Shown: one piece after another, positions 1-64,000 of the stretch
Position numbering within the stretch: the first letter of the stretch is position 1
How the letters are laid out: each line of letters begins with the position of its first letter
DNA from: a phage
Length of the DNA stretch: 64,000 nt
Reading direction: 5' to 3' (one strand)
Assembly: GCA_024672275.1 (NCBI GenBank)
Contig: GCA_024672275.1_4536.1
Made by a program: the position numbers and the translations under genes
The notes under the pieces: model-generated
Databases searched by the model: none
Seen by the model: only the letters and a program-made list of their open reading frames with translations
What the model was told of the DNA's origin: nothing

Positions 1-320
1 GCTTCCACTACACGAATATTAGCTAAAGCTTCATCTAATTCCTCTGTGCTACGTTCGTGTTTGCTACCACTACCTGCTAACATAGTGCAAGGTGGAAATC
101 CAAAAATAATATCGGGTTTAGGTATCCCATGATCTTCAGGGTTGAATGTAGAATCTATCCAGGCATTCACATAGGTTATGTTTGGGTGCTCCATCCTAAC
201 CTCGTATTTACCGTGATCCCCTTCATCAGCGTTTACACAAAAACACTTGTGACCTGCTTCGGCATAACGTAACACCATGATCCCAGATCCGTCAAACATA
301 GACAAAACTGTTTTACTCAT
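1..320 (-). CDS. DNA methyltransferase-like protein, N-terminal fragment (gene runs off window start)
   Basis: Own minus-strand translation from ATG at 320-318: MSKTVLSMFDGSGIMVL...DIIFGFPPCTMLAGSG; FxGxG and PPC motifs resemble SAM-binding motif I and catalytic motif IV of C5-cytosine MTases; open to position 1. Confidence 0.4.
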   Translation of the reverse strand, partial: MSKTVLSMFDGSGIMVLRYAEAGHKCFCVNADEGDHGKYEVRMEHPNITYVNAWIDSTFNPEDHGIPKPDIIFGFPPCTMLAGSGSKHERSTEELDEALANIRVVE

Positions 321-726
321 TACCCCTCCATTCAAGACAAGCCATAACTTTACGCCAATCACTTTCTGTAAGAAAAATCTCGTTTGCTTTCTTCCACAAA
401 TCTAAATCGTGAAGGGTTGGAATACGATATGTTAGTTCACAGAATCTATGCTCTTCTTCTGTAATATAACCAAAATGCAGAGCCACATCGTGAAACCAAC
501 ACCAACCATGCATCTCTCGAACAACATGGTCATGTTGAGACATTGTTTTATGCCGTAAACCTAACCAACAAGGAACAGATACTTTAGTAGTCTTTAATCT
601 GTGATCAACAGTATTAGAGTATTCAATAATAGCTGTCAGTTTCAATCGTGCTTTTTCTAAATCCTCGTGCGTCACTTTGAAATAACTTTCTGAAAGATAT
701 CCACACATATTAATAACCTCCTTCAA
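313..726 (-). CDS. hypothetical protein
   Basis: 137-aa ORF in co-directional packed gene array; no recognisable motif. Confidence 0.5.
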   Translation of the reverse strand: MKEVINMCGYLSESYFKVTHEDLEKARLKLTAIIEYSNTVDHRLKTTKVSVPCWLGLRHKTMSQHDHVVREMHGWCWFHDVALHFGYITEEEHRFCELTYRIPTLHDLDLWKKANEIFLTESDWRKVMACLEWRGNE

Positions 727-1651
727 AAGGCTTTACTACATGTTGATTAGCTTTAAAACGTTCAACATAATCGTTTTCGCCCATGTTTTCATATAGCTTA
801 GTAACAACATAAAAGTTTTCCCAAGCATATTCCCTAAACCAACCACTAGTGATGGATGTGCAGACTTTAGATAAAGCCATTATAAAACTTTGCTTAGGGG
901 TTGGACCTCCGATCTCTCCACCGAAAGGAATTTGTGAACGTTCCAAAGCCAAAACACACGCTTCTTCATAAACACCTAACAGGCGCACATGTTTTGGTTG
1001 AGCAAAAAACTTTTCTTTGCTGGTCATAACTTCACTTCCATCTTTCATATAAGATTTATATGCCGGAGCATCCATTACCGCGATTGCTTCATGGATAGAA
1101 TCATGATCATAAACATACGGAACCTCATCACCTTTAAAAAAGTCTTTACTTTTTACGTTTAAGTTCGGATGAGAGTAAGTGTATGTTTCTTTCTCACGCA
1201 ACTCATAAATACTCTTAAGATTTTCTGGGATCTTTGCGCCCAGTGACCGCATGAAATGAATATCTTTCATAGTTTTAAAGAAGTGAGGACTATCCTTTTT
1301 AAAACGATGACTCATTTTAAGAAGGTAGAGCACATCTAAAGGAGCAACAACATGTCCAGCGTAAGTTCGACGAACATCATCAGAATCTTCACAATAACTA
1401 ATCAAAGCTTCTGTGCTATCTCCTTGAGAAGCAATATCGTATTCCAAATGTGCACCAGCTATCATTTTGACATGGCCTTTGTTTCCTTTACGTTCTACAA
1501 GTTCAACAAACTCATCTTGAGAGAACATTTTTGATAATTCTTCCCACTCTTGTTCTGTACACAGGTAATCTAAATCTACACAAGGGCGATACAAGTCTTT
1601 TCCCATGTCCATAGCATGAATTTGCAATGCACGGCTACCAATTAACACCAT
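710..1651 (-). CDS. hypothetical protein, possible nucleotidyltransferase-fold protein
   Basis: 313-aa ORF; N-terminus VLIGSRAL...VDLDY resembles GS...DxD pattern of pol-beta-type NTases (weak); own promoter upstream. Confidence 0.5.
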   Translation of the reverse strand: MVLIGSRALQIHAMDMGKDLYRPCVDLDYLCTEQEWEELSKMFSQDEFVELVERKGNKGHVKMIAGAHLEYDIASQGDSTEALISYCEDSDDVRRTYAGHVVAPLDVLYLLKMSHRFKKDSPHFFKTMKDIHFMRSLGAKIPENLKSIYELREKETYTYSHPNLNVKSKDFFKGDEVPYVYDHDSIHEAIAVMDAPAYKSYMKDGSEVMTSKEKFFAQPKHVRLLGVYEEACVLALERSQIPFGGEIGGPTPKQSFIMALSKVCTSITSGWFREYAWENFYVVTKLYENMGENDYVERFKANQHVVKPFEGGY

Positions 1652-1681
1652 AATATTTCTCCTCTATTGGTTGATAGGTTA

Positions 1682-1710
1682 AGTTTATCAAGCTTCCAGA
1701 TTCCTGTCAA
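1682..1710 (-). promoter_or_regulatory. sigma70-like promoter (TTGACA-17-TAAACT) for gene 710..1651
   Basis: Minus-strand reading ttgaca ggaatctggaagcttga taaact immediately after terminator hairpin. Confidence 0.45.
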
Positions 1711-1711
1711 T

Positions 1712-1731
1712 AAAAAACCCGCCGAAGCGGG
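1712..1731 (-). terminator. rho-independent terminator (hairpin cccgc-ttcg-gcggg + U-run on minus strand)
   Basis: GC stem with tetraloop followed by ttttttatt on minus strand; also followed by T-rich tail on plus strand. Confidence 0.65.
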
Positions 1732-1741
1732 TTATTATTTA

Positions 1742-2014
1742 CTAACACATTGAGGAAGAAGAGATCCAAACACCTCTTGTGGTTAAACCATTTTCATCCA
1801 ACTCTACACCATAATCTTCACAAATGAAATCAATATAGTGATCTGCGGCTGGCGTTCCTGTAGGGTAATAAGTTTCTCCGTTACCGTAGTCACCTATCCA
1901 AGCTTGTTCCTGAAACTGTTCACAAAGTTCTTCAATCTCCTTACGAAACTTTCTTTGTGCTTGTTCCATCTCTTTAACTTTCTTTTTTATCAGCAGTTCG
2001 CCTTCAGACTCCAC
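1742..2014 (-). CDS. small protein, paralog family member A (C-terminal W-x-SSS-x-C motif)
   Basis: GTG start with AAGGAG RBS; C-terminus RGVWISSSSMC shared with two neighbours. Confidence 0.5.
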   Translation of the reverse strand: MESEGELLIKKKVKEMEQAQRKFRKEIEELCEQFQEQAWIGDYGNGETYYPTGTPAADHYIDFICEDYGVELDENGLTTRGVWISSSSMC

Positions 2015-2023
2015 AATCTCTCC

Positions 2024-2242
2024 TTAACAGCTACTACTGTGCCAAACGCCTTGAGAATTAACGACGAAACCATCATCACCTTCACCATAACAAGAAGAGG
2101 ATTGCCAATCTTCAAAACAGATTGCGTCATTTTCTAAACTAAGACCAAAACCAGCATCTTCAGCTTCTTTTGTAAGTTCGTCCACTAAAGCCATAATAGC
2201 TTGGGCTTTTTCAGTTAATTCTTCAACATTACGATCACTCAT
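2024..2242 (-). CDS. small protein, paralog family member B
   Basis: Start moved to internal ATG (MSDRNVEEL) preceded by AGAGGAG RBS; C-terminus QGVWHSSSC. Confidence 0.5.
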   Translation of the reverse strand: MSDRNVEELTEKAQAIMALVDELTKEAEDAGFGLSLENDAICFEDWQSSSCYGEGDDGFVVNSQGVWHSSSC

Positions 2243-2556
2243 TAGTATTTCTCCTCTGGTTGGAAAACTGAACGACAAGCCCACATACTAGCTTCTTTTA
2301 AATGTTTAATAGCACAACGGATTTGATCAATACGTTCGTATGCAAAATCTAATTCTTTCTCTGTGCCGTCAAAAGACCCATGATATGCTTCACAATACTC
2401 TTCCTCTAAAGCTTTGAAGATTAAACCTAAACGCTCTTCTGCATCTTTAATAGCGTTAACCTTGCCAATCTTATCGTCAGTATGCGCCTTATAACCTTTG
2501 ATATCTTCGATTCCCACTTTACCTCCTATTAACAACTTAAAGAAGATGGATGCCAA
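2242..2556 (-). CDS. hypothetical protein
   Basis: 104-aa ORF, stop overlaps next start (TAATG). Confidence 0.5.
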   Translation of the reverse strand: MASIFFKLLIGGKVGIEDIKGYKAHTDDKIGKVNAIKDAEERLGLIFKALEEEYCEAYHGSFDGTEKELDFAYERIDQIRCAIKHLKEASMWACRSVFQPEEKY

Positions 2557-2726
2557 TTTGTTCCAGTATTCTCATTTTCATCTTCTGGATCATAATAACC
2601 ACCCATCCCATATTCAGGGGAGAAACGGAAACCTTTACCAGTCTCATCTGCTAACTGCTCTGCTTCCGCTAAAGCCTCATAAGCTGCTTTTACGGCTTCT
2701 TCTACTGTTTTAAACTTGGTCGTCAT
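2529..2726 (-). CDS. small protein, paralog family member C
   Basis: AGGAGAGGAG RBS; C-terminus GTNWHPSSLSC. Confidence 0.5.
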   Translation of the reverse strand: MTTKFKTVEEAVKAAYEALAEAEQLADETGKGFRFSPEYGMGGYYDPEDENENTGTNWHPSSLSC

Positions 2727-3000
2727 AAAATTTCTCCTCTCCTAAAGACATGTTGACATGAAATGCACGATATGTAAATTCGTTGTCCGTTGTGTTTGAA
2801 TAAAACTCAAATTGAACAACACCATCTTGAGAAGACAGATACATGCCAATTTGAACTGTTCCTTCTGGTACCAGGTAAGCATACTCTGGACGTAGTGTTA
2901 CATTGTAAAAATAAAGTTCCCCAACACCCATTTCATCCCAAGCTTCCCAAGCGGTAACGAAGTTACTTTCAAAACTTGTTACTGATCTGAACTCTGCCAT
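2710..3000 (-). CDS. hypothetical protein
   Basis: 96-aa ORF in array. Confidence 0.45.
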   Translation of the reverse strand: MAEFRSVTSFESNFVTAWEAWDEMGVGELYFYNVTLRPEYAYLVPEGTVQIGMYLSSQDGVVQFEFYSNTTDNEFTYRAFHVNMSLGEEKFYDDQV

Positions 3001-3491
3001 AAAACCTCCTCAATCTTGTAGTTTGACTCCATCTCCAACACATTTCCACGAACGTCTCTCCGAAGAAAGGCATAAGCTTTATTAGGTATTGTAGACTCAT
3101 ATTTAACCATATCTGGCACAGCAAAAGATACTACTACTCCTGCTGGGCTTCTGTCAAGAGCCTTATTAATATTTCTAAGGATATCGTTAGCCAAGATTTC
3201 TGCCAATTCTCCAAGAACAGTTTCGGTTATATCTTTATATCCCATTAAGTATTTGTTGATATCTTTCATCTCTGTATTGTTCAGAGTATAGTCCAAAGGA
3301 TAGAAATTCAAAGCGGAGTCACTTTTATGTGTCCACATGAAATGCACCCGATCAGAGCAGAATCGTAACCCTCTATGAAGAATATCTTCTACAACAGGGA
3401 GAATTTCTTTTGTCACATCATTAACCATGTTGTAATCTAAGATTTCTGCCAAGTTTGTTCTTTGTTCACCACGTTTACGTTTAGGAATCAC
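2979..3491 (-). CDS. hypothetical protein
   Basis: 170-aa ORF, overlaps neighbours by a few codons. Confidence 0.5.
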   Translation of the reverse strand: MIPKRKRGEQRTNLAEILDYNMVNDVTKEILPVVEDILHRGLRFCSDRVHFMWTHKSDSALNFYPLDYTLNNTEMKDINKYLMGYKDITETVLGELAEILANDILRNINKALDRSPAGVVVSFAVPDMVKYESTIPNKAYAFLRRDVRGNVLEMESNYKIEEVLWQSSDQ

Positions 3492-4062
3492 TTGTTATTG
3501 CCCTCATTACCAAAGGTCGTAGAAAATCGTAAATCTCTTGTTTTGTTTTCCCACGAATGTTTAAACAAGGAACATTATTGGCTTTAGCTATCTTCCAAGC
3601 CGTAGCTGTTCCACCTTTTGCATCTCCATGTTTATCAGTATTAGCACAAGCCAACAAGAAACAGGATGGAGCAGGATTTTCCAAATCTCTACCTAACACT
3701 TGATGCACATTACGTTGGTGCAATTTTCTAGCACCCTGCTTAAGCTTTTCATAGGCTGGGTGAACATCTTTGATCCATTGCACAGAGATAGCATAGTTCA
3801 TTGTATCTGGTTTTGCAAGAACAATAACATCCCCTGGAATCTGATTACCTTTGAAATTTTCCCAAGGAACATAAATCTCCTTGTTAGTAGGATTTTCAGA
3901 CTCTTGGACACCTGTTTCAAAAGCAGAATCACTACCCTCTGCCTTCCCAGACCTTAATTTAAACCCAAGGTTTGAAAGCCATTTCCCTATGCCTACCATC
4001 AAAGCCCACTCTTCTTCGGATATATCTCTACTTCCAACTCCCGTATAGAACAGTTCTGCCAT
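3481..4062 (-). CDS. DprA/Smf-like Rossmann-fold (SLOG-type) nucleotide-binding protein
   Basis: YTGVGSR ... RSGKAEGSDSAFETGV resembles the GxGxR and RSGxAxGxDxxA motifs of DprA/SLOG domains; start set to ATG after GAGGTG. Confidence 0.45.
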   Translation of the reverse strand: MAELFYTGVGSRDISEEEWALMVGIGKWLSNLGFKLRSGKAEGSDSAFETGVQESENPTNKEIYVPWENFKGNQIPGDVIVLAKPDTMNYAISVQWIKDVHPAYEKLKQGARKLHQRNVHQVLGRDLENPAPSCFLLACANTDKHGDAKGGTATAWKIAKANNVPCLNIRGKTKQEIYDFLRPLVMRAITSDS

Positions 4063-4069
4063 AATCACC

Positions 4070-4378
4070 TCAACAAGTAATTTCAAAAGGTGTATAGGGT
4101 TCCGTATTTCTCATGATCCAAGGACTGCTAGGATTGCTCGGATCATAAGGACCAAAAGGTTTTATGGTAGGTTGTGTTTCTTTCTTCTGAATCTCTTCAA
4201 AAATACGACGAAGTTCAGAATATTCTTGATCCACCATAAGATTCGGTGCATCTGATTCTACAGCTTGCAGGTTATCTTCCTTAAGAACAATCTCACGAAC
4301 AAGATTAACATCTTCTGTTTCTAAGATAACTTCTTTACGGATATTGCCTACACTTTGAATAATTGTAACCTTATACAT
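4070..4378 (-). CDS. hypothetical protein
   Basis: 102-aa ORF. Confidence 0.5.
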   Translation of the reverse strand: MYKVTIIQSVGNIRKEVILETEDVNLVREIVLKEDNLQAVESDAPNLMVDQEYSELRRIFEEIQKKETQPTIKPFGPYDPSNPSSPWIMRNTEPYTPFEITC

Positions 4379-5121
4379 TAATCCTCCTCAAGAGTTGAAT
4401 AAAATTGAAGACCACCGTCCATATCGAAATAAGCAAATGTTAAGTTATTATTGAACACAGATCCAGTATCCATATAAACACGATTCGCATTGATAATAGG
4501 TGTTTTTACATAAGAGTGTCCATGAAACACATAATCCACACCCATCACAACAGGAAGTTTCATTCCCTCTTTAGCACAATCCACCATATCTCTGTCCCAC
4601 ATAAGTGCTTCAGCAAAACGGTTTTCCTGTGTTTTTGTCATCTTCGAAGTGTATTCTGGAATATCTGTTACAGGGAGATATTCCAAAGAAGACGGATACC
4701 CACCATGAATAAACGCAAGTTTCATGCCTCTGTAGTTAACAATGAGAACAACAGGTAAATCTTCTGTCATCATTGCTAAGGCTGTAGCTCCTTCTTCACC
4801 ACATTCTTCAAGGACCGTATATCCTCCATTTTGATACCAACACTCGAAGTAGCTACGATCTCCTTCCAGCATACCTTTAATCATCATGTCTTCATGATTT
4901 CCACGAATAGCGTAGCGATTGTGTTTACGAGTAAATTCTAAAACACAACGAAAGTTTTGCTTTCCACGGTCAGTAAGATCTCCTAAAGATACAACTACAT
5001 CTGTATCTCGGATACCTAACTTTGCCTTTCCTTTTTCATACAAATTATAACAACCGTGTAGATCTCCAATTATAAAAAGATCTTGATCGCTTTTAACAGT
5101 AATTTCTCTGTGTATGATCAC
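4378..5121 (-). CDS. serine/threonine protein phosphatase (PPP family, lambda-phosphatase-like)
   Basis: GDLHG, GDLTDRG and GNHE motifs in canonical order. Confidence 0.8.
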   Translation of the reverse strand: MIIHREITVKSDQDLFIIGDLHGCYNLYEKGKAKLGIRDTDVVVSLGDLTDRGKQNFRCVLEFTRKHNRYAIRGNHEDMMIKGMLEGDRSYFECWYQNGGYTVLEECGEEGATALAMMTEDLPVVLIVNYRGMKLAFIHGGYPSSLEYLPVTDIPEYTSKMTKTQENRFAEALMWDRDMVDCAKEGMKLPVVMGVDYVFHGHSYVKTPIINANRVYMDTGSVFNNNLTFAYFDMDGGLQFYSTLEED

Positions 5122-5447
5122 TTATCCTCCTCAAAATCTAAGAAAATAAAAATATTCACCTTTCCTTCAATCTCTTGTTCTAAAACAAGATCGGCAAATT
5201 CTGCATAAGCTTTCTCTTCAACTTTTTCAATATGTTCTGCGGCATCTTTAAAAGGTGTATCCCCATCCACCTTTACTAATAAGAAAAGAGATCGCATTTC
5301 GACGCTTTTACTGTTACGAGGAAGGAAATCTACAGCTTCAACAATTCTCCAACCCAAATAGCCAGGGGTTTTATGAATCTCCCCTAAATACTTTTCTAAG
5401 ATTTTACGACCCTCGTCGATAAGGGCTTGTTCTGTAGTAATTTCCAT
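5118..5447 (-). CDS. hypothetical protein
   Basis: 109-aa ORF. Confidence 0.5.
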   Translation of the reverse strand: MEITTEQALIDEGRKILEKYLGEIHKTPGYLGWRIVEAVDFLPRNSKSVEMRSLFLLVKVDGDTPFKDAAEHIEKVEEKAYAEFADLVLEQEIEGKVNIFIFLDFEEDK

Positions 5448-5457
5448 TCCTTCCTCC

Positions 5458-6048
5458 TCAAATTATTAACGAAACCGCATGACTAAATCTTGGTTCAGAT
5501 ATAACCTCTGCTACAGTCACATATGTATCGTGCAGCCAAAAAGATTCTACTCTACAAACACAAATACCGTTGATAATGAAATCTACACAGGATTTATTAT
5601 TTTCGCACACTTGTTGACTATAAACAACCCCTAAAGAGTCATAAAGTGATCTCACTGTTGCTACCATCTCATCTGTTTCGTCTTCCTGTGAAACAAAGAA
5701 AACGAATACAGACAAGTTATTAGCGAAAGTATTGCTATTCTCTACTTCAACCGACTTACAAGGTAAAAAGGAGTAATATTTACCGTTAGGTATCAATTTC
5801 GCCTCAACCTGGTTAAGTATGCTTTGAGATGGTTTTGTTACATAAAAAAGATTTTCTGTTGGGTTTTCAACATTGCTCCTTACTATGCAACGAGTGGGGT
5901 TCGAAGGATCAAAAACATGATCGAAATCGACACACACAGGTAAGTTAACAACTTTAAACTTTTTGCTAAGAATGCTTACTGCTGTAAAAATCAAACCAGC
6001 ATTTATTTTGCCAGTGAAAGTTGAACGCATAACTACTCCTCGGATCAT
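5458..6048 (-). CDS. hypothetical protein
   Basis: 196-aa ORF. Confidence 0.5.
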   Translation of the reverse strand: MIRGVVMRSTFTGKINAGLIFTAVSILSKKFKVVNLPVCVDFDHVFDPSNPTRCIVRSNVENPTENLFYVTKPSQSILNQVEAKLIPNGKYYSFLPCKSVEVENSNTFANNLSVFVFFVSQEDETDEMVATVRSLYDSLGVVYSQQVCENNKSCVDFIINGICVCRVESFWLHDTYVTVAEVISEPRFSHAVSLII

Positions 6049-6239
6049 TCTACCAAAGAGAATTCCGCCTCTTCCAGGTAGATTACAGACCTTGTTGCAT
6101 GATATTTAACGCTCCAGAAATTACCTTCGCGCCGTAAAAGTATCTCATTCACATCAAGATTGCTTAGAAAAACCATATAACTTAAAGCTTGTTGACGCGT
6201 TGAGAATTGTTTCTCTAAAAGTTCTTCTCCGCTCTGCAT
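6045..6239 (-). CDS. hypothetical protein
   Basis: 64-aa ORF, coupled to neighbour. Confidence 0.4.
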   Translation of the reverse strand: MQSGEELLEKQFSTRQQALSYMVFLSNLDVNEILLRREGNFWSVKYHATRSVIYLEEAEFSLVE

Positions 6240-6284
6240 AATCCCTCCTTAAAATACTCCCTCCGAAAAGGGAGTATAAGTATA

Positions 6285-6488
6285 TCACGTAGTTGTTATG
6301 TTGTCTTCTTGGATACTAGAATCCACTTCTGCAAACATATCTTCTGCACTGTAATTATTTCCAGTCCAGCGTGATAAAAGGATAGCAGCAATCTCTTTCG
6401 CATGAGATTCGGACTCTGCATAAACGTTAGTCCCAGTGTCACCTTTTTTCTTTTCATGTGCATAAATGCAGTAATAATTGTAAGCCAT
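6285..6488 (-). CDS. hypothetical protein
   Basis: 67-aa ORF. Confidence 0.4.
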   Translation of the reverse strand: MAYNYYCIYAHEKKKGDTGTNVYAESESHAKEIAAILLSRWTGNNYSAEDMFAEVDSSIQEDNITTT

Positions 6489-6724
6489 TAATCTTCCCAG
6501 TCATTGCCCTCGGTAGAGTGAACTAAAGCTCGCACGATACCACCGTAATCTACTGCCTGATTTGCAGCATGTTCGGCATAAACTTCAATGGCTTTTTTGA
6601 AGAAAAGAGCAGTAGCTGCTTCAATATTATCCATTTCGCCATCTACGTCAGTAGAAAGTGAAAGGTTGAGGCTTTCATCTACTTCATCAAAATCAATAGC
6701 CACTGTCATAATTAGTTTACCCAT
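6488..6724 (-). CDS. small acidic protein
   Basis: 78 aa, rich in Asp/Glu. Confidence 0.45.
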   Translation of the reverse strand: MGKLIMTVAIDFDEVDESLNLSLSTDVDGEMDNIEAATALFFKKAIEVYAEHAANQAVDYGGIVRALVHSTEGNDWED

Positions 6725-6736
6725 AGTTCACACTCC

Positions 6737-7246
6737 TTAAACAAAATAAAATGGTTGAGAGAGGCCCAAACGATTCTTTGGGTCGTATACATACCAAGCG
6801 TATGCTGTCTTATCTGTTCCACCTGCAACAAACGAAGGCCGTTCTGAAAGGACTATAAGGTTTGTTGGTGGATTCTTTTGATGGAACTCTCGTCGTTTCT
6901 TTGACTCCAAGAAGCCCAACCGAAGAAGATAAATACAAACATCCGCCTCTTTTAAGCTCTTTTCCAAGAACTCCATTGCTAACTTAAATGGAGGATTTGT
7001 GATTATAATGTCGGGACGATTTTCCCATTCATGACTAAAATAATCTTTACCTTCTTCAAGTTCGCAATATTCTGAACCTTCAGGAAAATGGCGATAAATC
7101 GCTTCAGCTTCACCTCTGCAAGGTTCTGCAAAAACCCAACCTTCTTCCTTTAGATTTTTGAAATCTATAACACTAAACAAACTATTGATTGCTTTTTGCG
7201 GTGTCGGATAATAATCGCTCGTTGGGCGATCATAATCTAATGCCAT
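6737..7246 (-). CDS. phage-type DNA N6-adenine methyltransferase (Dam-like)
   Basis: DYYPTP near N-terminus and DIIITNPPF (NPPF catalytic motif). Confidence 0.55.
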   Translation of the reverse strand: MALDYDRPTSDYYPTPQKAINSLFSVIDFKNLKEEGWVFAEPCRGEAEAIYRHFPEGSEYCELEEGKDYFSHEWENRPDIIITNPPFKLAMEFLEKSLKEADVCIYLLRLGFLESKKRREFHQKNPPTNLIVLSERPSFVAGGTDKTAYAWYVYDPKNRLGLSQPFYFV

Positions 7247-7664
7247 CTAAAATCTCCTCTTTTGTAATATTATCCAACTCTTTAAAGGATGAAATCTCGT
7301 TTAATAATCCTATTTGATCAGCTTCTAGAGGATAAGTGTTTTTATCTGTTTTTCTAGACAGAATATCTTCAACAAACTTATCAATAGCCAAAGAAGAATC
7401 ATAAAATTTTAAAAGTTGGTAATCCATAGGAGATATTTTGTCATCTCTTAGAAATATTTCTAACATGTTTTCAGGAGTGTCATGGTTTAGTTTATGTTCA
7501 CCAAAAATATTAACTTCATAAACATCTTTGCCAAACCAACGTTTCTTCTTTTCAACAGTATAGGTTTTTGCCACCAGACCATCTAAACAGTTTCTTGCCC
7601 TCTTACATGTTTGACGGTAAGAGTGGATAGCGCCTTCAACAAACTTAGCAGGAACTTGTAACAT
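7230..7664 (-). CDS. hypothetical protein
   Basis: 144-aa ORF. Confidence 0.5.
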   Translation of the reverse strand: MLQVPAKFVEGAIHSYRQTCKRARNCLDGLVAKTYTVEKKKRWFGKDVYEVNIFGEHKLNHDTPENMLEIFLRDDKISPMDYQLLKFYDSSLAIDKFVEDILSRKTDKNTYPLEADQIGLLNEISSFKELDNITKEEILDGIRL

Positions 7665-7682
7665 TATTAATCTCCTATGTTT

Positions 7683-7703
7683 AAGAAATGCCCCCGAAGG
7701 GGC
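7683..7703 (-). terminator. intergenic hairpin (gcccc-ttcg-ggggc), possible terminator/attenuator
   Basis: Perfect 5-bp GC stem with tetraloop downstream of HslV-like stop; tail only moderately U-rich. Confidence 0.4.
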
Positions 7704-7709
7704 AGTTTG

Positions 7710-8402
7710 TTAAATAGCGGTTCCTTCGAAATCCGCCACATTTACGAGATTAATATTTTCAGATTTAGAAGTCAAGTTGTTTTCTGCAACAGATTTTTCT
7801 TCAGTATCCGCCTCGTTACCTGCCACGTTACGAGGTTCTTCTTCACCGTAGGGATTACCGAATTTCAAAAGATTGATCAATTCTTCTTTGGAGAAGTTTT
7901 CTAAATCATCATCTGTTAATTCAATAATCTCGTCTTGTTCTTCAATAAATGTTTCACCACCAGAAAAAGCATCTCGCTTTTTAGCTACTTCCATAGCCTG
8001 TTCTGGTGTTGCCCCTGCATCAAGAGCAGCTAAAGCAAAATCTGACCCACTCCCTACTGCATAATATTCTTCATCAATCGGATATGCACGTGTTGGGTTG
8101 TTACCTTCGTGCAGGAAAATACGTCCGTCTGGATGAACAACAAGTGCAATAAACTCTTCATCTTCTTTATCTGGATCAGAGTGAATCATCAAACCAGGGA
8201 CAGCATCACGTGCTGCTTCGCACTGTAGATTTTGTTCAAACCATTGAAAGAAAGAAAGCACGGAGGTCAGACGACCAGCACCACCTACAAGGTAATCTCC
8301 AATTTTTCGGACCTTTTTGAAATTAATAGAATCTACACGTCCACCAAAAGTTACCTTACCGTCACTCAAAATCTTATTTTTGGTTGCAATAATTGTCGTC
8401 AC
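7710..8402 (-). CDS. HslV-like (proteasome beta-type, Ntn-hydrolase) peptidase
   Basis: N-terminal MTTIIA (Thr right after Met), FKKVRKI, VGGAGRLTSVLSF and YAVGSGSDFALAAL match HslV blocks from memory; acidic C-terminal tail. Confidence 0.65.
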   Translation of the reverse strand: MTTIIATKNKILSDGKVTFGGRVDSINFKKVRKIGDYLVGGAGRLTSVLSFFQWFEQNLQCEAARDAVPGLMIHSDPDKEDEEFIALVVHPDGRIFLHEGNNPTRAYPIDEEYYAVGSGSDFALAALDAGATPEQAMEVAKKRDAFSGGETFIEEQDEIIELTDDDLENFSKEELINLLKFGNPYGEEEPRNVAGNEADTEEKSVAENNLTSKSENINLVNVADFEGTAI

Positions 8403-8905
8403 TATTCTTCCTCCTCTGTTAATGTTTTAAGAACCGCTTTCCCGCCATTCACGTATTTGCAGATGTATTCTATCGCACGTAGCGTCTCTTTGTCAACAAA
8501 AATTTGATCAGACGTTGCGAGCGGGTTATTAAGAAGATCACTGCAATCACGAACAAGCAGTGCTTTCTTATTAAACAAATTACTTAAGAACAGTAACTTC
8601 GCCTCTTCTTCTGTTATGTGCAGAAGGCTAGGATCGGAGCCAGCTATTCCTATTATACAATCAAACAAGCTTTCTTTACTATCAGAAAGTTCTTGAAAAT
8701 GGTTTAAAAGCCAATCTTCTCCTAGACACCAACATTTAAACATTTCCAGTTTATCTCGGAGGGTCATATTCTCTAAAGTAAGAGCAATCTCTTTTTCAAT
8801 ATGGTTTACACAAATTTGACGAAATTCGTTAGGTTTTACGAGTCCCGTTTGATAGCACTCATCTATACCGCTTCTTCCGATAGCTATTGTTGCTACACCC
8901 ATCAA
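8402..8905 (-). CDS. hypothetical protein
   Basis: 167-aa ORF, start overlaps HslV-like stop. Confidence 0.5.
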   Translation of the reverse strand: MMGVATIAIGRSGIDECYQTGLVKPNEFRQICVNHIEKEIALTLENMTLRDKLEMFKCWCLGEDWLLNHFQELSDSKESLFDCIIGIAGSDPSLLHITEEEAKLLFLSNLFNKKALLVRDCSDLLNNPLATSDQIFVDKETLRAIEYICKYVNGGKAVLKTLTEEEE

Positions 8906-8937
8906 TCCTCCTTATAAATGGCTTCCCTGCCATGTTA

Positions 8938-9696
8938 TTAAATAAACACTTCAGTAATCAGTTTAGACAAACGTCCACGTTTATTATCGTCCGTTGTCAG
9001 TTCAACGTATCCAATAAAATCTACAATTGGCTCACGAACACCTTCTTCATTTTCTGGATATAAAAGTTCCAAAATTTGATGCAGACCATTGCTACGTTTT
9101 TTAATTGCATATGTCTGGCGAACATCGCCTAATACAATAACATGCGTATTAATACCTGCACGTTCAATAAGAAGTTTAAGTGTTTCTGTTGACATAAGTT
9201 GTGCTTCGTCAATAATGACGATTGTATTATCCAGGGTAGCCCCTAACAAATAGTTAGGAATATTCAATTCGATCTTACCTGATCCAATATCGTTTTCCAA
9301 TTTGTTGGCTGTCATGAATTGCTGGAAAATACGTTTTGTAGATTCATAGTGTGCTGCTAGTTTATCTGTTTTATCCCCCGACAAGAAACCAATCTGATCA
9401 TCTCCGACTTCAGTAGGGTTCTTGATAAAAAGTAGTTTACGGAAGTCTCCTGAACGAAGCATCTGCAAAGCTTTCCATAAAGCAACAGAGGTTTTACCAG
9501 TCCCTGCCGGAGCATTTACAACAGTCAGATCATTCCAAATCATGCTTTGAACAATCTTATTTTGGTCCCCTTCAGGCATAAATTCATCTAAACGGTAATC
9601 GTCATTACCTACCGCTTTTGCTGCATAACGGCTTTCAATCTTTGCTGAATTAGCCAGTTTCTGCCGTTGTGTTTTAGCTGCGGTTTTATTTCCCAT
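8938..9696 (-). CDS. phoH: PhoH-like ATPase
   Basis: Walker A APAGTGKTS; start set to internal ATG (MGNKT) preceded by AAAAGGAG. Confidence 0.85.
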   Translation of the reverse strand: MGNKTAAKTQRQKLANSAKIESRYAAKAVGNDDYRLDEFMPEGDQNKIVQSMIWNDLTVVNAPAGTGKTSVALWKALQMLRSGDFRKLLFIKNPTEVGDDQIGFLSGDKTDKLAAHYESTKRIFQQFMTANKLENDIGSGKIELNIPNYLLGATLDNTIVIIDEAQLMSTETLKLLIERAGINTHVIVLGDVRQTYAIKKRSNGLHQILELLYPENEEGVREPIVDFIGYVELTTDDNKRGRLSKLITEVFI

Positions 9697-9715
9697 AGTA
9701 GCACTCCTTTTAGAA

Positions 9716-9729
9716 GGGGCCGAAGCCCC
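9716..9729. repeat. conserved hairpin element ggggc-cgaa-gcccc (copy 1)
   Basis: Identical 14-nt palindromic hairpin also at 14006-14019; lies between lysozyme stop and PhoH RBS. Confidence 0.6.
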
Positions 9730-9733
9730 TTTA

Positions 9734-10234
9734 TTAGTTGTAAGCATCTAAAGTTCCAGAAGTCAGAACTTTAATTACTCGTTCAGCACGGTTTGGCGTC
9801 TGGCTATACCATCGGCTTTTACGCATGTTTTTACCTGCTTGAGTATAATATGCATTGCTGATTAAAGTCAAGCTATTTTGAAACCCTTCAGCACCTTTTA
9901 ACCCCAACTGGAAAACCATGTTGATTATTCCCAATTTACGAGTATCACTAACCTTATCATAGATTGGTGATAAGATAGTACTGTTTTTTATGTCTCTCTT
10001 CACTTTTGCAACATCATCAGCAAAGATTTGACGGGCTTCTTTTTCTGTGATAACTCCATTAGTCTTACGACCAAGAAGATTATCTAAGATTTGAATAGCC
10101 TTTGCTTTATCTTTTATTTTAGTCAGAAGGTGTCCTATGCCGACTGTCCAATAACCAAGATGGTCTTGATAAACAGTAAGCTTCAGTCCTTCATCGACTC
10201 GTAGCATATCAAACTCATCTACTACTTTAGCCAT
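9734..10234 (-). CDS. endolysin, T4 lysozyme-like (GH24)
   Basis: EGLKLTVYQDHLGYWTVGIGHLL matches catalytic region of T4 lysozyme E. Confidence 0.85.
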   Translation of the reverse strand: MAKVVDEFDMLRVDEGLKLTVYQDHLGYWTVGIGHLLTKIKDKAKAIQILDNLLGRKTNGVITEKEARQIFADDVAKVKRDIKNSTILSPIYDKVSDTRKLGIINMVFQLGLKGAEGFQNSLTLISNAYYTQAGKNMRKSRWYSQTPNRAERVIKVLTSGTLDAYN

Positions 10235-10241
10235 TTACTTC

Positions 10242-10391
10242 CTATTCGTCGTCTCCTACTCCGTGATCCAACTCGTTAAACAACAGATGTTCTGGAGAAG
10301 TTTCACGTTTTGGTTTCGTTTTCTTTATGTTGGACTTCAGCTCATTTGCCAAAGCACGAGAAAAGATCTTACGTTTCTGTTTACTTTTCAT
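10242..10391 (-). CDS. small basic protein (49 aa)
   Basis: Own translation MKSKQKRKIFSRAL...; GGAG RBS; not in supplied ORF track (below size cutoff). Confidence 0.35.
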   Translation of the reverse strand: MKSKQKRKIFSRALANELKSNIKKTKPKRETSPEHLLFNELDHGVGDDE

Positions 10392-10396
10392 AATTG

Positions 10397-10657
10397 TTAC
10401 TCCGCAATTTGAGCCATGAGATCACGCAGTTCGGTAAAACCGCCTACGTATGTTACCTCCCCGTTCACTTCAGACAGAATTTGTGGAAATGTGCGTGGAG
10501 GAACTCCGGTAAGATCAACAACTGTTTTAGTCATTGATTCTAAATCATAGTCTTGATCAAGACTTAAATATTCAAACTGTTTATTGCGCATGGTTAATAG
10601 TTGTTTTGACATTTCGCAAAATTGACAGTTAGGTTTACCAAAAATTACAAATTCCAT
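10397..10657 (-). CDS. glutaredoxin (T4 NrdC-like)
   Basis: CQFC redox motif near N-terminus, about 86 aa, adjacent to RNR genes. Confidence 0.8.
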   Translation of the reverse strand: MEFVIFGKPNCQFCEMSKQLLTMRNKQFEYLSLDQDYDLESMTKTVVDLTGVPPRTFPQILSEVNGEVTYVGGFTELRDLMAQIAE

Positions 10658-11499
10658 TACCTCTCCTTATTAAGTAATACTGCTAAAGACTGTTCAATAC
10701 CTTTATTTAAATCTGATTTTGTAAGATAGTGACTGGTTACTAATTGTGACTTCACCGGACGTGCTGCTGGAGCATTATAGGTTGAAGCTGATACCGCCGA
10801 TATCTTAACAGGTTCTGGCATCTGTGTCAAGATCTTTTCCGCAAACTCCGCCCAAGAAATAAAATGGCTTCCTGCAAAATGGTAAGTCTTAACAGACCTT
10901 GACCAACCTGTTTTTAATACTTCAAAAATAGCTTCTGCTAAATCTGGAGCATATGTTGGACAAGAGAACTGATCAGCAACAATAATAAAATCACGTTGTC
11001 CATCGTTATAGCGAGACAACATCGTTTTTAGAAAGTTATTTCCAAATTCACTATATACCGAGGCTGTTCGAATAATATATGCATTTGGGTTAACTCCTCG
11101 CACCATTTTTTCACCAAGTTCTTTCGTATACCCATAATTGTTTATTGGGTTAGGTGTAGTATCTTCAAAAATAGGATGAGAATAATTAAAAATATAGTCT
11201 GTAGAAATATGCACAAAATCAATTTTAAGTTTGCTGCACACTGCCGCAATATTCGCAGGTCCATAAGCATTAACAGCCAAAGCAGTAGCAAAATCATGTT
11301 CTGCTTTATCTACAGCCGTATAAGCGGCGCAATTAATAACACCATCTACATAATCTTCAATAATAGCGTTTCGCACAGCTTCAAAATTTGTAATATCTAC
11401 ACGTTCTTTAGGATAAATTAAAGATACATTTGAAGGAGCCACTTTACGTAAAGCTTGTCCCAGTTGTCCATTACCACCCAATACCAGATATGTTAGCAT
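10657..11499 (-). CDS. rmlD: dTDP-4-dehydrorhamnose reductase (RmlD-like)
   Basis: GGNGQLG Rossmann motif, NCAAYTAVDKAE, STDYIF, YGYTK. Confidence 0.85.
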   Translation of the reverse strand: MLTYLVLGGNGQLGQALRKVAPSNVSLIYPKERVDITNFEAVRNAIIEDYVDGVINCAAYTAVDKAEHDFATALAVNAYGPANIAAVCSKLKIDFVHISTDYIFNYSHPIFEDTTPNPINNYGYTKELGEKMVRGVNPNAYIIRTASVYSEFGNNFLKTMLSRYNDGQRDFIIVADQFSCPTYAPDLAEAIFEVLKTGWSRSVKTYHFAGSHFISWAEFAEKILTQMPEPVKISAVSASTYNAPAARPVKSQLVTSHYLTKSDLNKGIEQSLAVLLNKER

Positions 11500-12059
11500 A
11501 CACCCTCACTACGCAACTGTTGAAAAGATTTAGCCATTGCATCTTTTGTTGATAAGATAGGTTTAAAACCTTCGTCAAAAATCATATCGAAGCCCCAATC
11601 GATCCCTATGTCAGGATCATCCCAACGTAAACTTTGTTCGCTAGAAGGGTCGTATGGAGTTGTGCATTTGTATTCAAAGATAGCGTCCATACTCAAAACT
11701 ATAAAACCATGTGCCAAACCAGGGGGAAGCCAAAACTGCGTATGGTGTCGTGCACGAAGAACAACACCGTCCCAAGCACCGTAAGTTGGACTATCTTTAC
11801 GTAAATCTACAGCGAAATCCAATACTTCTCCACTTACACAACGAACAAGCTTACCTTGCGGGTTATTTGTTTGAAAGTGCATTCCTCGCAAAACACCGAA
11901 GTTTGATTTAGACATATTGTCTTGAACGAAAGTTTGTTTACCAATGATATCTTCGTATTTTTGTTCATTGTATGTTTCTAAAAAGAAACCACGATCATCT
12001 TTATAAACGTCTGGTTTGATAATTACCGCACCTTCAATTTTTGTTTTTTCTACTTTCAT
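11493..12059 (-). CDS. rmlC: dTDP-4-dehydrorhamnose 3,5-epimerase (RmlC-like cupin)
   Basis: DDRGFF, LRGMHFQ, GKLVRCVSGEVLDFAVDLR signature. Confidence 0.85.
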   Translation of the reverse strand: MKVEKTKIEGAVIIKPDVYKDDRGFFLETYNEQKYEDIIGKQTFVQDNMSKSNFGVLRGMHFQTNNPQGKLVRCVSGEVLDFAVDLRKDSPTYGAWDGVVLRARHHTQFWLPPGLAHGFIVLSMDAIFEYKCTTPYDPSSEQSLRWDDPDIGIDWGFDMIFDEGFKPILSTKDAMAKSFQQLRSEGVC

Positions 12060-12068
12060 TTTCTCTCC

Positions 12069-12395
12069 TTACCAGACATGTTGAGAAATAATAGTTTCCG
12101 TTTTAATGTTATATTTTTCAAGTAGCTCTACATAGGCTTCTTTTGCATTCTCATTTACTTGCTCAAGATCTACAGCTACGCTTCCTTCTCCGCCTTCTAA
12201 ATAAATACCATATATGCAATAAGACTCATCAGCATCGTAGAAAGGAGAGATGCGACTTAAGTCAAGACCTTCTTGTAAGAACCAGTTAAAATCTCCATCA
12301 AATTCTTCTTCAATTCTAGGATCTTCTCCTACAACCTCTTCCCACTTATTAAAAGGTGCACCCTGTAACATACGCCATTCGATATCAATACCCAT
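12069..12395 (-). CDS. hypothetical acidic protein
   Basis: 108-aa ORF. Confidence 0.5.
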   Translation of the reverse strand: MGIDIEWRMLQGAPFNKWEEVVGEDPRIEEEFDGDFNWFLQEGLDLSRISPFYDADESYCIYGIYLEGGEGSVAVDLEQVNENAKEAYVELLEKYNIKTETIISQHVW

Positions 12396-12546
12396 TTTTC
12401 ATCTCCTCCTCTTCTTGAGCAGCTTTAATAATTGCTTCATAAATATCGTAAGCAATGCCTCCACAACATCTAGCTTCGAAAGCTATTGCTTCTGCAATAT
12501 GATCTGTTAATTCTCGTGGAATTCGGACATACTCTTTTTCACTCTC
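12385..12546 (-). CDS. small hypothetical protein (about 53 aa)
   Basis: Own translation MESEKEYVRIPREL...; GGAGG RBS; overlaps next gene start; not in track. Confidence 0.3.
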   Translation of the reverse strand, partial: ESEKEYVRIPRELTDHIAEAIAFEARCCGGIAYDIYEAIIKAAQEEEEMKNGY

Positions 12547-12691
12547 CATCTTCTACCTCCAACCCTTCTTTTTCAAAGACTACTACTCGTCCTTCACCAT
12601 GACAATTCAGGCAAGGAAATGTTACCATAATTTCCACTTCCATCTGTCCAGTCCCACCACACACAGGACAAAAAATAAGTTTTTCAGCCAT
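12470..12691 (-). CDS. small zinc-finger protein with two CxxCxGxG repeats
   Basis: Own translation MAEKLIFCPVCGGTGQMEV...FPCLNCHGEG; start overlaps upstream stop (TAATG); not in track; 3' end overlaps the MESEKEY ORF. Confidence 0.35.
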
Positions 12692-12900
12692 TATTCCTCC
12701 TTAATTATTTCAAACTTGGCAACACCATTTACAATAATATGACCACAAGACATAACTCCTAGCCAAGGATCGCCGTTTTTCTTCAGGCGTTTACCGAATA
12801 CATCACAAAAACCATTCTTCATTTCGGAGGCTTCATAAGAAGCCCCTTTGTCAAAAACGTCTTTGAATGTGTCGATTATACCAACACATCTCAAAATCAT
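12691..12900 (-). CDS. hypothetical protein
   Basis: 69-aa ORF. Confidence 0.45.
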   Translation of the reverse strand: MILRCVGIIDTFKDVFDKGASYEASEMKNGFCDVFGKRLKKNGDPWLGVMSCGHIIVNGVAKFEIIKEE

Positions 12901-13985
12901 TAGAAGTCAAGCTCCTCATCATCAGAGAGATCTTTGTTAGCTGAATTCAATTTGTAATTAGTTAACTGAATCTCTTGGGCTGCTGACTGAATCAAATCAG
13001 GATTCAACCATTTTTCCATCCAAGCTAAAGGACTATGTTTAGGTGCTTTAAACTTAGCTTTCATTTTCAATCGACGATAAATAGGAGCAGCATTGAAATA
13101 AACCCACTGTTTAGACAATTCAGCGTTAAGACCTACAATAAAACGACCTTCACTAAACAGGTAGTCACACCACTGTTCCTCTTGTTCAACAACAGTGTCG
13201 AGGATCAAAGTCAACTCTTCAATATTGTCTTCGTAAATTTTACGCCAAATTGGGTCATGCAGCAATGCATCAATTACAGCATAATCCATCTTAACATGCA
13301 AGATTTCATCTAGCATAATTTTCTGGATCAGTTTACAAGCCCCAACAAACAGTTGTTGTTCTGCCATAGCAAAAGTAGCAGAGAAGGAAGATATAAACTG
13401 AATACCTTCTAATCCAATCAGGGCTACCATCCCTTTAAGAATCAGCAGTCGAAGTTCATCGTTAGCTTCAATCAATCCTAGAGCATACTTATGACCAGCT
13501 TCTTCCAACTGACCCATGATATCAGCAATGATACCCATACGATTGAAAATTTTATCATTAATCATAATCTGATTGATGACTTCAATTGGATCTGGAGTAC
13601 ATTGACGGATTATTTCAGAATACGTTAACGCATGGAGAACTTCCATTTCACTCTGCTTCATCATCATAGCACAGGCTTCATTGTTACTCAAGAATGGAGA
13701 GAACAAAGTGATGATTGATTTTGCAAGAGAATCATTTTCCCATTGGAACGATAAGTTTTTAATCATAACATCATAGTTGTTTTTAGAACAAGCTACGAAA
13801 TCTTTACGTGTCTGATCCAGATTAACTTCGTTTTCATCCCAATCTTGTGCTTTTTGAAGTTTGTAGAGTTTGTGCATTTCTGGATAAGTTACGTTAACAG
13901 AATCAAAGATCCCTAATTGTTCCCCTAAAAATACTGGATATTTTCCTGTTTTGTAAACTTCGTTATGTAAATTAATTGCTGCCAT
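12900..13985 (-). CDS. nrdB: ribonucleotide reductase class Ia small subunit
   Basis: 361 aa; ferritin-like EVLHALTYSEII region; adjacent to large subunit. Confidence 0.85.
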   Translation of the reverse strand: MAAINLHNEVYKTGKYPVFLGEQLGIFDSVNVTYPEMHKLYKLQKAQDWDENEVNLDQTRKDFVACSKNNYDVMIKNLSFQWENDSLAKSIITLFSPFLSNNEACAMMMKQSEMEVLHALTYSEIIRQCTPDPIEVINQIMINDKIFNRMGIIADIMGQLEEAGHKYALGLIEANDELRLLILKGMVALIGLEGIQFISSFSATFAMAEQQLFVGACKLIQKIMLDEILHVKMDYAVIDALLHDPIWRKIYEDNIEELTLILDTVVEQEEQWCDYLFSEGRFIVGLNAELSKQWVYFNAAPIYRRLKMKAKFKAPKHSPLAWMEKWLNPDLIQSAAQEIQLTNYKLNSANKDLSDDEELDF

Positions 13986-14001
13986 TTAAATCCTCCTCAA
14001 T

Positions 14002-14019
14002 AAAAGGGGCCGAAGCCCC
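14002..14019 (-). terminator. hairpin ggggc-ttcg-gcccc + U-run between nrdA and nrdB (copy 2 of conserved element)
   Basis: Minus-strand hairpin followed by ttttatt; likely partial terminator. Confidence 0.55.
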
Positions 14020-14051
14020 TTTACGTTTACCCTTCTTCACCTGTTCTCCTA

Positions 14052-16295
14052 CTACATTTTACAGGCACTACACCCTTCGTCTTCAGAATCTTCTTGTGCT
14101 AAAGAGTCTGCTGATTTTGTTCTACTATTAAGGTAATACAATGACTTGCCACCCAATCTGGCAAAATTCAGAATAAACTGCATCTCAGCTTTCACTGATA
14201 AACGTCCACCTACCAATTTAGAATAATCTAGCCAAGAATCACAAGAAATTCCTTGGTCCGTGAATTTGGTAAAGATACCATACATTTCTGCAAGATCTTT
14301 AGCCGGAGTATCCCAGGCGGATTGGTAGAACATTTTCAGTTTTTCGTAGTCTGGAACAATAAATAATACACTACCTTTCTGACTTTGTTTATACATGATA
14401 GTATCACGAACAGGATACAGAGAGTTAGTAGTATTGCTTACCAAACTGCTGGACTCATTAGGTGCAATAGCAGCCAAAACACTGTTACGGATACCACCTT
14501 GTTCAATGATTTCAGCACGTAAGCCTTCCCAGTCCATTTTAAGATCGAAATTACCGATACTATCTACTGTTTTAGCATAAGTATCAATTGGTAGCCAACC
14601 TTGAGGCCATTTGGTCTTATCGATCCACTCCGCATTACCTTTTTCCTTAGCCAGGCGCAGAGAGGCTTTTGCCAACCAAAAGTAATGACGTTCTGCAAGT
14701 TCATGCATTAATTTTTTAGCATAAGCATCTGAATAATTTACAAAATTACTTGCCAAGTAATGCGCTAAGTTTGTAATGCCTACACCAATAGATCTACGTG
14801 CTTTAGCAGTTATTTCGTTATGTTTAAATGGATAATCCATTGTTTCAATAACGTTGTCAATTGTCAATACAGCGTAGTATGCAACATCTTCATATTCTTC
14901 AGGTAATACACGACCAGCAACAATAGAAGATAAGAAACATAAAGCCAATTCTTGATCTTCAGTATTCTCACCAGTAAAGAGATCCGGCATATTGTGGAAA
15001 GCTTTAGTCGGTAAGAAAATCTCTTGACACAGATTTGATTGATACACCGTATCCAGGAAAGGTGTATGGTTGTTAACGTTGTCAGCAAAGAACATGTAAA
15101 TACGTCCTGTTTCTGCACGTTGAACAATAATCTCTGTCAGAAGATCACGAGCCTTAACAAATTTTTTCTTAATGCGACGACGGCTTACTTTGTCATAAAC
15201 TGCATCAAACTCTTCTTCACTTTTATACAAAGCTTCATAAAGTTCAGGAGCATCATCACAACTAACTAACATCCAATCTTCGTTTTTTGCTGCTCGACGC
15301 AAGAATGAACGGTTAACAACAATAGAATAATCCAGTTTGTCTACTCGTTTATCTATAGGTGTTGTTGGATTCTTCAGTCGAATCAGATCATCAAAGTCTG
15401 GTTCAAGTATGGTGAAGGTAACTGTAGCACTACCTCCACGGCTTGCTTGCTTCGAAGCTCCAACACTATCTTCCATCCATTTCAGATACGGAAGAAGACC
15501 ACCATGAATAATACGATTATTCTTAACACCTTGACCTGTGGCACGAGTTTGAAGATTAACACCAATACCTGCGTTATTCAACGTATACTCATGAGCTAAG
15601 TAGTTAGCAATGGCTAAAGACTCTGCCGTATCGTCTGCACGGAATAAACAACAAGACGCACTTCCTTTGATTGGAGTTCGTAGAGTTGTCAGATACGGCG
15701 ATGGCAGATTAATCTTAAGATCGCTAACATAAGTATAAAGTTTTTTAATATCTTCTATACGGCGTTCTTTTGGTTGGATCTCCATAACCTTCATTGCGAT
15801 ACCAATGAAAAGAAACTGTGGAGACTCATGCACAACATCGTTTACTGCATCTCGAATAAGATATTTATCTACCATCTGACGTAAAACAGAATAACCATAA
15901 GTTAGATTTTTATTATGCTTTACAATCTTACCGATTTCTTTGATCTCTTCATCAGTATAATCCATTTTAGCCCAATGTCCACGTTCTACCATATCATGAT
16001 AAAAGGTATTCAGTGAAGGGATACTGTGGTATCCCCCATGAGCCTGTTTGTAAATCATACCCAGAAGAAGTCTTCCTGCCATATCACTGTAAGCTTGTGT
16101 TTTCTTGTCAATACACGCTGCAATCATTGCTTTATGCAGATCACGTGTAGACACACCGTCATAACACCGCTTCACAGCTTCTAATTCAATTTCAGACCAG
16201 TTTAGTTTACCTGCTGCAAATTCAGACCACTTGCGAAGTTTTTCTGGATTAAACTCCTCTGTCTTACCGTTAGATTTAGTTACAAAACGAATCAA
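14052..16295 (-). CDS. nrdA: ribonucleotide reductase class Ia large subunit
   Basis: 747 aa; NLCQEIFLP active-site region, C-terminal CSACKM tail. Confidence 0.9.
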   Translation of the reverse strand: MIRFVTKSNGKTEEFNPEKLRKWSEFAAGKLNWSEIELEAVKRCYDGVSTRDLHKAMIAACIDKKTQAYSDMAGRLLLGMIYKQAHGGYHSIPSLNTFYHDMVERGHWAKMDYTDEEIKEIGKIVKHNKNLTYGYSVLRQMVDKYLIRDAVNDVVHESPQFLFIGIAMKVMEIQPKERRIEDIKKLYTYVSDLKINLPSPYLTTLRTPIKGSASCCLFRADDTAESLAIANYLAHEYTLNNAGIGVNLQTRATGQGVKNNRIIHGGLLPYLKWMEDSVGASKQASRGGSATVTFTILEPDFDDLIRLKNPTTPIDKRVDKLDYSIVVNRSFLRRAAKNEDWMLVSCDDAPELYEALYKSEEEFDAVYDKVSRRRIKKKFVKARDLLTEIIVQRAETGRIYMFFADNVNNHTPFLDTVYQSNLCQEIFLPTKAFHNMPDLFTGENTEDQELALCFLSSIVAGRVLPEEYEDVAYYAVLTIDNVIETMDYPFKHNEITAKARRSIGVGITNLAHYLASNFVNYSDAYAKKLMHELAERHYFWLAKASLRLAKEKGNAEWIDKTKWPQGWLPIDTYAKTVDSIGNFDLKMDWEGLRAEIIEQGGIRNSVLAAIAPNESSSLVSNTTNSLYPVRDTIMYKQSQKGSVLFIVPDYEKLKMFYQSAWDTPAKDLAEMYGIFTKFTDQGISCDSWLDYSKLVGGRLSVKAEMQFILNFARLGGKSLYYLNSRTKSADSLAQEDSEDEGCSACKM

Positions 16296-16311
16296 CTTCT
16301 CCTCCCTATTA

Positions 16312-16566
16312 TTAATGCATATTCAAAACATCTACATCATAACCGAACTTCATTTCATTAAAAAGTCCATTAGCATATAGAAAACCTTCAAAATGAGTTA
16401 TGTCATCAAACCCTTTTGCTTTTGCTCGACGATCTGCTTCTTGTCTTTTAGGAGATAAACGTTTTGAAGTGTCTAGAATTACAGTTACATTACAACCAAC
16501 AGTTTCATCAAAATAGACTTCGATTTCACAGCCTTCATATTTATTATCAGTCATTGTCCCTCTCAT
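16312..16566 (-). CDS. hypothetical protein
   Basis: 84-aa ORF. Confidence 0.5.
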   Translation of the reverse strand: MRGTMTDNKYEGCEIEVYFDETVGCNVTVILDTSKRLSPKRQEADRRAKAKGFDDITHFEGFLYANGLFNEMKFGYDVDVLNMH

Positions 16567-16973
16567 TGATTAGTATCATCTGCTTTCGCAGGATCATAAG
16601 AGTTACCGAAATCATCCATCTTAATATGTGACGCACCCCAACCTGTAAATTCTTCATCACCAAAATGAAAAATATCATTTTCTTGGTAGATTCGTTTAAA
16701 ACCACAATTAGGTGAAACAGGGAAAGTGAAAAGCGTTGTATTTGCAAACACTACTCGCTTATCGTTATTGCTTCGGATATTCACATTACGCTCAACAGAA
16801 TAGTGTGAATCTTCAGCCATACCCAGCATTACAAGCGACGCTCTAATAACAGCATTTTGTTTCTCGTGTGGGATATTACCATTGTGTTTATTTGATTCTA
16901 GTTTCCAGATAGGGGTAGACATTACAGTAGACATGCTTACGGTAGCCCAAGTTGTAGTATTTACTAATGACAT
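16563..16973 (-). CDS. hypothetical protein
   Basis: Start set to ATG (MSLVN) after GAAGGAG RBS. Confidence 0.5.
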   Translation of the reverse strand: MSLVNTTTWATVSMSTVMSTPIWKLESNKHNGNIPHEKQNAVIRASLVMLGMAEDSHYSVERNVNIRSNNDKRVVFANTTLFTFPVSPNCGFKRIYQENDIFHFGDEEFTGWGASHIKMDDFGNSYDPAKADDTNQ

Positions 16974-17027
16974 ATTTTCTCCTTCATTTTGAATGGGAGG
17001 ACTCACCTCCTCCCAGTATTGTGCTAT

Positions 17028-17055
17028 ATTATACTAAAACTAATACTAAAGTCAA
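17028..17055 (-). promoter_or_regulatory. sigma70 consensus-like promoter (TTGACT-16-TATAAT) followed by 7-bp leader hairpin
   Basis: Minus strand ttgact ttagtattagttttag tataat, then gggagga-ggtgag-tcctccc, then RBS. Confidence 0.55.
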
Positions 17056-17071
17056 TAACTATTTAAACAGA

Positions 17072-18070
17072 TCACCATTTAGTATGATTTGTTAAAAGTT
17101 GACGATGTTGAATCCAGCCTTTGAAATTGCCAGACCAAAACTTACCATTACGATCTACATGGGTAATACCTGGTTCCCAAGAGTTAGAATCCCAAGGAGC
17201 ATTGATAAACAAATCTTCAAAACAGTTCTCTCCATATTGTTCGCATGTTTCTTGCATTGGAGTGGCTTGATGTTCAAACGGAGAAGCATGAACCTTGCGC
17301 CCAGTCAGCAAACGACCATAGATATCTAAAGCTTTATCTTTAGTTGCATTTAAACGACGATAGCTAACCTGTGCACAACACGAAGCTGAAATAGCTTTGG
17401 CTTCTTCCAAAGTAAGCACAACAACTTCTCCAGATTCATCTTGAACGTAGTATCCACCAAAAACAAAATGATCGTCACCTTCTGTGCCAATATTATCATA
17501 GAAATGGTCTACATAAGGTGTGTGCCATTGCCCTGGTTTCAGCACTTCTGGTGTAGATTCTTCATACTCTTTGTGCATCTCTTTAGCCAAAGCTTCGATA
17601 GTAGGATCGGCTTCTTTGTCATCACGTAGCCACCAGAAATTTTCATATTCTGTTGCTGTCAGAACTGTTTTAATTCGTTGGAAAGGTTCCAGAAGACGGT
17701 TTGCAACTTGTTTGTGGTACCCTGCCAAAGAGAATTCTTCTGCAAAACGTGCTGCACTAAGCGCGGCAAGATCCCACCACTCTTGAGCAGTATAACCTGC
17801 ATCAATAAGAGCGTCATGATCAACACCTTTATCCTGCATACCAGGTTGGTTAGCCCCAAAACGATAAGGACGAGCAGGTTGATTTCGCACCATTTCAATC
17901 AGTGTTTTAACAGGTATAGCACGGCTAGAAGCAGCATTACGACTGAACAGGCGGTGAGTCATCAATTCTGAATGAATAATACGTGGATATTCTAGTTCAA
18001 AAGTTACAATCTCTTTTCCGTCTTCAGTGATGGAATGCGCAATAATACTAGCCGAAATCTGTTTTGTCAT
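17072..18070 (-). CDS. ThyX-like protein (flavin-dependent thymidylate synthase family), divergent
   Basis: THRLFSRNAASSRA resembles RHRx7S ThyX signature; HASPFEH near C-terminus resembles ThyX HxxPFEH but in unusual order; 332 aa is long for ThyX. Confidence 0.45.
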   Translation of the reverse strand: MTKQISASIIAHSITEDGKEIVTFELEYPRIIHSELMTHRLFSRNAASSRAIPVKTLIEMVRNQPARPYRFGANQPGMQDKGVDHDALIDAGYTAQEWWDLAALSAARFAEEFSLAGYHKQVANRLLEPFQRIKTVLTATEYENFWWLRDDKEADPTIEALAKEMHKEYEESTPEVLKPGQWHTPYVDHFYDNIGTEGDDHFVFGGYYVQDESGEVVVLTLEEAKAISASCCAQVSYRRLNATKDKALDIYGRLLTGRKVHASPFEHQATPMQETCEQYGENCFEDLFINAPWDSNSWEPGITHVDRNGKFWSGNFKGWIQHRQLLTNHTKW

Positions 18071-18079
18071 TTTTTCTCC

Positions 18080-18688
18080 TTAGTTTTTAAAATTGTTCAA
18101 AGTGTTAAAAACATCCAAACATGTTAGCCACTGATCTTCTAAACTTGTGATCACAACATTTGGTTTTTTCTTTAGTTCTTCTAGATGGTTATCTTTATAA
18201 GGCGTATTAAAATATATTTTAACCACTTCATCTGGAAAATATAGTAGGTTATCAGCCCTGTCATCTATTGCTATGTCACAAGGCAATAAGTATTTTTCTT
18301 TCGTAGCAAAAAAGCCGTTGCCAGATCCTTTGCTAAAATCAATCGTATCTAATGTTCTTAAAACATGCTTATGTTTAGAACTTAAGTGACCACCTTTTGT
18401 CACACTTGCGATCAAAAGATTGCTACCTTTTCTTGAAACATACTTTAAGAAATCTGGCATACCTGTAACAAAACCCATCGTATCATAGAGATGAGGATTA
18501 TCCAGAAATCCGTAAGGATCTATGTTGAACTCTTCCCTGAAACCAGGAAAATAGTTGGTAAGATCGTAATCTGCATTTTTTGTGAATGTGTCGATTTTAA
18601 CACCAAGGCCACTAATCTTATTCAACCATTCTAACCAAGCAACATCTAACGGAGCCACAACTAAATCCCAATCACATACTATCTGCAT
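18080..18688 (-). CDS. hypothetical protein (possible HAD-like hydrolase)
   Basis: 202-aa ORF; N-terminal VCDWDLV weakly resembles HAD motif I. Confidence 0.45.
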   Translation of the reverse strand: MQIVCDWDLVVAPLDVAWLEWLNKISGLGVKIDTFTKNADYDLTNYFPGFREEFNIDPYGFLDNPHLYDTMGFVTGMPDFLKYVSRKGSNLLIASVTKGGHLSSKHKHVLRTLDTIDFSKGSGNGFFATKEKYLLPCDIAIDDRADNLLYFPDEVVKIYFNTPYKDNHLEELKKKPNVVITSLEDQWLTCLDVFNTLNNFKN

Positions 18689-18724
18689 AAAACCTCCTCT
18701 CTCTTTTAGTATAGTTATCTTATA

Positions 18725-19300
18725 CTAACTTTCAATTTCCTGCAATAGGATTTTGACTATTTGTTTACGGCGTTTTGCTACTGTGCTTTCAGGTTCTATT
18801 TTACGCTTCTTCAACCAAGCTTTATCTTTCTTAGCTCTACACAAAGCTATTGCTTCTTTTTCAGCTTTTGCTTCTTCAAAAGATATGCCTTGCTTGTCTG
18901 CATAAGCAAGAATAGAGTTGCACAATTTACAAACCATTCGCAAATCTTCTTCTTTCACATAGATTAAACGGAAAACAAAAAGAGGAATATCATCAAAACA
19001 TTGAAGTTGTTTTGCTGCGTGAATATGATCCACTTGGAAGTCTTTCATTCCTCCTCTATGTCCACATATTTCGCACTCACAATTCCAAACTTGTTTTGGT
19101 TTTCCAGTTTTCTTGTCTATCATCACATTGCCGTCTTTATCTACTCGATCAACTTTAAAACGCCTTGCATTGATAACCTTAATTTTATTAGGGTGTCTCA
19201 TCCATGCTTTTCTAAAACATCCCCTAAGATAAGTATAAAATTCAGCTTGTGTTTTCCAGGGTGTTCCTTCACCCCACATTATTTTTGGTTCACCTGCCAA
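18725..19300 (-). CDS. HNH endonuclease-like protein
   Basis: CECEICGH...DHIHAAKQ...CKLCN zinc/HNH-type motif, basic C-terminus. Confidence 0.5.
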   Translation of the reverse strand: MAGEPKIMWGEGTPWKTQAEFYTYLRGCFRKAWMRHPNKIKVINARRFKVDRVDKDGNVMIDKKTGKPKQVWNCECEICGHRGGMKDFQVDHIHAAKQLQCFDDIPLFVFRLIYVKEEDLRMVCKLCNSILAYADKQGISFEEAKAEKEAIALCRAKKDKAWLKKRKIEPESTVAKRRKQIVKILLQEIES

Positions 19301-19349
19301 TATTGCTCACCTTTTTAGCTGTATATTCCCCTGGTGGGATATTGTGTTT

Positions 19350-19379
19350 AAAAAACAAAAGGCGGTCTAACCCCGCCTT
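19350..19379 (-). terminator. rho-independent terminator (minus strand)
   Basis: Stem aaggcgg/ccgcctt with 7-nt loop followed by ttttgttttt. Confidence 0.6.
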
Positions 19380-19467
19380 GCACATTGTTTCTGGAATAGT
19401 CAAAGTTAGTAAAAGTTTATCACCTTTTCGGTTGAATATTTTATAAACTTCTCCTGCTCCATATTGT

Positions 19468-19869
19468 TTAGTATTGCTCGCCACTAATACGTTCCTTAAG
19501 TTGTTTAATAGCTTCAACTGCATCTACATAAGAAGAGTTATACATGTGTTTCAGTGCCACTCGGATTAAAGGATCTTTTGTGAAGAAATCAATAAGAAGC
19601 ATAGCTTGATCATGTTTAGCTGCATTTGTCATAGATGGATAATTTTCACGAACCATATACGTGTTATTTTGCATAAGGGTTCTTTCTAGTTCAATACAAT
19701 GAATAGCTTTATCTAGGTTAATCTGACGTTCACCTTTAATACGTGTTGCGTATTTTGCCAATTTGCAAAAACAAGGTGTACCACCAACCAAATAAGCTAG
19801 TTCAATAGGTTGCATTGCCATTTTTGTGTAGTGATCACCGTCAACCTGATTATCAAAAGCATTAGACAT
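19468..19869 (-). CDS. hypothetical protein (DUF3310-like GDHY motif)
   Basis: 133-aa ORF. Confidence 0.5.
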   Translation of the reverse strand: MSNAFDNQVDGDHYTKMAMQPIELAYLVGGTPCFCKLAKYATRIKGERQINLDKAIHCIELERTLMQNNTYMVRENYPSMTNAAKHDQAMLLIDFFTKDPLIRVALKHMYNSSYVDAVEAIKQLKERISGEQY

Positions 19870-20089
19870 AATTTTCCTCCTGAATTCCTACTGCGCCTTC
19901 TTCTGGGTAGTCTGTATAATAAGCTACCCTACCTTGATAGATAACATCACCATCATCATTGTAGATTGCTGTATCTTCTTGAATTGTTATTTCAACGTCA
20001 AGTAAATCTGGGTCTTTCTCGATGGTATAGTTTAGACCTAACATTTCAAACAGTTCGAAAATTTCGTTACCTGTTAATGTAATGCTCAT
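19862..20089 (-). CDS. hypothetical protein
   Basis: Start set to ATG (MSITLTG) after AAGGAGG RBS. Confidence 0.5.
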   Translation of the reverse strand: MSITLTGNEIFELFEMLGLNYTIEKDPDLLDVEITIQEDTAIYNDDGDVIYQGRVAYYTDYPEEGAVGIQEENYV

Positions 20090-20116
20090 ATTTCCTCCTT
20101 TTATTGTGGTTAGCAG

Positions 20117-20145
20117 AGTATACACTAATATCAAATTTTTGTCAA
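20117..20145 (-). promoter_or_regulatory. sigma70-like promoter (TTGACA-17-TATACT)
   Basis: Minus strand, directly downstream of terminator hairpin and upstream of RBS. Confidence 0.5.
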
Positions 20146-20146
20146 T

Positions 20147-20169
20147 AAAAAAGGGAGCAATAAGCTCCC
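20147..20169 (-). terminator. rho-independent terminator (gggagc-ttatt-gctccc + U6)
   Basis: Minus-strand hairpin followed by ttttttatt. Confidence 0.65.
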
Positions 20170-20175
20170 TGATTA

Positions 20176-21135
20176 TTAGATTCCAATAATAGTTGCTGCT
20201 CGTTTATCTTTGGATCTGGTGTTTGCTCTACTACGTGACAAACCTCCACAAGATTCACAACGAATGATATCGAAAGAACTTACCGCAGTGTGGTATTGCT
20301 TACCAGTAACAACGTGAACATGATCACTGCCGCAACGAGAACAACGGACTTTCTCATCTGGGTAATAAGCGGATAAGTTAGGATGCTGTGGAATCCACGG
20401 AAGGATTTTCATATACAAATCACGGAGTGAAACAACATCGCCATCATTGTAAATCTGCATACGTTCAAAAGCATCACGATCACCTTCACAACATGCTTTC
20501 CATAAAGGGAACCCCTCGTTATCCAGTTTTTCACTTTCTGTTTCAAAATACGCTCCCATTTCTTTAAGAGAATTGGAAGGAAGTGCAAACTGTTTCTTAG
20601 CTGCCTTCAAGGTATCAACAACTACATAGTTAGAAGGTGGAGCCATATCATGATATGCGAAGCGTTGGTTAATGTATGCACGGTCAAACTTATACCCGTT
20701 GTGTGCCACAACTACATCTGCCTCGTTCAGAAGGTTCCAAAGATCTTGGCAAAGCTCCCAATCATCCGTATGATCAATATCAAAAAGAGGATAAGAAGAC
20801 AAGTTCTTACCTTCCACTTCGCCAGTATACAGGTCAGCAGAAGAGTAGGATAACAAATAACCTCTGCGAATCACCTGGTCTGGAGAAATGAAGGCTTTGA
20901 ATCGACGGAAAGTATATGCAATCTCTGGTGCAGTTTCAACATCAATAATTTTAATAACTGGTTGTTTCTTTTTAACTGGCTCTTGTTTACTTGCTCCAAA
21001 TCGTGCAAGGAAATCGTTCACTGTGCTTTTTCTTGTTGGACTACCTAAAACAATTGCTGCAATATTACGAGAAGACATACCCTCTGCACTCATACTAAGG
21101 ATATCTGCTTTCTGCTCTTCTGTTAATCTGCTCAC
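20176..21135 (-). CDS. DEDD-type 3'-5' exonuclease with N-terminal HTH and C-terminal zinc ribbon
   Basis: IIDVETAPE (Exo I), VVAHNGYKFD (Exo II), CSRCGS...CESCGG. Confidence 0.5.
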   Translation of the reverse strand: MSRLTEEQKADILSMSAEGMSSRNIAAIVLGSPTRKSTVNDFLARFGASKQEPVKKKQPVIKIIDVETAPEIAYTFRRFKAFISPDQVIRRGYLLSYSSADLYTGEVEGKNLSSYPLFDIDHTDDWELCQDLWNLLNEADVVVAHNGYKFDRAYINQRFAYHDMAPPSNYVVVDTLKAAKKQFALPSNSLKEMGAYFETESEKLDNEGFPLWKACCEGDRDAFERMQIYNDGDVVSLRDLYMKILPWIPQHPNLSAYYPDEKVRCSRCGSDHVHVVTGKQYHTAVSSFDIIRCESCGGLSRSRANTRSKDKRAATIIGI

Positions 21136-21821
21136 TCTGCCTCCTGTTGTGAGATGTATGACTGAAGCATACTCTCAAATGTTGTATCGTCATTATCCCA
21201 GCGTTTCATGTATACCAACTGGAAAATTGTTTCTATCCATTCATCTGTTGTCATATGGACTTCTTCTCCATCCCAAGAAGTAAAATTAACACCATCTGGG
21301 AACCACGAGTAGTAAGTATCTTTAACTGTTTGGAAAAGTTCTGCTTGAGTTTTACAAGCTGAAAGAAGATTAAAACAAGTAATATCTCCGAACTTAATAT
21401 CAAAATCTTGATAAGGTCGGATACTATCTGTTTTATCTCCCATTAGCATCTGATATGCTAACCAGTAACTGCCCCAACCTTTAACTTCTTTCTTTTTACC
21501 TTTATCTACAATCCATATATCGCCAATAGACTCGTCAATAAGAATTATATCTGGATTTTTAAATACTCCATCCTCTTTGTAGAAATTAAAAAGGATACTA
21601 GGAGTATGTAAACTATCTTTATCTATAGACACTACGATATAAGAAAATTTACCCGTCCTTTTATAATCTTTATAACCTTGGAAACCATACTTCTCTAACT
21701 CATCGTCAGCCTCTATTACAGTAACAACATCACCATTGTGGAACTCCACAAGATAATCTTTGGTTTCTGAAAGCTGAAGTGGTTTGATATCTAATCGTTC
21801 AGATTTATATTCTACAGGCAT
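21132..21821 (-). CDS. FEN/RNase H-like 5'-3' nuclease, C-terminal portion (upstream 441 nt in frame without canonical start)
   Basis: YIVVSID, ILIDESIGD, LMGDKTDSI blocks resemble T4 RNase H; frame stays open upstream to 22262 and encodes ETIAAIDYDQIA resembling the T4 RNase H N-terminus. Confidence 0.45.
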   Translation of the reverse strand: MPVEYKSERLDIKPLQLSETKDYLVEFHNGDVVTVIEADDELEKYGFQGYKDYKRTGKFSYIVVSIDKDSLHTPSILFNFYKEDGVFKNPDIILIDESIGDIWIVDKGKKKEVKGWGSYWLAYQMLMGDKTDSIRPYQDFDIKFGDITCFNLLSACKTQAELFQTVKDTYYSWFPDGVNFTSWDGEEVHMTTDEWIETIFQLVYMKRWDNDDTTFESMLQSYISQQEAE

Positions 21822-22262
21822 TTTGAAGGCGTGTCTGAAAGTTTTTCCTACGCCAATAACTCCGCAATATTTTTCTAAACGTAGATGTTTTAGAATACCT
21901 AAGACTTTTGTTTTAGCTGCTTGGAAGGTGTGTCCGATATCTTCTGGCGGGTATTGCTTATCAATGATTTCGAACTCTTCCTTTGTGAAGGGACGTTTGT
22001 TTTTGGAGGCTCTTTCTGCATTTGTATCTCCTAGCCAACCTCCAATTTTAGTCTTGCTTTTACCCCAAAACTCTGTCTTATTTTTAAATTCCTTTTGAGC
22101 ACCTGAAGGGATGTGCTTCGCAATGATTGTTCTTTTCTCTAACGCAGACGCTGCTTGGAAAGCGATCTGATCATAATCAATTGCAGCTATTGTTTCTTCG
22201 TTGACATATAAATGAAGATCTTCAGGTTTAATTAAAATATAACCGCTAATATTTCCCCCTAA

Positions 22263-22472
22263 TTATTCATCGTCATCCTCTGTTGAGAATGTTTTAGTAT
22301 ACGGACATTGACGACTTTTCGGGATTGCTATAACTTCATCTTGGTTAGCGTTAGAATAGTAGCAATATTTTGTATTGCCATTAACTTCAGAATCAGACAA
22401 GATTAAAGTAATTTGACCTGCTGCTACTGTGAAACTAAAAGCTAAAAGAACGACTGTCAGAATCTTTTTCAT
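22263..22472 (-). CDS. small secreted protein (signal peptide)
   Basis: MKKILTVVLLAFSFTVAAGQ hydrophobic N-terminus, GGAGG RBS. Confidence 0.5.
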   Translation of the reverse strand: MKKILTVVLLAFSFTVAAGQITLILSDSEVNGNTKYCYYSNANQDEVIAIPKSRQCPYTKTFSTEDDDE

Positions 22473-22482
22473 AACGCCTCCT

Positions 22483-22511
22483 AAAAAGCCTACCTCATTA
22501 AGTAGGTAGGC
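22483..22511 (-). terminator. rho-independent terminator (minus strand)
   Basis: 8-bp stem gcctacct/aggtaggc followed by ttttt. Confidence 0.6.
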
Positions 22512-22544
22512 ATAATATCATAACTAATCCCGCAAGTCAAGAAC

Positions 22545-23423
22545 TTATTTAAGGATTGTTGCTTTGGTTAAATCTTCCATCAGACCTCGAATCTCATTGA
22601 AGCACAGAAGGACCGAAGCTTCAATACTACCTTCTTCGTCTGCAAAATATTTCGGAAAACGTAGTTTAGAAAGTTTAAACTCTTTATCCACTACAAAATC
22701 TACAACACCGTCATATTCAAGACCGATTGCAACAACATCTTTACCATCTTCTTTTAGTTCGACAGCTTTAGACTCGTATAGGGATTCTTTACTCCAAACA
22801 ACAACGCCCTCGCTATCCTCCATTTTGATATAATTTCCGAGAGTAATACGATCTGCTTCATGATTCTCCAGCAATTCACCAAAACCTTTTACAATAGCTT
22901 CTTCGTGCACACTAAAACCTACCGAAGGGAAAGTCCCCAGAACGGAACGGAGGAAAGAAGTAATCTCTTCTGCAACCTTTTTACTTCCATTAAGAACATA
23001 AAGAAGATTCGTAGTTTTATCCAAGACAACATAGTTAAAGAAATCTTCAGGTTCTGTTTCAGGCAATAGTGCAAATTCAATATCTTCCTTCATTGCTTTG
23101 ACTACTTCTTTATCGACATAAAACTCTTTACCTTCGCTCTCCATGTCCTGACGCATTTCTTCTAGACGTTCATTCAGAATACGTTTAACTTTCTTTTTAT
23201 CTACCTTCTTCACAGATTGACCTACATTAAGTAGTTCAAGATCTGAAAACTCTTTTACAAATTTAGAGTCATCTTCGAAACGAACAAGACCGATAGTGTG
23301 TGACTGGGAGCCTTCTGCTGTTACAAATTCCAGAGGAATATCTGTAATGCTGTTAAGGGATGCTACAGAAGCATTGTCACCAACAACCATAGGCAGAGCG
23401 GATTTAAAAGATTTTACAAACAT
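22545..23423 (-). CDS. hypothetical protein
   Basis: 292-aa ORF. Confidence 0.55.
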   Translation of the reverse strand: MFVKSFKSALPMVVGDNASVASLNSITDIPLEFVTAEGSQSHTIGLVRFEDDSKFVKEFSDLELLNVGQSVKKVDKKKVKRILNERLEEMRQDMESEGKEFYVDKEVVKAMKEDIEFALLPETEPEDFFNYVVLDKTTNLLYVLNGSKKVAEEITSFLRSVLGTFPSVGFSVHEEAIVKGFGELLENHEADRITLGNYIKMEDSEGVVVWSKESLYESKAVELKEDGKDVVAIGLEYDGVVDFVVDKEFKLSKLRFPKYFADEEGSIEASVLLCFNEIRGLMEDLTKATILK

Positions 23424-23479
23424 GTTTCCTCCTATTTAATACATCTCACATTACCGCCCGTAAAGGGCGGCTTACAACA

Positions 23480-24205
23480 TTACTTGTTAATAATACCTGC
23501 GATATTAGGTTTAATGAAACCTGACCACTTCATGATCTTACCTTTATCATCAAAGAACACATACACTTTCTGTTTTTCATTATAAACAGCATGGACACCA
23601 GTGTATGCCCCTTCTGGACGATTGGCATTTCGTTCTTCAATTGCAGCGCATTCTTGTGCAATGGCTGAATCGATATCTGAAGTTTTCCAAGTTTTCAGCA
23701 ACTGTTGTTTAGTTGGATACTTGGAATCATTACTTTTCAATACCTCTTTAATAACTTTCTTTTCTGGATATTTTGAACGGATCAGAGTGTCACGAGACAT
23801 ACGCATAATACCCGCAGCCATTAGCGCCATTTGAACTGGCTCTGTAAATGTTTGTTCCAAAGCATCGAAATCGGTATACACAGTTGGAGTAAAAACATCG
23901 CCTACAGCATAGTCCAAGAAATTCAGCGTATGTTCTTCACCAAAGAACATGTAAGTAAGATAACTGGATACTACAAAAATATCCGCTGCTGCATCCAAGA
24001 GTTCTACATGATCGTTTACTTTCGCGGCTGTTTCATACTCTTTAAGCTCTTCACGAACGAACCCGATTTGGGACATAAATAACTCTTGAGTGAATTCAGG
24101 TTGTTCACCACCTCGTGCTTTGGCATTCCAATCAATTACGTGCTTTGCTGCATTTTTGAAAAATTCAGTATCGAATTTAATATCTTTAAAAAAATTCTCG
24201 ATCAT
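23480..24205 (-). CDS. hypothetical protein, possible MazG-like nucleotide pyrophosphohydrolase domain
   Basis: EFTQELFMSQIGFVREELKEYE...ELLDAAADIF weakly resembles MazG EExxE...D motifs. Confidence 0.4.
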   Translation of the reverse strand: MIENFFKDIKFDTEFFKNAAKHVIDWNAKARGGEQPEFTQELFMSQIGFVREELKEYETAAKVNDHVELLDAAADIFVVSSYLTYMFFGEEHTLNFLDYAVGDVFTPTVYTDFDALEQTFTEPVQMALMAAGIMRMSRDTLIRSKYPEKKVIKEVLKSNDSKYPTKQQLLKTWKTSDIDSAIAQECAAIEERNANRPEGAYTGVHAVYNEKQKVYVFFDDKGKIMKWSGFIKPNIAGIINK

Positions 24206-24218
24206 TGTTTCTCCTTAT

Positions 24219-24407
24219 TTAAAAATATTGTTTTGTAAATTCCACCAGATATACAACAACTGCACCCATTTGTGTACCTGCTGCACCGTAGACAATAATT
24301 AGACTAACCTTCTGCCACCATGTTGGGTGAGAGAAAGTTGATGCGCCAATTATACCACAAGCAACAATAGAAAGGAACACAAGAACCAGAATAACTTCAA
24401 TGCTCAC
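24219..24407 (-). CDS. small membrane protein (2 predicted TM helices)
   Basis: 62 aa, two hydrophobic stretches. Confidence 0.45.
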   Translation of the reverse strand: MSIEVILVLVFLSIVACGIIGASTFSHPTWWQKVSLIIVYGAAGTQMGAVVVYLVEFTKQYF

Positions 24408-24418
24408 TGCAACCTCCT

Positions 24419-25048
24419 TTATGTTTTAATCTTGCCAAAATACAATACTTCAGCTTCCTGTCTTGCTGATATAGCATCTTCAATATCAGTAAATGCTCCA
24501 AGACGGATATCTTTTCCTTGATAGGATATACGAGCAATCCATCTTTTTTCTTTCTCGCTCCACACAACACCTGTTTTACCAGAAGTGTTGTTTTTCTGTT
24601 TTCGTGTATTGTATGACTGGACAGACCTTGTAGCCCAGCGACAATTTTCTTTACTGTAATCTTTTTCCGAGTCTATTCTGTCAAGAGATAAACCTTTAGG
24701 TCTATCTCCCATATCCTCAAAAAATGCAGAGAATGAATTTCTCCAAGCATCGCAGACCTTAATACCACGACCACCGTAGTATTCAAAGTGAGTATTGTTT
24801 TTGTTATAGCATCTCCCTAACATAGCTTCCCACGATTTGTATGCTCCTGTTTGTGTTGTTTGCGGTCTACACTTCGAACAATAAGAACTTTTATTCTTCC
24901 TAAGTGTTGCCATAGTTACCGTGCAAATATTACCACAATCACAAGAACAAGTAAAACGTCTTTTGCCATGCTTGTCCCTTTCAATCTCTTCTAAGACAGT
25001 ATAACAACCACATTTCTTACCTACAAGGTCTACTCTCTTGGCTCCCAT
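24419..25048 (-). CDS. HNH-AP2-type homing endonuclease-like protein
   Basis: N-terminal Cys cluster, W..MLGRCY...GGRGIKVCDAW block, C-terminal AP2-like segment; paralog of 30751..31356. Confidence 0.5.
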   Translation of the reverse strand: MGAKRVDLVGKKCGCYTVLEEIERDKHGKRRFTCSCDCGNICTVTMATLRKNKSSYCSKCRPQTTQTGAYKSWEAMLGRCYNKNNTHFEYYGGRGIKVCDAWRNSFSAFFEDMGDRPKGLSLDRIDSEKDYSKENCRWATRSVQSYNTRKQKNNTSGKTGVVWSEKEKRWIARISYQGKDIRLGAFTDIEDAISARQEAEVLYFGKIKT

Positions 25049-26157
25049 GTTCCCTCCACCATTTCCCGTAAACGGACACCTGTTGGTTTAGTAGGTATTC
25101 CACCATCAGAAAACTCTTCATACTCAATCTCAACAAATTTACCAATTAACATTTCGGCATTCTCTGCTTTACGATAATTGATAGTCTCATGAGCATCTTT
25201 ACGCATTAAGAATTCGACTACTTTACCATTTTCCATCTCACCTGTCAACACTCCATCGCCATTTTTATCACTTTTTGAATTTGTTACTTTAACTTCAAGG
25301 GTATGGCGAGGCTTACGTTTAATAACGTCATAAGAACGTTTATCAAATTCGTAAACTCCGTGAGCATTACGATATACTACACCTTCAGCTTTCTCAAGTA
25401 AAGCTTTTTCATAGAAAGCATCAAACTGTTCTTGGTTTTCAATATACTCTGTATGAACTACACAAATAAGCTCGTCAAGACCATAATCTTCAACTACTGC
25501 CTTAAGAGCAGCAAGAACATCAACACGTTTTTCAAACGGTAGATCTGGAACTGGAATATCGTATACGTAATAGTTCAGCAAAGGTGTATTTGCATTATGC
25601 TTCTTCCAGGCACTGTTAATTTGTTGTAGACTAAGGACACCTAACCCAGCAAACACTTCACCATCAAGAGGATGACCAACAACTTCACTAATAAAGTTTG
25701 GAATACCTTTCCAATGAGGTGGCAGGTTATACACTTCCCCAGCTTTTGATAAACACTCTCCTTTCATGTTAATCATAGAACGTAACCCGTTCAGTTTGTA
25801 TTGTGCATAACCAGGGAACACAACCCTTTCAGGATAATCTTTATAATCCTGGCATTTCATTGGTGTGGAAGGAACATGGTTTTCAGCTTCTTCTTTTGTT
25901 TTATAATAGCCATTCTTTAACTGTTTTGTCCATTTGGCAAAAGCTTCAAGTTCAGCTTGTTCTTCTGGTGTTGTTTCATTGGAACGACCAATGTTTTTTG
26001 CTTCTGCTGTATAAGATTTTTCTGTGATTTTTCCACCTACCCTTCCATGAGCTACAGTAACAACTGCACCATCTGTATACACTGTCCACTGTTTAAGTTT
26101 TCCTTTTGAATCTTTACCATACAGCGTTTGATTTGTTTGTTGCATTAGTCCTCCCAT
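25030..26157 (-). CDS. ATP-dependent polynucleotide ligase (DNA or RNA ligase, nucleotidyltransferase superfamily)
   Basis: Motif I YKLNGLR (KxNG), motif IV EGVVYR, later IKRK. Confidence 0.6.
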   Translation of the reverse strand: MGGLMQQTNQTLYGKDSKGKLKQWTVYTDGAVVTVAHGRVGGKITEKSYTAEAKNIGRSNETTPEEQAELEAFAKWTKQLKNGYYKTKEEAENHVPSTPMKCQDYKDYPERVVFPGYAQYKLNGLRSMINMKGECLSKAGEVYNLPPHWKGIPNFISEVVGHPLDGEVFAGLGVLSLQQINSAWKKHNANTPLLNYYVYDIPVPDLPFEKRVDVLAALKAVVEDYGLDELICVVHTEYIENQEQFDAFYEKALLEKAEGVVYRNAHGVYEFDKRSYDVIKRKPRHTLEVKVTNSKSDKNGDGVLTGEMENGKVVEFLMRKDAHETINYRKAENAEMLIGKFVEIEYEEFSDGGIPTKPTGVRLREMVEGTWEPRE

Positions 26158-26366
26158 TTAAAAACTGAAATTTTCAATCTGTTACACACTTCATCCAAAT
26201 CTGCGTCGAGTAACGTTGTAGATGTTGCCAACATATAATCAATGCTTGTGAAACCTTGCCCTTTGGCATAGTCAAGCATATCTTCATACATATCTTCAAG
26301 ATCACCGTCATCAAAAGTAGCTAGAAAATCCTCGTCCCCACTACGAACATAAAATGCAGTACTCAT
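26145..26366 (-). CDS. small highly acidic protein
   Basis: 73 aa, Asp/Glu-rich. Confidence 0.4.
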   Translation of the reverse strand: MSTAFYVRSGDEDFLATFDDGDLEDMYEDMLDYAKGQGFTSIDYMLATSTTLLDADLDEVCNRLKISVFKWED

Positions 26367-26554
26367 TCATCTTCATCCCAAGATTCAAAAACGCAGCAAT
26401 CATCGGTTTCTATAATACCAACACGTCCGCAGGTATTGCAAGTGATTTTATCACCGTAGAATAAATAATTTTTATCACCCTCTGTGTTTACAGTTATGTC
26501 ATTACTACCACAAGGGCAAGTCAGCCAACCAACAACAACGATATCTTTTTTCAT
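26363..26554 (-). CDS. small zinc-ribbon protein
   Basis: CPCG...CNTCG pairs. Confidence 0.45.
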   Translation of the reverse strand: MKKDIVVVGWLTCPCGSNDITVNTEGDKNYLFYGDKITCNTCGRVGIIETDDCCVFESWDEDE

Positions 26555-26563
26555 AATCCCTCC

Positions 26564-26890
26564 TTAAGCGTTAAGTTCGTTGTTGAGTTCGTAAATCTCT
26601 TCTTGAAGAGCATCAATCTCTTCCTCCAAACGGGAGATCTCTTCTTTTAGATATACCATTTCGGATTCTTTCTCTTCTAATTCATTTTCAAATTTTACTT
26701 TATTAGCCTCATTTTCATAATGCAGTTCAGCGTAATCATCACGCATTTGTTCAATAAGATGAATCAGAGACAAGATATAATTGTCTCCCGTTTCATCACG
26801 CCACTCTTCACCGTGACGGAGAACGGTAATTCGTCCAGTATCTTCATCTAAAATTGTCTCATATTTACGATCATCTGTATAAATCTGCAT
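26564..26890 (-). CDS. coiled-coil protein
   Basis: 108 aa, heptad-like EE-rich C-terminus. Confidence 0.45.
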   Translation of the reverse strand: MQIYTDDRKYETILDEDTGRITVLRHGEEWRDETGDNYILSLIHLIEQMRDDYAELHYENEANKVKFENELEEKESEMVYLKEEISRLEEEIDALQEEIYELNNELNA

Positions 26891-26899
26891 TATTTCTCC

Positions 26900-27304
26900 T
26901 TATTGAAGTTTAAGTGAACCACGAAGACGTTTCTCTTGCTGATCACGGATATATTGTGGAACCTCGTGAATTGAATCATTACCGTGCCTATTTTCAACAA
27001 CTAAAGAGATAACTTGATAACCAAATTCTTCAGCAAGAGCTAGATAAGGTTTAAGTTCTTTCTCTGTGGTTGAAGTATTAGAAACAATAATCTTGTTAAG
27101 ATTAGATGCCATAGCATCACGAACAATACCCTGACACCATGCGTGTGCTTTACCTACATTTTCTGGCTTCCAATCGTAAACACCACTCTCTGTGTAATGA
27201 TATTGATCTGCCTCACAGATAGGCCAATAACCTTCAGAAATAATTTCTGCTACTGTAGATTTACCAGCACCTGAAACACCACGTAAAATGATAAGTTGTT
27301 TCAT
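26900..27304 (-). CDS. P-loop polynucleotide/nucleoside kinase-like protein
   Basis: Walker A GVSGAGKST at N-terminus; 134 aa; adjacent to ligase and phosphoesterase. Confidence 0.55.
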   Translation of the reverse strand: MKQLIILRGVSGAGKSTVAEIISEGYWPICEADQYHYTESGVYDWKPENVGKAHAWCQGIVRDAMASNLNKIIVSNTSTTEKELKPYLALAEEFGYQVISLVVENRHGNDSIHEVPQYIRDQQEKRLRGSLKLQ

Positions 27305-28237
27305 TTATCCTCCAAAAAAGTTTTCGATTTTTTCACGTCGCTCTTGCTGATTTAAAGCAGCCCATTGAATCTTCGTAAAATTATTTCGAATCCATTCTAA
27401 CAAAGCGTAATATTCTTCGTCAACCATTTGTTTGGCATTTTTTGGATTATCCCAAATCAGATCCCACTTTTTATCTCCACCGCGCATAAGAAACTTCTTA
27501 GTAAGATAGTGTGGTGATTTAATTTTTAAAAGTAAGTTGAACGGATAGTTTGTTTCACGAACTACAAACCCTTCGTGTTTACAATGTTTAGACATTTCAA
27601 CAACATCTGAAAACTTAACCATTGGATGAACTTCAGGACGCTTAAATTTGGTGACAGAAGCAATTCCATCAAGAGCACCTTCAGGTAACATAAAACTTGT
27701 CCCATCAGGATTTTGAATTCTGGCACCAATTAAGTATGCACCTGGTTCTTCTTCGACAATATGCGGATCAGAAGGATCACAGATTTCAAACAGGAAAGTT
27801 GCTTTTGCACTCTCTGCCCATTTGATGAAATGTTCTATGTCATCGCACTCTGAAACAATATGATTCTTTGCAATACTTGCAAAATCTGATTCAAGGCTTC
27901 CTGTTGTCGATACAATAAGTTGACCTTTATATACACCTACAGAGGCCATAAAACCATTTACTTTACGAACCACATCTACAAGTTCATCCGCTGGTAGATC
28001 TGTGCCATTCTCAAAACGATTAAAAATCTTAGTGAAAGGCCAAATAACAACATTGTCATCAGCATCAACAACGATTCCGCGACATTCTAGAAGACGAGAA
28101 TCAATGCTCCATAAGTTATCCCAGAAAACTTTGTTCTTATACTTAAGAACAGATAGGCCAGAATACTCTCCTTCTTTATATGTTTTCTTATGAACTAAAC
28201 CTTTTTCAACCAAATCGTCGCAATTAAATTTAGTCAC
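27305..28237 (-). CDS. RNA ligase-like nucleotidyltransferase
   Basis: Motif I KVNGF, motif IV EGFVVRE, motif V LLLKIKS. Confidence 0.55.
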   Translation of the reverse strand: MTKFNCDDLVEKGLVHKKTYKEGEYSGLSVLKYKNKVFWDNLWSIDSRLLECRGIVVDADDNVVIWPFTKIFNRFENGTDLPADELVDVVRKVNGFMASVGVYKGQLIVSTTGSLESDFASIAKNHIVSECDDIEHFIKWAESAKATFLFEICDPSDPHIVEEEPGAYLIGARIQNPDGTSFMLPEGALDGIASVTKFKRPEVHPMVKFSDVVEMSKHCKHEGFVVRETNYPFNLLLKIKSPHYLTKKFLMRGGDKKWDLIWDNPKNAKQMVDEEYYALLEWIRNNFTKIQWAALNQQERREKIENFFGG

Positions 28238-28238
28238 A

Positions 28239-28790
28239 TTACTCTCCTTTGATTATTTTGTGATGGTCTACAGTCACGATATCTCGTTTACCCATCATAG
28301 AAATTATCTCATCAAAATGCAAGATTTTTCCGTGTGCATCCCAACCCACATCTAACATTTTACCATAAGCTTCATCAGGGAAAGATCCGTGGGAATGCCC
28401 GTGTAGCATGATTGATCCACGCCCTTGTTTATTCCAGGAGGCTATAGGGTAATGGCTTAAGACGAAGAACAGCTTCTGATATTTCACTTCGTCATAATAC
28501 ACCACTTCTCCATACTCTGCAAGCACTTCTCGGTGTTTGCTGTAATCATGGTTCCCAACACAGTAGGTGATATCTCCTTGGAGACGGGAAGCAATTTTAC
28601 GGGTATCTTCTTCAGTTCCGAAACAGAAGTCGCCCAAATGCCACATCTTAACACCAGGAGTAGTAGCACATTTGTTCCATGCTTCGATCAAGGCTTCTGT
28701 CATGTGGTCCATATCTTCCCACGGACGATATTCAGGAGCAAACTCTCGAATACGTTTATGCATAAAATGCAAATCGCTTGTAATAAACAT
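28239..28790 (-). CDS. calcineurin-like metallophosphoesterase
   Basis: SDLHFMH, LGDFCFG, GNHD, HGHSHG metal-binding motifs. Confidence 0.7.
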   Translation of the reverse strand: MFITSDLHFMHKRIREFAPEYRPWEDMDHMTEALIEAWNKCATTPGVKMWHLGDFCFGTEEDTRKIASRLQGDITYCVGNHDYSKHREVLAEYGEVVYYDEVKYQKLFFVLSHYPIASWNKQGRGSIMLHGHSHGSFPDEAYGKMLDVGWDAHGKILHFDEIISMMGKRDIVTVDHHKIIKGE

Positions 28791-29146
28791 TAGTATAATC
28801 CCTCGCTAAATAATTCATGGTCGTGACCATTACGCTCATGGTCGATCTGGTCCGCATTTTCCGCGATGATGTAAGCATCCGCACGACTCCACCAATTGTA
28901 ATACTGATCGATAAAGCCTTGATTATCTGGTGTGCACAAAGTTTTGTTGATTACACCTGCTTCTTTCAACACGCTTAACTGTGCATATAGTACAGGATTT
29001 GCATGTCGAACACAAGGAATAATTAACTCTTCACCATTATTCAAAATATACTTATTCGCAGCACAGACGATAACACGTTGCGCATAATGACCCTCACCAA
29101 TCCAGGTAAGAGGTTGGTAACAAATGTTGTTTTCAATACCACTCAT
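28790..29146 (-). CDS. hypothetical protein
   Basis: 118-aa ORF. Confidence 0.5.
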   Translation of the reverse strand: MSGIENNICYQPLTWIGEGHYAQRVIVCAANKYILNNGEELIIPCVRHANPVLYAQLSVLKEAGVINKTLCTPDNQGFIDQYYNWWSRADAYIIAENADQIDHERNGHDHELFSEGLY

Positions 29147-29152
29147 TGTTTC

Positions 29153-29296
29153 CTAATCCTCCTCTCTTAAGTTATCCTCGAAAAAACTAGTGTCTGGAAG
29201 TAAAAGATCATTACTTGTGTCGGGCCAATCCTCTTCTTCTCGGTAGATAAAGTAACCTTCGTCCTCTTCTTGTTCCGACCAAACCGAATGATGCAT
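29153..29296 (-). CDS. small very acidic protein (47 aa)
   Basis: Own translation MHHSVWSEQEEDEGYF...; AAGGAG RBS; not in track. Confidence 0.3.
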   Translation of the reverse strand: MHHSVWSEQEEDEGYFIYREEEDWPDTSNDLLLPDTSFFEDNLREED

Positions 29297-29305
29297 GTTT
29301 TCTCC

Positions 29306-29650
29306 TTAGTAGTGCACACGAATCATTTTAATACCATAACGCAGCATGGATTCTTTTGCAAGCATGAATTTATCCCCAGCGGCGGGATTAGAAGTATGCA
29401 CGAAAATGGTAGGTGAACCAAAGCAAGGTTTACCAAACGCCAGAAGTTCTTCCAGGTGCAGGAAAACATCATACCCATCTTGGTCTGACTCCATACCTAA
29501 ATCATTGTCAAAAGACCACTCGGTTACTCTTCGATACAGTTTAGCAGGATCATTGAGAAAGGTCATAGCTTCTTGTGACGTTTTAAACCAAATTGCGTCT
29601 TCCTGTCCATAGTCGGCTGGGTTCCGCATATCATCTATCCAAACTTTCAT
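29306..29650 (-). CDS. hypothetical protein
   Basis: 114-aa ORF. Confidence 0.5.
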   Translation of the reverse strand: MKVWIDDMRNPADYGQEDAIWFKTSQEAMTFLNDPAKLYRRVTEWSFDNDLGMESDQDGYDVFLHLEELLAFGKPCFGSPTIFVHTSNPAAGDKFMLAKESMLRYGIKMIRVHY

Positions 29651-29660
29651 ATAACCTCCT

Positions 29661-30131
29661 TTAAGCTGGCATGATCAAAAAAGAACTTTCCACTTCAAAA
29701 TGCCAATCATCAACAAGCCCTGATTCCCAATCTTTCTCTTCATGGAAAGAGCAAATCCAACGGTACATACCTGGCGGTGTATTCTCAACATCTTCTGGCA
29801 ACCCATAATCCAAAGCTGTCTTACCGTTCTCTGTAAAACCAGGATGGAGATTAGGAGCTTTCAGTACAGAAACCATACCTCCAACATCCACAGCTACGAT
29901 CCACTCTGTCATGTATGGGCTGTCATATTGAGGCTCATCAGAACCTACCTCAACAGCCTCTGTGCGTAAGATGATAATAGCCTGCTCTGTGATTGGGGCT
30001 TTGACAATATACCCGTGATCCTCAAAAAGATCGATAACCTCGAACTCATCGCCGTTTTCTACACCATAACTCTTATTCAAAGAGATAAACTTCGGGTTAT
30101 CATCGTAAGCTTTAGTTACTTTAATTCTCAT
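29661..30131 (-). CDS. hypothetical protein
   Basis: 156-aa ORF. Confidence 0.5.
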   Translation of the reverse strand: MRIKVTKAYDDNPKFISLNKSYGVENGDEFEVIDLFEDHGYIVKAPITEQAIIILRTEAVEVGSDEPQYDSPYMTEWIVAVDVGGMVSVLKAPNLHPGFTENGKTALDYGLPEDVENTPPGMYRWICSFHEEKDWESGLVDDWHFEVESSFLIMPA

Positions 30132-30352
30132 TTTTCCTCCTTCACTTTAACCTCAAATTCTACAGGATTACCCTCAATGTAAAAACACTGATACTCTGCC
30201 TTATCATCCTCATCATGAGGCCAAGTTACCAAAGAGTTATAGCAATCTTCTGGTGCTTTGAAGATGGTTTTAGTCTCCACAGTAACATTCCCATTGAGTG
30301 TTGCCAATACCACCCACCCAGCTACAGGGATCATAGTGCCTCCACTTTCCAC
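30128..30352 (-). CDS. hypothetical protein
   Basis: 74-aa ORF. Confidence 0.45.
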   Translation of the reverse strand: MESGGTMIPVAGWVVLATLNGNVTVETKTIFKAPEDCYNSLVTWPHDEDDKAEYQCFYIEGNPVEFEVKVKEEK

Positions 30353-30513
30353 GTTTTACCATTATCAACCAAGGTCTTTGCTACAGCATACTCCTTCCCA
30401 TTAACAAGGAAATAATAAACGATAAAAGATTTCCCGATTGTTACTGTCTTAGTAACCTCTACACGTTTAACACCTTGCATGTATTTTGCCTTACCGGAAT
30501 AGAGTAAAATCAT
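30331..30513 (-). CDS. hypothetical protein
   Basis: 60-aa ORF. Confidence 0.4.
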   Translation of the reverse strand: MILLYSGKAKYMQGVKRVEVTKTVTIGKSFIVYYFLVNGKEYAVAKTLVDNGKTWKVEAL

Positions 30514-30791
30514 TTTGCATTCCTCTTGTTGTTGATAACATCCATAGCAGTATATGGTTTATTAGTGCCATGATACTCCAGAATCATTGGAGAGCCTTCT
30601 TGCACTACTTCAAAGATACCATAAACAGAACTTTCAGCAAATACCATTTGCTTCGTGCCTTCATCGTTTACAACGAGAGAAAACTTCTTGCCTGTCCCGT
30701 TGAGGATCTCATATTTCTTGCCAGCAGTGAATAATCCAGAGTACCACTCATTATCTGTTGCTTTTACACACTTCAGGAAAGTCTTGATCAT
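30510..30791 (-). CDS. hypothetical protein
   Basis: 93-aa ORF. Confidence 0.45.
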   Translation of the reverse strand: MIKTFLKCVKATDNEWYSGLFTAGKKYEILNGTGKKFSLVVNDEGTKQMVFAESSVYGIFEVVQEGSPMILEYHGTNKPYTAMDVINNKRNAK

Positions 30792-31356
30792 TTCTTTTTA
30801 TCTCCTCTTTTAATCTATCTACTATACGAACATCATAGACGCCCTCTGTATACATGTCAATAACTTCTTCAAGATAAACTTTTTTAGCTTTTCTGTAAGC
30901 TTCTTTTGCTGCCTCTTCTGTAGAAAAACTTCCAAGATAGAAGCCCTTACCGAACTTACGGATGCTCGCTTGGTAGACCTTATCTCTCTTGTGATATGTA
31001 ACACCCCTATAAGATGTCGAACCCATAAGTGCAAAATTCACATACTCTGGTATAAAGACACACGTGCTTGGTGAATAAACTTTAGAATCGGAAAGAAAAT
31101 CCTTATCTAAAACTTTACCTTCCCAAGATTGACTCTCCATCCAGTTTTTGAAGTTAGAGAAGACCAACCATTCATCACAAACTTGAGCATTTTTGTATGC
31201 TGGCATCCTTGCCAACTGCTTCTCACAGTAACACCTACGCAACATATCCGTCCATCTCTCGTAATAAGGGCATGTCTTCCTTTTACCATCTTCTCCCCAA
31301 AAAGTAACTGGAACTTTTGAATCATTTATTCCTTTTCCGAACACTAGTTTTTTCAT
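30751..31356 (-). CDS. HNH-AP2-type homing endonuclease-like protein
   Basis: W..MLRRCY...VCDEW block plus YRGVTYHK...GKGFYLGSF AP2-like segment; paralog of 24419..25048. Confidence 0.5.
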   Translation of the reverse strand: MKKLVFGKGINDSKVPVTFWGEDGKRKTCPYYERWTDMLRRCYCEKQLARMPAYKNAQVCDEWLVFSNFKNWMESQSWEGKVLDKDFLSDSKVYSPSTCVFIPEYVNFALMGSTSYRGVTYHKRDKVYQASIRKFGKGFYLGSFSTEEAAKEAYRKAKKVYLEEVIDMYTEGVYDVRIVDRLKEEIKRNDQDFPEVCKSNR

Positions 31357-31675
31357 AAATTTTTAATACTCCGTTTTCTTTTGCACAGGTTGGTACTGTC
31401 TTAAGTCCTCTTCGTTTTGCATCTGGAAGATTGAGTGTCCACCATCCGAACCAATAAATTTGGTCTGCCGTGAGTGGTTCAGCCATTGGATCTGCCTCCT
31501 GCTCCTCAAGACGTTGCAACGCTTCTTCAATCTTCTCGATTGGTGTGTCAAAGACGAATGCCTCCGTATCAAATTTATCTTTCTTAGGAACTGATTTAGC
31601 TACTTTGAGAACCTCGTTTTTCGGTTTCTTAGTAACGTTCTTTGGCTTTGATAACTTCTTCGGTGTTTTCGCCAC
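31322..31675 (-). CDS. lysine-rich hypothetical protein
   Basis: 117 aa, basic N-terminus. Confidence 0.5.
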   Translation of the reverse strand: MAKTPKKLSKPKNVTKKPKNEVLKVAKSVPKKDKFDTEAFVFDTPIEKIEEALQRLEEQEADPMAEPLTADQIYWFGWWTLNLPDAKRRGLKTVPTCAKENGVLKIYEKTSVRKRNK

Positions 31676-31868
31676 TTACTACCTCCATACGATCTAAAAA
31701 GTCATTCACAAATCTCCAGTAACGTTGACCTGTTCTAAGATCTTCATAGATAACCACAGGATCAAACACTTTAGATATTCCGGCAGGTTTTGGAAATTCC
31801 ACTACTGTATATAAACCACCTTTTGCTACACAAGAATAGGTTACGCCTGTAATTGGATAGTTGCTCAT
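31629..31868 (-). CDS. hypothetical protein
   Basis: 79-aa ORF. Confidence 0.45.
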   Translation of the reverse strand: MSNYPITGVTYSCVAKGGLYTVVEFPKPAGISKVFDPVVIYEDLRTGQRYWRFVNDFLDRMEVVSGENTEEVIKAKERY

Positions 31869-32059
31869 TTCTTTACGTACTCCATGATTGGGGTATGGTC
31901 GCCAGTAAGCGTAACACGGCTGTAGGACACATCTTGTGTCTTCAGTGTATCAATCCACTCTAAGAAGTGTTCTTTCGCTTCTGTGTAGTTCTGTGTGCCT
32001 TTAACAACGTGTATACCATCTAGAGTTACACGGAATACCATTTGAATAACGTCTTTCAT
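31865..32059 (-). CDS. hypothetical protein
   Basis: 64-aa ORF. Confidence 0.45.
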   Translation of the reverse strand: MKDVIQMVFRVTLDGIHVVKGTQNYTEAKEHFLEWIDTLKTQDVSYSRVTLTGDHTPIMEYVKK

Positions 32060-32172
32060 TTCTTACCTCCTTTGTTGTCAAAATAACTTACCAGAATATC
32101 GTGAACCACACACATGGCAAAAATCAGAACAATTGTTGTCAGGACTGGATTCTCACTAATTAGTGCTATCAT
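32056..32172 (-). CDS. small membrane protein (38 aa)
   Basis: Start set to ATG (MIALISENPV) after GGAGGTGG RBS; hydrophobic core. Confidence 0.4.
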   Translation of the reverse strand: MIALISENPVLTTIVLIFAMCVVHDILVSYFDNKGGKK

Positions 32173-32479
32173 CTTTAACCACCTCCAATTGCCTTTCGAG
32201 TTTGACTTTGTTTGAGAACTGATAATGACACAACTTACATTGCATGTCAACAATCTGATCGTGATTTAACCCTACAATTTTAACTTCCTTTGCACCATGC
32301 CACTCCAAATACTCAAAACCATCCAAATGATTACTCTTGTCCAACAGGAATGCTATCTGCTGCCATTCAATCTGAATGTCATTTAAATGATATGCTGCAC
32401 AGAAGATATCCTCATAGTAAAAGACGATCATTGTCATTGCTTCGTCCAGCACAACTACCTCTTGTCTTGTAAATCTCAT
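32156..32479 (-). CDS. hypothetical protein (first gene of leftward transcription unit)
   Basis: 107 aa, TAGGAGG RBS. Confidence 0.5.
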   Translation of the reverse strand: MRFTRQEVVVLDEAMTMIVFYYEDIFCAAYHLNDIQIEWQQIAFLLDKSNHLDGFEYLEWHGAKEVKIVGLNHDQIVDMQCKLCHYQFSNKVKLERQLEVVKDDSTN

Positions 32480-32734
32480 TCTAGCCTCCTAAACGCGTCT
32501 CTGACGCACTTTTTATATATAAGATGATAAATCACCTTACCTAGTAAGTGAACTTGCTCTACGAGCCTCTTATGAAGCTTATGTTATAGGATATACTATT
32601 GCTACCTGTTTAAGCAAGGTTTTTGCACACAGAAAATAATTTTTAATAAAACTCTTGACTTTTGTGTTCGAAGTATGCTACCCTAGAAATCTATTAACGA
32701 GCGCAGCGAGTTAAGGTTTTAGGTTGTTGATGTA

Positions 32735-32766
32735 GTACTCTGTACTCAAGTACTGTACTCCGTACT
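32735..32766. repeat. five closely spaced GTACT direct repeats
   Basis: GTACT at 32735, 32742, 32750, 32755, 32762; related (A)GTACAG motifs recur at 32838-32868 and 32940-32950. Confidence 0.7.
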
Positions 32767-32770
32767 AGAT

Positions 32771-32820
32771 TAATAATTATTAAATATTAATAATTATTAA
32801 ATATTAATAATAAATAATTA
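32771..32820. repeat. AT-only 17-bp tandem repeat (taataattattaaatat x2 plus partial), ends in palindrome ttagatctaa
   Basis: Exact duplication 32771-32787 and 32788-32804. Confidence 0.8.
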
Positions 32821-32917
32821 TTAGATCTAACAAACAGGTACAGTGTATCAGAACTGGTACGTACAGATCAACTTCTATCAATTAAAAAATAAAATAATAA
32901 ATTATTATAAATAATAC

Positions 32918-32946
32918 TTGATCTATAGATCAGTATGAAGTACAGT
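32918..32946 (+). promoter_or_regulatory. candidate rightward promoter (TTGATC-17-TACAGT) overlapping 14-bp perfect palindrome TGATCTATAGATCA
   Basis: Palindrome 32919-32932 contains two GATC sites; strong RBS and ATG at 32979 downstream. Confidence 0.4.
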
Positions 32947-32978
32947 ACGTAACATCTTAACAAGAAGGGAGGTGTGCA

Positions 32979-33164
32979 ATGATTAGTGAGAATCCGTGCA
33001 AATGGCATCATGTGCCTATTAAAGATTGTATGTCTTGTAATCCACGTTCTATTTATAACATTGCATCTTATGATGATGACAATGTGTTAGACGATGATGA
33101 AGGCTGGGAGGATTTAGATTGGACTGGTTATGAAACCAAAAAGGATAAAATTATTCCTAGTTGA
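32979..33164 (+). CDS. small Cys-containing protein
   Basis: 61 aa, GGGAGGTG RBS. Confidence 0.5.
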   Translation: MISENPCKWHHVPIKDCMSCNPRSIYNIASYDDDNVLDDDEGWEDLDWTGYETKKDKIIPS

Positions 33165-33201
33165 CTTAAGATACCCTTCGTGCTAAACTAGAAGTGAGGA
33201 G

Positions 33202-33453
33202 ATGCCGATCACTCCCCATTTGGGGTTCGAAGGATATATGCAAAATAGCTTTTATTTTAGGTGCCGTGCTTGTAATAGGCATTTGACAAACCACTCCAGA
33301 CGTGATAAAAATGGAGTCATCAAGGAATCAGACCTCTGTTCTATTTGCACAGGTTTGGCTTTTGATGATAGTCCCGAAAGGGTTTATCAGCATCAATGTA
33401 TAACAGACGTTCTCGTGTCAAACTTGGTAGAGGACGAACAACTAACAGATTAG
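33202..33453 (+). CDS. small zinc-finger protein
   Basis: CRACN...CSICTG; GAGGAG RBS. Confidence 0.5.
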   Translation: MPITPHLGFEGYMQNSFYFRCRACNRHLTNHSRRDKNGVIKESDLCSICTGLAFDDSPERVYQHQCITDVLVSNLVEDEQLTD

Positions 33454-33460
33454 GAGGAAC

Positions 33461-33710
33461 AATGTCTCTATTAGAAAAACACGTGTTTGAAGATGGTAAC
33501 GGCAATGCAGTTTTTCTTTTCCATCCAGAAAAATACACATCTGAAAACAATGGTACAACTTCTATTGTAATCACTAAAGATGTTAAAGTTATTGATTTCT
33601 TGGCTCTGATGCGAGAGATGGATCTTGAAATTAATACTTTTAACGCAGAAGCTTTGGTTGTTGCTCTTCTGGAAAAGAAAGATAGTGAAGAAGTAGCAGA
33701 ATATGCTTAA
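33461..33710 (+). CDS. hypothetical protein
   Basis: Start at ATG after TTAGGAGG RBS (MSLLEKHVFEDG). Confidence 0.5.
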
Positions 33711-33717
33711 ATAACTA

Positions 33718-33747
33718 TTGACAAACGTATCCTTCATATGTTAGGAT
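33718..33747 (+). promoter_or_regulatory. sigma70-like promoter of ACTATTGACAA family (TTGACA-18-TAGGAT)
   Basis: aactattgacaa context and TG-containing spacer shared with other promoters in window. Confidence 0.45.
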
Positions 33748-33760
33748 ACGTTCATCAAGT

Positions 33761-33950
33761 GTGGTAACAGGGTCGTTGACTTTTGTTAAGAGGGGCTTGC
33801 ACTGCGGTAGTGTTAGAGACTACTTCTTCAGAGGTTAGCTACCAAAGAGGAAAAGGAATAGTCTCGGCTCAAGAACTTTTACGCTGAAAGTTGGGCTTGG
33901 TCTTAGAGAATGTAGCGGTTCTCTACAATCGTCAGCGTCTCTGTTACCAC
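33761..33950 (+). ncRNA. candidate structured leader / small RNA preceding first tRNA
   Basis: gtggtaacag at 33761 is exact reverse complement of ctgttaccac at 33941 (10-bp closing helix); internal hairpins; between promoter and tRNA. Confidence 0.3.
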
Positions 33951-33956
33951 ATTTAT

Positions 33957-34031
33957 GGCCCTGTAGCTCAATGGGAGAGCTGTCGGCTCATAACCGATAG
34001 GTAGCTGGATCGAAACCAGCCAGGGCCACCA
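33957..34031 (+). tRNA. tRNA with CAU anticodon (Met or lysidine-Ile), CCA encoded
   Basis: Hand-folded: 7-bp acceptor ggccctg/cagggcc, anticodon loop ctCATaa, T-loop atcgaaa. Confidence 0.7.
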
Positions 34032-34033
34032 AC

Positions 34034-34108
34034 GTCTTTATGGTGTAATGGATAGCACAGGAGTCTTCTAAACTCTTAGTCAAGGTTCGATTCCTTGTAA
34101 AGACACCA
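34034..34108 (+). tRNA. tRNA-Arg (anticodon UCU)
   Basis: Acceptor gtcttta/taaagac, loop ctTCTaa, T-arm caagg-ttcgatt-ccttg, CCA encoded. Confidence 0.7.
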
Positions 34109-34304
34109 GAACATTTTAACATGAATTAGCTCAAGTGATTTGAACCCACTACTGATCATGGTGGCAGAGAATGAGGCAAGTATGTCAGACATTATAAACA
34201 AAGGCCACGGTTATATTAGAAGACATAAATGCTCGAAGAGCACCGTTCGTTGAGAACGGTGGTTGGTGGAGTCACCATTCATGGTAAAATGTTTTAAAAA
34301 ACTA

Positions 34305-34334
34305 TTGACAACTAACATTATTTTATGTTAGATT
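34305..34334 (+). promoter_or_regulatory. sigma70-like promoter (TTGACA-18-TAGATT), ACTATTGACAA family
   Basis: About 8 nt upstream of tRNA-Ser 5' end. Confidence 0.5.
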
Positions 34335-34342
34335 ATAAGTAT

Positions 34343-34433
34343 GGAAGGGCAAATCGACGTGGCGACGAAAACGGTCTTGAAAACCGCCGAGCTTGAAAGA
34401 GCCTTGGGAGTTCGACTCTCCCTCCTTCCGCCA
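34343..34433 (+). tRNA. tRNA-Ser (anticodon UGA), class II
   Basis: Long variable arm, loop ctTGAaa, T-arm gggag-ttcgact-ctccc, discriminator G, CCA encoded. Confidence 0.7.
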
Positions 34434-34437
34434 GATT

Positions 34438-34523
34438 GGTAGATTGGTGAAATGGTAGCCACGACAGTTTGCTAAACTGTAGTCGGAAACGGCGTGTAGG
34501 TTCGAGTCCTACATCTACCGCCA
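34438..34523 (+). tRNA. tRNA-Ser (anticodon GCU), class II
   Basis: Acceptor ggtagat/atctacc, stem acagt/actgt, loop ttGCTaa, long variable arm, discriminator G. Confidence 0.7.
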
Positions 34524-34653
34524 AGTTCTTTTTAATATAGCTTACTTTAATAGAGTAAACTTTCGGCAGATGGCCCCCACCATCTTACCGATACCTCATA
34601 GTTAGTGGTGCGAACACTGGCTATTTTAAAAAGAATTTAAATATTAGTATTTA

Positions 34654-34741
34654 GGTGAGTTAATTCCGTAGGGGTAGCGGGGCAGACTGTAAATCTGTTA
34701 TCATTGCGATTCGGGTGGTTCGACTCCATCACTCACCACCA
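34654..34741 (+). tRNA. tRNA-Tyr (anticodon GUA), class II
   Basis: Acceptor ggtgagt/actcacc, loop ctGTAaa, long variable arm, CCA encoded. Confidence 0.65.
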
Positions 34742-34747
34742 AATTAA

Positions 34748-34833
34748 GATGAGTTGGCTGAACGGTTTAAGCGGCGGACTGTTAATCCGTGTTCGAAAGA
34801 ACGATATAGGTTCAAATCCTATACTCATCGCCA
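34748..34833 (+). tRNA. unusual tRNA: Asn-type anticodon arm (GUU) in a long-variable-arm (class II-like) scaffold, discriminator G
   Basis: 86 nt with CCA; stem gcgga/tccgt, loop ctGTTaa; 15-nt variable region gttc-gaaa-gaac. Confidence 0.55.
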
Positions 34834-34840
34834 GAATTAT

Positions 34841-34917
34841 GGACTTGTAGAGTTAAGGTAAACCCCCAGTCGCCAAGAGGCTTCTGGAATTGCAGGTATC
34901 GAATCCTGCCGAGTCCC
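34841..34917 (+). pseudogene. degenerate tRNA-like element
   Basis: Acceptor ggacttg/cgagtcc and T-arm-like gcagg...cctgc (8-nt loop) but no regular anticodon arm; no CCA. Confidence 0.3.
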
Positions 34918-34923
34918 AGCTTT

Positions 34924-34998
34924 GCTCCTATAGTATAATGGCTATTACAACGGTTTTGTAATCCGTGGATCTCTGTTCGATTCAGAGTGGGAGCACCA
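34924..34998 (+). tRNA. tRNA-Thr (anticodon UGU)
   Basis: Acceptor gctccta/tgggagc with one GU, D-arm gtataatggctattac, loop ttTGTaa, T-arm ctctg-ttcgatt-cagag, CCA. Confidence 0.6.
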
Positions 34999-35271
34999 AT
35001 ACAACATTAAGGGCACTGTGATTGATCGTCGTATCCTGTGCACAAGGTCTGCTCGAAAGACAGTGTTCTTAGTATTGTGTTGATCACACAAAGAGTTACC
35101 TGAAACTTGACCGGAGTAGGGTTGGATGGGGCAAAAGAAGAAGCGGCTCTCCCATCGACAGCAACGAAGAATAATATTTGACTTTGGTTTTGTATTATTT
35201 TAAGTTAGCTTACCGAACGTAGGGCTAGTCACCCAATGGGATACTCGTCACTGTCCCACTCAATAAAACTA

Positions 35272-35301
35272 TTGACAACCAATAGTAAAATGTAGTATAG
35301 T
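35272..35301 (+). promoter_or_regulatory. sigma70-like promoter (TTGACA-18-TATAGT), ACTATTGACAA family
   Basis: About 11 nt upstream of tRNA-Gly. Confidence 0.55.
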
Positions 35302-35312
35302 AAAGATGTAGG

Positions 35313-35386
35313 GCGTTCTTGGTGTAGCGGTAGCATTCCGTCCTTCCAAGTCGGCGGCACGAGTTCGATCCTCGTAGAACGCTCCA
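35313..35386 (+). tRNA. tRNA-Gly (anticodon UCC)
   Basis: Acceptor gcgttct/agaacgc, loop ctTCCaa, T-arm acgag-ttcgatc-ctcgt, discriminator U, CCA. Confidence 0.65.
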
Positions 35387-35484
35387 AATTATTTAATAAA
35401 GGGTTGCCAGAAAACTTTCTCTTTTACTCATGGTTTTCTCCTTCTCTCACACCTCTTCTGGTTGCCCTTCATTAAATGATTTAT

Positions 35485-35560
35485 TGGTTTGTAGTGTAGT
35501 CCGGTAGCACACGACACTTTGACTGTCGTAGGTTTGGTTCAAATCCAGACAGACCAGCCA
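35485..35560 (+). tRNA. tRNA-Gln (anticodon UUG)
   Basis: U1-A72 start, stem cgaca/tgtcg, loop ctTTGac, discriminator G, CCA. Confidence 0.7.
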
Positions 35561-35565
35561 TATAA

Positions 35566-35642
35566 CGGAATTTAGCTCAGTTTGGTAGAGCATACGCTTT
35601 GGGAGCGTAGGGTCGCAGGTTCGAATCCTGCAATTCCGACCA
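35566..35642 (+). tRNA. tRNA-Pro (anticodon UGG)
   Basis: C1-G72, D-arm gctcagtttggtagagc, stem tacgc/gcgta, loop ttTGGga, T-arm gcagg-ttcgaat-cctgc, CCA. Confidence 0.75.
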
Positions 35643-35648
35643 ATCAAA

Positions 35649-44694: not shown

Positions 44695-45243
44695 ATGCTG
44701 AATGCGGTAGAGTTGGCACCACTGATCCGAATTCTTGTTTATAACCCTTCTCAAGAAGTATTGCCAGATGCAATGCTGATTCAGATCATCCAAACTTGGA
44801 TTGATATTATAGGGAATGAAGATAAGGATAAGTGTGCAGTATTGTGGAACAGCTTGATTTCTGTTTTAGAGTATCTATGGAACAACGATGTTCTTAACAA
44901 CAGTACTCAAACAGGAGGAGCTATGTCCCGCAGAGAAAAGATGGGTGAAGTCGAAGTTGAAGTTAAATTTAACAACGGTCAAGTAACTTATAAGTCTCCG
45001 TGGGAAGATATCTATCATAACTATTTAAACGGTCTTATGGTCATTCCTGGGTGCACGGCAGGACGAGGAGCAACCAGTAAAGTTCTTATTGGCGGTGTGG
45101 ATGCTCGTGAGATTGATCGAGTAAACAGCGATCCTAACTCTGTGAATGGTCTTGGTAATGTTGCAAGTGTTGATCGTAATACACGTAACATTAATTATTT
45201 GCGAAATTACGGACCTGTTTCTTTTTATCGTAGGGACAAATAA
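44695..45243 (+). CDS. hypothetical structural protein (head-tail joining region)
   Basis: 182 aa. Confidence 0.5.
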   Translation: MLNAVELAPLIRILVYNPSQEVLPDAMLIQIIQTWIDIIGNEDKDKCAVLWNSLISVLEYLWNNDVLNNSTQTGGAMSRREKMGEVEVEVKFNNGQVTYKSPWEDIYHNYLNGLMVIPGCTAGRGATSKVLIGGVDAREIDRVNSDPNSVNGLGNVASVDRNTRNINYLRNYGPVSFYRRDK

Positions 45244-45731
45244 TGGAAAGTGAGATCTTACCAGGTGACGATACAGATTGGGAAACCATTATCAAAAAGA
45301 TGATGGATCTTGAACAAGTTCAAATCGAAGCTGGTTTTTTAACAAACAAAAGGCATCCTGAATCAGATCTCACTATTCCTGCAATAGCAGCTATTCAACA
45401 ATATGGTAATGAAACAAACAACATACCTGCTCGCCCTTTTATAACAGATGGTGCTGTTATCTCACAGAACAATATCGCTAAAAAGATGAAGCAGGTTTTT
45501 GCAAATTACCTAATGAACAATGTTGGGTTGGCTGTTTTTGAGCCTATAGCGAGAGCCTCTAGAGAAGGAATAGCTCAAGCGATTGCAATGCAACGTTATC
45601 GTCCTTTATCTCCTGTGACAATTAAGATACGACAAGATAAAGGCAACTATTCTAATCATATCTTAATAGATACGGCATATATGATAAATGCAATCGAAAC
45701 AAAAATCACAAAAAGCAAGTCTAAAAAATAA
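45243..45731 (+). CDS. hypothetical structural protein
   Basis: 162 aa, ATGA overlap with upstream gene. Confidence 0.5.
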   Translation: MESEILPGDDTDWETIIKKMMDLEQVQIEAGFLTNKRHPESDLTIPAIAAIQQYGNETNNIPARPFITDGAVISQNNIAKKMKQVFANYLMNNVGLAVFEPIARASREGIAQAIAMQRYRPLSPVTIKIRQDKGNYSNHILIDTAYMINAIETKITKSKSKK

Positions 45732-45732
45732 C

Positions 45733-45761
45733 TTGCATAAACTTTGTTTTTGATGTATACT
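45733..45761 (+). promoter_or_regulatory. sigma70-like promoter (TTGCAT-17-TATACT)
   Basis: Followed by AAAAGGAG RBS and GTG at 45777. Confidence 0.45.
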
Positions 45762-45776
45762 AAAAAGGAGATACAA

Positions 45777-46193
45777 GTGTTACTAGATCAATTTACTCTC
45801 CTTGATCTAACTGAATACCAAGGTCGTAGACGAGTCTACAAAGAGGCAGTTGGTTCAGTTATTGCTAACTTAGAAAGTAGTGTAGAATATGAACCATTTA
45901 CTATTGAAGCGGCAAGCTTACAACCGATATCTGGTAAAACACTGAATGCACTACCTGAAGGTTACAGATCTAAGGCTCAATATAGTTTCTGGACTAAAAC
46001 AGAAATGAAGGGGTTACAACAAGGAACAGAACAGTTATCAGATCAGATATTGATAGATGGTAAATGGTATTCTGTTTATTCCCTTAAAGATTGGACCAGA
46101 ACATCTTTCTTAGTCCATCATCACTGTGTTGCGATATTAGACGATCAAAACAACTCCTGGTCTTATGGAACAGAAGGAGGAAACTTTGGCTAA
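45777..46193 (+). CDS. hypothetical structural protein
   Basis: GTG start after AAAAGGAG (track ATG at 45744 lacks RBS). Confidence 0.45.
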   Translation: MLLDQFTLLDLTEYQGRRRVYKEAVGSVIANLESSVEYEPFTIEAASLQPISGKTLNALPEGYRSKAQYSFWTKTEMKGLQQGTEQLSDQILIDGKWYSVYSLKDWTRTSFLVHHHCVAILDDQNNSWSYGTEGGNFG

Positions 46194-46824
46194 TATTTAC
46201 CAACAAATAGAAGCATACGAAAATGCCATCTACTTAAATATAGGTGGCTTCCTTCAAGAATTAGTGGGGTTGCCAGTCTATGTTATGGATAAGCCATTCA
46301 TTAAACCGGATACTCCTTACCTAGCACTACGTATTATCACTTCCAGCGATTCTGGAGGTTGGTCTTACCGAAGCTCTATTCAAAATGATATGTATTCCTA
46401 CGAGATGGATAATACCTACGAGATTGAACTTGTAGCCTATCGTGGAAGACCTACCACTTTGATGAGCTATGTTCTGGCTGCTCTCCGTGGTGCAGAGGAA
46501 TTAAAATACAAACATCTCTATTCTAAAGGTCTTGGTTTTTTAGGAGCCTCTAATATAGCTCAAGCCAATACGATTGTAGACGGAGATAAGACTGAATTAA
46601 GAGCGCGTATGGTTATGACGTTCAACACTCGTATGAGTATTGAAGATATTGCTACTACACCAATAGAAGCAATCAACATGCACATCCGTTCATTCAGAGA
46701 TAGTTACAATGATCCTATCCCTTTAGATTTAATTCTAAACAGGGTTTATGCAATTACTTTGGTTCCAGGCGAATACTCGTCAGTTAATCAAAATGGATCA
46801 TTATTTAACAACCCTACCGAATAA
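46165..46824 (+). CDS. hypothetical structural protein
   Basis: 219 aa. Confidence 0.5.
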   Translation: MEQKEETLANIYQQIEAYENAIYLNIGGFLQELVGLPVYVMDKPFIKPDTPYLALRIITSSDSGGWSYRSSIQNDMYSYEMDNTYEIELVAYRGRPTTLMSYVLAALRGAEELKYKHLYSKGLGFLGASNIAQANTIVDGDKTELRARMVMTFNTRMSIEDIATTPIEAINMHIRSFRDSYNDPIPLDLILNRVYAITLVPGEYSSVNQNGSLFNNPTE

Positions 46825-46858
46825 ACTCATTGGAATTAAGTTTCTAACAGGAGCATAA

Positions 46859-48232
46859 ATGGCAACTTTTCGTGAAAAGGTAGCAACCGTAACTTTACTG
46901 TATGGTGCTACATCAATTCGTGAAACCCAGTTCGATATTCCCCTGATCCTTACAGGTCAGAACGTAACTGGCGAAGCGATTCAATATTACTCTTCTTCCG
47001 ATGCACTTTTGGAAGCAGGTTATGGATTAAATGATCCAGCGTATATTATGGCAGTCAAACTGTTTAACGGTTTGTTCCCACCAGATCAAGTCATGGTTGG
47101 TAAGCGTGAAGTTACAAACTTTACTCTAACTCCAATCGTAGAAGATAGTGCAACTTACACAATTACCATCAAAAATGGTACCAAGAAAAAAGAATTTAAA
47201 TTCATTGCTGATGACACTGCAACTGCACAAGAGATTGTAGTTGGTCTGACTGAAATGATCAATGCAGATCTTGTTTATGGCCCACTGTTTACAGTAGCTA
47301 ACAACGGCGCTGCAATGACTTTCACTCCAGTAGAAGGTAAGTTTGGTTCTATTGACAGCACAGGTTTCACTCAAGAAACTGTCTATGCTAATGCTATTAC
47401 GGAAGATATCGCTGCTCTGCATGATATTGATAGTAGCTGGTTCTGGACCCTTTCAGATTCCCATGAAACAGAAGATGTTCTAGCTTTGGCTGCATGGGTA
47501 GAAGAGAATGATAAAGTTTACTTCTTCTCTAGCTCTGAACCTGGGATTAAAACGAAAGCAGAAGATAACGTTCTGGAACGACTGAATGACCTCGGTTATA
47601 ATAACACTTGCTTTGCTTTGTGGATGACCGATGCAGATTCTGTATTCCCAGAAGCAGCAGTTGTTGGTGCAATCTGTTCTCGTCAACCTGGTTTAACTAC
47701 TCTTCACGGTAAAACACTGGTAGGTGTAGAGATCGAGAAACTGGATCAGACTTCGGAAAATAATATTGTTCAACAGAACGGTAACATCTATCGTAAAGAG
47801 CATGGAACTCTGTTCTATCGTGATGGATTGATGGTTAGCGGTTTCTTTGTTGACTATGTTGTTCATGCTTTGTGGTTTAAAGCTCGCACAGAAGAATCAC
47901 TGTTTACACTGTTTAAACAACAGTCTATGCTGGGTGGTGGTGTTCGTGCTACTTCAAACGGTCTGGCTTTGATTCGACAAGCTGTTCTGGCTAACCCGAT
48001 CCAAGTAGGTATCCTCAACGGTTCCATCGCTAACGAAGTTGTTACTTCTGAAGAGACTGGTTTGCGTGTCGATCTGAAACCTATTGTTTATATTCCTTCT
48101 CGTGCTGATATGACTGATGCGCAAATCAATGCTCGTCTGGTCGATGGGATGAAGATTGAATATGTTTACGCTGGCTTCTTCCATTACGTTAAAGTTCAGG
48201 TCAACGTCCTGACTAACCGTACTGCAAACTAA
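46859..48232 (+). CDS. tail sheath protein
   Basis: 457 aa, high-expression codons, followed by tube-sized gene, chaperones and tape measure. Confidence 0.55.
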   Translation: MATFREKVATVTLLYGATSIRETQFDIPLILTGQNVTGEAIQYYSSSDALLEAGYGLNDPAYIMAVKLFNGLFPPDQVMVGKREVTNFTLTPIVEDSATYTITIKNGTKKKEFKFIADDTATAQEIVVGLTEMINADLVYGPLFTVANNGAAMTFTPVEGKFGSIDSTGFTQETVYANAITEDIAALHDIDSSWFWTLSDSHETEDVLALAAWVEENDKVYFFSSSEPGIKTKAEDNVLERLNDLGYNNTCFALWMTDADSVFPEAAVVGAICSRQPGLTTLHGKTLVGVEIEKLDQTSENNIVQQNGNIYRKEHGTLFYRDGLMVSGFFVDYVVHALWFKARTEESLFTLFKQQSMLGGGVRATSNGLALIRQAVLANPIQVGILNGSIANEVVTSEETGLRVDLKPIVYIPSRADMTDAQINARLVDGMKIEYVYAGFFHYVKVQVNVLTNRTAN

Positions 48233-48235
48233 TAC

Positions 48236-48258
48236 GGCGGGGGTTAAGCCCCCGTTAT
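48236..48258 (+). terminator. hairpin terminator/attenuator after sheath gene
   Basis: 6-bp GC stem cggggg/cccccg, weak U tail. Confidence 0.45.
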
Positions 48259-48278
48259 CAAAATAAAGAGGATCTATA

Positions 48279-48758
48279 ATGGATAAAATGCTTACTGGCG
48301 TAATGGCCTACGACCCATCTCAAGTTATCCTTTCATTAGGTGGTTGGGAACCGTGGGGTTTTGCGGCTGATACTAAAATCGTTATTGCTAAATCTAACGA
48401 TATTATTAACCCTTATTCAGGGACTGATGGTGACGTTTCACTAGCTTTGAGTCGTAACCGTTTGGGAACACTCACAATGTCTTTGCAACGCACATCTCCA
48501 GCTAACGAAGTACTTGCAACATATGCACAAACAATGTATTCTACTCGTCAAGTAGCATTCAGCGTTTACTTGGAAGACCCACGTGGCTATTACATTAGCA
48601 CGATTGGATGGATTCAAAGTCAGCCTGAAGATACTATTGGCGAAATGATTACAGAGAACCAATGGGTTATTGGTCTTAAAGATGCAAGCCTTCTGCGTAA
48701 TGAAGTTGGTGTAGGTTTGAGCACCCTTAACTCAATCTCTGCTCTGACAATTCAATAA
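48279..48758 (+). CDS. tail tube protein
   Basis: 159 aa directly after sheath; high-expression codons. Confidence 0.5.
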   Translation: MDKMLTGVMAYDPSQVILSLGGWEPWGFAADTKIVIAKSNDIINPYSGTDGDVSLALSRNRLGTLTMSLQRTSPANEVLATYAQTMYSTRQVAFSVYLEDPRGYYISTIGWIQSQPEDTIGEMITENQWVIGLKDASLLRNEVGVGLSTLNSISALTIQ

Positions 48759-48763
48759 TAAAT

Positions 48764-48788
48764 AAAGGGCAGAAATGCCCTTTTTATC
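48764..48788 (+). terminator. rho-independent terminator after tube gene
   Basis: Stem agggca/tgccct with GAAA loop followed by tttttatc. Confidence 0.7.
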
Positions 48789-48803
48789 ATTAGAGAGGAA
48801 AAT

Positions 48804-49286
48804 ATGTCACAAGAACAAGATAACACAATTCAAAAATATGCTCGACCAGAAGAAGTAGTTGAGATTCCGTTAGATGGAAACAGATCTGTTACTTTCCGTA
48901 TTATGAAGTGGAGTCCATCTAAAGTGTTTGACAGGATTCCAGAATTGGGTAGTGTTCTGGTTGTTCCTATGACTATGTACAGCACAGCAACAATGTCCGC
49001 AGACGAAGACCTTGAGTCACGTATTGCTATGGCACTGATCCAACTTTTTGCAGGTTTGGAAGAAAAGAATTTAACTGTCTTTTTGCGTAAAATTTTAGAT
49101 GAGGTTTATACTCAAGACGGTTATAACGTTGCAGAAAATTTTGACGAATTATTTATGGCTCACCCAGAACTAGTGTTAGATCTTACTGCTAAAGTTCTGG
49201 AGGTAAACTACGGCCCTTTTTTCAAACGAGGTTTCGGAAAACTGTTCACACAGCTTCAGGCGATGACGAGTTTAGCAGCAAATTAA
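48804..49286 (+). CDS. tail assembly chaperone
   Basis: 160 aa between tube and tape measure; contains slippery heptamer near 3' end. Confidence 0.5.
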   Translation: MSQEQDNTIQKYARPEEVVEIPLDGNRSVTFRIMKWSPSKVFDRIPELGSVLVVPMTMYSTATMSADEDLESRIAMALIQLFAGLEEKNLTVFLRKILDEVYTQDGYNVAENFDELFMAHPELVLDLTAKVLEVNYGPFFKRGFGKLFTQLQAMTSLAAN

Positions 49287-49333
49287 CACCTGCGATTGAA
49301 CATGCTATCGACACAGCAACGAAAACCCTTACT

Positions 49334-49552
49334 TTGAAGTGGTATGAGGTTATTCTTTGCAAAGTCGTTAAAGATACCTCGGAAACACTGAAAACATTGG
49401 ATAACTACGGTGTAGATTATCTTTTAAAACTATATGAGTATTTAACATACGAAGAGTATGTTGAAGCCATGTATGTTAAAGACACTTCAATAAAGAGAAA
49501 ACATCAAAACCAGACAAATAAAATGTCAGATTTGTTTAAGAAACTTGTTTAA
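49334..49552 (+). CDS. tail assembly chaperone -1 frame extension (track ORF; -1 frame open from about 49205)
   Basis: ORF in -1 frame relative to 48804..49286, ending just before tape measure gene. Confidence 0.4.
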   Translation: MKWYEVILCKVVKDTSETLKTLDNYGVDYLLKLYEYLTYEEYVEAMYVKDTSIKRKHQNQTNKMSDLFKKLV

Positions 49553-49572
49553 TCCAACACGAGGAACATACT

Positions 49573-51561
49573 TTGTTAGAAATTAACGCCTCCAAAATTA
49601 GTAACGTGGTTACGTTTAAGGTGGACAAGAACAGTCTCAAGGAAGCAAAAGATGCCGTGTTGAGTGTTCAGAAGTTTGCAAATAAAATGCAACCCACTAT
49701 GAACATGACCAAGTTTAGACAACAAATGAAAGAGATTGAGCGTGAACTTAAGAAAGCTCAAACTCAAAGTCAAAAACCTATGCGAGCACCTACTCCCGCT
49801 GGAGCGGGTGCTCCTGTAGGTGGATCTGGCAGACCAAGAACTCCTAAAACCCCGCAAGGAAGAGAAGAAGAAAAAGCTCGTAAAGCGGCTGAACGCGAAG
49901 CTAAAGCAGCAGCACGTAGGGAAGACTTAGGTAATCTTCGTTTGCAAAACTTTAACTACCGAGCAAAAGCATTTAGTAAAGCCAGTCCTGGCGCTATGCA
50001 AGAAGCTAGAGACGTTATGGGTAAAGCTGTAGAGCAATACAAAAAGGGTGAAATAACTCTTCAACGTATGAACCAAGCTCTTGCTCACCAGTTAGATGCC
50101 TTACGCAGATCTCATCGTGAAAAGAATGCTGAAATAGAAGACGAGGTTCGCGGTCGTCGCCGTATTCGTAGAGAGCTAGAAGCAGAAGCTAAAATGCGTA
50201 TACGTATGCGAAACCGTGAACTTAGAGATATAGAACGCAACCGTAAGCGTGAATTAGCTCAACAAAAACGTGATCGTGATCGTCGATATGGACAATTAAA
50301 AGAAGGTGCAGCAGGTCTTAATCCACGTATGATTGCATCCTCTTTGATAGGTGCTGGGCTGTTTGCAGGTGGTTCTGTAGTTGGTAACACTTTGATGAAT
50401 ACTAACGAAAGAATTAAAATGGTTAGTCGCGGTGCTGAAAACGTCCAAACAAATGCTAACTCTATTTTAACAATGACAGCATGGGGTGAACAAAACGGTG
50501 TAGACTCGGCAAATATTATTAAAGCAATAGATAACATTAAAGACGTTCGTGAACGTCTAGGTAATACCATGATGAACACCAAATGGAACGCAAAAGAAGG
50601 GAAATGGAAAGGTGGTGATAACGGTATTACTGATATTATGAATGCTTTTGGTTGGAACCCCGATCAAATAAAACACTTGCAAAATGACCCGTTAGCTTTT
50701 ATCCAAGCCACTGTTAATGAAGGCGAACGTCGAGGCATGAACTCTGCTCAAATCGGGCGACTTCTTGAAAACCTTGGGGATGACCTTATGCACTACCAAC
50801 GCATGTTTAGTAAAAATGGCGAAGGTTACAATGAAACATTGAAAATGCTTCAAAGAACAGGTGCAACATTAACTCAAGAACAAATAGATGCTTCTAAAGA
50901 GTTTACTCGTTTTGCTGCAACAGTTCAGCTTGTAGGTCAAGGTATGCAGAACCACTTCTTAGAGGGTTTTGTGAAAGCGTTACCTAAAGATGATTCTTGG
51001 TTGGATAACGTTAAAGTGCTAGATCAGTTTGCCAAAGATTTAGGTGAAGAACTCGGTAAGACAACAGTTCAATTAGGAGGTTTTGCTAAAGAATTGGGAG
51101 ATGGTTTCGGATCTTTTACCAATTGGCTTAAAGAAACATTCCCAGATACATTCGGAGACAACACAGATCCTAATAAATCTATGGCACAAAAAGCATACGA
51201 GGCAACGCAAAGTGGAGACAGCAATCCTGTAGCAGATTGGTTGTATAATTTAACAGGTATTGATACACAAGATATTGGTCGTATGTGGAGAGGAGAACAA
51301 ACAAGGACACGTGCTTTTGGATTTGGTAATCCTCTTGAAGATTTACGTGAATCAGCCTATACACCTAACGTAAGTTTGGCTCGTAATCAACCTGTTGTTG
51401 AGAATACGGTAGCAATACCAAGTGATCTTATCAAAGTTACGATCAGTCCTTCTTCCGAGTTTGGAAATATTCTTGATGCAAGAATTCAAAATAGCGGAAA
51501 TAGCATTTTCCAACGTTTATCTCTTTCAACTCTAAGTGGACAATCTAACACTGGTGGTTAA
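49573..51561 (+). CDS. tail tape measure protein
   Basis: 662 aa, long helical/charged repeats, position after chaperones. Confidence 0.6.
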   Translation: MLEINASKISNVVTFKVDKNSLKEAKDAVLSVQKFANKMQPTMNMTKFRQQMKEIERELKKAQTQSQKPMRAPTPAGAGAPVGGSGRPRTPKTPQGREEEKARKAAEREAKAAARREDLGNLRLQNFNYRAKAFSKASPGAMQEARDVMGKAVEQYKKGEITLQRMNQALAHQLDALRRSHREKNAEIEDEVRGRRRIRRELEAEAKMRIRMRNRELRDIERNRKRELAQQKRDRDRRYGQLKEGAAGLNPRMIASSLIGAGLFAGGSVVGNTLMNTNERIKMVSRGAENVQTNANSILTMTAWGEQNGVDSANIIKAIDNIKDVRERLGNTMMNTKWNAKEGKWKGGDNGITDIMNAFGWNPDQIKHLQNDPLAFIQATVNEGERRGMNSAQIGRLLENLGDDLMHYQRMFSKNGEGYNETLKMLQRTGATLTQEQIDASKEFTRFAATVQLVGQGMQNHFLEGFVKALPKDDSWLDNVKVLDQFAKDLGEELGKTTVQLGGFAKELGDGFGSFTNWLKETFPDTFGDNTDPNKSMAQKAYEATQSGDSNPVADWLYNLTGIDTQDIGRMWRGEQTRTRAFGFGNPLEDLRESAYTPNVSLARNQPVVENTVAIPSDLIKVTISPSSEFGNILDARIQNSGNSIFQRLSLSTLSGQSNTGG

Positions 51562-51568
51562 TAAAATA

Positions 51569-51590
51569 CCTCGCTTCGGCGGGGTTTTTT
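51569..51590 (+). terminator. rho-independent terminator after tape measure gene
   Basis: Stem cctcgc/gcgggg with TTCG loop followed by tttttt. Confidence 0.75.
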
Positions 51591-51598
51591 CGTTTCCC

Positions 51599-51628
51599 TT
51601 GACACGAAGTTTCTATATGTGTTACAAT
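51599..51628 (+). promoter_or_regulatory. sigma70-like promoter (TTGACA-18-TACAAT)
   Basis: Immediately after terminator, upstream of baseplate genes. Confidence 0.55.
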
Positions 51629-51687
51629 AATCAATATGGGAAGATCTTGCGTCTTCCTTTTGGCATTATCATTACCACGAGGTTATC

Positions 51688-52395
51688 ATGGCAGCAATGA
51701 CTCCACAACAGTCGGTGAGAGCCGTCTACAAGGCAGAACAGGAAATCAACTCTACCGAGAATAAAAATACCTCGGCATCTACCGTAAAGGGTGATAATGG
51801 TTTCTGTATTTTAGCAAGTGTTTATAATAGTTCAAGCGATCAATACATTCAAAACTTTAAAGCAATTACTTTCGATTCAGTCCCTGAAATAGGTGTAACT
51901 CGTGAAGCAGATGTTACAAGTTTTCCTGTGGAATCAGGATCGGATGTAAGCGATCACGTTCAGATAAAAAATAACAGATTTAAACTTTCAGGTATAATTA
52001 CCGAAACACCAATTCGACTTATGCGAGATCAATTATACAGTGCAGGTGTAAATGGAGCGAGGATTTCTCAAGCAATAGAATATCTGGACCAAATATTTGA
52101 GTCAAGACAACCAATAGTCCTTTTGACAGAACACAGAACTTTTGAAAATGTTATTCTCAAAGGCTACTCTTATGATTATAAATCTGAATTTGCTATGCAA
52201 TTTGATTTAGAGTTTGAACAAATCCGTCTCGTCTCTAAGGCAACCACTAATGCTATTGCTGTAAAAACAGCACCAAATAAATCAACTGGTGGTGATGTGA
52301 AAGGACAAGTTCCATCTGGCGGTCCTAAAGTGGATAACCCAATTACAAGAAACACTGCTTCATCAACCGGAACACCAACTAATACGGGGAATTAA
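51688..52395 (+). CDS. tail/baseplate protein
   Basis: 235 aa, first gene after tape measure. Confidence 0.5.
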   Translation: MAAMTPQQSVRAVYKAEQEINSTENKNTSASTVKGDNGFCILASVYNSSSDQYIQNFKAITFDSVPEIGVTREADVTSFPVESGSDVSDHVQIKNNRFKLSGIITETPIRLMRDQLYSAGVNGARISQAIEYLDQIFESRQPIVLLTEHRTFENVILKGYSYDYKSEFAMQFDLEFEQIRLVSKATTNAIAVKTAPNKSTGGDVKGQVPSGGPKVDNPITRNTASSTGTPTNTGN

Positions 52396-52397
52396 TA

Positions 52398-52811
52398 ATG
52401 GCAACATATTCTAAGACAACCCGATCTACAAGCAATTCTGGTTATAGTGCAGTATATTTAGAAGATCATTCAACATACTTTGCATGGTATTTGAAAACAG
52501 AGGAATATCCAGATCAAACTTATACGGTAACTTTAGATGGGGTTGATTACGACATTCGTTTAAGGTGGAACACTAGGGACGAGTCTTGGCAATGTCAAAT
52601 AGGGCTGTCTGGAGACGATCCAAGTATTACTTTTAAAGTTACAAATGGTTTAGATCTTCTTAAACCTTATAAATATCTTGAAAGTGTGCCAGATGGTCAA
52701 TTATATATAGTAGATACAGTCAAGATTAATGGTCGTCCTGGGTATACAACTACAGGTCGAGATAAACGTTTTGTATTGGTTTATATTGATAACAAACCTA
52801 ATCAGGCGTAA
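52398..52811 (+). CDS. tail/baseplate protein
   Basis: 137 aa. Confidence 0.5.
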   Translation: MATYSKTTRSTSNSGYSAVYLEDHSTYFAWYLKTEEYPDQTYTVTLDGVDYDIRLRWNTRDESWQCQIGLSGDDPSITFKVTNGLDLLKPYKYLESVPDGQLYIVDTVKINGRPGYTTTGRDKRFVLVYIDNKPNQA

Positions 52812-52820
52812 GGAGATAAT

Positions 52821-53831
52821 ATGGCAGAAAGAGAGTATACAAAAGCTCCTGCCCCTAATTTAAACAGGGCATACAAATTATTAATTGGTTCTGCCACAAA
52901 CACAATACAGAAGAGAACCAAGAACTCGGCATTTAAATCTACAGTAGATTTGGATACCAAGTTAGGGACAACAGAAAAATCCTCTTCTAATTTGTATTTG
53001 TTGCAAGACCATCAAATAACCTTCAGTATTAAGAAAGATAATAACAAAGATCCTAACCAAGCAGAGATTGTAGTTTATAACCTTTCAGATGATACTGTTA
53101 ACTACATAAACCGTGGTATCCGAAATAACTTGGCTGTCGCTTTAGCTGTAGGATACGAAGGTGAAGAGTTGGTTATGATCTTCAAAGGGACTATCCAGTG
53201 GGTTAGTGATACCTTTGACTCTGTAGACAGGAAAACTACTTTACACTGTTTGGATGGTGGTATTAACATTGCAGAAGCAAGAACAAGCCGCAGCTATCCA
53301 AAAGGAACTAAAATCAAACGTGTTGTGACAGATTTGGTAAAGGATTTAGGGACTACAGAAGGTAATATACATGTAGACAATGACCAAACCCTGTCTTCAG
53401 CAACAGCTATGTGTGGGAATACTTCGCATTACCTAGAACATATTTGTAAGAGTATTGATCACAATGTGTCAATACAAGACGGATCTGTTTATGTTACTCC
53501 ACGTTCCCAAATGTCTAGTGCACGTAGCGCCTACATTAGTCCTGAAACTGGTTTAATAGGAAGCCCAGAACCATTCCACAATGATATTAAACCTACTAAA
53601 AAAGTTACCAAATCCTCTAAGAAGGCAAAGAAACCTACAGATGGTGTTAAATTCAAATGCCAAATGAATGGTGCAATATTACCAGAAAAAACAATCTGGT
53701 TAAAAAGCCGAGATTATGATGGTCCATTTAAAGTAGTTTCTGTTTCTCACAACGGAGATAAAGAAGGTAAAGAGTGGGTTACTGAAGTGGAGTGTGTATC
53801 CGTGTCTGAAGTAATGACTAAGGAGAAATAA
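52821..53831 (+). CDS. baseplate protein (possible hub)
   Basis: 336 aa, precedes spike-like gene. Confidence 0.5.
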   Translation: MAEREYTKAPAPNLNRAYKLLIGSATNTIQKRTKNSAFKSTVDLDTKLGTTEKSSSNLYLLQDHQITFSIKKDNNKDPNQAEIVVYNLSDDTVNYINRGIRNNLAVALAVGYEGEELVMIFKGTIQWVSDTFDSVDRKTTLHCLDGGINIAEARTSRSYPKGTKIKRVVTDLVKDLGTTEGNIHVDNDQTLSSATAMCGNTSHYLEHICKSIDHNVSIQDGSVYVTPRSQMSSARSAYISPETGLIGSPEPFHNDIKPTKKVTKSSKKAKKPTDGVKFKCQMNGAILPEKTIWLKSRDYDGPFKVVSVSHNGDKEGKEWVTEVECVSVSEVMTKEK

Positions 53832-54565
53832 TGGATGCATTGAATTTTGTCACAGCAATGCGTGGCTTAATGACAGAACAATTAGCAGAAGTCCATACAG
53901 CCTTGCCAGTCCGTGTGACTGGCGTTAATTATGGTGCTAAGACTGTCACCTTAGAATCTATTGTTAAAAACACACGATCTAGTGAAGATGAAATAGATTA
54001 TCCTACTTTTGAAGATGTTCCTTTCATGGTTAATGGTGGTGGGACAGGAAGAATCTCATTCCCTATTAAATCAGGAGATTTAGGGACCGTTATATTTTCT
54101 GAACGAGATCCTTCTAATGCACTGCAAACTAGTGGGGAAACTTCTTCATCATCCACTTTTATGCAGCCTTGTGGATTATACCCTATTTGTTTTATTCCCA
54201 AAATAGCTACAGGAACAGATTCAACAGAAGCTGTAGATTCTGAAAAGGTAGTTATTTCTAATAACAAAAACACGTACGCTTCTTTCGACCCTACAGGTAA
54301 TATTTCAATATGGAATAGTCAAGGGATGAAAATAGACATTACTACCTCCGGTATTACTATTACAGATGGCACAGGGACTTTGGATCTAAAAGGTGGTAAT
54401 TTAACTTTCAAAGGCGGCGTAGCAGATATCAATGGTCTTAAAATAGATCAGAACGGTTTGATGACAGATGGTAATGGCATCGGATTCCATACTCACACGC
54501 ACACGGTTCGTAATATTCAGAGCGGTAGCTCAAGTGCCGAGTCCTTAAAACCAACAGGAGCCTAA
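53831..54565 (+). CDS. baseplate central spike protein (P2 gpV-like)
   Basis: C-terminal Gly/Thr-rich repeats ending GIGFHTHTHT, resembling His-rich spike tip. Confidence 0.5.
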   Translation: MDALNFVTAMRGLMTEQLAEVHTALPVRVTGVNYGAKTVTLESIVKNTRSSEDEIDYPTFEDVPFMVNGGGTGRISFPIKSGDLGTVIFSERDPSNALQTSGETSSSSTFMQPCGLYPICFIPKIATGTDSTEAVDSEKVVISNNKNTYASFDPTGNISIWNSQGMKIDITTSGITITDGTGTLDLKGGNLTFKGGVADINGLKIDQNGLMTDGNGIGFHTHTHTVRNIQSGSSSAESLKPTGA

Positions 54566-54566
54566 C

Positions 54567-64000: not shown

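What the first reader, a model, noticed from the sequence alone, without database searches (positions are those of the whole stretch)
1742..2726. Three tandem small paralogs ending in W-x-SSS-x-C
Genes 1742..2014, 2024..2242 and 2529..2726 each encode about 65-90 aa with a helical N-terminus, a Gly/Tyr-rich middle (YGNGETYY, YGEGDDGF, YGMGGYY) and a conserved tail (GVWISSSSMC, GVWHSSSC, TNWHPSSLSC). Diversified tandem copies with a conserved C-terminal Cys suggest a family under diversifying selection.
Basis: seen in the sequence. Interest (0 to 1): 0.5.

Follow-up and report, generated by a model that had tools for sequence, protein, structure and literature searches.

The report
Cysteine-tailed phage proteins beside a nucleotidyltransferase-like gene
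Three small acidic phage proteins that all end in the same tryptophan-serine-serine-cysteine tail belong to a large, uncharacterised, apparently phage-only family whose genes almost always sit in short arrays just upstream of one conserved enzyme-like gene, which points to an undescribed two-part phage module rather than to fast-evolving duplicates.

Summary
On the minus strand of this Phapecoctavirus (phAPEC8-like) window, genes A (1742-2014), B (2024-2242) and C (2529-2726) encode 90, 72 and 65 aa proteins. All three match PHROG phrog_899 (function unknown) and end in W-x-SS-x(0-2)-Cys, with Cys as the last residue. The array is interrupted by an Acb2/Tad1-like sponge gene (2242-2517).

The family is large: 807 clusters at 50% identity, and 213 of 216 fetched members end in Cys. 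AlphaFold2 models are confident, and no solved structure resembles them.

"Diversifying selection" is not supported. A, B and C are old paralog types with orthologs in T4-like phages. They evolve at the same rate as their neighbours (dN/dS about 0.05-0.15).

The main new result is a conserved linkage. One to five tail-bearing genes lie directly upstream, on the same strand, of a DUF7277+DUF7275 gene with a pol-beta nucleotidyltransferase motif (here 710-1651). This holds in 50 of 52 loci seeded on the small proteins and 70 of 80 seeded on the enzyme (odds ratio 214).

My inference, not shown, is that the constant tail is the element this enzyme binds or modifies, and that the variable bodies carry specificity during early infection. 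I found no literature on it.

The parts
2529..2726 (-). Gene C, 65 aa. The canonical minimal family member: helix, FRFSPEYGMGGYYDP hairpin, tail NWHPSSLSC. It has a single Cys, the last residue.
   Evidence: ORF; phrog_899 E 1.2e-12; family HMM E 3.9e-23; pI 4.3, one Cys
2242..2517 (-). Acb2/Tad1-hairpin-domain gene (91 aa, GTG start) inserted between C and B. It is not a family member. Its TAATG stop/start overlaps B.
   Evidence: Pfam PF24729 E 1.6e-16, 60.7 bits against a cut-off of 27; absent between C and B in L005/L071 and phiWec190; only 66% identical to the phAPEC8 allele while flanks are 97-100%
2024..2242 (-). Gene B, 72 aa. Divergent type with an internal extra copy of the tail (EDWQSSSC) followed by YGEG, and a shortened terminal tail VWHSSSC (Trp at -5).
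   Evidence: ORF; phrog_899 E 1.4e-5; B-type orthologs in WG01 and L004; AF2 pLDDT 78.8, helix plus four strands
1742..2014 (-). Gene A, 90 aa (GTG start, AAGGAG 5 nt upstream). Helix, AWIGDYGNGETYYP hairpin, 30-aa insert, tail VWISSSSMC.
   Evidence: ORF; phrog_899 E 5.1e-14; AF2 pLDDT 94.7; 36-57% identical orthologs in T4-like phages
1716..1733 (-). Intrinsic-terminator-like hairpin (AACCCGC-TTCG-GCGGGTT plus T run) directly after gene A.
   Evidence: the same site is annotated as a terminator in Schickermooser and phAPEC8
1682..1710 (-). Sigma-70-like promoter match (TTGACA-17-TAAACT, TG extension) in front of the enzyme gene.
   Evidence: consensus match only
710..1651 (-). Linked enzyme-like gene, 313 aa, DUF7277 (N-terminal, pol-beta nucleotidyltransferase motif G5-S6 ... 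D26-x-D28 ... E70) plus DUF7275 (helical domain with invariant K112, S114, H115, K126, T127, R152, H183, D184, H187, E229, E230, E237, R238, K262, R273).
   Evidence: Pfam E 8.4e-14 and 1.1e-75; invariant columns in a 32-sequence alignment; present within 6 kb in 50 of 52 family-seeded loci
2710..3000 (-). Upstream 96-aa gene (phrog_4991, function unknown) that overlaps the start of C by 17 nt. Probably the first gene of the same transcription unit.
   Evidence: promoter-like site at 3157-3128 on the minus strand

Best explanation
A, B and C are three old paralogs of a large family of small, acidic, cytoplasmic proteins that I found only in phages. Each has a long N-terminal helix packed against a small beta-sheet. 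The last strand carries an invariant Trp, and the chain ends in S-S-x-x-Cys-COOH.

Shown:
- The tail is the constant element, while the bodies diverge, in places beyond BLAST or HMM detection.
- Genes with this tail occur in arrays of one to five immediately upstream, on the same strand, of a conserved DUF7277+DUF7275 gene that carries the catalytic motif of pol-beta-type nucleotidyltransferases.
- Tail genes are almost never found without that gene, whereas the enzyme gene does occur without tail genes in some phage lineages.

Inferred: the two form one functional module. The C-terminal W-x-SS-x-x-Cys tail is the handle that the enzyme recognises. The enzyme either modifies the tail covalently (nucleotidylylation of a Ser or the Cys, or chemistry that follows from it) or docks on it, so that the variable bodies act as substrates, adaptors or regulators of the enzyme.

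Weakest inference: the module acts early in infection in host takeover or counter-defence. This rests on the setting: a run of small genes behind a sigma-70-like promoter match, in a slot where an Acb2-like anti-CBASS sponge gene has been inserted and swapped.
For: Family and tail:
- phrog_899 hits for all three proteins.
- 807 representative clusters at E<=1e-3.
- 213 of 216 fetched members end in Cys; Trp at -7 in 201 of 213; Ser at -4 in 203 and at -3 in 209; 111 of 216 have no other Cys; median pI 4.4.

Fold:
- pLDDT 94.7 for A and 78.8 for B.

Linkage:
- The enzyme gene lies within 6 kb in 50 of 52 loci seeded on the small protein. In 45 of the 50 the tail genes lie upstream, with gaps of 4-1372 nt.
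- In 80 loci seeded on the enzyme, 70 have tail ORFs within 3 kb upstream on the same strand: 188 of 1039 such ORFs against 5 of 4856 other ORFs (odds ratio 214, p 5e-140).
- This still holds after dereplication: 27 of 30 enzyme clusters at 70% identity.

Constant tail, variable body:
- Genes lying between HMM-detected members and the enzyme gene often carry the same tail on unrelated-looking bodies of about 60-180 aa.
- 275 distinct tail ORFs fall into 13 BLAST clusters.

Asymmetry: enzyme homologs in Streptomyces, Gordonia, Alteromonas and Vibrio phages have no tail genes upstream.

Phage restriction: the YGMGGTYYP-coding pattern has 0 hits in 185,579 bacterial and archaeal genomes and 13 in IMG/VR.

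Enzyme motif: invariant G-S, D-x-D and a near-invariant downstream E. Two of 32 homologs weakly match NTP_transf_5. Two GenBank records call it a nucleotidyltransferase.

Setting: Acb2-like insertion and allele swap.
Against: - No physical or chemical interaction between tail and enzyme was tested. Everything beyond synteny is inference.
- In this phage a terminator-like hairpin and a promoter-like site separate gene A from the enzyme gene, so the two are not strictly co-transcribed.
- The enzyme gene exists without tail genes in several lineages, so tail proteins cannot be its only partner or substrate.
- The enzyme assignment rests on a short motif. There is no Pfam nucleotidyltransferase hit above threshold and no PDB sequence relative, and I could not run a fold search on it.
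- In the AF2 model of A the tail is part of the confident fold (strand 82-85, helical turn 86-89) rather than a free peptide, which could make it less accessible to an enzyme.
- Known pol-beta-fold protein nucleotidyltransferases modify Tyr hydroxyls (own knowledge: GlnD, GlnE, DrrA, MntA). The Tyr of the YGxG turn is not invariant: B has Phe.
- Conserved synteny in large phages can persist without a functional link.
Confidence: 0.4

Rival explanations
1. Stand-alone inhibitors with a thiol-carboxylate warhead. The terminal Cys, through its free thiol and free alpha-carboxylate, chelates the catalytic metal of a host metal-dependent enzyme such as a defence nuclease, phosphohydrolase or peptidase. 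The Trp and Ser residues position it, and the different bodies target different enzymes. A variant of this idea has the tail plugging the His/Asp cluster of the neighbouring DUF7275 domain as a regulator.
For: - The Cys must be the very last residue (213 of 216), and in half the family it is the only Cys. That fits a need for both the thiol and the terminal carboxylate, not a disulfide or an internal metal site.
- Diversified bodies carry one constant tail.
- The array sits in an anti-defence-type setting next to Acb2.
- DUF7275 has invariant H115, H183, D184 and H187, which could form a metal site.
- Thiol-carboxylates are classic zinc-enzyme inhibitors (own knowledge: captopril, thiorphan).
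Against: - It does not by itself explain the near-obligatory linkage to the enzyme gene, unless that enzyme is the target.
- No target is known.
- The tail is modelled as packed secondary structure.
- No precedent that I know of for a protein inhibitor acting through a C-terminal Cys.
Confidence: 0.2
2. The synteny has no shared function. The tail is a structural or stability motif of an old small-protein fold, and the genes sit next to the DUF7275 gene only because both occupy a conserved early-gene block that has moved as a unit.
For: - AF2 places the Trp strand and the terminal turn inside the fold.
- A terminator and a promoter-like site separate A from the enzyme gene here.
- The enzyme occurs without tail genes in some lineages.
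- Unrelated genes (a homing endonuclease, Acb2 and others) are sometimes inserted between them.
Against: - A structural role does not require an invariant Cys at the exact C-terminus across bodies that have diverged beyond BLAST detection.
- The linkage holds across Straboviridae, Stephanstirmvirinae, Otagovirus and 300-450 kb phage contigs whose enzyme proteins are only 40-50% identical, while surrounding genes differ.
Confidence: 0.15
3. Nucleotide-signal sponges like the neighbouring Acb2. The small proteins oligomerise through the N-terminal helix and sequester immune second messengers.
For: - Their size (65-90 aa) and position beside an Acb2/Tad1-like gene fit.
- They have a conserved Gly-rich loop and conserved aromatic residues.
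- Several paralogs could cover several signals.
Against: - No match to the Acb2/Tad1 model.
- No structural match to any solved sponge in the PDB up to April 2026.
- The invariant positions are F, Y, G, G, G, W, S, S, C, with no invariant basic residue to bind phosphates.
- Net charge is -8 to -13.
- It explains neither the terminal Cys nor the enzyme linkage.
- A 2025 structural screen for sponge-like viral proteins contains none of my five search terms (cysteine, C-terminal, nucleotidyltransferase, RB69, phAPEC8).
Confidence: 0.08
4. RiPP-like precursors. The helical part is a leader, and the Ser/Cys tail is a core that becomes a C-terminal lanthionine, AviCys or azoline ring.
For: - Ser at -4/-3 and Cys at 0 have the i,i+3 / i,i+4 spacing of lanthionine rings (ring spacing from own knowledge).
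- Tandem diversified copies beside one enzyme resemble precursor arrays.
Against: - No LanB/C/M/KC, YcaO, radical-SAM or LanD domain appears among the window neighbours or the recurrent neighbours of 52 loci.
- The only constant partner is DUF7277/7275.
- The tail is predicted as an integral strand of a confident fold, and the bodies are conserved under purifying selection rather than being disposable leaders.
- There is no leader-cleavage motif.
Confidence: 0.05

Closest known systems
PHROG family phrog_899 (function unknown)
   Same: A, B and C all match its C-terminal region (profile positions 148-221) with E 5e-14, 1.4e-5 and 1.2e-12. This is the database family they belong to.
   Different: The PHROG carries no function or description. 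The terminal-Cys rule, the arrays and the enzyme linkage are not recorded there or in any paper I could find.
Hyperplastic internal-protein (IP) loci of T4-type phages (own knowledge: diversified proteins sharing a constant terminal targeting sequence)
   Same: Arrays of diversified small proteins share one short constant terminal motif. In T4-like Dhakavirus they sit in the same e.x/tRNA part of the genome.
   Different: The IP tag is N-terminal and is cleaved by the prohead protease. Here the N-termini share no motif, the constant element is C-terminal, and the partner is a nucleotidyltransferase-like gene.
Nucleotidyltransferase plus small protein partner pairs: GlnD/PII, and MntA/HepT or MenT/MenA toxin-antitoxin pairs (own knowledge)
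   Same: A pol-beta-type nucleotidyltransferase motif is encoded next to small partner proteins. In the toxin-antitoxin pairs the small gene is likewise upstream.
   Different: - No sequence match to any of these.
- The module was found only in phages, not in bacterial chromosomes.
- There are up to five partner paralogs per enzyme.
- The conserved partner feature is a terminal Cys tail, not a Tyr loop.
- A HEPN Rx4-6H motif is not conserved.
Lanthipeptide / RiPP precursor arrays
   Same: Tandem diversified small ORFs have a Ser/Cys C-terminus and sit next to one conserved enzyme gene.
   Different: There are no known maturase domains nearby. The tail is part of a confidently folded domain, and the bodies are conserved.
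Acb2/Tad1 sponge proteins
   Same: They are small early phage proteins, and one is encoded inside this very array.
   Different: A, B and C do not match PF24729. They are strongly acidic, lack conserved basic residues, and show no fold match to any solved structure.

Membership tests
phrog_899 | Significant match to the family HMM | tested here: met
   E 5.1e-14 (A), 1.4e-5 (B), 1.2e-12 (C)
Cys-tail family as delimited here (profile of alignment A3) | The chain ends in Cys, with Trp at -7 and Ser at -4 and -3 | tested here: met
   A and C have the canonical spacing. B has the minority spacing (Trp at -5), shared by 10 of 213 members.
Cys-tail family as delimited here | Located upstream of, and on the same strand as, a DUF7277+DUF7275 gene | tested here: met
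   The enzyme gene at 710-1651 lies 91 nt downstream of A. The same arrangement is found in 50 of 52 and 70 of 80 independent loci.
Acb2/Tad1 sponges | Match to PF24729 (Acb2/Tad1 hairpin domain) | tested here: not met
   No hit for A, B or C at E<=1. Only the interposed gene 2242-2517 matches.
Acb2/Tad1-like nucleotide sponges (functional class) | Conserved basic and aromatic pocket residues for phosphate and base binding | tested here: not met
   Invariant columns are F, Y, G, G, G, W, S, S, C, none of them basic. Net charge is -8 to -13.
Lanthipeptide / RiPP precursors | A co-encoded maturase of a known class (LanB/C/M/KC/L, LanD, YcaO, radical SAM) | tested here: not met
   Pfam scans of window neighbours and of recurrent neighbour clusters found none.
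Lanthipeptide / RiPP precursors | Post-translational modification of the Ser/Cys core | not testable with these tools
   Needs mass spectrometry. Only the Ser(-4/-3)...Cys(0) spacing is compatible.
T4 internal proteins | Shared N-terminal capsid-targeting sequence | tested here: not met
   There is no conserved N-terminal motif in the 70-sequence alignment. Conservation is central and C-terminal.
Pol-beta nucleotidyltransferase superfamily (for the linked gene 710-1651) | hG[GS] ... D-x-[DE] motif plus a third carboxylate | tested here: met
   G5, S6, D26 and D28 are invariant and E70 is near-invariant in 32 homologs.
Pol-beta nucleotidyltransferase superfamily (for the linked gene) | Significant profile or structural match to a characterised nucleotidyltransferase | tested here: inconclusive
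   Only 2 of 32 homologs hit NTP_transf_5, at E 0.026. There is no PDB sequence hit.
MNT/HEPN or MenAT toxin-antitoxin modules | Conserved HEPN Rx4-6H motif, or a match to the known toxin or antitoxin models, and occurrence in bacterial genomes | tested here: not met
   R116 is conserved but the His six residues later is not. There are no PADLOC, Pfam or NCBIfam hits. The family-specific DNA pattern is absent from 185,579 prokaryotic genomes.

The most novel reading that the evidence does not exclude
This is a previously undescribed, phage-specific protein-tagging system. A dedicated nucleotidyltransferase-like enzyme (DUF7277+DUF7275) recognises an invariant C-terminal W-x-SS-x-x-Cys tag carried by up to five different small effector proteins per phage. 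It modifies that tag covalently, for example by nucleotidylylation of a Ser or the Cys or by a ring or conjugate derived from it. The modification activates or targets the effectors against host processes or defences.
Probability: 0.25. Interest if true: 0.85.

Novelty: categorically new. Interest (0 to 1): 0.66.

Why it matters
The module is widespread: about 800 small-protein clusters and 2,500 enzyme clusters, in T4-like, phAPEC8-like and Otagovirus phages and in phage contigs over 300 kb. It is found in well-studied and therapeutically used E. coli, Klebsiella, Acinetobacter and Pseudomonas phages. Yet neither partner has a name, a solved structure or a paper that I could find.

A strictly C-terminal, invariant Cys on otherwise diverging proteins is a strong chemical clue. 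It is cheap to test by intact-mass spectrometry with and without the enzyme, and with Cys mutants. If the tail is an enzyme-recognised tag, that would add a new kind of viral post-translational system and a handle for finding effector proteins by their tail alone.

For this window, the practical results are:
- The Acb2-like gene is the variable cassette in this array.
- The gene at 710-1651 belongs with the finding.

Tried and rejected
- Pairwise BLAST of A, B and C was not significant. Homology had to be shown by profiles.
- Pfam, NCBIfam and PADLOC gave no family for A, B, C or for ten consensus-like members.
- PDB sequence-profile searches gave only coiled-coil noise for the small family and nothing for the enzyme.
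I replaced these with a narrower alignment and an explicit DNA pattern.
- Source names for the exact proteins are all "hypothetical protein".
- The third homolog search, on the enzyme, looked for informative domain fusions or names. The 120 best of 2,515 hits are all plain two-domain proteins of about 300 aa.
- Literature searches on phrog_899, DUF7275, tail and loop motif strings, and phage nucleotidyltransferase plus C-terminal cysteine found nothing relevant. One sponge-discovery preprint contains none of the five search terms I tried (cysteine, C-terminal, nucleotidyltransferase, RB69, phAPEC8).
- Diversifying selection was rejected on ortholog identities and dN/dS. Note that dS is saturated (>1) in the divergent comparisons and there are too few substitutions in the close one, so only "no excess of non-synonymous change relative to neighbours" is shown.
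- I considered a HEPN reading of DUF7275 through R116-x6-H123. It is rejected because H123 is not conserved.
- I considered an HD-phosphohydrolase reading of H115 ... H183-D184 ... H187. It remains untested: no Pfam HD hit.
Full report
**What the window is.** The first 6 kb are 99% identical to many Phapecoctavirus genomes (phAPEC8-like E. coli myophages, Stephanstirmvirinae). The finding lies in a run of small minus-strand genes.

**Checking the observation.**
- The three ORFs exist at the stated coordinates on the minus strand: A 1742-2014 (90 aa, GTG start with AAGGAG 5 nt upstream), B 2024-2242 (72 aa) and C 2529-2726 (65 aa).
- They are annotated as hypothetical proteins in related GenBank records.
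- Pairwise BLAST among A, B and C is not significant. All three match phrog_899 (E 5e-14, 1.4e-5, 1.2e-12) and a family HMM built here.
- They are the only three of 559 ORFs in the window with this tail.
- AlphaFold2 with a 70-sequence alignment gives A a very confident model (pLDDT 94.7): helix 4-34, a hairpin around the YGNG turn, a variable insert, then strand 82-85 (VWIS) and a terminal turn 86-89.
- B, the most divergent copy, gives helix 3-29 plus four strands at pLDDT 78.8.
- So the resemblance is a shared fold plan, not a low-complexity Ser run.

**The family.**
- A profile search of 1.84 billion representative proteins finds 807 clusters at E<=1e-3 and 167 at E<=1e-10. Nearly all align to their very last residue.
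- Of 216 sequences fetched, 213 end in Cys. Trp is at -7 in 201 of 213, Ser is at -4 in 203 and at -3 in 209, and Gly-Gly usually precedes the Trp.
- 134 members carry YGMGG and 179 carry YG.G. The median pI is 4.4. 111 members have no Cys other than the terminal one.
- The consensus is helix-AExIADExG-F.F..AYGMGGxYYP-(acidic variable insert, often with extra W-x-SS copies)-GxW-x-SS-x-x-C.
- B-type proteins carry an internal EDW-x-SS-C directly followed by YGE. That looks like one and a half repeats of the unit.
- No Pfam, NCBIfam or PADLOC model matches.
- No solved structure resembles the model. BFVD returns only uncharacterised proteins of T4-like and other large phages.
- A DNA pattern encoding YGMGGTYYP has 13 hits in IMG/VR and none in one genome each of 185,579 bacterial and archaeal species. 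The family therefore looks confined to phages, mostly with genomes of 90-450 kb.

**Selection.**
- Orthologs of A, B and C in a related contig (L005) and in phiWec190 are 75-82% identical. The neighbouring genes are the same (enzyme gene 78%, phosphatase 81%). Where dS could be estimated, dN/dS is 0.05-0.15.
- A-type, B-type and C-type proteins all recur in the T4-like Dhakavirus WG01 as four tandem genes.
- The paralogs are therefore old and individually conserved. I see no sign of diversifying selection. The caveat is that dS is saturated in the divergent pairs.
- The truly variable element is the Acb2-like gene. Against phAPEC8 every gene in the region is 97-100% identical except this one (66%, dS 1.4). 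It is missing altogether from phiWec190 and from L005/L071, where C, B and A are contiguous.

**The linkage, which is the main result.**
- In 52 loci seeded on the small protein (48 IMG/VR contigs, three GenBank phages and the window), all-against-all clustering of neighbouring ORFs shows one partner present in 50. It is a protein of about 300 aa, homologous to window gene 710-1651 (Pfam DUF7277 + DUF7275).
- In 45 of the 50 loci the small genes lie upstream of it on the same strand, with gaps from 4 to 1372 nt. One of the two exceptions is cut by a contig end.
- Many of the genes filling the larger gaps, although missed by the HMM, also end in the tail. Examples are ...DWNSSSYNC...YWRASSAHC, and a 140-180 aa group ending ...DWNTSYC or ...AWHSSMC.
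- I then seeded on the enzyme instead. Of 80 IMG/VR loci, 70 have one to five tail ORFs within 3 kb upstream on the same strand (71 with a slightly wider pattern).
- 188 of 1039 such upstream ORFs carry the tail, against 5 of 4856 other ORFs in the same loci (odds ratio 214, p 5e-140).
- After dereplication the arrangement is present in 27 of 30 enzyme clusters at 70% identity and 20 of 21 at 60%.
- A few of the apparent exceptions have near-tails, with the Cys one or two residues from the end.
- The 275 distinct tail ORFs fall into one large BLAST-connected group of 235 and twelve small groups or singletons.
- The dependence is asymmetric. Enzyme homologs in Streptomyces, Gordonia, Alteromonas and Vibrio phages have no tail gene upstream. 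Those in Pseudomonas Otagovirus and Acinetobacter T4-like phages do.

**The enzyme-like partner.**
- Thirty-two homologs share invariant G5-S6, D26-x-D28 and near-invariant E70. This is the signature of pol-beta-type nucleotidyltransferases.
- The second domain is highly conserved, with invariant K112, S114, H115, K126, T127, R152, H183, D184, H187, E229, E230, E237, R238, K262 and R273.
- Only DUF7277 and DUF7275 match above threshold. Two homologs graze NTP_transf_5. There is no PDB sequence relative.
- The family has at least 2,515 clusters. The 120 best are all plain two-domain proteins without names.
- Two GenBank submitters call it a nucleotidyltransferase.
- I could not run a fold search on it, so "nucleotidyltransferase" is a motif-level inference.

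**Local anatomy.**
- The upstream gene 2710-3000 overlaps C by 17 nt.
- The stop codon of C is followed by the ribosome-binding site of the Acb2-like gene. The Acb2-like stop overlaps the start of B (TAATG). The stop of B lies within the ribosome-binding site of A.
- A terminator-like hairpin (1716-1733) follows A. A promoter-like site (1710-1682) precedes the enzyme gene. The terminator is also annotated in two GenBank records.
- A promoter-like site at 3157-3128 could drive the five-gene unit. These are consensus matches only.

**Interpretation.**
- The shown facts are: a constant C-terminal tail on diverging bodies, arrays, a near-obligatory position upstream of one enzyme-like gene, restriction to phages, and purifying selection.
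- The best reading is a two-component module in which the tail is what the enzyme recognises, either as a substrate for covalent modification or as a docking peptide of adaptor or regulator proteins.
- An invariant Cys that must be the last residue argues for a chemical or ligand role needing the thiol together with the free carboxylate. In half the family it is the only Cys, which argues against a disulfide or an intramolecular metal site.
- I put this module reading at 0.4.

**Rivals.**
- A thiol-carboxylate warhead against a metal enzyme, host or neighbouring (0.2).
- Synteny without shared function (0.15).
- Nucleotide sponges (0.08). This is weakened by the lack of any invariant basic residue and by the strongly negative charge.
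- RiPP-like precursors (0.05). This is weakened by the absence of any maturase domain among the neighbours and by the tail being part of a confident fold.
- A role in counter-defence or host takeover is suggested only by context, namely the Acb2-like cassette inserted and swapped inside the array.

**Comparison with what is known, and novelty.**
- The genes are members of phrog_899, which has no function. They fail the tested defining features of Acb2/Tad1, RiPP precursors, T4 internal proteins and nucleotidyltransferase toxin-antitoxin pairs (see the membership table).
- Searches of 8 million full texts for the family identifiers, the motifs and the concept found nothing.
- I therefore rate the module as a kind not yet described, while stressing that its mechanism is inferred from anatomy and co-occurrence alone.

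Noticed in passing
window 2242-2517 (-): This is an Acb2/Tad1-hairpin-domain gene, a candidate anti-CBASS/anti-Thoeris sponge (PF24729, E 1.6e-16). It behaves as a mobile cassette. It is 66% identical to the phAPEC8 allele while all flanking genes are 97-100% identical, and it is absent from phiWec190 and from IMG/VR contig L005/L071.
   Followed up: partly
window 2024-2242 (-), residues 44-55 of B: B-type proteins contain an internal copy of the tail (EDWQSSSC) immediately followed by YGEG, then a second, terminal VWHSSSC. This looks like a partial internal duplication of the family unit. AF2 confidence is lowest there (residues 49-54, pLDDT <50).
   Followed up: partly
window 710-1651 (-), residues about 262-273: The most conserved stretch of the linked enzyme, K-V-C-T-S-I-T-S-G-W-F-R, has a Cys and a Trp seven residues apart with Ser/Thr between them. 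That is the tail motif read backwards. The Cys is present in most but not all homologs. This may be coincidence.
   Followed up: no
window 33957-35879 (+): A cluster of ten tRNA genes (Met, Arg, Ser, Asn, Thr, Gly, Gln, Pro, Ile, Met). Several phage groups seen here with the module, or with the enzyme gene alone, also have tRNA genes nearby (Dhakavirus locus L003, Gordonia phage locus L053).
   Followed up: no
L055 (Vibrio phage K354) 1-3663: Here a shorter homolog of the enzyme, without tail genes, lies just downstream of ribose-phosphate pyrophosphokinase, a phosphatase and nicotinamide phosphoribosyltransferase genes. This is an NAD-salvage-type cluster.
   Followed up: no
window 3481-4062 (-) and 4378-5121 (-): A DprA-like protein (phrog_768, E 2e-62, with no Pfam hit above threshold) and a NinI-like calcineurin-type phosphatase lie just upstream of the array. 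A Metallophos phosphatase recurs near the module in 10 of 52 loci.
   Followed up: partly
L003 (Escherichia phage ESCO10, OM386655.1): The product names in this GenBank record look mis-assigned. A tail-family gene is called 'inhibitor of prohead protease', its paralogs are called 'helicase' and 'DNA helicase', and the enzyme gene is called 'baseplate hub subunit'.
   Followed up: no
L136 4528-4983, L149 4262-4480: In a few large-phage loci the gene upstream of the enzyme ends in a near-tail, with Cys one or two residues from the end (...GWAPSNVCW, ...AWTPSGCSY). Three of 216 family representatives likewise do not end in Cys: two end in ...CS and one appears truncated. These natural variants could be used to test whether the terminal position matters.
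   Followed up: no

Follow-up and report, generated by a model that had tools for sequence, protein, structure and literature searches.

The gene analyzed here, located at 7710-8402 on the minus strand of the window (the whole 64,000-nucleotide stretch of phage DNA), encodes a protein of 230 residues that, judged from its sequence and its structural model, is an N-terminal-threonine hydrolase of the proteasome/HslV superfamily. The protein is not an orthologue of HslV. Its sequence and predicted fold fit a PPH-type proteasome homologue that has an additional acidic loop and C-terminal extension, and the main outcome is that the label 'HslV' should give way to 'PPH-type proteasome homologue with a C-terminal module' (H2-less). 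From sequence, modeling, and analogy with HslV and BPH, we favor with moderate confidence a peptidase of the proteasome-beta/HslV superfamily that is catalytically competent through its N-terminal threonine, would form an HslU-independent ring, and would use peptides or unfolded proteins as substrates.

The gene and its surroundings comprised the following features, all on the minus strand.

7689-7704, minus strand: terminator-like GC hairpin with a T-run, 5 nt past the peptidase TAA
7710-8402, minus strand: complete peptidase coding sequence, 230 residues, start codon GTG (8402-8400), stop codon TAA (7712-7710)
8410-8414, minus strand: Shine-Dalgarno sequence GGAGG, 7 nt 5' of the peptidase GTG, read from the sequence
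8402-8905, minus strand: ORF167, 167 residues, PHROG 14834, function unknown, upstream neighbor of the peptidase
8938-9747, minus strand: PhoH-like P-loop ATPase, two genes upstream of the peptidase, not an AAA+ unfoldase

The peptidase was the final gene of a co-directional block formed by the PhoH-like gene, ORF167, and the peptidase itself. The TAG stop of ORF167 (8404-8402) overlapped the peptidase GTG as TAGTG, so these two genes are probably translationally coupled. The translated protein began with MTTIIATKNK, in agreement with the MTTIIA start given by the initial annotation, which had left the strand unstated. The sequence blocks quoted there were all recovered, namely, FKKVRKI (residues 28-34), VGGAGRLTSVLSF (residues 39-51), and AVGSGSDFALAAL (residues 115-127).

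The source phage belongs to the genus Phapecoctavirus (phAPEC8-like E. coli myoviruses, Stephanstirmvirinae), and more than 50 GenBank records of this genus matched the region with an identity of at least 99%. Counterparts of the coding sequence are phAPEC8_0094 and Schickermooser gp078. The exact protein cluster covered hundreds of contigs and included AFU62667.1 of phAPEC8, and the family profile gathered 11,399 cluster representatives at E ≤ 0.001, cellular homologues included. In RefSeq the product is named 'peptidase HslV family', and the names chosen by other depositors were 'putative 20S proteasome', 'proteasome subunit beta', 'nucleophile aminohydrolase', and 'hypothetical protein'. 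HslV-like phage genes without HslU were noted earlier (PMC7823757), and phage proteasome homologues lacking HslU have already been described (PMC8665760, PMC7823757). The gene is neither new nor unrecognized, and its family has been described computationally; no experimental study of the function of phage HslV-like or PPH proteins was found in the literature.

Relationship to the superfamily was evident in several sequence searches. The 230-residue protein scored 25.6 bits against Pfam PF00227 (Proteasome; gathering cutoff 22.4, E = 1.1e-5) and matched PHROG 1040, 'peptidase HslV family', from end to end (E = 1.6e-63). The best sequence match in the PDB was HslV of T. maritima (1m4y, E = 4.9e-9), and E. 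coli HslV was aligned by BLASTP with 27% identity over 157 columns (E = 2e-9). At the level of sequence comparison, the likeness to HslV is well above chance.

The AlphaFold model, computed from 67 homologues, reached pLDDT > 90 across residues 1-158 and had an alpha-beta-beta-alpha sandwich fold like that of proteasome beta subunits. The Ntn-hydrolase fold, on which the initial annotation had staked its reading beforehand, was predicted with high confidence by AlphaFold and Foldseek. The top Foldseek matches to the model were HslV, BPH, and archaeal and eukaryotic 20S beta subunits, with E of about 1e-10. At E ≤ 0.001 the model matched 967 PDB chains, led by HslV, BPH, and 20S beta subunits, and 45 viral structure clusters. 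Within the protein, four regions were distinguished.

7929-8402, minus strand: Ntn-hydrolase core, residues 1-158, from AlphaFold, Foldseek, and the invariant catalytic columns
8154-8201, minus strand: acidic loop VPGLMIHSDPDKEDEE, residues 68-83, at the position of H2 and the pore loop in HslV, from DSSP and the HslV alignment
7845-7928, minus strand: conserved C-terminal module, residues 159-186, an acidic linker followed by two short helices (IELTDDDLENFSKEELINLLKFG)
7713-7844, minus strand: acidic tail, residues 187-230, poorly conserved and mostly disordered

The catalytic set consisted of Thr2 (codon 8397-8399), Asp14, Lys30, and Gly117-Ser118-Gly119 in the numbering of the ORF, corresponding to Thr1, Asp17, Lys33, and Gly-Ser129-Gly of the proteasome. 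Residues M1, T2, T3, I4, D14, K30, G117, S118, and G119 were invariant in 24 sequences reaching down to 26% identity, and conservation of G40-G43 was at least 90%. The phage peptidase has no propeptide. The N-terminal threonine was retained in homologues, with an MT start in 213 of the 233 collected relatives, and it is positioned as the initial annotation had proposed, so that removal of methionine, presumed to take place, would expose it. Methionine aminopeptidase tolerates threonine at the second position, and exposure of the threonine nucleophile by removal of the initiator methionine is established for E. coli HslV. The E. coli hslV gene has a GTG start as well, and its product begins with MTTIV.

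This conservation bears on whether the gene might encode a decoy without catalytic activity or be a remnant in decay, which we judge highly improbable. Thousands of relatives conserve the catalytic residues along with the MTT start, and 64 phage records contained the uninterrupted ORF with an identity of at least 99%. The observation in favor of a remnant is phage VEcB (Justusliebigvirus), a viable isolate without the catalytic N-terminus, in which a 267-aa ORF fuses PhoH from position 1 to about 124 with the peptidase from about position 63 onward. The fusion removes ORF167 and the Thr/Asp/Lys part of the peptidase active site. Provided that it is not an assembly artefact, the VEcB deletion implies that the three genes are unneeded for propagation on the isolation host, and it suggests that the peptidase is dispensable in the laboratory.

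The phage protein resembles HslV in its fold, in its catalytic residues, and in starting with Met-Thr-Thr-Ile without a propeptide, but the scores against the HslV equivalog models were far below the cutoffs. With NCBIfam NF003964 the phage protein scored 32.2 bits (cutoff 137; E. coli HslV, 303.8), and with TIGR03692 it scored 31.4 bits (cutoff 157.75; E. coli HslV, 288.2). The core profile of the family gave 45.5 bits for E. coli HslV compared to a median of 80 for relatives of 130-160 aa, which were drawn from a search of 1.84 billion proteins. Where HslV and nearly all proteasome homologues have helix H2 and a short pore loop, the model of the phage protein has the acidic loop. DSSP assigned to the AlphaFold model one long helix at residues 45-67 and no helix at residues 68-83 (pLDDT about 81-89), and the loop contains P69, G70, and P77. 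Asp81 was near-invariant in the full 67-sequence alignment, as was Phe84 just beyond the loop, and Glu82 was conserved at 90% or more in 61 members of the extended family. In comparison to E. coli HslV, the phage protein also lacks 4 residues in the first hairpin and 9 in the H3/H4 connection; in comparison to HslV generally, a C-terminal extension is added and the hslU partner gene is absent. Orthology with HslV was rejected because the scores lie more than 100 bits under both equivalog cutoffs, H2 is absent, and relatives of PPH size are nearer. The designation 'HslV-like proteasome-type peptidase' given initially holds for the superfamily and the N-terminal threonine, but not for descent as an HslV.

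The loss of H2 and the short H3/H4 loop alter surfaces that make the ring contacts in HslV, and among the members of the superfamily are connectase, a ligase that is monomeric, and numerous homologues of unknown assembly state. These features would suit an Ntn enzyme that is not bulk degradative but sequence-specific and possibly monomeric, acting either in the processing of one phage or host protein or as a transpeptidase like connectase. Such an enzyme is very unlikely in our assessment. The phage protein retains the complete proteasome-type catalytic set and lacks the S3/S4 helical insertion that is the source of connectase specificity, and its closest structures, HslV and BPH, are ring peptidases.

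The initial annotation had stated that no AAA+ partner is nearby, which proved true for the window. There, tblastn with E. coli HslU gave nothing better than E = 5.8, and the ORFs with a Walker A motif were limited to the PhoH-like protein, an exonuclease, and a small kinase-like ATPase. In the window together with the rest of the reference genome NC_048196, tblastn for HslU gave nothing at E ≤ 10. Among Escherichia phage records, the peptidase was present in 107 and any HslU-like match in just 4. HslV forms a dodecamer from two hexameric rings and works with HslU and ATP. HslU activates HslV via C-terminal tails inserted in pockets between the subunits (PMC6429459, PMC7468587), and the pocket residues in HslV are F54, F57, A79/K80, and Q114 (PMC6429459). 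The alignment gave the following counterparts of these residues and of K28.

HslV F54 (H1): Leu in the phage protein
HslV F57 (H1): Phe in the phage protein
HslV A79/K80 (H2): no counterpart in the phage protein
HslV Q114 (loop before S124): Tyr in the phage protein
HslV K28 (hairpin): Ser in the phage protein

Lys28 of HslV is reportedly the anchor of the HslU C-terminal carboxylate, and the position aligned to it was never Lys across the phage-peptidase family. Canonical docking of HslU to the phage protein is unlikely, as judged from the alignment and the model. The proposal that the peptidase borrows host HslU or acts alone is weakened in its first half because H2 is missing and several pocket residues are changed or absent. 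No hslU adjoins the gene or occurs elsewhere in the reference genome. An altered contact with HslU may be retained, since H1 preserves Phe at F57 and has the conservative replacement Leu at F54.

The fuller form of the borrowing proposal is that hexameric rings of the phage HslV-like protein dock host HslU, compete with or replace HslV, and redirect ATP-dependent degradation during infection. We hold this to be unlikely, although it is the strongest of the alternatives. Besides the Phe and Leu at the H1 pocket positions, it would agree with HslV being the closest solved relative by sequence, with the presence of an hslU gene in E. coli and its absence from the phage, and with the GTG start and encoded MTTI common to the phage gene and E. 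coli hslV. Opposed to this are the absence of H2, which bears the pocket residues A79/K80, the changes of Q114 to Tyr and of K28 to Ser, and an identity to host HslV of just 27% with scores far under the equivalog cutoffs. The nearest relatives, phage proteins of about 140 aa, are likewise without H2. Jumbo phages that use an HslU-type ATPase bring their own, and those infecting Erwinia and Salmonella encode such HslU-like ATPases. HslU is present in E. coli and in most host genera of the peptidase phages, which counts against HslU-independence of the phage ring.

The acidic C-terminal extension reported initially was confirmed, with 18 D/E and 5 K/R in residues 159-230 and a pI of 4.05. The term 'acidic' is right for its charge but incomplete, as the extension opens with a conserved two-helix module, whose motif was present in 115 of the 234 relatives. 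The helices of the module lie at residues 164-169 and 172-181 (pLDDT about 85 in the AlphaFold model), and the consensus of linker and helices is (L/I)Tx(E/D)xLxxh(S/T)K(E/D)ELhxLL(F)(G/P). Some relatives terminate right after the module, which makes it, and not the tail, the conserved part of the extension. In the tail, pLDDT was < 50 for residues 189-218, and the tails of the family ranged from 0 to 194 aa in length with a median net charge of -7. Certain relatives bear additional Cys-rich or other domains. Pfam searches with 8 C-terminal fragments gave nothing below E = 0.03, and the profile of the C-terminal module gave a best E of 0.089 against PDB sequences. C-termini in proteasome-like rings generally face outward (PMC8665760), so an outward docking or regulatory arm is plausible but speculative.

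In the tails of the long relatives, a pattern LxxLxxhAxxLGI…KxxL was seen by eye. A reading of these tails as helix-extended-helix, SAP, or Rho_N domains was unsupported. They gave one sub-threshold Rho_N match (E = 0.0077, 16.6 bits versus a cutoff of 24.9), their profile had a best E of 1 against the PDB, and hhalign of the module with them gave a probability of 5.8%.

Other candidate partners in the phage were also considered. The single AAA ATPase of the reference genome, gp174 (132,886-134,025, outside the window), matched PF00004 with 29.9 bits and PHROG 2376, had only remote solved relatives, and lacked an aromatic residue at the position aligned to pore loop 1. Its relatives were abundant in myoviruses of Enterococcus, Bacillus, Staphylococcus, and Lactococcus, and phages of Gram-positive hosts were absent among the peptidase matches listed. 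Most of the peptidase-bearing phages of Vibrio, Caulobacter, and Rhizobium were not among the gp174 matches listed. The independent distribution of the two genes speaks against their coupling, and gp174 was rejected as a dedicated partner on this ground and on that of the pore-loop-1 position.

The AlphaFold model of ORF167 was all-helical, with a pLDDT of 92.6, and had no fold match in the PDB (best E = 0.2); no Pfam or PADLOC match of ORF167 was obtained. Its homologues were confined to close phage relatives and were absent beside the peptidase copies of Vibrio, Aeromonas, and Caulobacter phages. As a candidate partner, ORF167 was uninformative, given the lack of a fold or domain match and the narrow distribution. 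A PhoH-like gene upstream on the same strand was found in the window, in relatives with 45-50% identity, and in Vibrio and Aeromonas phages with a peptidase 35-37% identical; PhoH did not adjoin the peptidase copy of the Caulobacter phage. The arrangement of lysozyme, PhoH, and then peptidase may be inherited synteny. PADLOC gave no defense-system match for the peptidase.

Pairing of the peptidase through its C-terminal module with a partner other than HslU, be it a host AAA+ unfoldase, the PhoH-like ATPase, or ORF167, appears quite unlikely. Conservation of the module next to a variable tail and the generally outward-facing C-termini of proteasome-like rings would suit such a pairing, as would the overlap of the ORF167 stop with the peptidase start codon and the recurrence of PhoH upstream of the more distant peptidases in Vibrio and Aeromonas phages. 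However, PhoH is not of the unfoldase type and its closeness may reflect the synteny mentioned above, homologues of ORF167 occur in close relatives only, gp174 is distributed independently and has a non-aromatic pore-loop-1 position, and the module fits no known docking motif.

In the favored reading of an HslU-independent ring peptidase, the host methionine aminopeptidase would strip the initiator methionine and thereby expose Thr1. This residue would act as the nucleophile together with Asp14, Lys30, and Gly117-Ser118-Gly119, whose conservation was observed and whose activity is presumed. By analogy with HslV and BPH, the subunits would assemble into a ring-shaped chamber, which would cleave peptides or unfolded proteins without host HslU and would carry the acidic loop in the H2/pore-loop region. 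The two-helix module and the acidic tail might form an outward docking or regulatory arm. Going further, module and tail could be a novel docking or gating device of an autonomous, AAA+-free viral 'mini-proteasome' that selects host proteins, e.g., defense or nucleoid-associated factors, with the variable domains of relatives (Cys-rich, helix-extended-helix-like) serving as interchangeable targeting heads. We regard this extension of the favored reading as a doubtful conjecture.

Phage-encoded proteasome homologues are numerous. If the peptidase were independent of an unfoldase and had its own targeting arm, it could provide a compact model for rings before the recruitment of AAA+ partners and a model for what a phage gains from its own protease. 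The phages that carry it belong to a well-studied and readily grown group of therapeutic E. coli phages, and VEcB offers a naturally occurring deletion mutant for comparison. What the conserved C-terminal module does merits an experiment.

Among known systems, BPH (PDB 5OVS), a ring peptidase of group I for which no unfoldase is known, resembles the phage protein in these respects and in an acidic loop at the pore position; the pore loop of BPH is long and acidic (PMC8665760). BPH matched the model in Foldseek with E = 5e-10, but its TM-scores to the model were 0.52-0.55 versus 0.65 for HslV. Both H1 and H2 are present in BPH, whose sequence similarity to the phage protein is negligible (E of about 1). 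RPC, compared by its description only, resembles the phage protein in the absence of H2 and in an extra C-terminal region whose fold is undescribed. RPC is reported from proteobacterial genomes only and forms a divergent cluster (PMC8665760), whereas the family of the phage peptidase is phage-borne.

The closest correspondence was with PPH, proteins about 140 residues long that occur in Caudovirales and in the hosts of these phages (PMC8665760, a 2021 survey of proteasome homologues), with the reference sequence WP_042125023.1 (PMC8665760). Among the helix-bearing proteasome homologues, PPH and RPC alone are without H2 (PMC8665760), and the phage protein fits the PPH type because H2, whose absence is the published hallmark of PPH/RPC, was likewise absent from its AlphaFold model according to DSSP. 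Further shared features are the phage origin, the compact HslV/BPH-like group I organization, the lack of a propeptide, and the Thr1/Asp/Lys/Gly-Ser-Gly set. The gene family is encoded by Caudoviricetes, with 234 matching phage records, and all long contigs examined were phage-like. The nearest non-extended relatives are phage proteins of 137-156 aa that have the signature GSG…AL(D/E)AGA(T/S)xExA…D..(S/T)G in common with the phage protein. The assignment to the PPH type rests on these diagnostic features and nearest neighbors, PPH being represented here by its published description. In contrast to the compact PPH without C-terminal addition, the phage protein has 230 aa, with a 158-residue core that includes the 16-residue acidic loop and with a 72-residue extension, and this extended form is common to at least 60 clusters at 50% identity.

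The peptidase gene lies immediately downstream of two genes on the same strand, and a promoter-like sequence falls inside the nearer one:

8402-8905, minus strand: ORF167, a 167-aa ORF ending in a TAGTG overlap with the peptidase start
8467-8496, minus strand: near-consensus sigma-70-type promoter-like site, TTGACA/18 nt/TAGAAT, 11/12 matches
8938-9747, minus strand: PhoH-like ATPase gene, upstream of the peptidase

Judging from the TAGTG overlap, ORF167 and the peptidase are predicted to be translationally coupled. The AlphaFold model of ORF167 is all-helical (pLDDT 92.6), no fold match was found in the PDB, and no function was obtained from Pfam, PADLOC, or annotated PHROGs. The family is confined to Stephanstirmvirinae-like contigs. 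The promoter-like site is located within ORF167, approximately 65 nt 5' of the peptidase start, and such sites as a class are not more frequent in the window than in shuffled sequence.

In phage VEcB (NC_052663.1, 2165-2968), a single ORF joins the N-terminal half of PhoH to peptidase residues from ~63 onward, with ORF167 and the catalytic N terminus of the peptidase missing. Read from its sequence, this locus apparently represents a naturally arisen knockout of all three genes, in a phage that is viable. In the window phage, and likewise in phages of Vibrio and Aeromonas whose peptidases share only 35-37% identity with the window protein, a PhoH-like ATPase is encoded on the peptidase strand, 0.5-3 kb 5' of the peptidase gene. 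Besides the window, the comparison covered loci L009, L010, and L012; the arrangement was not found in Caulobacter phage CcrPW.

The sole AAA ATPase of the phage is encoded outside the window:

NC_048196.1, 132886-134025 (L007 47887-49026): AAA ATPase, 379 aa, PF00004, PHROG 2376

The AAA_2 domain named in its RefSeq note scored under the model cutoff here. The gene is common across Gram-positive myoviruses and is annotated as a clamp loader in some records.

Three metagenomic relatives of the peptidase, P0061, P0062, and P0063 (324-379 aa; L004 6001-7140), carry a Cys-rich segment (CxH…KxKGxCxxCG) C-terminal to the conserved two-helix module, followed by a Trp-rich terminal domain. The Cys-rich segment may bind zinc; neither region had a Pfam match.

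Elsewhere in the window, ARAGORN called a cluster of 10 tRNA genes at 33957-35879 on the plus strand (Met x2, Arg, Ser, Asn, Thr, Gly, Gln, Pro, and Ile), and an 11th tRNA-like match at 34654-34738, not called by ARAGORN, scored 39 bits with Rfam. The RefSeq equivalent of the gene at 5458-6048 (minus strand; 190 aa, Schickermooser gp072) is named histidyl tRNA synthetase, as is a second gene of ~184 aa elsewhere in the genome; the name looks doubtful because both proteins are far shorter than real HisRS.

The host hslV gene lies as follows in E. coli K-12:

L002, 3758-4288: hslV, GTG start, encoding MTTIV

Host hslV resembles the phage gene (GTG, MTTII) in both start codon and N terminus.

Follow-up and report, generated by a model that had tools for sequence, protein, structure and literature searches.

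A remnant rmlC-rmlD pair in a Phapecoctavirus genome, the probable outcome of rmlB-rmlA deletion, and its possible role in phage-directed glycosylation

The window analysed here, a stretch of 64,000 nucleotides, derives from the genome of a Phapecoctavirus, a phAPEC8-like coliphage, and contains rmlC and rmlD near genes for ribonucleotide reductase and glutaredoxin. The pair is very probably what remains of an rmlB-rmlA-rmlC-rmlD operon, and the absence of rmlA and rmlB is the product of a recent deletion. From the gene sequences we lean slightly towards an explanation in which this remnant pair would act on a substrate made by the host and serve a cassette of phage glycosyltransferases. The rml genes, their odd placement and the variant without rmlA and rmlB are already published, and are annotated in many public genomes. 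The relevant features of the window are:

10397..10657, minus strand: glutaredoxin gene (grx), from PF00462 (E 1.8e-9)
10657..11499, minus strand: rmlD, predicted dTDP-4-dehydrorhamnose reductase, 280 aa, from TIGR01214, PF04321, motif and triad
11493..12059, minus strand: rmlC, predicted dTDP-4-dehydrorhamnose 3,5-epimerase, 188 aa, from TIGR01221, PF00908 and catalytic residues
12060..12075, minus strand: deletion junction and Shine-Dalgarno site of rmlC, with GGAGA at 12064-12068
12069..12395, minus strand: open reading frame for a 108-aa protein of phrog_15453, without assigned function
12900-13985, minus strand: nrdB, in the upstream part (12900..16295) of the rml/grx minus-strand block
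14052-16295, minus strand: nrdA, in the same upstream part

The genes are compactly organized, with the start of rmlD overlapping the end of rmlC by 7 nt, and with the rmlD stop codon and the glutaredoxin ATG sharing one base (junction sequence TAATG). The initial annotation had placed the pair between glutaredoxin and nrdB; glutaredoxin does adjoin rmlD, but nrdB is not adjacent, the gap between it and rmlC being filled by four small open reading frames (12069-12900). Promoter- and terminator-like sites in 8800-16600 are no commoner than in shuffled sequence, and we claim no internal regulatory signal.

We are confident that RmlC and RmlD, judged from their genes, are genuine and intact enzymes. 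RmlC scores 225.3 bits against the equivalog TIGR01221 (cut-off 155.75), with residues 2-181 of 188 covered, and matches PF00908 with an E of 7.8e-67. Its residues H61, K70, Y130 and D173 align with H63, K73, Y133 and D170 of Salmonella RmlC (PDB 1dzr), which we take to be the catalytic His, Lys, Tyr and Asp of the S. enterica enzyme. The mono-epimerase relatives NovW and EvaD give scores far below those of RmlC, and it is a putative double epimerase, acting at C3 and C5 of dTDP-4-keto-6-deoxy-D-glucose. RmlD exceeds the TIGR01214 equivalog cut-off by a narrow margin (238.5 bits against 224.05), matches PF04321 (E 2.6e-73), and retains the NAD(P)H-binding G8xxG11xxG14 motif and the catalytic T100/Y122/K126 (aligned with 3sc6 and 1vl0); it is not of the enterobacterial type, scoring 118 bits against NF007440, where the cut-off is 308. 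We infer L-rhamnose as the product, and since the score lies only narrowly above the cut-off, 6-deoxy-L-talose is a possible product as well. The initial annotation had recognized both homologues at 10657-12059, and these coordinates are exact.

It had also reported neither RmlA nor RmlB, and we agree: no homologue of either is present in the 64-kb window, and a wider search, which it had recommended, finds none elsewhere in the complete genome of the near-identical relative anhysbys, whose deletion junction is the same. The rmlA and rmlB genes of a self-sufficient dTDP-L-rhamnose pathway (rmlBACD, of the phAPEC8/phi92 type) are thus missing from the window. Phage phi92 has rmlB-rmlA-rmlC-rmlD-grx in the same slot (62% identity to the window for RmlC and 54% for RmlD), and the insertion of rmlBACD between nrdB and grx dates to the Stephanstirmvirinae ancestor. 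Among 64 Phapecoctavirus records, 41 have the full operon, about 22 have the deletion seen in the window, and one has a different partial deletion; this survey covers GenBank phage records, an RmlC search of IMG/VR having given two loci, too few for the purpose.

Alignment of the window to the rmlB and rmlC starts of phage tuntematon locates the junction, with 1,876 bp (rmlB-rmlA) missing, and the deletion ran between the Shine-Dalgarno sequences of rmlB and rmlC, with GGAGA (12064-12068) as the microhomology. The junction is identical in all seven deletion genomes sampled, and the phrog_15453 reading frame, which lies upstream of rmlB in full-operon phages, now adjoins rmlC. Because the deletion is a clean one between GGAGA ribosome-binding sites, rmlC should still be transcribed and translated. 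Phage DIJ07P2 has an independent deletion in which rmlB codons 1-305 are fused to the rmlA tail, with rmlC and rmlD intact, and KKP 3954 has a frameshift in the rmlB/rmlA region, a possible third loss; rmlB and rmlA have therefore suffered loss or damage on at least two occasions, and perhaps on three.

Such repeated loss or damage (the common deletion, DIJ07P2 and possibly KKP 3954) is what might be expected if rmlC and rmlD were decaying leftovers, functionless since the loss of rmlA and rmlB and merely not deleted yet, but we consider this extremely improbable. The missing steps are available from the host, as described below, and rmlC and rmlD are under purifying selection: all 15 sampled genomes have both intact, every deletion genome has both at full length, and pN/pS is 0.02 for rmlC and 0.13 for rmlD across the sampled genomes, and 0.02 and 0.16, respectively, within the deletion genomes. 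Codon variants private to the deletion genomes comprise 22 synonymous and 8 non-synonymous changes, where the neutral expectation is about 75% non-synonymous (P = 4e-8). A single clade of deletion genomes would place this selection after the deletion, but the rmlCD tree does not recover them as monophyletic; the argument therefore rests on the private variants and the intact reading frames, and part of the diversity taken as constraint may predate the deletion.

The substrate of RmlC and RmlD probably comes from the host. When complete E. coli genomes are searched with the phage rmlBA DNA, every one of the 5,426 yields an rffG and rfbA/rffH pair, with a median of one locus each, so the host is able to supply the substrate. 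Nothing in these genomes matches the phage rmlCD DNA, and the share of hosts with their own rfbC and rfbD is not measurable in this way. We propose that host dTDP-4-keto-6-deoxy-D-glucose, made by RffH and RffG for enterobacterial common antigen, would be the input, and that RmlC and RmlD would convert it to dTDP-L-rhamnose, a donor not made by all hosts. With the substrate available in every E. coli and dTDP-L-rhamnose only in some hosts, rmlA and rmlB would be dispensable, and rmlC and rmlD would not.

The same two reactions could instead manipulate the host pool, with RmlC and RmlD diverting dTDP-4-keto-6-deoxyglucose from common-antigen or O-antigen synthesis, and accumulated dTDP-L-rhamnose inhibiting RmlA/RffH so that dTTP is spared for replication. 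It is established biochemistry that dTDP-L-rhamnose feedback-inhibits RmlA, no glycosyltransferase is required, and the gene layout suggests co-transcription of rmlC and rmlD with the ribonucleotide reductase and glutaredoxin genes and, further upstream, ThyX. We nonetheless regard this role as very unlikely, as it explains neither the dTTP-consuming rmlA and rmlB of the ancestor and most relatives nor the near-identical phage distribution of RmlC and a set of glycosyltransferase genes.

This glycosyltransferase cassette is the likeliest consumer of phage-made dTDP-L-rhamnose, and we judge the link to be a little better than even. The initial annotation had proposed a genome-wide search for glycosyltransferases, which was well founded: four adjacent genes lie outside the window in relatives such as anhysbys, at 10294-13438 of that genome, about 75 kb from rmlCD and beside primase/helicase and DNA polymerase genes. 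Two of the cassette proteins, GT1 and GT3, are present in the same approximately 107 Escherichia phage records as RmlC, deletion genomes included, and a distant phage contig of 135 kb has the gene for an RmlB-like NDP-hexose 4,6-dehydratase immediately next to the cassette. The cassette, which may be mobile, is also found in the head-gene modules of two smaller phages: in a Serratia prophage it is flanked by the lysis genes and the terminase, and in a 46-kb phage by the terminase and portal genes. In the stretches retrieved around the cassette in these two there are no rml genes, and the cassette therefore need not use rhamnose.

None of the four glycosyltransferases has an above-threshold family in Pfam or NCBIfam, and no transmembrane segments are predicted in them. 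GT3, the third cassette gene, has weak, sub-threshold matches to TAGT (PF20691; 19.3 bits, cut-off 27.5, E 1e-3) and to phrog_842, a beta-glucosyl-HMC-alpha-glucosyltransferase (E 6e-6 over 40 residues), both confined to the nucleotide-sugar-binding DXD region; Foldseek comparison of its AlphaFold model (pLDDT 89) with the PDB gives generic GT-A neighbours, the best being STIV A197 with a TM of 0.40. The GT1 model (pLDDT 93) has a GT4-like GT-B fold, and the 50 PDB neighbours listed are GT4-family enzymes, with no T4 alpha- or beta-glucosyltransferase among them. GT4-like enzymes are retaining, whereas the rhamnosyltransferases known to us are inverting, and therefore at most the cassette genes GT3 or GT4 would code for a rhamnosyltransferase. 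More tentatively, dTDP-L-rhamnose would feed these four soluble enzymes, which would build up a short glycan on an acceptor in the cytoplasm. The GT1 and GT3 fold searches do not identify that acceptor, and our guesses rank a phage (virion) protein first, a host envelope precursor second, and DNA as least likely.

The initial annotation had leaned on the position of the rml genes among nucleotide-metabolism genes to suggest a nucleotide-related role such as DNA hypermodification, in which a modified base of the phage DNA would be glycosylated with dTDP-L-rhamnose as donor; a DNA-modification role is also already in print, having been proposed earlier by Olsen et al. 2020 (PMC7552041). The placement of the cassette beside primase/helicase and DNA polymerase genes and the GT3 matches to PF20691 and phrog_842 are consistent with this, and there is some likeness to the glucosyl-hydroxymethylcytosine DNA of T-even phages, which also have glycosyltransferases near replication and nucleotide genes and whose T2/T6 PHROG is the one weakly matched by GT3. 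Several features make this decidedly unlikely. The slot is inherited, rmlBACD being there in phi92 and in most Phapecoctavirus genomes, so placement does not sustain the suggestion. The sister phi92-like phages have rmlBACD complete as well as the cassette, and in published tests prove 'exceptionally susceptible' to restriction-modification systems (PMC8594841); they are also restricted by Druantia III and ARMADA II, two systems that the authors of that work think act on unmodified DNA (PMC13463889), these tests being on phi92-like phages and not on Phapecoctavirus. The complete anhysbys genome is annotated with ThyX and several DNA methyltransferases but, at this level of annotation only, with no hydroxymethylase or TET/JBP protein, and the donor would be a dTDP sugar and not the UDP-glucose of T-even phages. 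The GT3 matches fall below the family cut-offs and within the DXD region, four glycosyltransferases exceed the need of known DNA sugar modifications, and neither the cassette folds (with T4 glucosyltransferases absent from the 50 GT1 neighbours listed) nor its neighbourhoods, including the head modules of the two smaller phages, point to DNA. Rhamnosylated DNA would represent a novel type of DNA modification, but is unlikely on current evidence.

Remodelling of the host envelope, an option that the initial annotation had named too, is unlikely, though less so. Here the enzymes would modify intermediates of LPS core, O-antigen or common antigen at the inner membrane face, and the benefit would be a superinfection block or progeny kept off debris. 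Phages of this kind bind surface glycans and LPS core (PMC8594841; PMC11990801), GT4-family folds like that of GT1 include enzymes of lipid-linked or cell-wall glycans (PglA, PimA, TarM), and host export machinery could complete the process. Against this, we see neither a flippase or polymerase nor any glycosyltransferase with a membrane anchor, the cassette proteins being without predicted transmembrane segments, and in the two smaller phages the cassette sits within head and packaging modules. We know of no virulent coliphage that remodels the host envelope in this manner.

Taken together, the restriction sensitivity of the sister phages, the head-module cassettes and the GT4-like fold mildly favour a protein or virion glycan. 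That the acceptor is a virion protein is a tentative proposal, as is its general form, that Stephanstirmvirinae coliphages may put a rhamnose-containing oligosaccharide on their own virion proteins by means of three to four glycosyltransferases encoded in a mobile cassette that also occurs in unrelated smaller phages, with the donor secured by at least RmlC and RmlD. Capsid, decoration and tail proteins have no Ser/Thr-rich C-terminal tails, which were sought as a glycosylation signature. A virion glycan, if confirmed, would be unprecedented among the virions of well-studied coliphages and would bear on immune recognition in phage therapy.

Virion glycosylation is described for cluster F mycobacteriophages such as Che8 (Freeman et al. 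2023, as cited in PMC11256854). These also have soluble phage glycosyltransferases outside a polysaccharide locus, and GT3 is 24-28% identical to those of cluster F over about 57% of the GT3 length (E about 1e-7), but this homology is weak and restricted to the GT-A core, and in the Stephanstirmvirinae the virion glycan is putative. To our knowledge, cluster F mycobacteriophages do not encode their own nucleotide-sugar pathway. Chloroviruses and mimivirus make capsid or fibril glycans from virus-encoded 6-deoxyhexose pathways and glycosyltransferases, and are similar in that the virus itself brings the route to a 6-deoxyhexose nucleotide sugar together with several cytoplasmic glycosyltransferases; they differ in their eukaryotic hosts and UDP- or GDP-linked routes, and the likeness is not one of sequence. 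The bacterial RmlABCD systems (rfb/rml operons) are closer, with RmlC and RmlD being clear equivalogs and the ancestral phage operon having all four genes, but the window, from a virulent phage, retains the last two steps only, between ribonucleotide reductase and glutaredoxin genes and not in a polysaccharide cluster, with a non-enterobacterial RmlD and rmlCD DNA unmatched in E. coli genomes.

The region is 98-99% identical in phAPEC8, ESCO37, anhysbys and other published Phapecoctavirus genomes, with the same gene annotation, and ESCO37 and anhysbys have the same arrangement without rmlA and rmlB; there is no material difference, and the window represents another member of the group. Phages similar to phAPEC8 and phi92 are isolated widely and are therapy candidates, and glycosylated virions or altered infected-cell surfaces, if real, would have consequences for antibody recognition, for host range and for how phage cocktails are designed. 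We note that the natural variants, with the full operon, the clean rmlBA deletion and one independent deletion, make the question of rhamnose experimentally easy.

The window belongs to a phAPEC8-like myovirus of the genus Phapecoctavirus, subfamily Stephanstirmvirinae. Positions 9000–14000 match over 60 GenBank phage records at 98.5–99.3% identity, and the complete genome of Escherichia phage anhysbys is collinear with the window at 97–99% identity. The genes rmlC and rmlD, coding for dTDP-4-dehydrorhamnose 3,5-epimerase and reductase, lie in a minus-strand block, listed here in order of transcription:

14052–16295, minus strand, nrdA
12900–13985, minus strand, nrdB
12069–12900, minus strand, four small ORFs
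11493–12059, minus strand, rmlC
10657–11499, minus strand, rmlD
10397–10657, minus strand, glutaredoxin
downstream of glutaredoxin, minus strand, a 49-aa ORF, then lysozyme, then phoH

Adjoining genes overlap or almost abut (rmlC and rmlD by 7 nt, with one base common to the rmlD stop and the glutaredoxin ATG), and promoter-like and terminator-like sites in the rml gene block are in no excess over shuffled sequence, an arrangement consistent with a putative single long transcription unit. Upstream of the rml genes, a 108-aa protein (12069–12395, minus strand; phrog_15453) has two alleles, 62% identical, which differ although their genomes are otherwise 97–99% identical. A 50-aa ORF (12539–12691, minus strand) contains two CxxCxGxG motifs, with weak, sub-threshold matches to the DnaJ zinc-finger and Anti-TRAP families, and its phi92 counterpart is annotated 'putative DnaJ chaperone'.

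The initial annotation placed rmlC and rmlD at 10657–12059, and this is borne out. RmlC scores 225.3 bits on equivalog TIGR01221 (cut-off 155.75) and RmlD 238.5 bits on TIGR01214 (cut-off 224.05). Residues H61, K70, Y130, and D173 of RmlC align with the catalytic H63, K73, Y133, and D170 of the Salmonella enzyme, and RmlD retains glycines for dinucleotide binding together with a T100/Y122/K126 triad. Both predicted enzymes are ordinary by every testable feature and can be securely assigned by sequence as real RmlC and RmlD, with the reservation that, because RmlD passes its cut-off narrowly, its product could be a related sugar such as 6-deoxy-L-talose. RmlD differs from the enterobacterial type (118 bits on NF007440, cut-off 308), its closest solved-structure relatives are from Bacillus and Clostridium, and none of 5,426 E. 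coli genomes contains a match to the phage rmlCD DNA; together, the non-enterobacterial RmlD and the lack of an E. coli match show that the genes were not recently captured from the host.

As first noted, rmlA and rmlB are absent from the 64-kb window, and neither is present elsewhere in the complete anhysbys genome, such that the phage falls short of a self-sufficient dTDP-L-rhamnose pathway. In phAPEC8, tuntematon, ESCO5, and others, rmlB-rmlA-rmlC-rmlD-grx is found at exactly the same site, as is the full operon of phi92, a phage of the sister genus Justusliebigvirus that has diverged from the window to only 62% identity in RmlC and 54% in RmlD. This shared location in diverged genomes indicates that the four-gene operon was present in the ancestor of the subfamily, the two-gene state being derived. 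Alignment of the window to two sites in tuntematon shows that the sequence upstream of rmlB joins the rmlC start across a common GGAGA, the ribosome-binding site of both genes, with removal of 1,876 bp; the junction is identical in all seven rmlA/B-less genomes sampled. A set of 64 Phapecoctavirus records (≥95% identity, GenBank/RefSeq duplicates included) comprises 41 with the full operon and about 22 with the window's deletion. The remaining one, DIJ07P2, has a different deletion, with rmlB codon 305 joined out of frame to the last 53 rmlA codons.

Two further genomes vary in this region. In KKP 3954 (OR067838.1, 3045–4039) a 2-nt length difference splits rmlB into two ORFs, reflecting either a sequencing error or a third case in which the rmlBA half was inactivated. 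The phiWec186 operon (LC739535.1, 1583–4858) is mosaic, and because RmlB and RmlA are 94–97% identical to those of tuntematon and RmlC and RmlD only 65%, a recombination breakpoint must fall between rmlA and rmlC, at the boundary where the deletion also occurred.

The missing steps are probably supplied by the host. Every one of 5,426 complete E. coli genomes contains an adjacent rffG and rfbA/rffH pair that matches the phage rmlB-rmlA DNA (median, one locus per genome); this is the locus for enterobacterial common antigen. RffH and RffG produce dTDP-4-keto-6-deoxy-D-glucose, and reportedly (Marolda and Valvano, 1995) can replace RfbA and RfbB; from the ubiquity of this pair we infer that every E. 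coli host provides the RmlC substrate. Host RmlC and RmlD are encoded in O-antigen clusters and present in only some strains, which the median of one locus fits. A host supplying the rmlB/A steps universally and the rmlC/D steps only in some strains would explain why rmlB/A has been lost repeatedly and rmlC/D retained.

Both retained genes are full length in 15 of 15 genomes examined, with pairwise pN/pS of 0.02 for rmlC and 0.13 for rmlD (0.023 and 0.16 within the deletion genomes alone). On the rmlCD tree the deletion genomes are not monophyletic, which shows that recombination moved the deletion between backgrounds and that some rmlCD diversity may be older than the deletion. Codon variants private to deletion genomes include 22 synonymous and eight non-synonymous changes, the latter all in rmlD, as compared with a neutral expectation of about three quarters non-synonymous (P = 4e-8). 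From the intact frames, low pN/pS, and synonymous-rich private variants, we conclude that rmlC and rmlD are still under constraint.

A search beyond the window for glycosyltransferases, proposed in the initial annotation, revealed four adjacent annotated genes at 10294–13438 in anhysbys, between the primase/helicase and SleB-like hydrolase genes and about 75 kb from rmlCD. Numbered by rising coordinate, they code for GT1 (314 aa) and its 41%-identical paralogue GT2 (315 aa), for GT3 (227 aa), in which an FDDD motif is invariant, and for GT4 (187 aa), for which Pfam gives no match; Pfam matches to the set are sub-threshold at best, and all four fall in clear PHROG glycosyltransferase families. 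RmlC, GT1, and GT3 are each matched by 106–107 Escherichia phage records, with the deletion genomes SF1-1, Mt1B1_P17, and ECML-183-2 within these sets, and in a distant 135-kb phage contig (GT3 44% identical) an RmlB-like NDP-hexose 4,6-dehydratase directly adjoins the cassette. The matching record sets and the adjoining dehydratase link the cassette circumstantially to a 6-deoxyhexose donor. Tellurite-resistance-type genes (TerC, TelA, vWA-TerF-like, TerD, and Band_7) and the SleB-like hydrolase also directly adjoin the cassette, at about 14140–22561 in anhysbys and at 1201–8941 and 471–7429 in the records L022 and L024, all outside the window; distant relatives share this arrangement.

That ESCO37 lacks rmlA/B was pointed out in 2023 (PMC10269720), and the rml arrangement is already known from this well-sampled genus. 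Added here are the direction and mechanism of rmlB-rmlA loss, a second, independent loss (DIJ07P2), evidence for lasting constraint on rmlC/D, a host-complementation rationale for the tolerated loss, and the link to a mobile glycosyltransferase cassette with its head-module context elsewhere. The main appeal lies in the question of what these phages glycosylate.

The initial annotation leaned towards a nucleotide-related role, in which the sugar would be placed on phage DNA. Within its sugar-nucleotide-binding region alone, GT3 weakly matches the TET-associated glycosyltransferase and the T2/T6 beta-glucosyl-HMC-alpha-glucosyltransferase families, but this role is not supported by the relatives' restriction sensitivity, the annotation, or the predicted GT1 fold. 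Maffei et al. (PMC8594841) describe Vequintavirinae and related phages, the full-operon phi92-like ones among them, as 'exceptionally susceptible' to restriction-modification systems 'despite a putative dTDP glycosylation machinery', and the Stephanstirmvirinae phages Bas61 and Bas62 are restricted by Druantia III and ARMADA II, thought by the authors to act on unmodified DNA (PMC13463889). At the annotation level anhysbys has ThyX and several DNA methyltransferases and no hydroxymethylase. The GT1 model has a predicted GT4-like fold with structural neighbours including PglA, MshA, BshA, GtfC, Gtf3, SdgB, TarM, and PimA, and T4 DNA glucosyltransferase is absent among the 50 matches listed.

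A virion or other protein is a candidate acceptor. GT4-GT3-GT1 are found in the same order (37–41% identity) in a Serratia prophage, flanked by the lysis genes and the terminase, and in a 46-kb phage the terminase and portal genes flank a GT1-GT3 pair, head-module locations that argue for such a target. So, tentatively, does the distant similarity of GT3 to glycosyltransferases of cluster F mycobacteriophages, for which capsid glycosylation is reported (PMC11256854), as do the several GT1 neighbours that glycosylate proteins and the lack of predicted membrane segments in the glycosyltransferases. Against a virion target, the capsid proteins have no Ser/Thr-rich tail and there is no published glycan for these virions. 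The host envelope, for example LPS core or lipid-linked intermediates, is also a possible target; GT4-like enzymes often use such substrates, and these phages recognise surface glycans.

Elsewhere in the window, a 230-aa protein (7710–8402, minus strand), annotated in relatives as 'peptidase HslV family', opens with a proteasome/HslV-like region at its N-terminus (PF00227, E 1e-5) and then runs into an acidic tail. Ten tRNA genes, two of them tRNA-Met, are clustered at 33957–35879 (plus strand), just past a switch in GC skew and gene orientation at about 32 kb. Records labelled as Campylobacter phages B15, A145, and C3, Acinetobacter phage vB_AbaM_ABPW7, Klebsiella phage ZCKP1, and Pseudomonas phage PsgM04F match Phapecoctavirus or Justusliebigvirus genomes of E. 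coli phages at 89–99% identity, reflecting either an unusually wide host range or unreliable host labels.

Follow-up and report, generated by a model that had tools for sequence, protein, structure and literature searches.

The 64,000-nt stretch of phage DNA analysed here (the window; GCA_024672275.1, contig GCA_024672275.1_4536.1) carries on its minus strand an apparent three-gene unit, in which an ORF of 69 aa with a signal-peptide-like N-terminus is followed by a gene for a predicted FEN-family nuclease and, last, by a gene of the RNase_H_2 family (Table 1). The last gene is annotated as a 3'-5' exonuclease or DNA polymerase exonuclease subunit, and its GTG start overlaps the stop of the nuclease gene (GTGA). 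What sets the nuclease gene apart is its 5' end. The frame of the usually annotated ORF runs open as far as 22262, where it adjoins the TAA (22265..22263) of the 69-aa ORF, and, as the original prediction had pointed out, this upstream extension of 441 nt (147 codons) is devoid of ATG, GTG and TTG, the earliest of these in frame being codon 148, at 21821. Since these three triplets make up 4.9% of the in-frame codons in the window's 34 long ORFs, a run of 146 codons without any of them has a chance probability of P ~7e-4. The window has 71 open frames of 120 codons or more, and among them the nuclease frame is the extreme outlier, with 147 codons before the first canonical start compared to 57 for the runner-up, whose sequence looks like non-coding antisense. 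A second late-start open frame (43366..44343, minus strand) was dropped; its translation resembles non-coding antisense. The GGGGGA Shine-Dalgarno (SD) sequence that the same prediction had seen in front of AAT ATT is indeed present, at 22259..22254.

Table 1 Features of the nuclease locus and of the window discussed in the text.
Feature	Position	Strand	Basis or remark
Promoter-like site TTGACT-17-TATTAT with TG	22540..22512	-	Consensus scan only; upstream of the small ORF
Terminator-like hairpin	22511..22488	-	Consensus scan only; terminator annotated at the same place in ASO2A
Upstream 69-aa ORF, signal-peptide-like N-terminus	22263..22472	-	TAA stop 12 nt before ATT
Shine-Dalgarno GGGGGA	22254..22259	-	Motif and spacing conserved in all lineages
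Inferred initiation codon ATT (AUU)	22248..22250	-	Alignment to canonical starts; ATT/ATC/ATA/CTG in 25 lineages
Corrected CDS, predicted FEN-family 5'-3' exonuclease / flap endonuclease, 372 aa	21132..22250	-	ATT start, TGA stop 21134..21132
N-terminal 142 codons absent from most public annotations	21822..22247	-	Invariant columns; pN vs pS; PF02739 matches
ORF as usually annotated, 229 aa from internal Met144	21132..21821	-	Begins four residues before invariant Y148-K149
EADD metal-binding block E180-A-D182-D183	21702..21713	-	E180, D182, D183 invariant; aligns with Taq polymerase EADD
D210-K211-D212 (DKD motif of FENs)	21615..21623	-	Invariant; aligns with Taq polymerase ADKD
G271-D272-K-T-D275 (GDxxD, helix-three-turn-helix region)	21426..21440	-	Aligns with Taq polymerase GDESDN
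Downstream RNase_H_2-family (PF13482) gene	20176..21135	-	PF13482 found on homologous neighbours
Terminator-like hairpin	20170..20152	-	Past the last gene of the unit
Phage initiator-like tRNA-Met	35801..35879		A1.C72 acceptor mismatch, no GGG:CCC anticodon stem

Enzyme family and fold

The best explanation of the sequence is that the gene product is a complete FEN-family 5'-3' exonuclease or flap endonuclease of 372 residues. Analogy with T4 RNase H and T5 D15 suggests that its task would be to clear primers and flaps in the course of replication and recombination. An AF2 model of the 372-aa protein (pLDDT 96.3, pTM 0.90; residues 5-25 structured) shows the PIN-like alpha/beta fold of FENs. 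The invariant carboxylates of the family comprise D25, E180, D182, D183, D210, D212, D272 and D275, with D27 nearly invariant; G271 of the GDxxD motif is nearly invariant in alignment A1 and invariant within the close clade. The original prediction had regarded the EADD block as displaced or absent, which was mistaken: VIEADDELEKYG lies within the annotated ORF, with E180-A-D182-D183 at 21713..21702. Basic residues of the arch or clamp, of the T5 Y82-K83...R86 type, are also found (Y148 and K149 invariant, R152 nearly invariant), and both these and GDxxD align to Taq motifs. Compared with T5 D15 and T4 RNase H, the protein is ~100 residues longer, owing to a ~60-residue insertion after strand 1 and a C-terminal extension, and where Taq has the carboxylate D67 it has a Gly (G133, nearly invariant and invariant within the close clade), for which the nearly invariant D27 may or may not compensate. 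T4 rnh and T5 D15 both start with ATG.

PF02739 and PF01367 are the profiles of the FEN family, to which the Pol I 5' nuclease also belongs. The nuclease sequence is too divergent for Pfam, which returned no match for the window protein; distant family members score 24-27 bits on PF02739 (cut-off 34.3). A profile search against PDB sequences found Taq polymerase at an E of 0.27, and PHROG 107, 'exonuclease', matches at 1e-55.

Position of the start and probable use of the AUU codon

Judging from the comparison with relatives, translation most likely begins at the AUU at 22250..22248. The GGGGG core lies 4 nt from the ATT in the window, and relatives mostly have GGAGG at a spacing of 3-4 nt; the triplet between SD and start varies freely among lineages, unlike the SD motif and its spacing. 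In 25 start-site contexts, which represent 29 distinct protein sequences (50-100% identical) from lineages that are mutually related and not independent, the codon 3-4 nt past GGAGG or GGGGG is ATT (13), ATC (7), ATA (4) or CTG (1). For L030 and L038 this codon (ATA and ATT, respectively) was assigned by alignment, the start-finder having chosen an earlier ATA. Measured from the GGAGG core, 3-4 nt is among the shortest of the usual spacings, and the TTG start of rV5-like phages has it too. Interchange between ATT, ATC and ATA is also expected from synonymous drift of an ordinary Ile codon.

We read the aligned codon as the start because of adjacent in-frame stops, SD spacing and alignment to canonical starts only. 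In four lineages (L014, L025, L026 and L028) an in-frame TAA immediately precedes the start codon, which is ATC. In the alignment, the near-cognate codon is opposite the ATG of CR3-like homologues (ATC-GGC-TAC vs. ATG-GGT-TAT), and the TTG start of rV5-like phages and the likely GTG of phiTE are at the aligned codon or within ~2 residues of it. Most of the lineages compared have 22-25 residues between the start and the catalytic Asp; rV5-like phages have 29. The analysis thus shows how far the coding region reaches, what fold it encodes, where the start lies and that the codon class is conserved. As for which initiation events occur, we infer that the near-cognate AUU itself initiates, helped by a strong SD 4 nt upstream and the stop of the small ORF 12 nt upstream. 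Initiator tRNA pairs imperfectly with AUU and places Met as the first residue, and the nuclease would begin with Met: MSGYILIKPEDL... The reading as a whole, a complete 372-aa FEN-family nuclease with an AUU start behind a strong SD and an upstream stop, and with the weak start likely selected, is one that we hold with high confidence.

Because the TAA of the 69-aa ORF is only 12 nt before the ATT, translational coupling is possible. A variant of the preferred reading rather than an exclusive alternative to it would be that AUU is served mainly by termination-reinitiation, with ribosomes that end the 69-aa ORF restarting at the AUU and free 30S subunits contributing little. In the lineages examined for it, the stop of the preceding gene is within ~20 nt of the start, even where a methyltransferase gene takes the place of the small ORF; in most relatives it is the homologous small ORF that ends there. 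At an infC-type junction reinitiation and de novo initiation make about equal contributions (PMC3592434). On the other hand, genes are closely packed throughout these compact genomes, also in relatives with an ATG start, and every lineage keeps a strong SD at fixed spacing, which speaks for a role of SD-directed positioning. We consider predominant reinitiation the less likely balance.

Initiation at a later non-canonical codon, such as the ATT at 22238..22236 or 22232..22230, would shorten the protein by 4-6 residues, and both Ile codons are kept as ATT, ATC or ATA in many relatives. However, at 16 and 22 nt past the SD core they are too distant, outgroups have canonical starts that align with 22250 instead, residues 2-8 show conservation and the model has structure from residue 5 onward, making a later start improbable.

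It is very improbable that the real product is the 229-aa ORF from Met144 and that the upstream 441 nt are the untranslated remnant of a decaying gene, even though gene callers and ~59 of 60 GenBank records report this product. The N-terminal part has pN of 0.16-0.34 vs. pS of 0.62-0.90 in 16 pairwise comparisons, and the frame is open in all of more than 30 diverged relatives. This N-terminal part holds strand 1 with the invariant D25 (22178..22176), a family-specific insertion and a GVIGVGKTFRH motif with the invariant R139; sub-threshold PF02739 matches of distant relatives start at their residues 80-107, within the region that the annotations omit. Gene decay is rejected because pN is far below pS, the 372-aa model is confident and D25 and R139 are invariant in the unannotated part. 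Internal initiation at Met144 is likewise rejected: its ATG has no SD in front, M144 is outside the invariant and nearly invariant columns, and it lies midway through the PF02739-type domain. No canonical start can yield the conserved, functional N-terminus, and a positionally conserved near-cognate codon is present at the proper SD distance in 25 lineages, which would place the gene in the near-cognate-start class.

More improbable still is a fusion protein arising by readthrough or frameshifting from the 69-aa ORF. Here this ORF is in the same frame with just the TAA between, and an automatic gene call, P0005 (444 aa), displays such a fusion; its own contig contains a TAG, however, so we rejected P0005 as a gene-calling artefact. 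Readthrough is excluded because Justusliebigvirus has its upstream ORF in a different frame, and two in-frame TGA codons lie between; two in-frame stops are also present in L025, L026 and L028, and a DNA nuclease is an implausible partner for a signal peptide. Finally, a sequencing or assembly error that deleted a canonical start is scarcely credible: only the absence of such a start speaks for it, and it is rejected because at least 54 of 65 independently sequenced Phapecoctavirus records agree at every letter of the 64-nt start region, with the same sequence in metagenomic contigs and the same architecture with differing near-cognate codons in 25 lineages. Of the three options that the original prediction had left side by side, the comparative evidence thus strongly supports the rare AUU start, and sequencing error and gene decay fall away.

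Retention of weak start codons

In reporter assays, AUU, AUC, AUA and CUG initiate at ~0.02-3% of AUG (bioRxiv 10.1101/063800), and in the coupled infC context the AUU yield is ~4-fold below that of AUG (PMC3592434). On a neighbour-joining tree the clade changes from one of the four near-cognate codons to another at least eight times and never to ATG; one nested lineage, L039, has a canonical TTG. Since the clade keeps four near-cognate codons and ATG is never seen, the weak start is most likely maintained by selection, a conclusion that rests on the absence of ATG in ~25 related lineages. With regard to low expression and the reason for it, we infer that selection would hold the nuclease low and/or tie its synthesis to IF3 stringency and coupling to the upstream ORF, for which E. 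coli pcnB and infC are precedents of weak-start control. A step further, it seems doubtful that the near-cognate start is a regulatory device proper, in which host IF3 per ribosome, changing during infection, would gate synthesis, perhaps modulated by the phage tRNA-Met. If this were true, a whole phage subfamily would time a replication and recombination nuclease by AUU, AUC, AUA and CUG. Folding of the RNA of the start region gave no structure beyond chance (z -0.48), and we therefore do not propose a riboswitch-like or occluding hairpin.

The closest functional analogy is pcnB, which places an AUU start on a nucleic-acid enzyme, poly(A) polymerase I, that is harmful in excess. The part of the literature consulted describes the inefficient AUU start of pcnB as limiting its translation (Binns & Masters 2002, cited in PMC3592434). 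Differences are that pcnB is a host gene for an enzyme of another family and that toxicity of the phage nuclease is assumed. The thrS-infC junction of E. coli resembles the nuclease gene in having an SD-preceded AUU a few nt after the upstream stop (UAA GGU AUU in infC, UAA UUA GGG GGA AAU AUU here and GGAGGAG UAA AUC in relatives), and in both cases the non-canonical start is conserved among relatives. infC differs in being autoregulated, its product IF3 discriminating against AUU. The phage gene encodes a nuclease, so that if it depends on IF3 at all it would sense the host passively, with no feedback involved. According to Hecht et al. (bioRxiv 10.1101/063800), these two E. coli genes, both with AUU, had the only non-canonical starts confirmed in that species; the nuclease gene is a candidate for a natural near-cognate start in coliphages. 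Unlike infC and pcnB, 25 diverged lineages interchange four second-tier codons, and AUG is unseen although one transition would turn AUA into AUG; whether initiation is selected to be weak or conditional should therefore be directly testable in a tractable phage-host pair.

Public annotation of the nuclease

The literature searched contains no report of weak start codons being kept across a whole clade, and neither was an account of this case found in searches on phAPEC8, ESCO13 and AUU/ATT starts in phages, nor the N-terminus of the nuclease by proteomics or ribosome profiling. The ATT start itself is already on record: ESCO13 (KX552041.2; AQM50955.1 / YP_009786567.1; UniRef100 n=12) independently annotates exactly the ATT-started CDS of 372 aa, and its genome announcement neither mentions nor justifies this start (PMC5374246). 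Among the Phapecoctavirus records listed, 59 of 60 do not follow it. The nuclease is recorded in truncated form in ~60 Phapecoctavirus genomes and in those of Justusliebigvirus that were examined, with 229 aa or, from a spurious GTG, 344 aa, as against the correct product of 372 aa. The truncated records are without the first catalytic Asp, and some insert spurious small ORFs in the gap. Gene callers restricted to ATG, GTG and TTG will go on repeating this error.

Position of the start codon

The ORF reported by gene callers opens with an ATG at 21821, and its frame stays open for 147 further codons, up to 22262, where it meets the TAA of a 69-aa ORF. As described in the original prediction, ATG, GTG and TTG are all absent from this 441-nt stretch of the minus strand, and a GGGGGA Shine-Dalgarno (SD) element precedes in-frame AAT ATT codons; the sequence right after the TAA is TTA GGG GGA AAT ATT AGC GGT TAT. 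ATG, GTG and TTG make up 4.9% of in-frame codons in the long ORFs of the window, a rate at which 146 codons without them have a probability of ~7e-4, and of the 71 frames in the window that stay open for 120 codons or more, this one is the clear outlier.

We compared homologous start regions drawn from GenBank, IMG/VR, metagenomes and Logan/ENA contigs, and the result bears out one of the three options first proposed, a rare AUU start. The clade sample consisted of relatives with an 'IDYDQ' N-terminus and 50-100% protein identity to the window (29 distinct proteins, 25 distinct start contexts). All 25 contexts carry GGAGG or GGGGG followed, after 3-4 nt, by ATT (13 lineages), ATC (7), ATA (4) or CTG (1) at the aligned position, and the triplet between SD and start is free to vary (AAT, ACT, ATT, GTT, AAC, AGG, TAA, AAG, AGT, TTT, TTA and others). 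In the loci L014, L025, L026 and L028 this spacer is an in-frame TAA, so that the reading frame cannot begin earlier than the ATC, and the next canonical start lies 35 to 142 codons downstream. Across relatives the first canonical codon falls anywhere from codon 9 to 147, which explains the ragged N-termini of the clade's automatic gene calls. CR3-like outgroup phages have ATG-GGT-TAT (MGYPVVEN) where the clade has ATC-GGC-TAC (IGYILIEP), and one lineage nested in the neighbour-joining (NJ) tree, L039, has TTG at this position. Most lineages compared place the catalytic Asp 22-25 residues from the start (29 in rV5-like phages), and the start context of the Justusliebigvirus ESCO32 (L004, 613..1731), GGAGGT-AAT-ATT, is the same as that of the window. 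Judged from these alignments, translation very probably starts at ATT 22250..22248, giving a protein of 372 aa. Initiation a few residues downstream, at the Ile codons 22238 or 22232, is disfavoured: these codons lie 16 and 22 nt beyond the SD, and the outgroup starts do not align with them.

A sequencing or assembly error, the second option, is excluded: 65 GenBank records of the genus Phapecoctavirus (phAPEC8-like myoviruses, subfamily Stephanstirmvirinae) match the nuclease region at 99+% identity, at least 54 of them are 100% identical to a 64-nt query spanning stop, SD and ATT, and metagenomic contigs carry the identical start-region sequence. Readthrough or frameshifting from the small ORF is likewise excluded, given that the Justusliebigvirus ORF lies in another frame with two in-frame TGA codons between and that several lineages hold two in-frame stops ahead of the nuclease; the 444-aa gene call P0005 (48 members in a large protein collection), which fuses small ORF and nuclease, is an artefact in which a TAG between the two was read through (Logan contig SRR30397360_28145, L054, 401..1735).

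ATG is avoided in more distant homologues as well. The rV5-like phages (e.g. L006, phage CarlMeissner, 610) have a TTG start 3-4 nt past AGGAGG, at most ~2 residues from the clade's aligned position. In phiTE (L008, 577/604) the annotated ATG lies 9 codons upstream of the aligned position, which reads GGAGGAGTTA-GTG, and this GTG is probably the start.

Features of the nuclease locus and tRNA-Met genes in the window
Feature	Coordinates	Strand	Remarks
Promoter/terminator-like region	22540..22488	-	one boundary of three-gene unit
Small ORF	22263..22472	-	69 aa; signal-peptide-like N-terminus, two Cys, acidic C-terminus (..TFSTEDDDE)
Stop of small ORF	22265..22263	-	TAA
Proposed nuclease CDS	21132..22250	-	372 aa; GGGGGA, then in-frame ATT
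phAPEC8 RefSeq gp266	21899..22021	-	40-aa 'hypothetical protein'; out of frame, inside unannotated nuclease N-terminal part
G133	21852..21854	-	GVIGVGKTFRH vs VVFDAKAPSFRH of Taq polymerase
ORF reported by gene callers	21132..21821	-	229 aa
E180-A-D-D183	21713..21702	-	EADD block
GTGA overlap	21132..21135	-	nuclease stop, exonuclease GTG start
RNase_H_2-family (PF13482) gene	20176..21135	-	annotated 3'-5' exonuclease / DNA polymerase exonuclease subunit
Terminator-like hairpin	20170..20152	-	other boundary of three-gene unit
tRNA-Met(CAT)	35801..35879	+	A1.C72 mismatch atop acceptor stem, initiator-like
tRNA-Met(CAT)	33957..34031	+	G1:C72; looks elongator or Ile2-type

The upstream codons as part of a FEN-family enzyme

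Searching with the full open frame (tblastn) retrieved 360-380-aa exonucleases in Certrevirus (CR3, phiTE), Vequintavirus (rV5-like), Nankokuvirus, ICP1, PAK_P-like phages and others, many with homology from query residues ~1-30 onward. In a 51-sequence family alignment D25 and R139, both N-terminal to the annotated Met144, are invariant, as are Y148, K149, E180, D182, D183, D210, K211, D212, D272 and D275. In pairwise Nei-Gojobori comparisons with 16 relatives, the N-terminal 143 codons have pN 0.16-0.34 vs. pS 0.62-0.90 and the C-terminal 229 have pN 0.08-0.34, pointing to purifying selection of the same kind on both parts. The third option, a decaying gene, is rejected. AlphaFold2 predicts one compact model for the 372 aa (mean pLDDT 96.3, pTM 0.90), with structured elements from residue 5 on.

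The match list for the nuclease contains a plastid 5'-3' exonuclease (16.9), the M. smegmatis flap endonuclease (15.1), E. coli ExoIX (14.8), T5 5'-exonuclease (14.4) and T4 RNase H (13.6), with FEN1, EXO1 and XPG ranking below the last, and Foldseek agrees. Sequence-level divergence of the family is very high; a Pfam search of the window protein gave no match, 15 of 51 relatives have sub-threshold PF02739 matches, and the conserved blocks align to Taq polymerase at E 0.27 in a profile search of PDB sequences. By the Taq alignment and the PF02739 matches, Met144, which precedes the invariant YK motif by four residues, falls midway through the N-terminal nuclease domain, so the FEN fold is not complete within the annotated ORF; a complete fold there would have counted against the original prediction. 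The EADD block, suspected at the time to be displaced or absent, is in place. The carboxylate equivalent to Taq D67 is replaced in the alignment by the nearly invariant G133 (invariant in the close clade), and the nearly invariant D27 might substitute for it. The nuclease is a divergent yet complete FEN-family member.

Gene unit and existing annotation

The nuclease appears to be the middle gene of three, between the small ORF and the 3'-5' exonuclease. An ORF of 64-73 aa is called directly upstream in most relatives examined, and the small ORF's stop codon overlaps or adjoins the nuclease SD. At the other end, the GTGA overlap suggests translational coupling along the small ORF-FEN-exonuclease unit. 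Folding of the start region revealed nothing special in RNA structure around the nuclease start.

The RefSeq/GenBank records of phAPEC8, ASO2A and iGC_PHA_EC001 contain only the 229-aa ORF, then a 441-nt gap; gp266 and the similar small ORFs of several other records are almost certainly spurious. Only 1 of 60 listed records has the N-terminal region annotated as exonuclease, the rest showing no feature there, small 'hypothetical' ORFs or no annotation whatever. In the sister genus, the ESCO32 annotation begins at a GTG (codon 33, giving 344 aa) and so loses the catalytic Asp of the IDYDQ motif; GGAGGT-AAT-ATT lies 84 nt upstream. An exact-sequence look-up revealed that the 372-aa protein, with Met for ATT, is already public as 'putative exonuclease' of phage ESCO13 (AQM50955.1, YP_009786567.1; UniRef100 cluster, n=12), whose record KX552041.2 has the CDS from exactly the equivalent of ATT 22250; the genome announcement is silent on this start (PMC5374246). 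The ATT start was captured in one database record and missed by almost all others. The literature searched yielded no paper on this nuclease's ATT start or the clade-wide weak-start pattern, and conservation of the weak-start class across the clade is unreported. The phenomenon itself is known, and the start-codon usage of this phage nuclease adds a new natural case of it.

Possible role of weak initiation

Initiator tRNA is able to initiate at near-cognate codons, against which IF3 discriminates. The codons at the nuclease start site are exactly the four 'near-cognates' of Hecht et al. (AUA, AUC, AUU, CUG), whose initiation reaches ~1-2% of the AUG level (0.02-3% in other constructs) and is much weaker than that at AUG, GUG or UUG (10.1101/063800). 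On the NJ tree these four codons replace one another at least 8 times but never give way to ATG inside the clade, even though ATA is only one transition away from ATG. Because near-cognates interchange in this way without ATG, we infer that the weak start is kept by selection, and lean moderately towards the weakness of the codon itself being selected. The most plausible reason would be that a weak start keeps production of a possibly harmful nuclease low, in line with what has been proposed for pcnB. In the infC junction UAA GGU AUU modelled by Osterman et al., AUU was ~4-fold weaker than AUG, and reinitiation following the upstream gene accounted for roughly half the signal (PMC3592434); similarly, the nuclease's upstream-ORF stop, SD and AUU all lie within 15 nt. 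Dependence of nuclease synthesis on upstream coupling and IF3 stringency may add an extra layer. Finally, the window's tRNA cluster of 10 genes includes two tRNA-Met(CAT), of which the initiator-like one is devoid of the three anticodon-stem G:C pairs marking bacterial initiator tRNA and could be relevant to near-cognate initiation.

Follow-up and report, generated by a model that had tools for sequence, protein, structure and literature searches.

A predicted RNA end-healing and sealing cassette in Phapecoctavirus and divergent phage lineages

A phage of Escherichia coli that belongs to Phapecoctavirus (phAPEC8 group; 99.5% identity with Escherichia phage Mt1B1_P17) carries three contiguous genes for a P-loop kinase (KIN), an Rnl1-type ATP-dependent RNA ligase (LIG) and a two-metal metallophosphoesterase (MPE), and these three proteins probably constitute a phage RNA heal-and-seal module that acts on RNAs, for example tRNAs, which have been cut by host defence nucleases. 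An earlier note on this DNA had already read the genes as an RNA-repair-like cassette, and protein homology and gene context support that reading. As a predicted function, RNA end healing and sealing is well supported by homology and context. The family and fold of each protein, the intact catalytic residues, the tight packing, the linkage in divergent phages and the kinase-ligase fusions are observations, whereas RNA (probably tRNA) as the substrate, the precise reaction of MPE and the role in counter-defence are inferred.

When host ribotoxins cut RNA, as anticodon nucleases do along with further metal-independent RNases, one fragment ends in a 2',3'-cyclic phosphate and the other begins with a 5'-OH. 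In the proposed route, KIN would move an NTP phosphate onto the 5'-OH end, and MPE would open and remove the 2',3'-cyclic phosphate or the 3'-phosphate to yield a 3'-OH; a nearby cREC protein may assist MPE in this phage lineage. LIG, adenylylated on Lys92, would then activate the 5'-phosphate and seal the break.

Layout of the cassette and its surroundings

Within the window, which is the whole stretch of 64,000 nucleotides that was analysed, the three genes occupy positions 26900-28790 of the minus strand and are arranged, in the direction of transcription, as MPE (28239-28790, 183 aa), LIG (27305-28237, 310 aa, GTG start) and KIN (26900-27304, 134 aa), just as the earlier note had described them: adjacent and co-oriented. 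The packing is operon-like, with junctions of 1 nt between MPE and LIG and 0 nt between LIG and KIN (gene junctions in the 64-kb window span -13 to +10 nt), and a Shine-Dalgarno-like AGGAG or GGAGG precedes the start of each gene. Stop codons separate the three ORFs, which thus do not form one kinase-phosphatase-ligase polypeptide. A terminator scan found no terminator-like site within KIN, LIG or MPE, one weak site at 26788-26766 within the next gene downstream of the cassette, and the strongest minus-strand site far downstream at 22511-22488. The promoter scan yielded 38 promoter-like sites where 34.7 were expected, and transcription units are therefore not definable.

The cassette has genes of DNA replication and repair around it and lies in a leftward block that also encodes ribonucleotide reductase, a DNA ligase, exonucleases and an exonuclease subunit of DNA polymerase. 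A second ligase with a KxNG motif, which had been noticed about 1 kb away, is real and lies 743 nt from KIN, separated from it by three small unrelated ORFs; it is an ATP-dependent DNA ligase (25030-26157; KLNG at residue 121; DNA_ligase_A_M; phrog_114, 1e-74). A MazG pyrophosphatase gene is found at 23480-24205, and the tRNA set with which the phage had been credited is likewise present, on the plus strand at 33957-35879, with 10 tRNAs according to ARAGORN and 11 according to Rfam.

Family assignments of the three proteins

The motifs quoted for the cassette are all present, and a script check placed GVSGAGKST at residues 9-17 of KIN and KVNGF, EGFVV and LLKIK at residues 92, 222 and 236 of LIG. 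The postulated Walker A kinase is confirmed by this P-loop together with a match of KIN to Pfam AAA_33 (E 2.7e-10). In the PHROG collection, KIN matches phrog_2071 and phrog_505, the latter a 'polynucleotide kinase' family (8e-8), whereas the match to the dNMP kinase family is confined to residues 1-35. For KIN as well as for LIG, matches in the PDB required profiles made from homologues, single sequences being insufficient: the single-sequence search gave only P-loop noise with KIN and no match with LIG. The KIN profile (A2) best matched the PDB sequence of Pnkp1 (4xrp, 5.4e-7), and further matches were 9d8a (3.5e-5), a kinase from Rhizopus azygosporus that we read as a Mucorales Trl1-type kinase, 9drz (6.9e-5), T4 Pnk (1ly1, 1.2e-4) and CthPnk (4gp7, 3.8e-4), the last two being aligned over the full length. 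Thymidylate and adenylate kinases matched the profile only in the P-loop, with E values above 0.04. These matches speak against a dNMP kinase, and by sequence the best matches of KIN are polynucleotide kinases, namely Pnkp1, the Trl1 kinase, T4 Pnk and CthPnk. Among 33 homologues, G12, G14, K15, D33, N76, T77 and R106 are invariant, and D33 aligns with the catalytic D35 of T4 Pnk. R38 of T4 Pnk, which follows the catalytic Asp by three residues and contacts the substrate phosphate, corresponds to the nearly invariant His36 of KIN, and R106 aligns with T4 Pnk R122, four residues from the lid residue R126, which contacts the NTP in T4 Pnk, in a loop whose alignment contains a gap of seven residues.

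LIG matches Pfam RNA_lig_T4_1 well above the cut-off (E 4.4e-15; 56.6 bits, cut-off 28.3), with residues 51-244 covering the whole model, and T4 Rnl1 is the sole PDB sequence match of its profile (A1; 2c5u, 5.6e-11). In a Foldseek search with the AlphaFold2 model (pLDDT 91.4), ranks 1 to 10 were taken by Trl1 ligase domains and T4 Rnl1 (E 1.5e-13 to 1.3e-11), with fungal Trl1 domains (9qw7, 6n0v, 8rbj; E about 1e-13) marginally ahead of T4 Rnl1, followed by archaeal ligases of the Rnl3 type (about 1e-9) and then by the Naegleria Rnl5-type ligase and T4 Rnl2 (about 1e-6 to 1e-5), while DNA ligases were weak matches with E values of about 1e-5 or worse (at least 2e-5). Profile and fold thus place T4 Rnl1 and Trl1 closest, and a protein that matches DNA ligases only, which would have spoken against the RNA-ligase-type nucleotidyltransferase of the earlier note, is not what was found. 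In 30 homologues with identities down to 49%, the residues R53, K70, K92, N94, G95, E151, E222, G223, K238 and K240 never vary and F72 varies hardly at all, which means that the Rnl1-specific upstream Arg and Lys/Phe pair are conserved in addition to motifs I, IV and V. R53, K70, F72, K92, N94 and G95 align with R54, K75, F77, K99, D101 and G102 of T4 Rnl1, and E151, E222, G223, K238 and K240 align with its E159, E227, G228, K240 and K242. Of twelve functional residues of T4 Rnl1 that were compared, the essential ones being those of published mutagenesis, eleven are matched in LIG, ten of them identically and D101 as Asn; T4 Lys119 is replaced by Thr. LIG is shorter than T4 Rnl1 (310 versus 374 aa), and the region past the catalytic domain and motif V, which is helical in LIG, comprises about 65 aa versus about 120 aa in T4 Rnl1, where it forms the C-terminal tRNA-specificity domain. 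With the T4 RnlA equivalog model of NCBIfam, TIGR02308, LIG reaches 24.7 bits, far under the cut-off of 242.25. Judged by profile and modelled fold, LIG is an Rnl1-type RNA ligase and not a DNA ligase, and although it falls within the Rnl1 clade, T4 Rnl1 and LIG are not orthologues. From its sequence, we propose Lys92 as the nucleophile for adenylylation and predict ATP-dependent RNA sealing.

In case of MPE, the calcineurin-like phosphoesterase assignment holds at the level of the superfamily, as the two-metal site is complete and the DxH, GD, GNH[DE], H, GH and GxH motifs and the alpha/beta sandwich fold are all present in a high-confidence structure model, although the score against Pfam Metallophos_2 (E 3.8e-5, 24.2 bits) is slightly under the cut-off of 27. 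MPE does not have the Arg of the GDxxDR motif that is typical of phosphomonoesterases, and it does not qualify as a lambda-phosphatase-type domain (GDxxDR) of the bacterial Pnkp kind. Its family is the clade of Aquifex aq_1665 (COG4186), which has no characterised member but of which a crystal structure, 1xm7, has been available since 2004; the nearest structural neighbours after aq_1665 are LpxH, YfcE, MJ0936, Mre11 and the nuclease MPE, and SbcD and the PolD DP1 exonuclease are also among them. MPE is predicted to be an end-healing enzyme for 2',3'-cyclic phosphates or 3'-phosphates, solely because of its gene linkage and because two other enzymes with a metallophosphoesterase fold, CthPnkp and lambda phosphatase, set a precedent: they are known to have 2',3'-cyclic phosphodiesterase activity (PMC2190708).

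Linkage across viral loci and comparison with known repair systems

The clustering of the three genes exceeds chance. When viral-metagenome loci were collected with the ligase as seed, 60 of the 80 loci contained KIN, LIG and MPE within 8 kb, and after dereplication at 70% ligase identity the trio is linked in 33 of 41 lineages. The gene order varies, with MPE-LIG-KIN, KIN-LIG-MPE and LIG-MPE-KIN among the arrangements, and kinase and ligase genes are separated by a median of 11 nt in the ligase-seeded loci. In 11 viral loci, which represent two lineages, the kinase is even fused N-terminally to the ligase in a single ORF of about 430 aa. Among the loci seeded with MPE, eight of those without the ligase have a different P-loop kinase beside the phosphoesterase, which likewise favours the heal-and-seal reading. 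A scan of bacterial genomes yielded six matches only, each on a metagenome-assembled or very short contig, and so gave no sign of a cellular version; the absence of further matches is weak evidence because the scan patterns were narrow.

Two further genes adjoin the trio on the minus strand. The cREC gene (29306-29650, 114 aa) encodes a cyclic-phosphate processing receiver-like protein that matches Pfam PF20274 (cREC_REC) with 62.3 bits (cut-off 27; E 7.2e-17). Among the fetched loci, cREC is restricted to two sister-phage records and to those 10 metagenomic loci that have the most similar ligases (about 49-87% identity), which makes it a probable lineage-specific accessory of the cassette. 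A role as cyclic phosphodiesterase has been predicted for cREC (PMC7824862, PMC9503650), and the activity of the family is experimentally undemonstrated according to PMC9503650. Between cREC and MPE lies an ORF of 118 aa (28790-29146; phrog_839), the stop codon of which overlaps the MPE start by 1 nt. It contains a domain of about 95 aa with invariant R47, H48, G77, F78, R88 and E115 and a nearly invariant Q76, and has 294 homologous proteins at E <= 1e-3 in the representative library; neither Pfam, searched with 34 members, nor the PDB, searched with a profile, returned a match, and a full-library search gave no function. Its status as a fourth component of the cassette is left uncertain, because a homologue is found near the ligase in just three other viral loci (L002, L003 and L068).

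How does the trio relate to the repair systems that have been characterised? The T4 enzymes Pnkp and Rnl1, which counteract PrrC, are likewise phage-encoded and cover the same predicted chemistry of 5'-kinase, 3'-healing and sealing; T4 Rnl1 belongs to the same ligase family as LIG, and T4 Pnk falls into the same P-loop polynucleotide-kinase clade as KIN. However, the kinase of T4 Pnkp is fused to a DxDxT (HAD-type) domain, whereas KIN stands alone and 3'-healing is assigned to the separate two-metal MPE, a difference that had been rightly pointed out before, and T4 pseT and gene 63 are not contiguous, whereas KIN, LIG and MPE are. Bacterial Pnkp of the Clostridium thermocellum type likewise combines a kinase, a phosphatase of metallophosphoesterase fold and an ATP-dependent ligase, and its kinase domain is matched by the KIN profile over the full length (4e-4), but these domains follow each other as kinase, phosphatase and ligase in one Hen1-dependent polypeptide, whereas the phage has three ORFs. 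The suggestion that the cassette is a split bacterial Pnkp therefore stands at the superfamily level and fails at the subfamily level of LIG and MPE, and as an evolutionary statement it is ruled out by these two assignments. In the Pnkp1-Rnl-Hen1 system of Capnocytophaga gingivalis, from which the best solved-structure match of KIN originates, a separate ligase subunit partners the kinase-phosphatase, which sets a precedent for such a division of labour in RNA repair, and comparison between systems shows that one phosphatase module can stand in for another (PMC4411300); Pnkp1 differs from the phage arrangement in that it carries a T4-type phosphatase fused to its kinase and assembles with Hen1 into a heterohexamer, whereas the phage has a separate MPE. 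In the annotation of the sister phage ESCO13, no Hen1 gene is listed within 20 kb on either side of the cassette.

Alternative explanations and implications

Several observations weigh against the heal-and-seal reading: the DNA replication and repair genes around the cassette, the MPE-seeded loci with no ligase nearby, the lack of the GDxxDR Arg in MPE, His36 and the alignment of R106 with T4 R122 instead of R126 in KIN, and the Thr at the T4 Lys119 position and the short C-terminal region in LIG. Which other explanations could account for the trio? KIN and MPE might clean 5'-OH and 3'-phosphate ends of DNA for the DNA ligase during replication, recombination or nick repair, with LIG in a side role. 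T4 Pnkp works on DNA as well as on RNA, the cassette is embedded in the above-described block of DNA ligase, exonuclease, polymerase exonuclease subunit and ribonucleotide reductase genes, 41 of the 80 loci have an ATP-dependent DNA ligase gene no more than 4 kb from the RNA ligase gene, and Mre11, SbcD, the nuclease MPE and the PolD DP1 exonuclease are among the structural neighbours of MPE. However, fusions join the kinase with the Rnl1-type RNA ligase but in no case with the DNA ligase, the short median gap separates the kinase gene from the RNA ligase gene whereas the DNA ligase gene is farther away and variable in position, and the nearest relatives of LIG are all tRNA or RNA ligases, so that we regard DNA end-processing as unlikely. 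The three proteins might also have separate jobs, with MPE degrading nucleotide signals or signals derived from NAD or ADP-ribose, KIN being a small-molecule nucleotide kinase, and LIG either acting by itself or helping to attach tail fibres as T4 gp63 does. Such a view could draw on Iyer et al., who assign the neighbourhood to an NAD/ADPr network and use the term 'nucleotide kinase' for the kinase (PMC9503650), on NadV-like, PRPP-synthetase-like, Sir2, Macro and HD genes that recur nearby in other phages, on several database annotations of the ligase as 'tail fiber protein attachment catalyst', and on the 80 MPE-seeded loci, half of which (40) have no ligase within 8 kb. It is nevertheless quite improbable, as the linkage of the trio in 33 of 41 lineages persists despite changes in gene order, kinase-ligase fusions exist, and T4 Pnk and CthPnk align with the KIN profile from one end to the other, with conservation of the catalytic Asp by which the polynucleotide 5'-OH is activated; the tail-fibre label is a homology transfer from T4 gp63, and LIG is encoded in an early/replication block and not in a structural one.

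A third alternative retains RNA repair but follows a different chemistry, in which cREC or MPE generates a 3'-OH/2'-phosphate end, LIG requires this 2'-phosphate, and the 2'-phosphate at the junction is removed later. In fungi and plants, Trl1 is one trifunctional protein with a 2H cyclic phosphodiesterase that needs the junction 2'-phosphate and a separate Tpt1 to remove it. Its ligase domain is the top fold match of LIG, marginally above T4 Rnl1, and its kinase domain the second-best match of the KIN profile (9d8a). The cREC gene is adjacent, and Sir2, for which Iyer et al. proposed a KptA-like 2'-phosphotransferase role in the rV5-type neighbourhood (PMC9503650), is encoded in the same block of rV5-like relatives (L004, 9724-10500). 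In the window, however, the cassette block contains neither Sir2 nor KptA, and most lineages with the trio have neither cREC nor Sir2; since MPE is predicted to be able to strip the phosphate entirely, the T4-type route is sufficient and simpler, and we give a Trl1-like route little credence.

If the preferred heal-and-seal reading is extended, the aq_1665/COG4186-type MPE may represent a hitherto uncharacterised class of RNA 3'-end-healing enzymes that differs from the three domain types used elsewhere, namely DxDxT (HAD-type) in T4 Pnkp, lambda-phosphatase-type in bacterial Pnkp and 2H in Trl1. Together with KIN as a minimal standalone polynucleotide kinase and the short Rnl1-type LIG it could form a widespread, essentially phage-borne module, perhaps as a physical complex, that repairs RNA against the RNA-cleaving defences of the host; we advance this wider proposal only tentatively. 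Immunity of bacteria by cleavage of RNA or tRNA is increasingly recognised, with PrrC, RloC, PARIS, retron-linked nucleases, HEPN toxins and Cas13 as examples, and to our knowledge experiments on phage counter-measures beyond phage-encoded tRNAs come almost exclusively from T4. A cassette that at least 33 divergent lineages of phages have kept, and that is found in therapeutically relevant E. coli phages, would offer an experimental handle on RNA repair as counter-defence, and it could give a function to the uncharacterised phosphoesterase clade of 1xm7.

The discovery value is incremental, as the concept, the annotations and the description of a similar neighbourhood pre-exist. GenBank records already annotate the genes as kinase-like, RNA ligase and metallophosphoesterase, and the literature covered, which did not extend to the survey of Burroughs and Aravind (2016, NAR 44:8525), contained no functional study of COG4186, 1XM7 or the Phapecoctavirus/phAPEC8 RNA ligase and no biochemical or genetic data on the three clades. 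For related phages, Iyer, Burroughs, Anantharaman and Aravind (2022) described in silico an rV5/Mydo-type neighbourhood (PMC9503650, section 3.7.3) that shares the families of a T4-like tRNA ligase, cREC, a small kinase, a MazG pyrophosphatase and a calcineurin-like phosphoesterase. Their independent prediction for rV5-like phages counts in favour of the heal-and-seal reading. In L004, whose ligase is 80% identical to LIG, the genes are arranged as MPE, HNH endonuclease, LIG, cREC, KIN, Sir2 and DNA ligase. The published description is centred on Sir2, whereas the Phapecoctavirus cassette is devoid of Sir2 and has MPE adjoining LIG, and the phosphoesterase, termed 'occasional' there (PMC9503650), is present in 65 of our 80 ligase-seeded loci.

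Enzyme families of the cassette

The cassette lies on the minus strand and consists of a P-loop protein of 134 aa (26900-27304), a ligase-like protein of 310 aa with a GTG start (27305-28237) and a metallophosphoesterase of 183 aa (28239-28790). The earlier note had described these co-oriented genes as an RNA-repair-like cassette, an observation that is real and was correctly read, and all motifs quoted there were found in the respective genes by an ORF and motif check. The cassette junctions measure 1 nt and 0 nt, with a Shine-Dalgarno-like sequence at every start, and the neighbouring genes are as tightly packed (junctions of -13 to +10 nt). A promoter scan gave sites no more frequently than chance, and no terminator-like sites were found inside the three genes.

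The P-loop protein matches Pfam AAA_33. A profile of 33 kinase homologues has its best matches in polynucleotide kinases that serve RNA repair and splicing: Pnkp1 of the Pnkp1-Rnl-Hen1 complex, a Rhizopus (Mucorales) kinase that we take to be of the Trl1 type, T4 Pnk, and the kinase domain of C. thermocellum Pnkp. To the latter two it aligns from end to end. Invariant residues include K15 and D33, the second of which is aligned to the catalytic Asp35 of T4 Pnk; the position of T4 Arg38 is occupied by His36, and the invariant Arg106 is aligned to T4 R122, close to the lid arginine R126. The dNMP-kinase family, which the earlier note had named as the competing assignment, matches at the P-loop and nowhere else.

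The ligase scores above the cut-off of Pfam RNA_lig_T4_1, and when all PDB sequences were searched with a profile of 30 homologues (identities 49-85%), the only match was T4 RNA ligase 1 (5.6e-11). Its AlphaFold2 model is confident (pLDDT 91.4) and finds in Foldseek fungal Trl1 ligase domains and T4 Rnl1 as best matches (E about 1e-13 to 1e-12), followed by archaeal, Naegleria and T4 Rnl2 ligases, with DNA ligases ranked far below; the protein is thus closest to RNA/tRNA ligases in both profile and fold, and the similarity to DNA ligases only that had been considered was not found. Conserved residues align with T4 Rnl1 R54, K75, F77, K99, G102, E159, E227, G228, K240 and K242; the aligned position of D101 holds an Asn, and that of K119, the sole exception among the essential residues compared, a Thr. 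Published mutagenesis marks all of these T4 residues, including D101 and K119, as essential. An orthologue of T4 Rnl1 is ruled out, because the NCBIfam equivalog score is low (24.7 versus a cut-off of 242) and the modelled helical region past motif V comprises about 65 residues.

In the phosphoesterase (model pLDDT 95.3), D6, H8, D54, N80, H81, H113, H132 and H134 are invariant among 36 homologues, and these residues are the full metal-binding and catalytic set of the two-metal superfamily. Motif II is devoid of the Asp-Arg of GDxxDR, and the protein therefore belongs to a distinct, uncharacterised clade (aq_1665 type), which rules out a detached Pnkp phosphatase domain. The proposed identity with the enzyme set of bacterial Pnkp holds at the superfamily level only.

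Linkage in other phages

We scanned 80 IMG/VR loci with ligase relatives (39-87% identity) using the three family profiles. The trio occurs within 8 kb in 60 of them, kinase and ligase in 13 more, and after clustering of the ligases at 70% identity the trio is present in 33 of 41 lineages. Gene orders include MPE-LIG-KIN, KIN-LIG-MPE, LIG-MPE-KIN (MPE, phosphoesterase) and one divergent arrangement, with a median of 11 nt between kinase and ligase. At 11 loci from two lineages (L050, L051, L054, L056-L059, L062, L064, L065 and L067; e.g. L054 7536-8834), a single ORF of about 430 aa encodes both kinase and ligase, and no other single finding argues as strongly for a kinase that acts on the substrate of the ligase. 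The aq_1665-type phosphoesterase was not found inside the fetched flanks of the fused loci; about 3-4 kb downstream, these loci repeatedly encode a 128-aa protein that resembles Pol-beta-type nucleotidyltransferases (GS...DIDI motif).

The reverse test, seeded with the phosphoesterase, is less strong: the ligase is close by in 36/80 loci, and 40/80 have neither partner within 8 kb. In the phosphoesterase-only group (among L089-L168, e.g. L143 573-1040 and L144 2710-3177), the phosphoesterase is adjoined by a different 154-aa P-loop kinase in 8 loci and by a 155-aa Cys-type phosphatase with an HCxAGxxRS motif in 11. The clade looks phage-borne, because six matches, all on metagenome-assembled or tiny contigs, were obtained when each bacterial and archaeal species was scanned by way of one genome.

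Probable heal-and-seal RNA repair and its alternatives

The trio is not new in kind, since sister-phage GenBank records are already labelled 'putative RNA ligase', 'phosphoesterase' and 'putative polynucleotide kinase', and a similar neighbourhood of T4-like tRNA ligase, cREC, nucleotide kinase and MazG, with an 'occasional' calcineurin-like phosphoesterase, was described for phage V5 and relatives (Iyer et al. 2022; PMC9503650). Experimental studies on the three proteins were not found in the literature. The best-supported reading is that the trio probably constitutes a heal-and-seal RNA repair pathway, in which the kinase would phosphorylate the 5'-OH, the phosphoesterase, perhaps with cREC, would take off the 2',3'-cyclic or 3'-phosphate, and the Rnl1-type ligase would seal the break. 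The analysis establishes the family to which each enzyme belongs, that the active sites are complete, and that the genes are linked and in part fused; the substrate would be RNA, and the pathway may serve counter-defence. The likeness to T4 Pnkp and Rnl1 lies in the way the module would work; in contrast to T4, and as the earlier note had recognized, the kinase is standalone, and a metallophosphoesterase replaces the DxDxT (HAD-type) phosphatase. For healing of 2',3'-cyclic phosphate ends by this fold, CthPnkp and lambda phosphatase are precedents (PMC2190708), and phosphatase and ligase modules are swapped between the Pnkp1-Rnl-Hen1 and Pnkp-Hen1 repair systems (PMC4411300).

What alternatives exist for RNA repair? 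The second KxNG ligase pointed out earlier indeed exists, as an ATP-dependent DNA ligase (25030-26157), and such enzymes lie within 4 kb of the ligase in 41 of the ligase-seeded loci (L002-L081); kinase and phosphoesterase might thus process DNA ends for this neighbour, which we regard as unlikely in view of the fusion of the kinase to the RNA-type ligase. Further neighbours within 4 kb, identified by eye from the sequences without a Pfam scan, are PRPP-synthetase-like (33 loci), NadV-like phosphoribosyltransferase (24), HD-domain (19), dCMP deaminase (14), Sir2 (11) and Macro domain (8) proteins. These point to a possible tie with NAD salvage and ADP-ribose processing, and the functions of the cassette genes could be unrelated and lie in nucleotide or NAD/ADPr metabolism; with the trio so often linked, this is quite improbable. 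Just as doubtful is a Trl1-like route via a 2'-phosphate, for which the fungal Trl1 fold matches of the ligase could speak.

The cREC domain ORF (29306-29650; PF20274, 7e-17) belongs to a family with predicted cyclic-phosphate processing and reported association with RNA ligases (PMC7824862, PMC9503650), and in the fetched set it is confined to loci with the ligases closest to that of the window. A minus-strand ORF of 118 aa (28790-29146) overlaps the phosphoesterase start. Its domain of about 95 aa is without Pfam or PDB match, has R47, H48, G77, F78, R88 and E115 invariant and Q76 nearly so, is widespread (294 proteins at E <= 1e-3 in a representative library) and often occupies the C-terminal part of longer proteins.

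Genome setting and tRNA genes

Over positions 26500-29200 the window shares 99.5% identity with Escherichia phage Mt1B1_P17, and at least 99% with no fewer than 20 further listed records, which are phAPEC8-like myoviruses of about 150 kb (genus Phapecoctavirus, Stephanstirmvirinae). GC skew sign and gene orientation both switch near 32-33 kb, within a stretch of about 32000-33900 that marks a divergent intergenic region, with a long minus-strand block of early genes for replication and nucleotide metabolism to its left, and structural genes and the tRNA cluster, the tRNA set mentioned earlier, on the plus strand to its right. A MazG-like pyrophosphatase is encoded at 23480-24205. Two minus-strand HNH homing-endonuclease ORFs (24419-25048, phrog_374, 1e-72; 30751-31356, phrog_953, 8e-77) lie on either side of the repair block, and phages Schickermooser and ESCO13 lack them at the corresponding positions. 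In L004, an HNH-related ORF (7369-8010) lies immediately upstream of the RNA ligase. In rV5-like relatives, a Sir2 gene (L004 9724-10500, plus strand) separates kinase from DNA ligase; the window has in this slot (26145-26890, minus strand) three small unrelated ORFs instead, for a 108-aa coiled-coil, a 63-aa Cys-rich and a 73-aa protein.

An eleventh tRNA, overlooked by ARAGORN, was detected by Rfam at 34654-34738 (plus strand; 39 bits, cut-off 29), where phage ESCO13 has no tRNA annotation; its anticodon loop CUGUAAA places GUA (Tyr) as the anticodon, and its variable arm is long. A long variable arm, unusual in a tRNA-Asn, is also present in the adjacent 86-nt tRNA (34748-34833, plus strand), which was called Asn (anticodon GUU). 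Because its acceptor stem resembles that of the Tyr-like tRNA (GAUGAGU versus GGUGAGU), the comparison suggests that it may be a duplicated type-II tRNA with an altered anticodon.

Follow-up and report, generated by a model that had tools for sequence, protein, structure and literature searches.

A divergent intergenic gap in a phAPEC8-like coliphage as a probable early-promoter region with clade-specific repeats

What is the role of the noncoding gap at which transcription of this phage genome changes direction: does it start transcription, replication or both? The window (the whole 64,000-nt stretch analysed, from contig GCA_024672275.1_4536.1) is 98-99% identical, over 2 kb around this gap, to the Phapecoctavirus genomes phAPEC8, ESCO13, Mt1B1_P17 and Schickermooser and, judging from its sequence, is a piece of a Phapecoctavirus (phAPEC8-like) Escherichia coli myovirus genome. 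The gap, referred to here as the hub, spans 500 bp (32480-32978) and divides two oppositely transcribed gene blocks. The first gene of the leftward block, a nucleotide-metabolism operon, has its ATG at 32479 on the minus strand; the first gene of the rightward block has its ATG at 32979 on the plus strand and is followed by two further small genes and a set of ten tRNA genes (33957-35879); the terminase gene comes later in the block, at about 37.5 kb. Schickermooser (151,194 bp) served as the fully annotated relative for comparing layouts. Its equivalent gap (54492-54968) separates a leftward block at 18.45-54.49 kb, with ligases, exonucleases, ThyX, ribonucleotide reductase and dTDP-rhamnose genes, from a rightward block at 54.97-95.1 kb, with tRNAs and structural genes. 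Polymerase, N6-adenine methyltransferase and primase-helicase, the replication genes, are encoded at 97.7-103.4 kb, outside the region that corresponds to the window, and a second divergent gap, of 118 bp, lies at 130.3 kb.

Phages of the phAPEC8 type are common therapy candidates, and the hub is an obvious starting point for learning how they are regulated and where their promoters and origin lie. Searches of the literature turned up neither a transcriptome nor origin data for the subfamily. The gap combines candidate early promoters for both arms with the most meltable DNA of the genome, and a promoter-plus-13-mer module kept throughout the subfamily with a unique cluster of an otherwise avoided restriction-type site, GTAC. 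If either the GTAC cluster or the 13-mer is functional, it would offer a handle on temporal control or on the start of replication in this group; if neither is, the hub would be an ordinary promoter region. Homology searches around the gap returned little. An Rfam search found no known RNA family in the hub, its sole matches being tRNAs elsewhere; among ten small flanking ORFs, Pfam gave nothing but a borderline AP2 domain, in a gene absent from relatives. The left-flank protein had no match in IMG/VR, and a homolog of the right-flank gene in Salmonella phage KE23 is not syntenic. The nieznany record begins within the hub, most likely at an assembly break.

A preliminary description of this DNA had proposed a replication origin and/or an operator-controlled divergent promoter region. 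The promoter half of that proposal found support in sigma-70 sites facing both ways and in the conservation of their hexamers, while the origin half is unproven. A consensus scan detected four sigma-70-type promoters in the gap, on both strands, with 17-18 nt spacers and upstream of the first gene in each direction; these promoters (PL1, P1, PL2 and P2) are consensus matches and thus predictions from sequence. In a simple promoter scan, sites were no more numerous than in shuffled sequence. The promoter-like sites carry TG extensions and are preceded by sequence of 84-96% A/T. PL1 (32524-32552, minus strand; TTCACT-17-TATCAT; predicted start near 32517) lies just upstream of the first leftward gene, and its -10 region is identical across 13 relatives. 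P1 (32655-32684, plus strand) has a -35 of TTGACT, an 18-nt spacer and an extended -10, TGcTACCCT, and is preceded by a 19-bp A/T-only tract (32633-32651); its predicted start is near 32690. PL2 (32842-32871, minus strand) faces P1. It has a -35 of TTGATC (32871-32866), an 18-nt spacer that holds GTACGTAC and a TG extension (TGaTACACT), and a -10 of TACACT (32847-32842), so that its predicted start, near 32835, is about 145 bp from that of P1. P2 (32918-32946, plus strand; TTGATC-17-TACAGT), with a predicted start near 32952, is followed by a ribosome-binding site, GGGAGG, and then by the ATG at 32979. It overlaps the perfect 14-bp palindrome TGATCTATAGATCA (32919-32932), which contains two GATC sites, as the preliminary description had noted for a candidate promoter here, and also GTACAGTAC (32940-32948).

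PL2 and P2 are arranged back to back, and between their -35 hexamers lies a 37-bp A/T-only run (32880-32916), the second longest in the window and the site of its second least stable 50-bp duplex. The sequences upstream of both hexamers are 88-96% A/T. We predict that the run is a shared UP-element-like upstream region for the two promoters, although it is more extreme than UP elements require. The GATC sites and the 14-bp palindrome at PL2 and P2 are there because both promoters use TTGATC as their -35: the palindrome is the P2 -35 plus part of the P2 spacer. The genome's second divergent gap has a rightward predicted promoter whose -35 is again TTGATC.

Which parts of the gap are conserved? 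Among 13 phAPEC8-type sequences aligned over the full hub, little or nothing varied in P1, the next 27 nt, the AGATCTAAC block or the -35 hexamer of either PL2 or P2. For a more distant comparison we used phiWec188 and phiWec179. Both retain P1 and the block after it in full, with PL2 and P2 still recognizable; a GTACT array and an A/T-only tandem present in the window have given way to about 50 bp of unrelated sequence that carries GATC-containing repeats of its own. In phiWec188 the hexamers of PL2 and P2 are conserved despite the diverged intervening sequence, PL2 as TTGATC-18-TACTAT; the P2-equivalent promoters of phiWec188 and VEcB read TTGACT-17-TAGAGT, with GATC in the spacer. The left-flank protein, at 34-58% identity, served to locate the corresponding gap in each of Justusliebigvirus VEcB, Citrobacter phage Tr1 and Klebsiella phage phi1_175008. 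All three retain TTGAC, a 17-18 bp spacer and TG-TACCCTA, then CGAGCG(C/A)AGCGAG, at a distance of 15-16 nt (13 nt in the window and phiWec188). Across five Stephanstirmvirinae lineages, TTGAC and TG-TACCCTA of P1 are invariant while the flanking protein is just 34-58% identical to that of the window. The P1 -10 hexamer, TACCCT, is a poor one for all its strict conservation, which counts against the promoter reading given below. An A/T tract before a P2-like promoter is kept in VEcB, Tr1 and phi1_175008, and AGATCTAACAGAC is kept in VEcB and Tr1. These two also share the block AGATCTAACA(A/G)AC (32821-32835), which is roughly kept in phiWec188. By this comparison, the elements of the gap under ancient constraint are P1 with the 13-mer CGAGCGNAGCGAG, the AGATCTAACAGAC block, and the A/T tract with P2.

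We therefore favor, with a probability of about 0.6, the reading that the gap is the compound main early-transcription control region of the phage, a cluster of host sigma-70-type promoters with clade-specific repeats. PL1 and PL2 would fire leftward into the nucleotide-metabolism operon of about 36 kb, and P1 and P2 rightward into the three small genes and the tRNA cluster, with PL2 and P2 sharing the 37-bp tract as a UP-like element. Dam methylation or SeqA binding might tune PL2 and P2 after replication. The region between the P1 and PL2 starts would be transcribed from both sides, and the slippage-prone repeats that lie in it (the GTACT array and the A/T-only tandem) would most likely modulate expression rather than be essential. 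They could do so as factor-binding sites, as a block to elongating polymerase or through RNA pairing of GUACUGUAC with GUACAGUAC at P2.

Divergent and face-to-face promoter regions are familiar from coliphages such as lambda (PR/PRM) and 186 (pR/pL), and GATC within a promoter hexamer confers Dam sensitivity on IS10 pIN and dnaA P2. The hub resembles the former, and the bidirectional promoters of rV5 genes 10/11, in its back-to-back and facing sigma-70 promoters. Like coliphage control regions, it has palindromes over -35 and -10 elements and A/T-rich upstream tracts; with the Dam-sensitive promoters it shares GATC inside promoter hexamers. It differs from the lambda, 186 and rV5 regions in that its phage is virulent with no known repressor, its starts are predicted only, and its repeats are placed where the two transcripts overlap, not between -35 and -10.

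How much weight can the palindromes and GATC sites bear? Six of the 58 perfect palindromes of at least 10 bp in the window fall in the gap, which makes up 0.8% of it. One of them is the shorter GATC palindrome of the preliminary description, TTAGATCTAA, which is indeed perfect and lies at 32821-32830, at the predicted PL2 start and within the AGATCTAACA(A/G)AC block. The four GATC sites within 110 bp do not exceed chance taken alone (scan-corrected P of about 0.7). The phiWec188 hub has five in 143 bp versus 0.4 expected, and three of the four sites align with it. The second GATC of the 14-bp palindrome is lost in four close relatives, phAPEC8 among them, and the one at 32866 is lost in phAPEC8. 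A Dam-like methyltransferase, said earlier to be encoded in the window, was not detected: no ORF of at least 100 amino acids has DPPY, and the sole ORF with [DNS]PP[YFW] (6740-7246) had no Pfam hit. The annotated N6-adenine methyltransferase of the family has an NPPF motif and is encoded at 100304-101098 of Schickermooser, about 14 kb past the right end of the window. With the terminase gene 4.5 kb downstream, the GATC cluster is placed as a packaging (pac) or terminal-repeat site under GATC methylation, in the style of phage P1, might be. We reject this reading, which has next to no chance of being right: Korf et al. reported a 328-bp terminal repeat for Schickermooser, we confirmed it as a direct repeat at the record ends (1-328 and 150867-151194), and the genome ends are thus about 54 kb from the hub.

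The most extreme sequence in the gap is the A/T-only tandem repeat (32769-32823), with a period of 17 bp and 3.2 copies. The 17-bp duplication pointed out previously is part of it, and it is both the best-scoring tandem repeat of the window and, at 55 bp, its longest A/T-only run. Each full unit contains the 14-bp palindrome TTAATAATTATTAA. The run forms the least stable 50-bp duplex of the window (-41.9 versus a mean of -64.1 kcal/mol), and the three segments of Schickermooser outside the hub-containing one (22101-72100; L018) have no A/T-only run of at least 28 bp. The 'repeat_region' annotations in three records turned out to be 55-bp automatic tandem-repeat calls.

We wondered if such DNA might mark a replication origin, a role that is possible but unproven. 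Several origins couple a promoter to an easily melted region: the primary origin of T7 consists of promoters 1.1A and 1.1B and an A/T-rich region, T4 oriF and oriG of a middle promoter and an unwinding element, and the ColE1 origin of RNA II and ssiA. By analogy, P1 would transcribe into an A/T-only unwinding element 80-130 nt downstream, an R-loop would form and a T7-like replisome would start there, with a mini-hairpin on the displaced strand aiding priming or excluding SSB. The conserved P1 does point into the meltable tract, as the promoters of the known origins do, and the family has a T7-like replication set that includes a PolA-type polymerase and a DnaB-type primase-helicase; a mini-hairpin motif (below) adds to the likeness. 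The hub promoter is, in contrast, predicted to be of the host sigma-70 type and has a promoter facing it. The extreme A/T-only tract is absent from phiWec188 and is not conserved across the subfamily. It is P1 and the A/T-rich tract before P2 that are conserved, not the A/T-only tandem downstream of P1, which is confined to the phAPEC8-type clade; the deeply conserved parts of the hub are transcriptional elements. The cumulative GC-skew minimum (32569) and AT-skew minimum (32763) also fall here, but they coincide with the change of transcription direction. The rV5 authors noted that skew turns where transcription direction turns. Since the minimum falls at the transcription switch, GC skew cannot separate the direction of replication from that of transcription. 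We regard a transcription-activated origin, a role that might coexist with the promoter hub, as rather unlikely.

The block that follows P1 also bears on the argument for an origin. This block, CTATTAAC-GAGCGCAGCGAG-TTAAGGT (32691-32717, plus strand), starts at about +2 of the P1 transcript and contains the 13-mer CGAGCGNAGCGAG with a GCGNAGC 'mini-hairpin' core; it is unique in the window and invariant across the five lineages but for N, which is C or A in the GNA loop. It could form a hairpin with a TTAAC/GTTAA stem, tandem G.A pairs, two G-C pairs and the GNA loop. In six sequences, 92.9% of the cells flanking the 12-mer pair, versus 19-50% in shifted controls, and the flanking stem shows two compensatory pairs; the covariation is modest. 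In an unfiltered set of 34 distinct module hits, however, flank pairing equals that in the shifted controls. Outer-stem pairing hence does not carry over to the wider set, which counts against the origin reading and makes the broad IMG/VR distribution unusable as evidence. A 2026 review (PMC13037366) lists the GCGNAGC mini-hairpin DNA motif at the primase-dependent origins of G4, St-1 and alpha3, and related GNA-loop mini-hairpins at RSF1010 ssiA (CCGAAGG), also a single-stranded DNA priming site, and in the promoters of the N4 virion polymerase. The 13-mer resembles the mini-hairpin DNA covered in that review (Hirao; GCGNAGC, GCGNNAGC) in its GCG(C/A)AGC, with variation confined to N; it differs in being embedded in the leader of a double-stranded DNA phage promoter, and its hairpin is a prediction.

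Two further occurrences bear on the same question. The same 22-mer is present in Vibrio phage GR28A (Ackermannviridae), again in a divergent gap and beside an 85-bp A/T-only run. The 13-mer, as GAGCGCAGCGAGT, also occurs in a region conserved in more than 2,000 ColE1-type plasmids, downstream of ori, where ssiA lies. We take this region to overlap ssiA exactly, an assumption that limits the ColE1 parallel. A third occurrence points the other way. A 148.7-kb IMG/VR contig carries the entire module, TTGACT-17-TGCTACCCT plus the 13-mer, in a plain 150-bp gap between two genes of the same direction; an ATG follows 80 nt downstream of the module, and the gap has no A/T-rich element. In that setting the module behaves as a promoter plus leader, and we treat P1 with its 13-mer as a promoter joined to a conserved leader or promoter-proximal element. 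Literature searches found no paper describing the 12-mer, the hits all being vector sequences. Matches of the 17-mer AACGAGCGCAGCGAGTT in IMG/VR lay mostly in unrelated GC-rich coding DNA and were set aside. Two contigs with AAGCGG motifs near the 12-mer (L022 and L030), considered as plasmids or microviruses, proved by a terminase match to be tailed-phage fragments.

The GTACT array (32735-32766, plus strand) was the feature that had suggested iterons. The five GTACT copies are present within 32 bp, at 32735, 32742, 32750, 32755 and 32762, and include two AGTACT palindromes and GTACTGTAC. Three further GTACAG motifs were likewise found, at 32838, 32861 and 32940, the first two in a right-hand group (32837-32866) that consists of GGTACAG and GGTACGTACAG. 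The array and the A/T tandem sit in the overlap between the facing P1 and PL2. As an iteron-type origin, in the manner of lambda ori or plasmid oriV, the repeats would recruit a phage initiator to melt the A/T-only tract beside them. Direct repeats do adjoin an A/T-rich tract with nearby GATC sites, as at lambda ori, P1 oriR, plasmid oriV and GATC-rich regions of the oriC type; the 55-bp run is A/T-rich enough for an unwinding element, and the GTAC cluster is unique in the genome. The iteron parallel is nevertheless poor: the core measures 5 bp, where iterons have 17-22 bp, the spacing is irregular (5-8 bp; successively 7, 8, 5 and 7 bp) and out of helical repeat, and sister lineages lack the array, whose copy number ranges from 3 to 5 among isolates. 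Pfam found no initiator-like domain in the ten neighboring ORFs. The hub has no DnaA-box cluster, its one relaxed match (TTTTGCACA at 32621) comparing with about nine expected by chance in the window, and its GATC density is not significant alone. An origin of this kind is very improbable.

Might the array and the A/T tandem instead be neutral slippage products, tolerated in a noncoding leader? Their unit structure is consistent with tandem duplication, and near-identical isolates differ in copy number. Only the window isolate has the exact 17-bp duplication, all 12 aligned relatives having one unit fewer; dw-ec lacks 13 bp of the array, a deletion of two units; and a mutated unit has cost phAPEC8 one GTAC. 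Sister lineages lack the repeats. The array is absent from phiWec188, Tr1 and phi1_175008, with remnants only in VEcB. The stretch of phiWec188 homologous to the right-hand group is without GTAC, and the gaps of VEcB, Tr1 and phi1_175008 contain no GTAC cluster. Array and tandem are, by these alignments, specific to the phAPEC8-type clade and variable in copy number. Yet ten GTAC sites persist in 11 of 11 independent relatives despite genome-wide selection against GTAC. Neutral slippage is a serious contender but, on our assessment, not a probable one.

GTAC is the most depleted 4-base palindrome of the window, with 49 sites versus 186 expected from trinucleotides (ratio, 0.26), and it is depleted in three other segments of Schickermooser as well (25 versus 55, 38 versus 142 and 40 versus 76, observed versus expected). 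The depletion is not a coding effect, because GTAC is missing altogether from the 2.4-kb noncoding tRNA region. Nonetheless, 10 of the 49 sites lie between 32735 and 32948, a span of 214 bp (Poisson P of about 4e-16; about 1e-13 after scan correction). The other three Schickermooser segments have no 250-bp stretch with more than three GTAC sites, and the cluster is hence unique in the genome. The promoter-hub reading, with modulatory repeats, under-explains this cluster, which is too improbable for noise and unique in a genome purged of GTAC.

One alternative is that the GTAC dyads (GTAC-N0/1/3-GTAC) are operators of a clade-specific protein, or targets of GTAC methylation, that switch PL2, P2 and P1 read-through together. 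The positions are suggestive: beyond the array, which lies at about +45 to +75 of P1, sites fall within the spacer of PL2, at its predicted start and over the -10 of P2. The extremity of the cluster, set against a purge that extends to the noncoding tRNA region, argues for such a role, as does the misreading of about half of GTAC in the nanopore-only assembly of a relative, which suggests modification in some hosts. However, the spacing of the GTAC pairs is irregular, the candidate protein is hypothetical, the sites are not conserved outside the clade, and the two putative methyltransferases of the family have no assignable specificity. We rate this alternative as we do neutral slippage: worth serious consideration, though unlikely. 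GTACTGTAC (32750) is complementary to GTACAGTAC (32940), GTAC being a palindrome. RNA folding of the P1 leader was unusually stable (z = -4.7), but this strong fold is due to the GTAC palindromes and is hence not independent evidence. TrpR, which has GNACT half-sites, was considered as a candidate, as was a boxA-like element read on the minus strand (CGCTCGTTAAT); both were dropped.

A broader proposal would join these elements: a transcription-primed origin with an ancient core of P1 and GCGNAGC, to which the phAPEC8 clade added the A/T tract and a GTAC epigenetic switch that couples early transcription to replication. The switch would be read via GTAC methylation or a GTAC-binding protein, and the mini-hairpin would be a priming or anti-SSB signal. 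We consider this combination improbable. The GTAC cluster, for its part, is the one feature of the hub that no ordinary explanation fully covers.

The relative with the misread sites is BI-EHEC, whose assembly is from nanopore reads only (Guppy 4.0.11, Flye and Medaka). Nearly all of its hub GTAC sites read as ATAC or GTAT. Genome-wide, about half of 35 comparable GTAC sites are altered, almost always from G to A on the deposited strand, versus a background divergence of 1.6%. The likeliest cause is systematic miscalling at modified GTAC, which would mean that GTAC is methylated in that host or by the phage itself. Restriction-modification systems that recognize GTAC and methylate N6-adenine are known, and modification would fit restriction pressure as the cause of GTAC avoidance. 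If real, it makes the cluster retained in the hub more notable.

P1, a rightward sigma-70 promoter predicted within the hub (the noncoding gap between the leftward and rightward gene blocks), is followed by a conserved 13-mer, CGAGCGNAGCGAG. Among five Stephanstirmvirinae lineages, we found no variation in this module of a TTGAC-N17/18-TG-TACCCTA promoter and the 13-mer (window 32655-32717; L042 1455-1399, minus strand; L043; L044; L005 2869-2940). The -10 hexamer of P1, TACCCT, is poor yet strictly conserved in all five. Between the first two rightward genes, the window carries another promoter-like sequence, TTGACT-17-TGcTAAACTAGAA (33161-33193), similar to the P1 -10 region (TGCTACCCTAGAA).

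The module was also observed twice in each of two phage contigs of ~149 kb from IMG/VR (copies at L059 4703-4759, from IMGVR_UViG_3300030441_000047, and in L061, L050 and L062); one copy lies in a plain gap flanked by genes of the same direction. In the Ackermannviridae Vibrio phage vB_VcorM_GR28A, the 22-mer ATTAACGAGCGCAGCGAGTTAA recurs unchanged and is flanked by a 7-bp stem (L021 1350-1525). It occupies a divergent gap, and its neighbours there are an A/T-only run of 85 bp and a hairpin resembling a terminator. The shorter 12-mer, GAGCGAAGCGAG, is tandemly arrayed in some IMG/VR contigs: ten copies with a unit of ~42 bp in L077 (10230-10700), nine in L035 (7870-8790), and an array in L081. 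Finally, one IMG/VR contig family has paired TACCCTA-(C)n-AACGAGCGNAGCGAG modules set back to back with ~100 bp between them (L046 2020-2165 and about 25 similar contigs).

GTAC, which clusters in the hub, is scarce genome-wide, with an observed/expected ratio of 0.26 in the window (the Schickermooser segments L017, L019 and L020 were also examined). Other palindromes were low as well (CCGG, 0.40; GGCC, 0.45; CTAG and CGCG, 0.53 each), and GATC was not depleted (0.93). We compared window 881-49787 with relative BI-EHEC (L015; OL505078, record 22300-72299), a nanopore-only assembly. At about half of the GTAC sites, BI-EHEC reads ATAC or GTAT, and in the deposited strand nearly all of these are G-to-A changes; background divergence between the two is 1.6%. 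These changes probably reflect miscalling at modified GTAC rather than true mutation. The phage family encodes two putative DNA methyltransferases (L017 20767-21450 and L019 28204-28998, both minus strand), one with FDGSG/FPPC motifs and the other with EPSAGEG/NPPF. Searches by sequence against Pfam, NCBIfam and PDB matched neither protein and assigned no specificity to them.

The record of relative nieznany (MN850598, L004) starts within the hub, and EP57 (L014) has two deletions there; the hub A/T repeats seem to be unstable or assembly-breaking. The genome has a second divergent gap, only 118 bp long (L020 8226-8344; Schickermooser 130326-130444), which contains neither a GTAC cluster nor an A/T-only run in Schickermooser. 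Its predicted promoters, TTGATC-16-TATCAT and TTGACA-16-TAAGAT, overlap each other. Lastly, a 201-aa open reading frame (window 30754-31356, minus strand) with a borderline AP2 domain has no counterpart at that position in Schickermooser or ESCO13, and possibly represents a homing-endonuclease-like gene inserted there.
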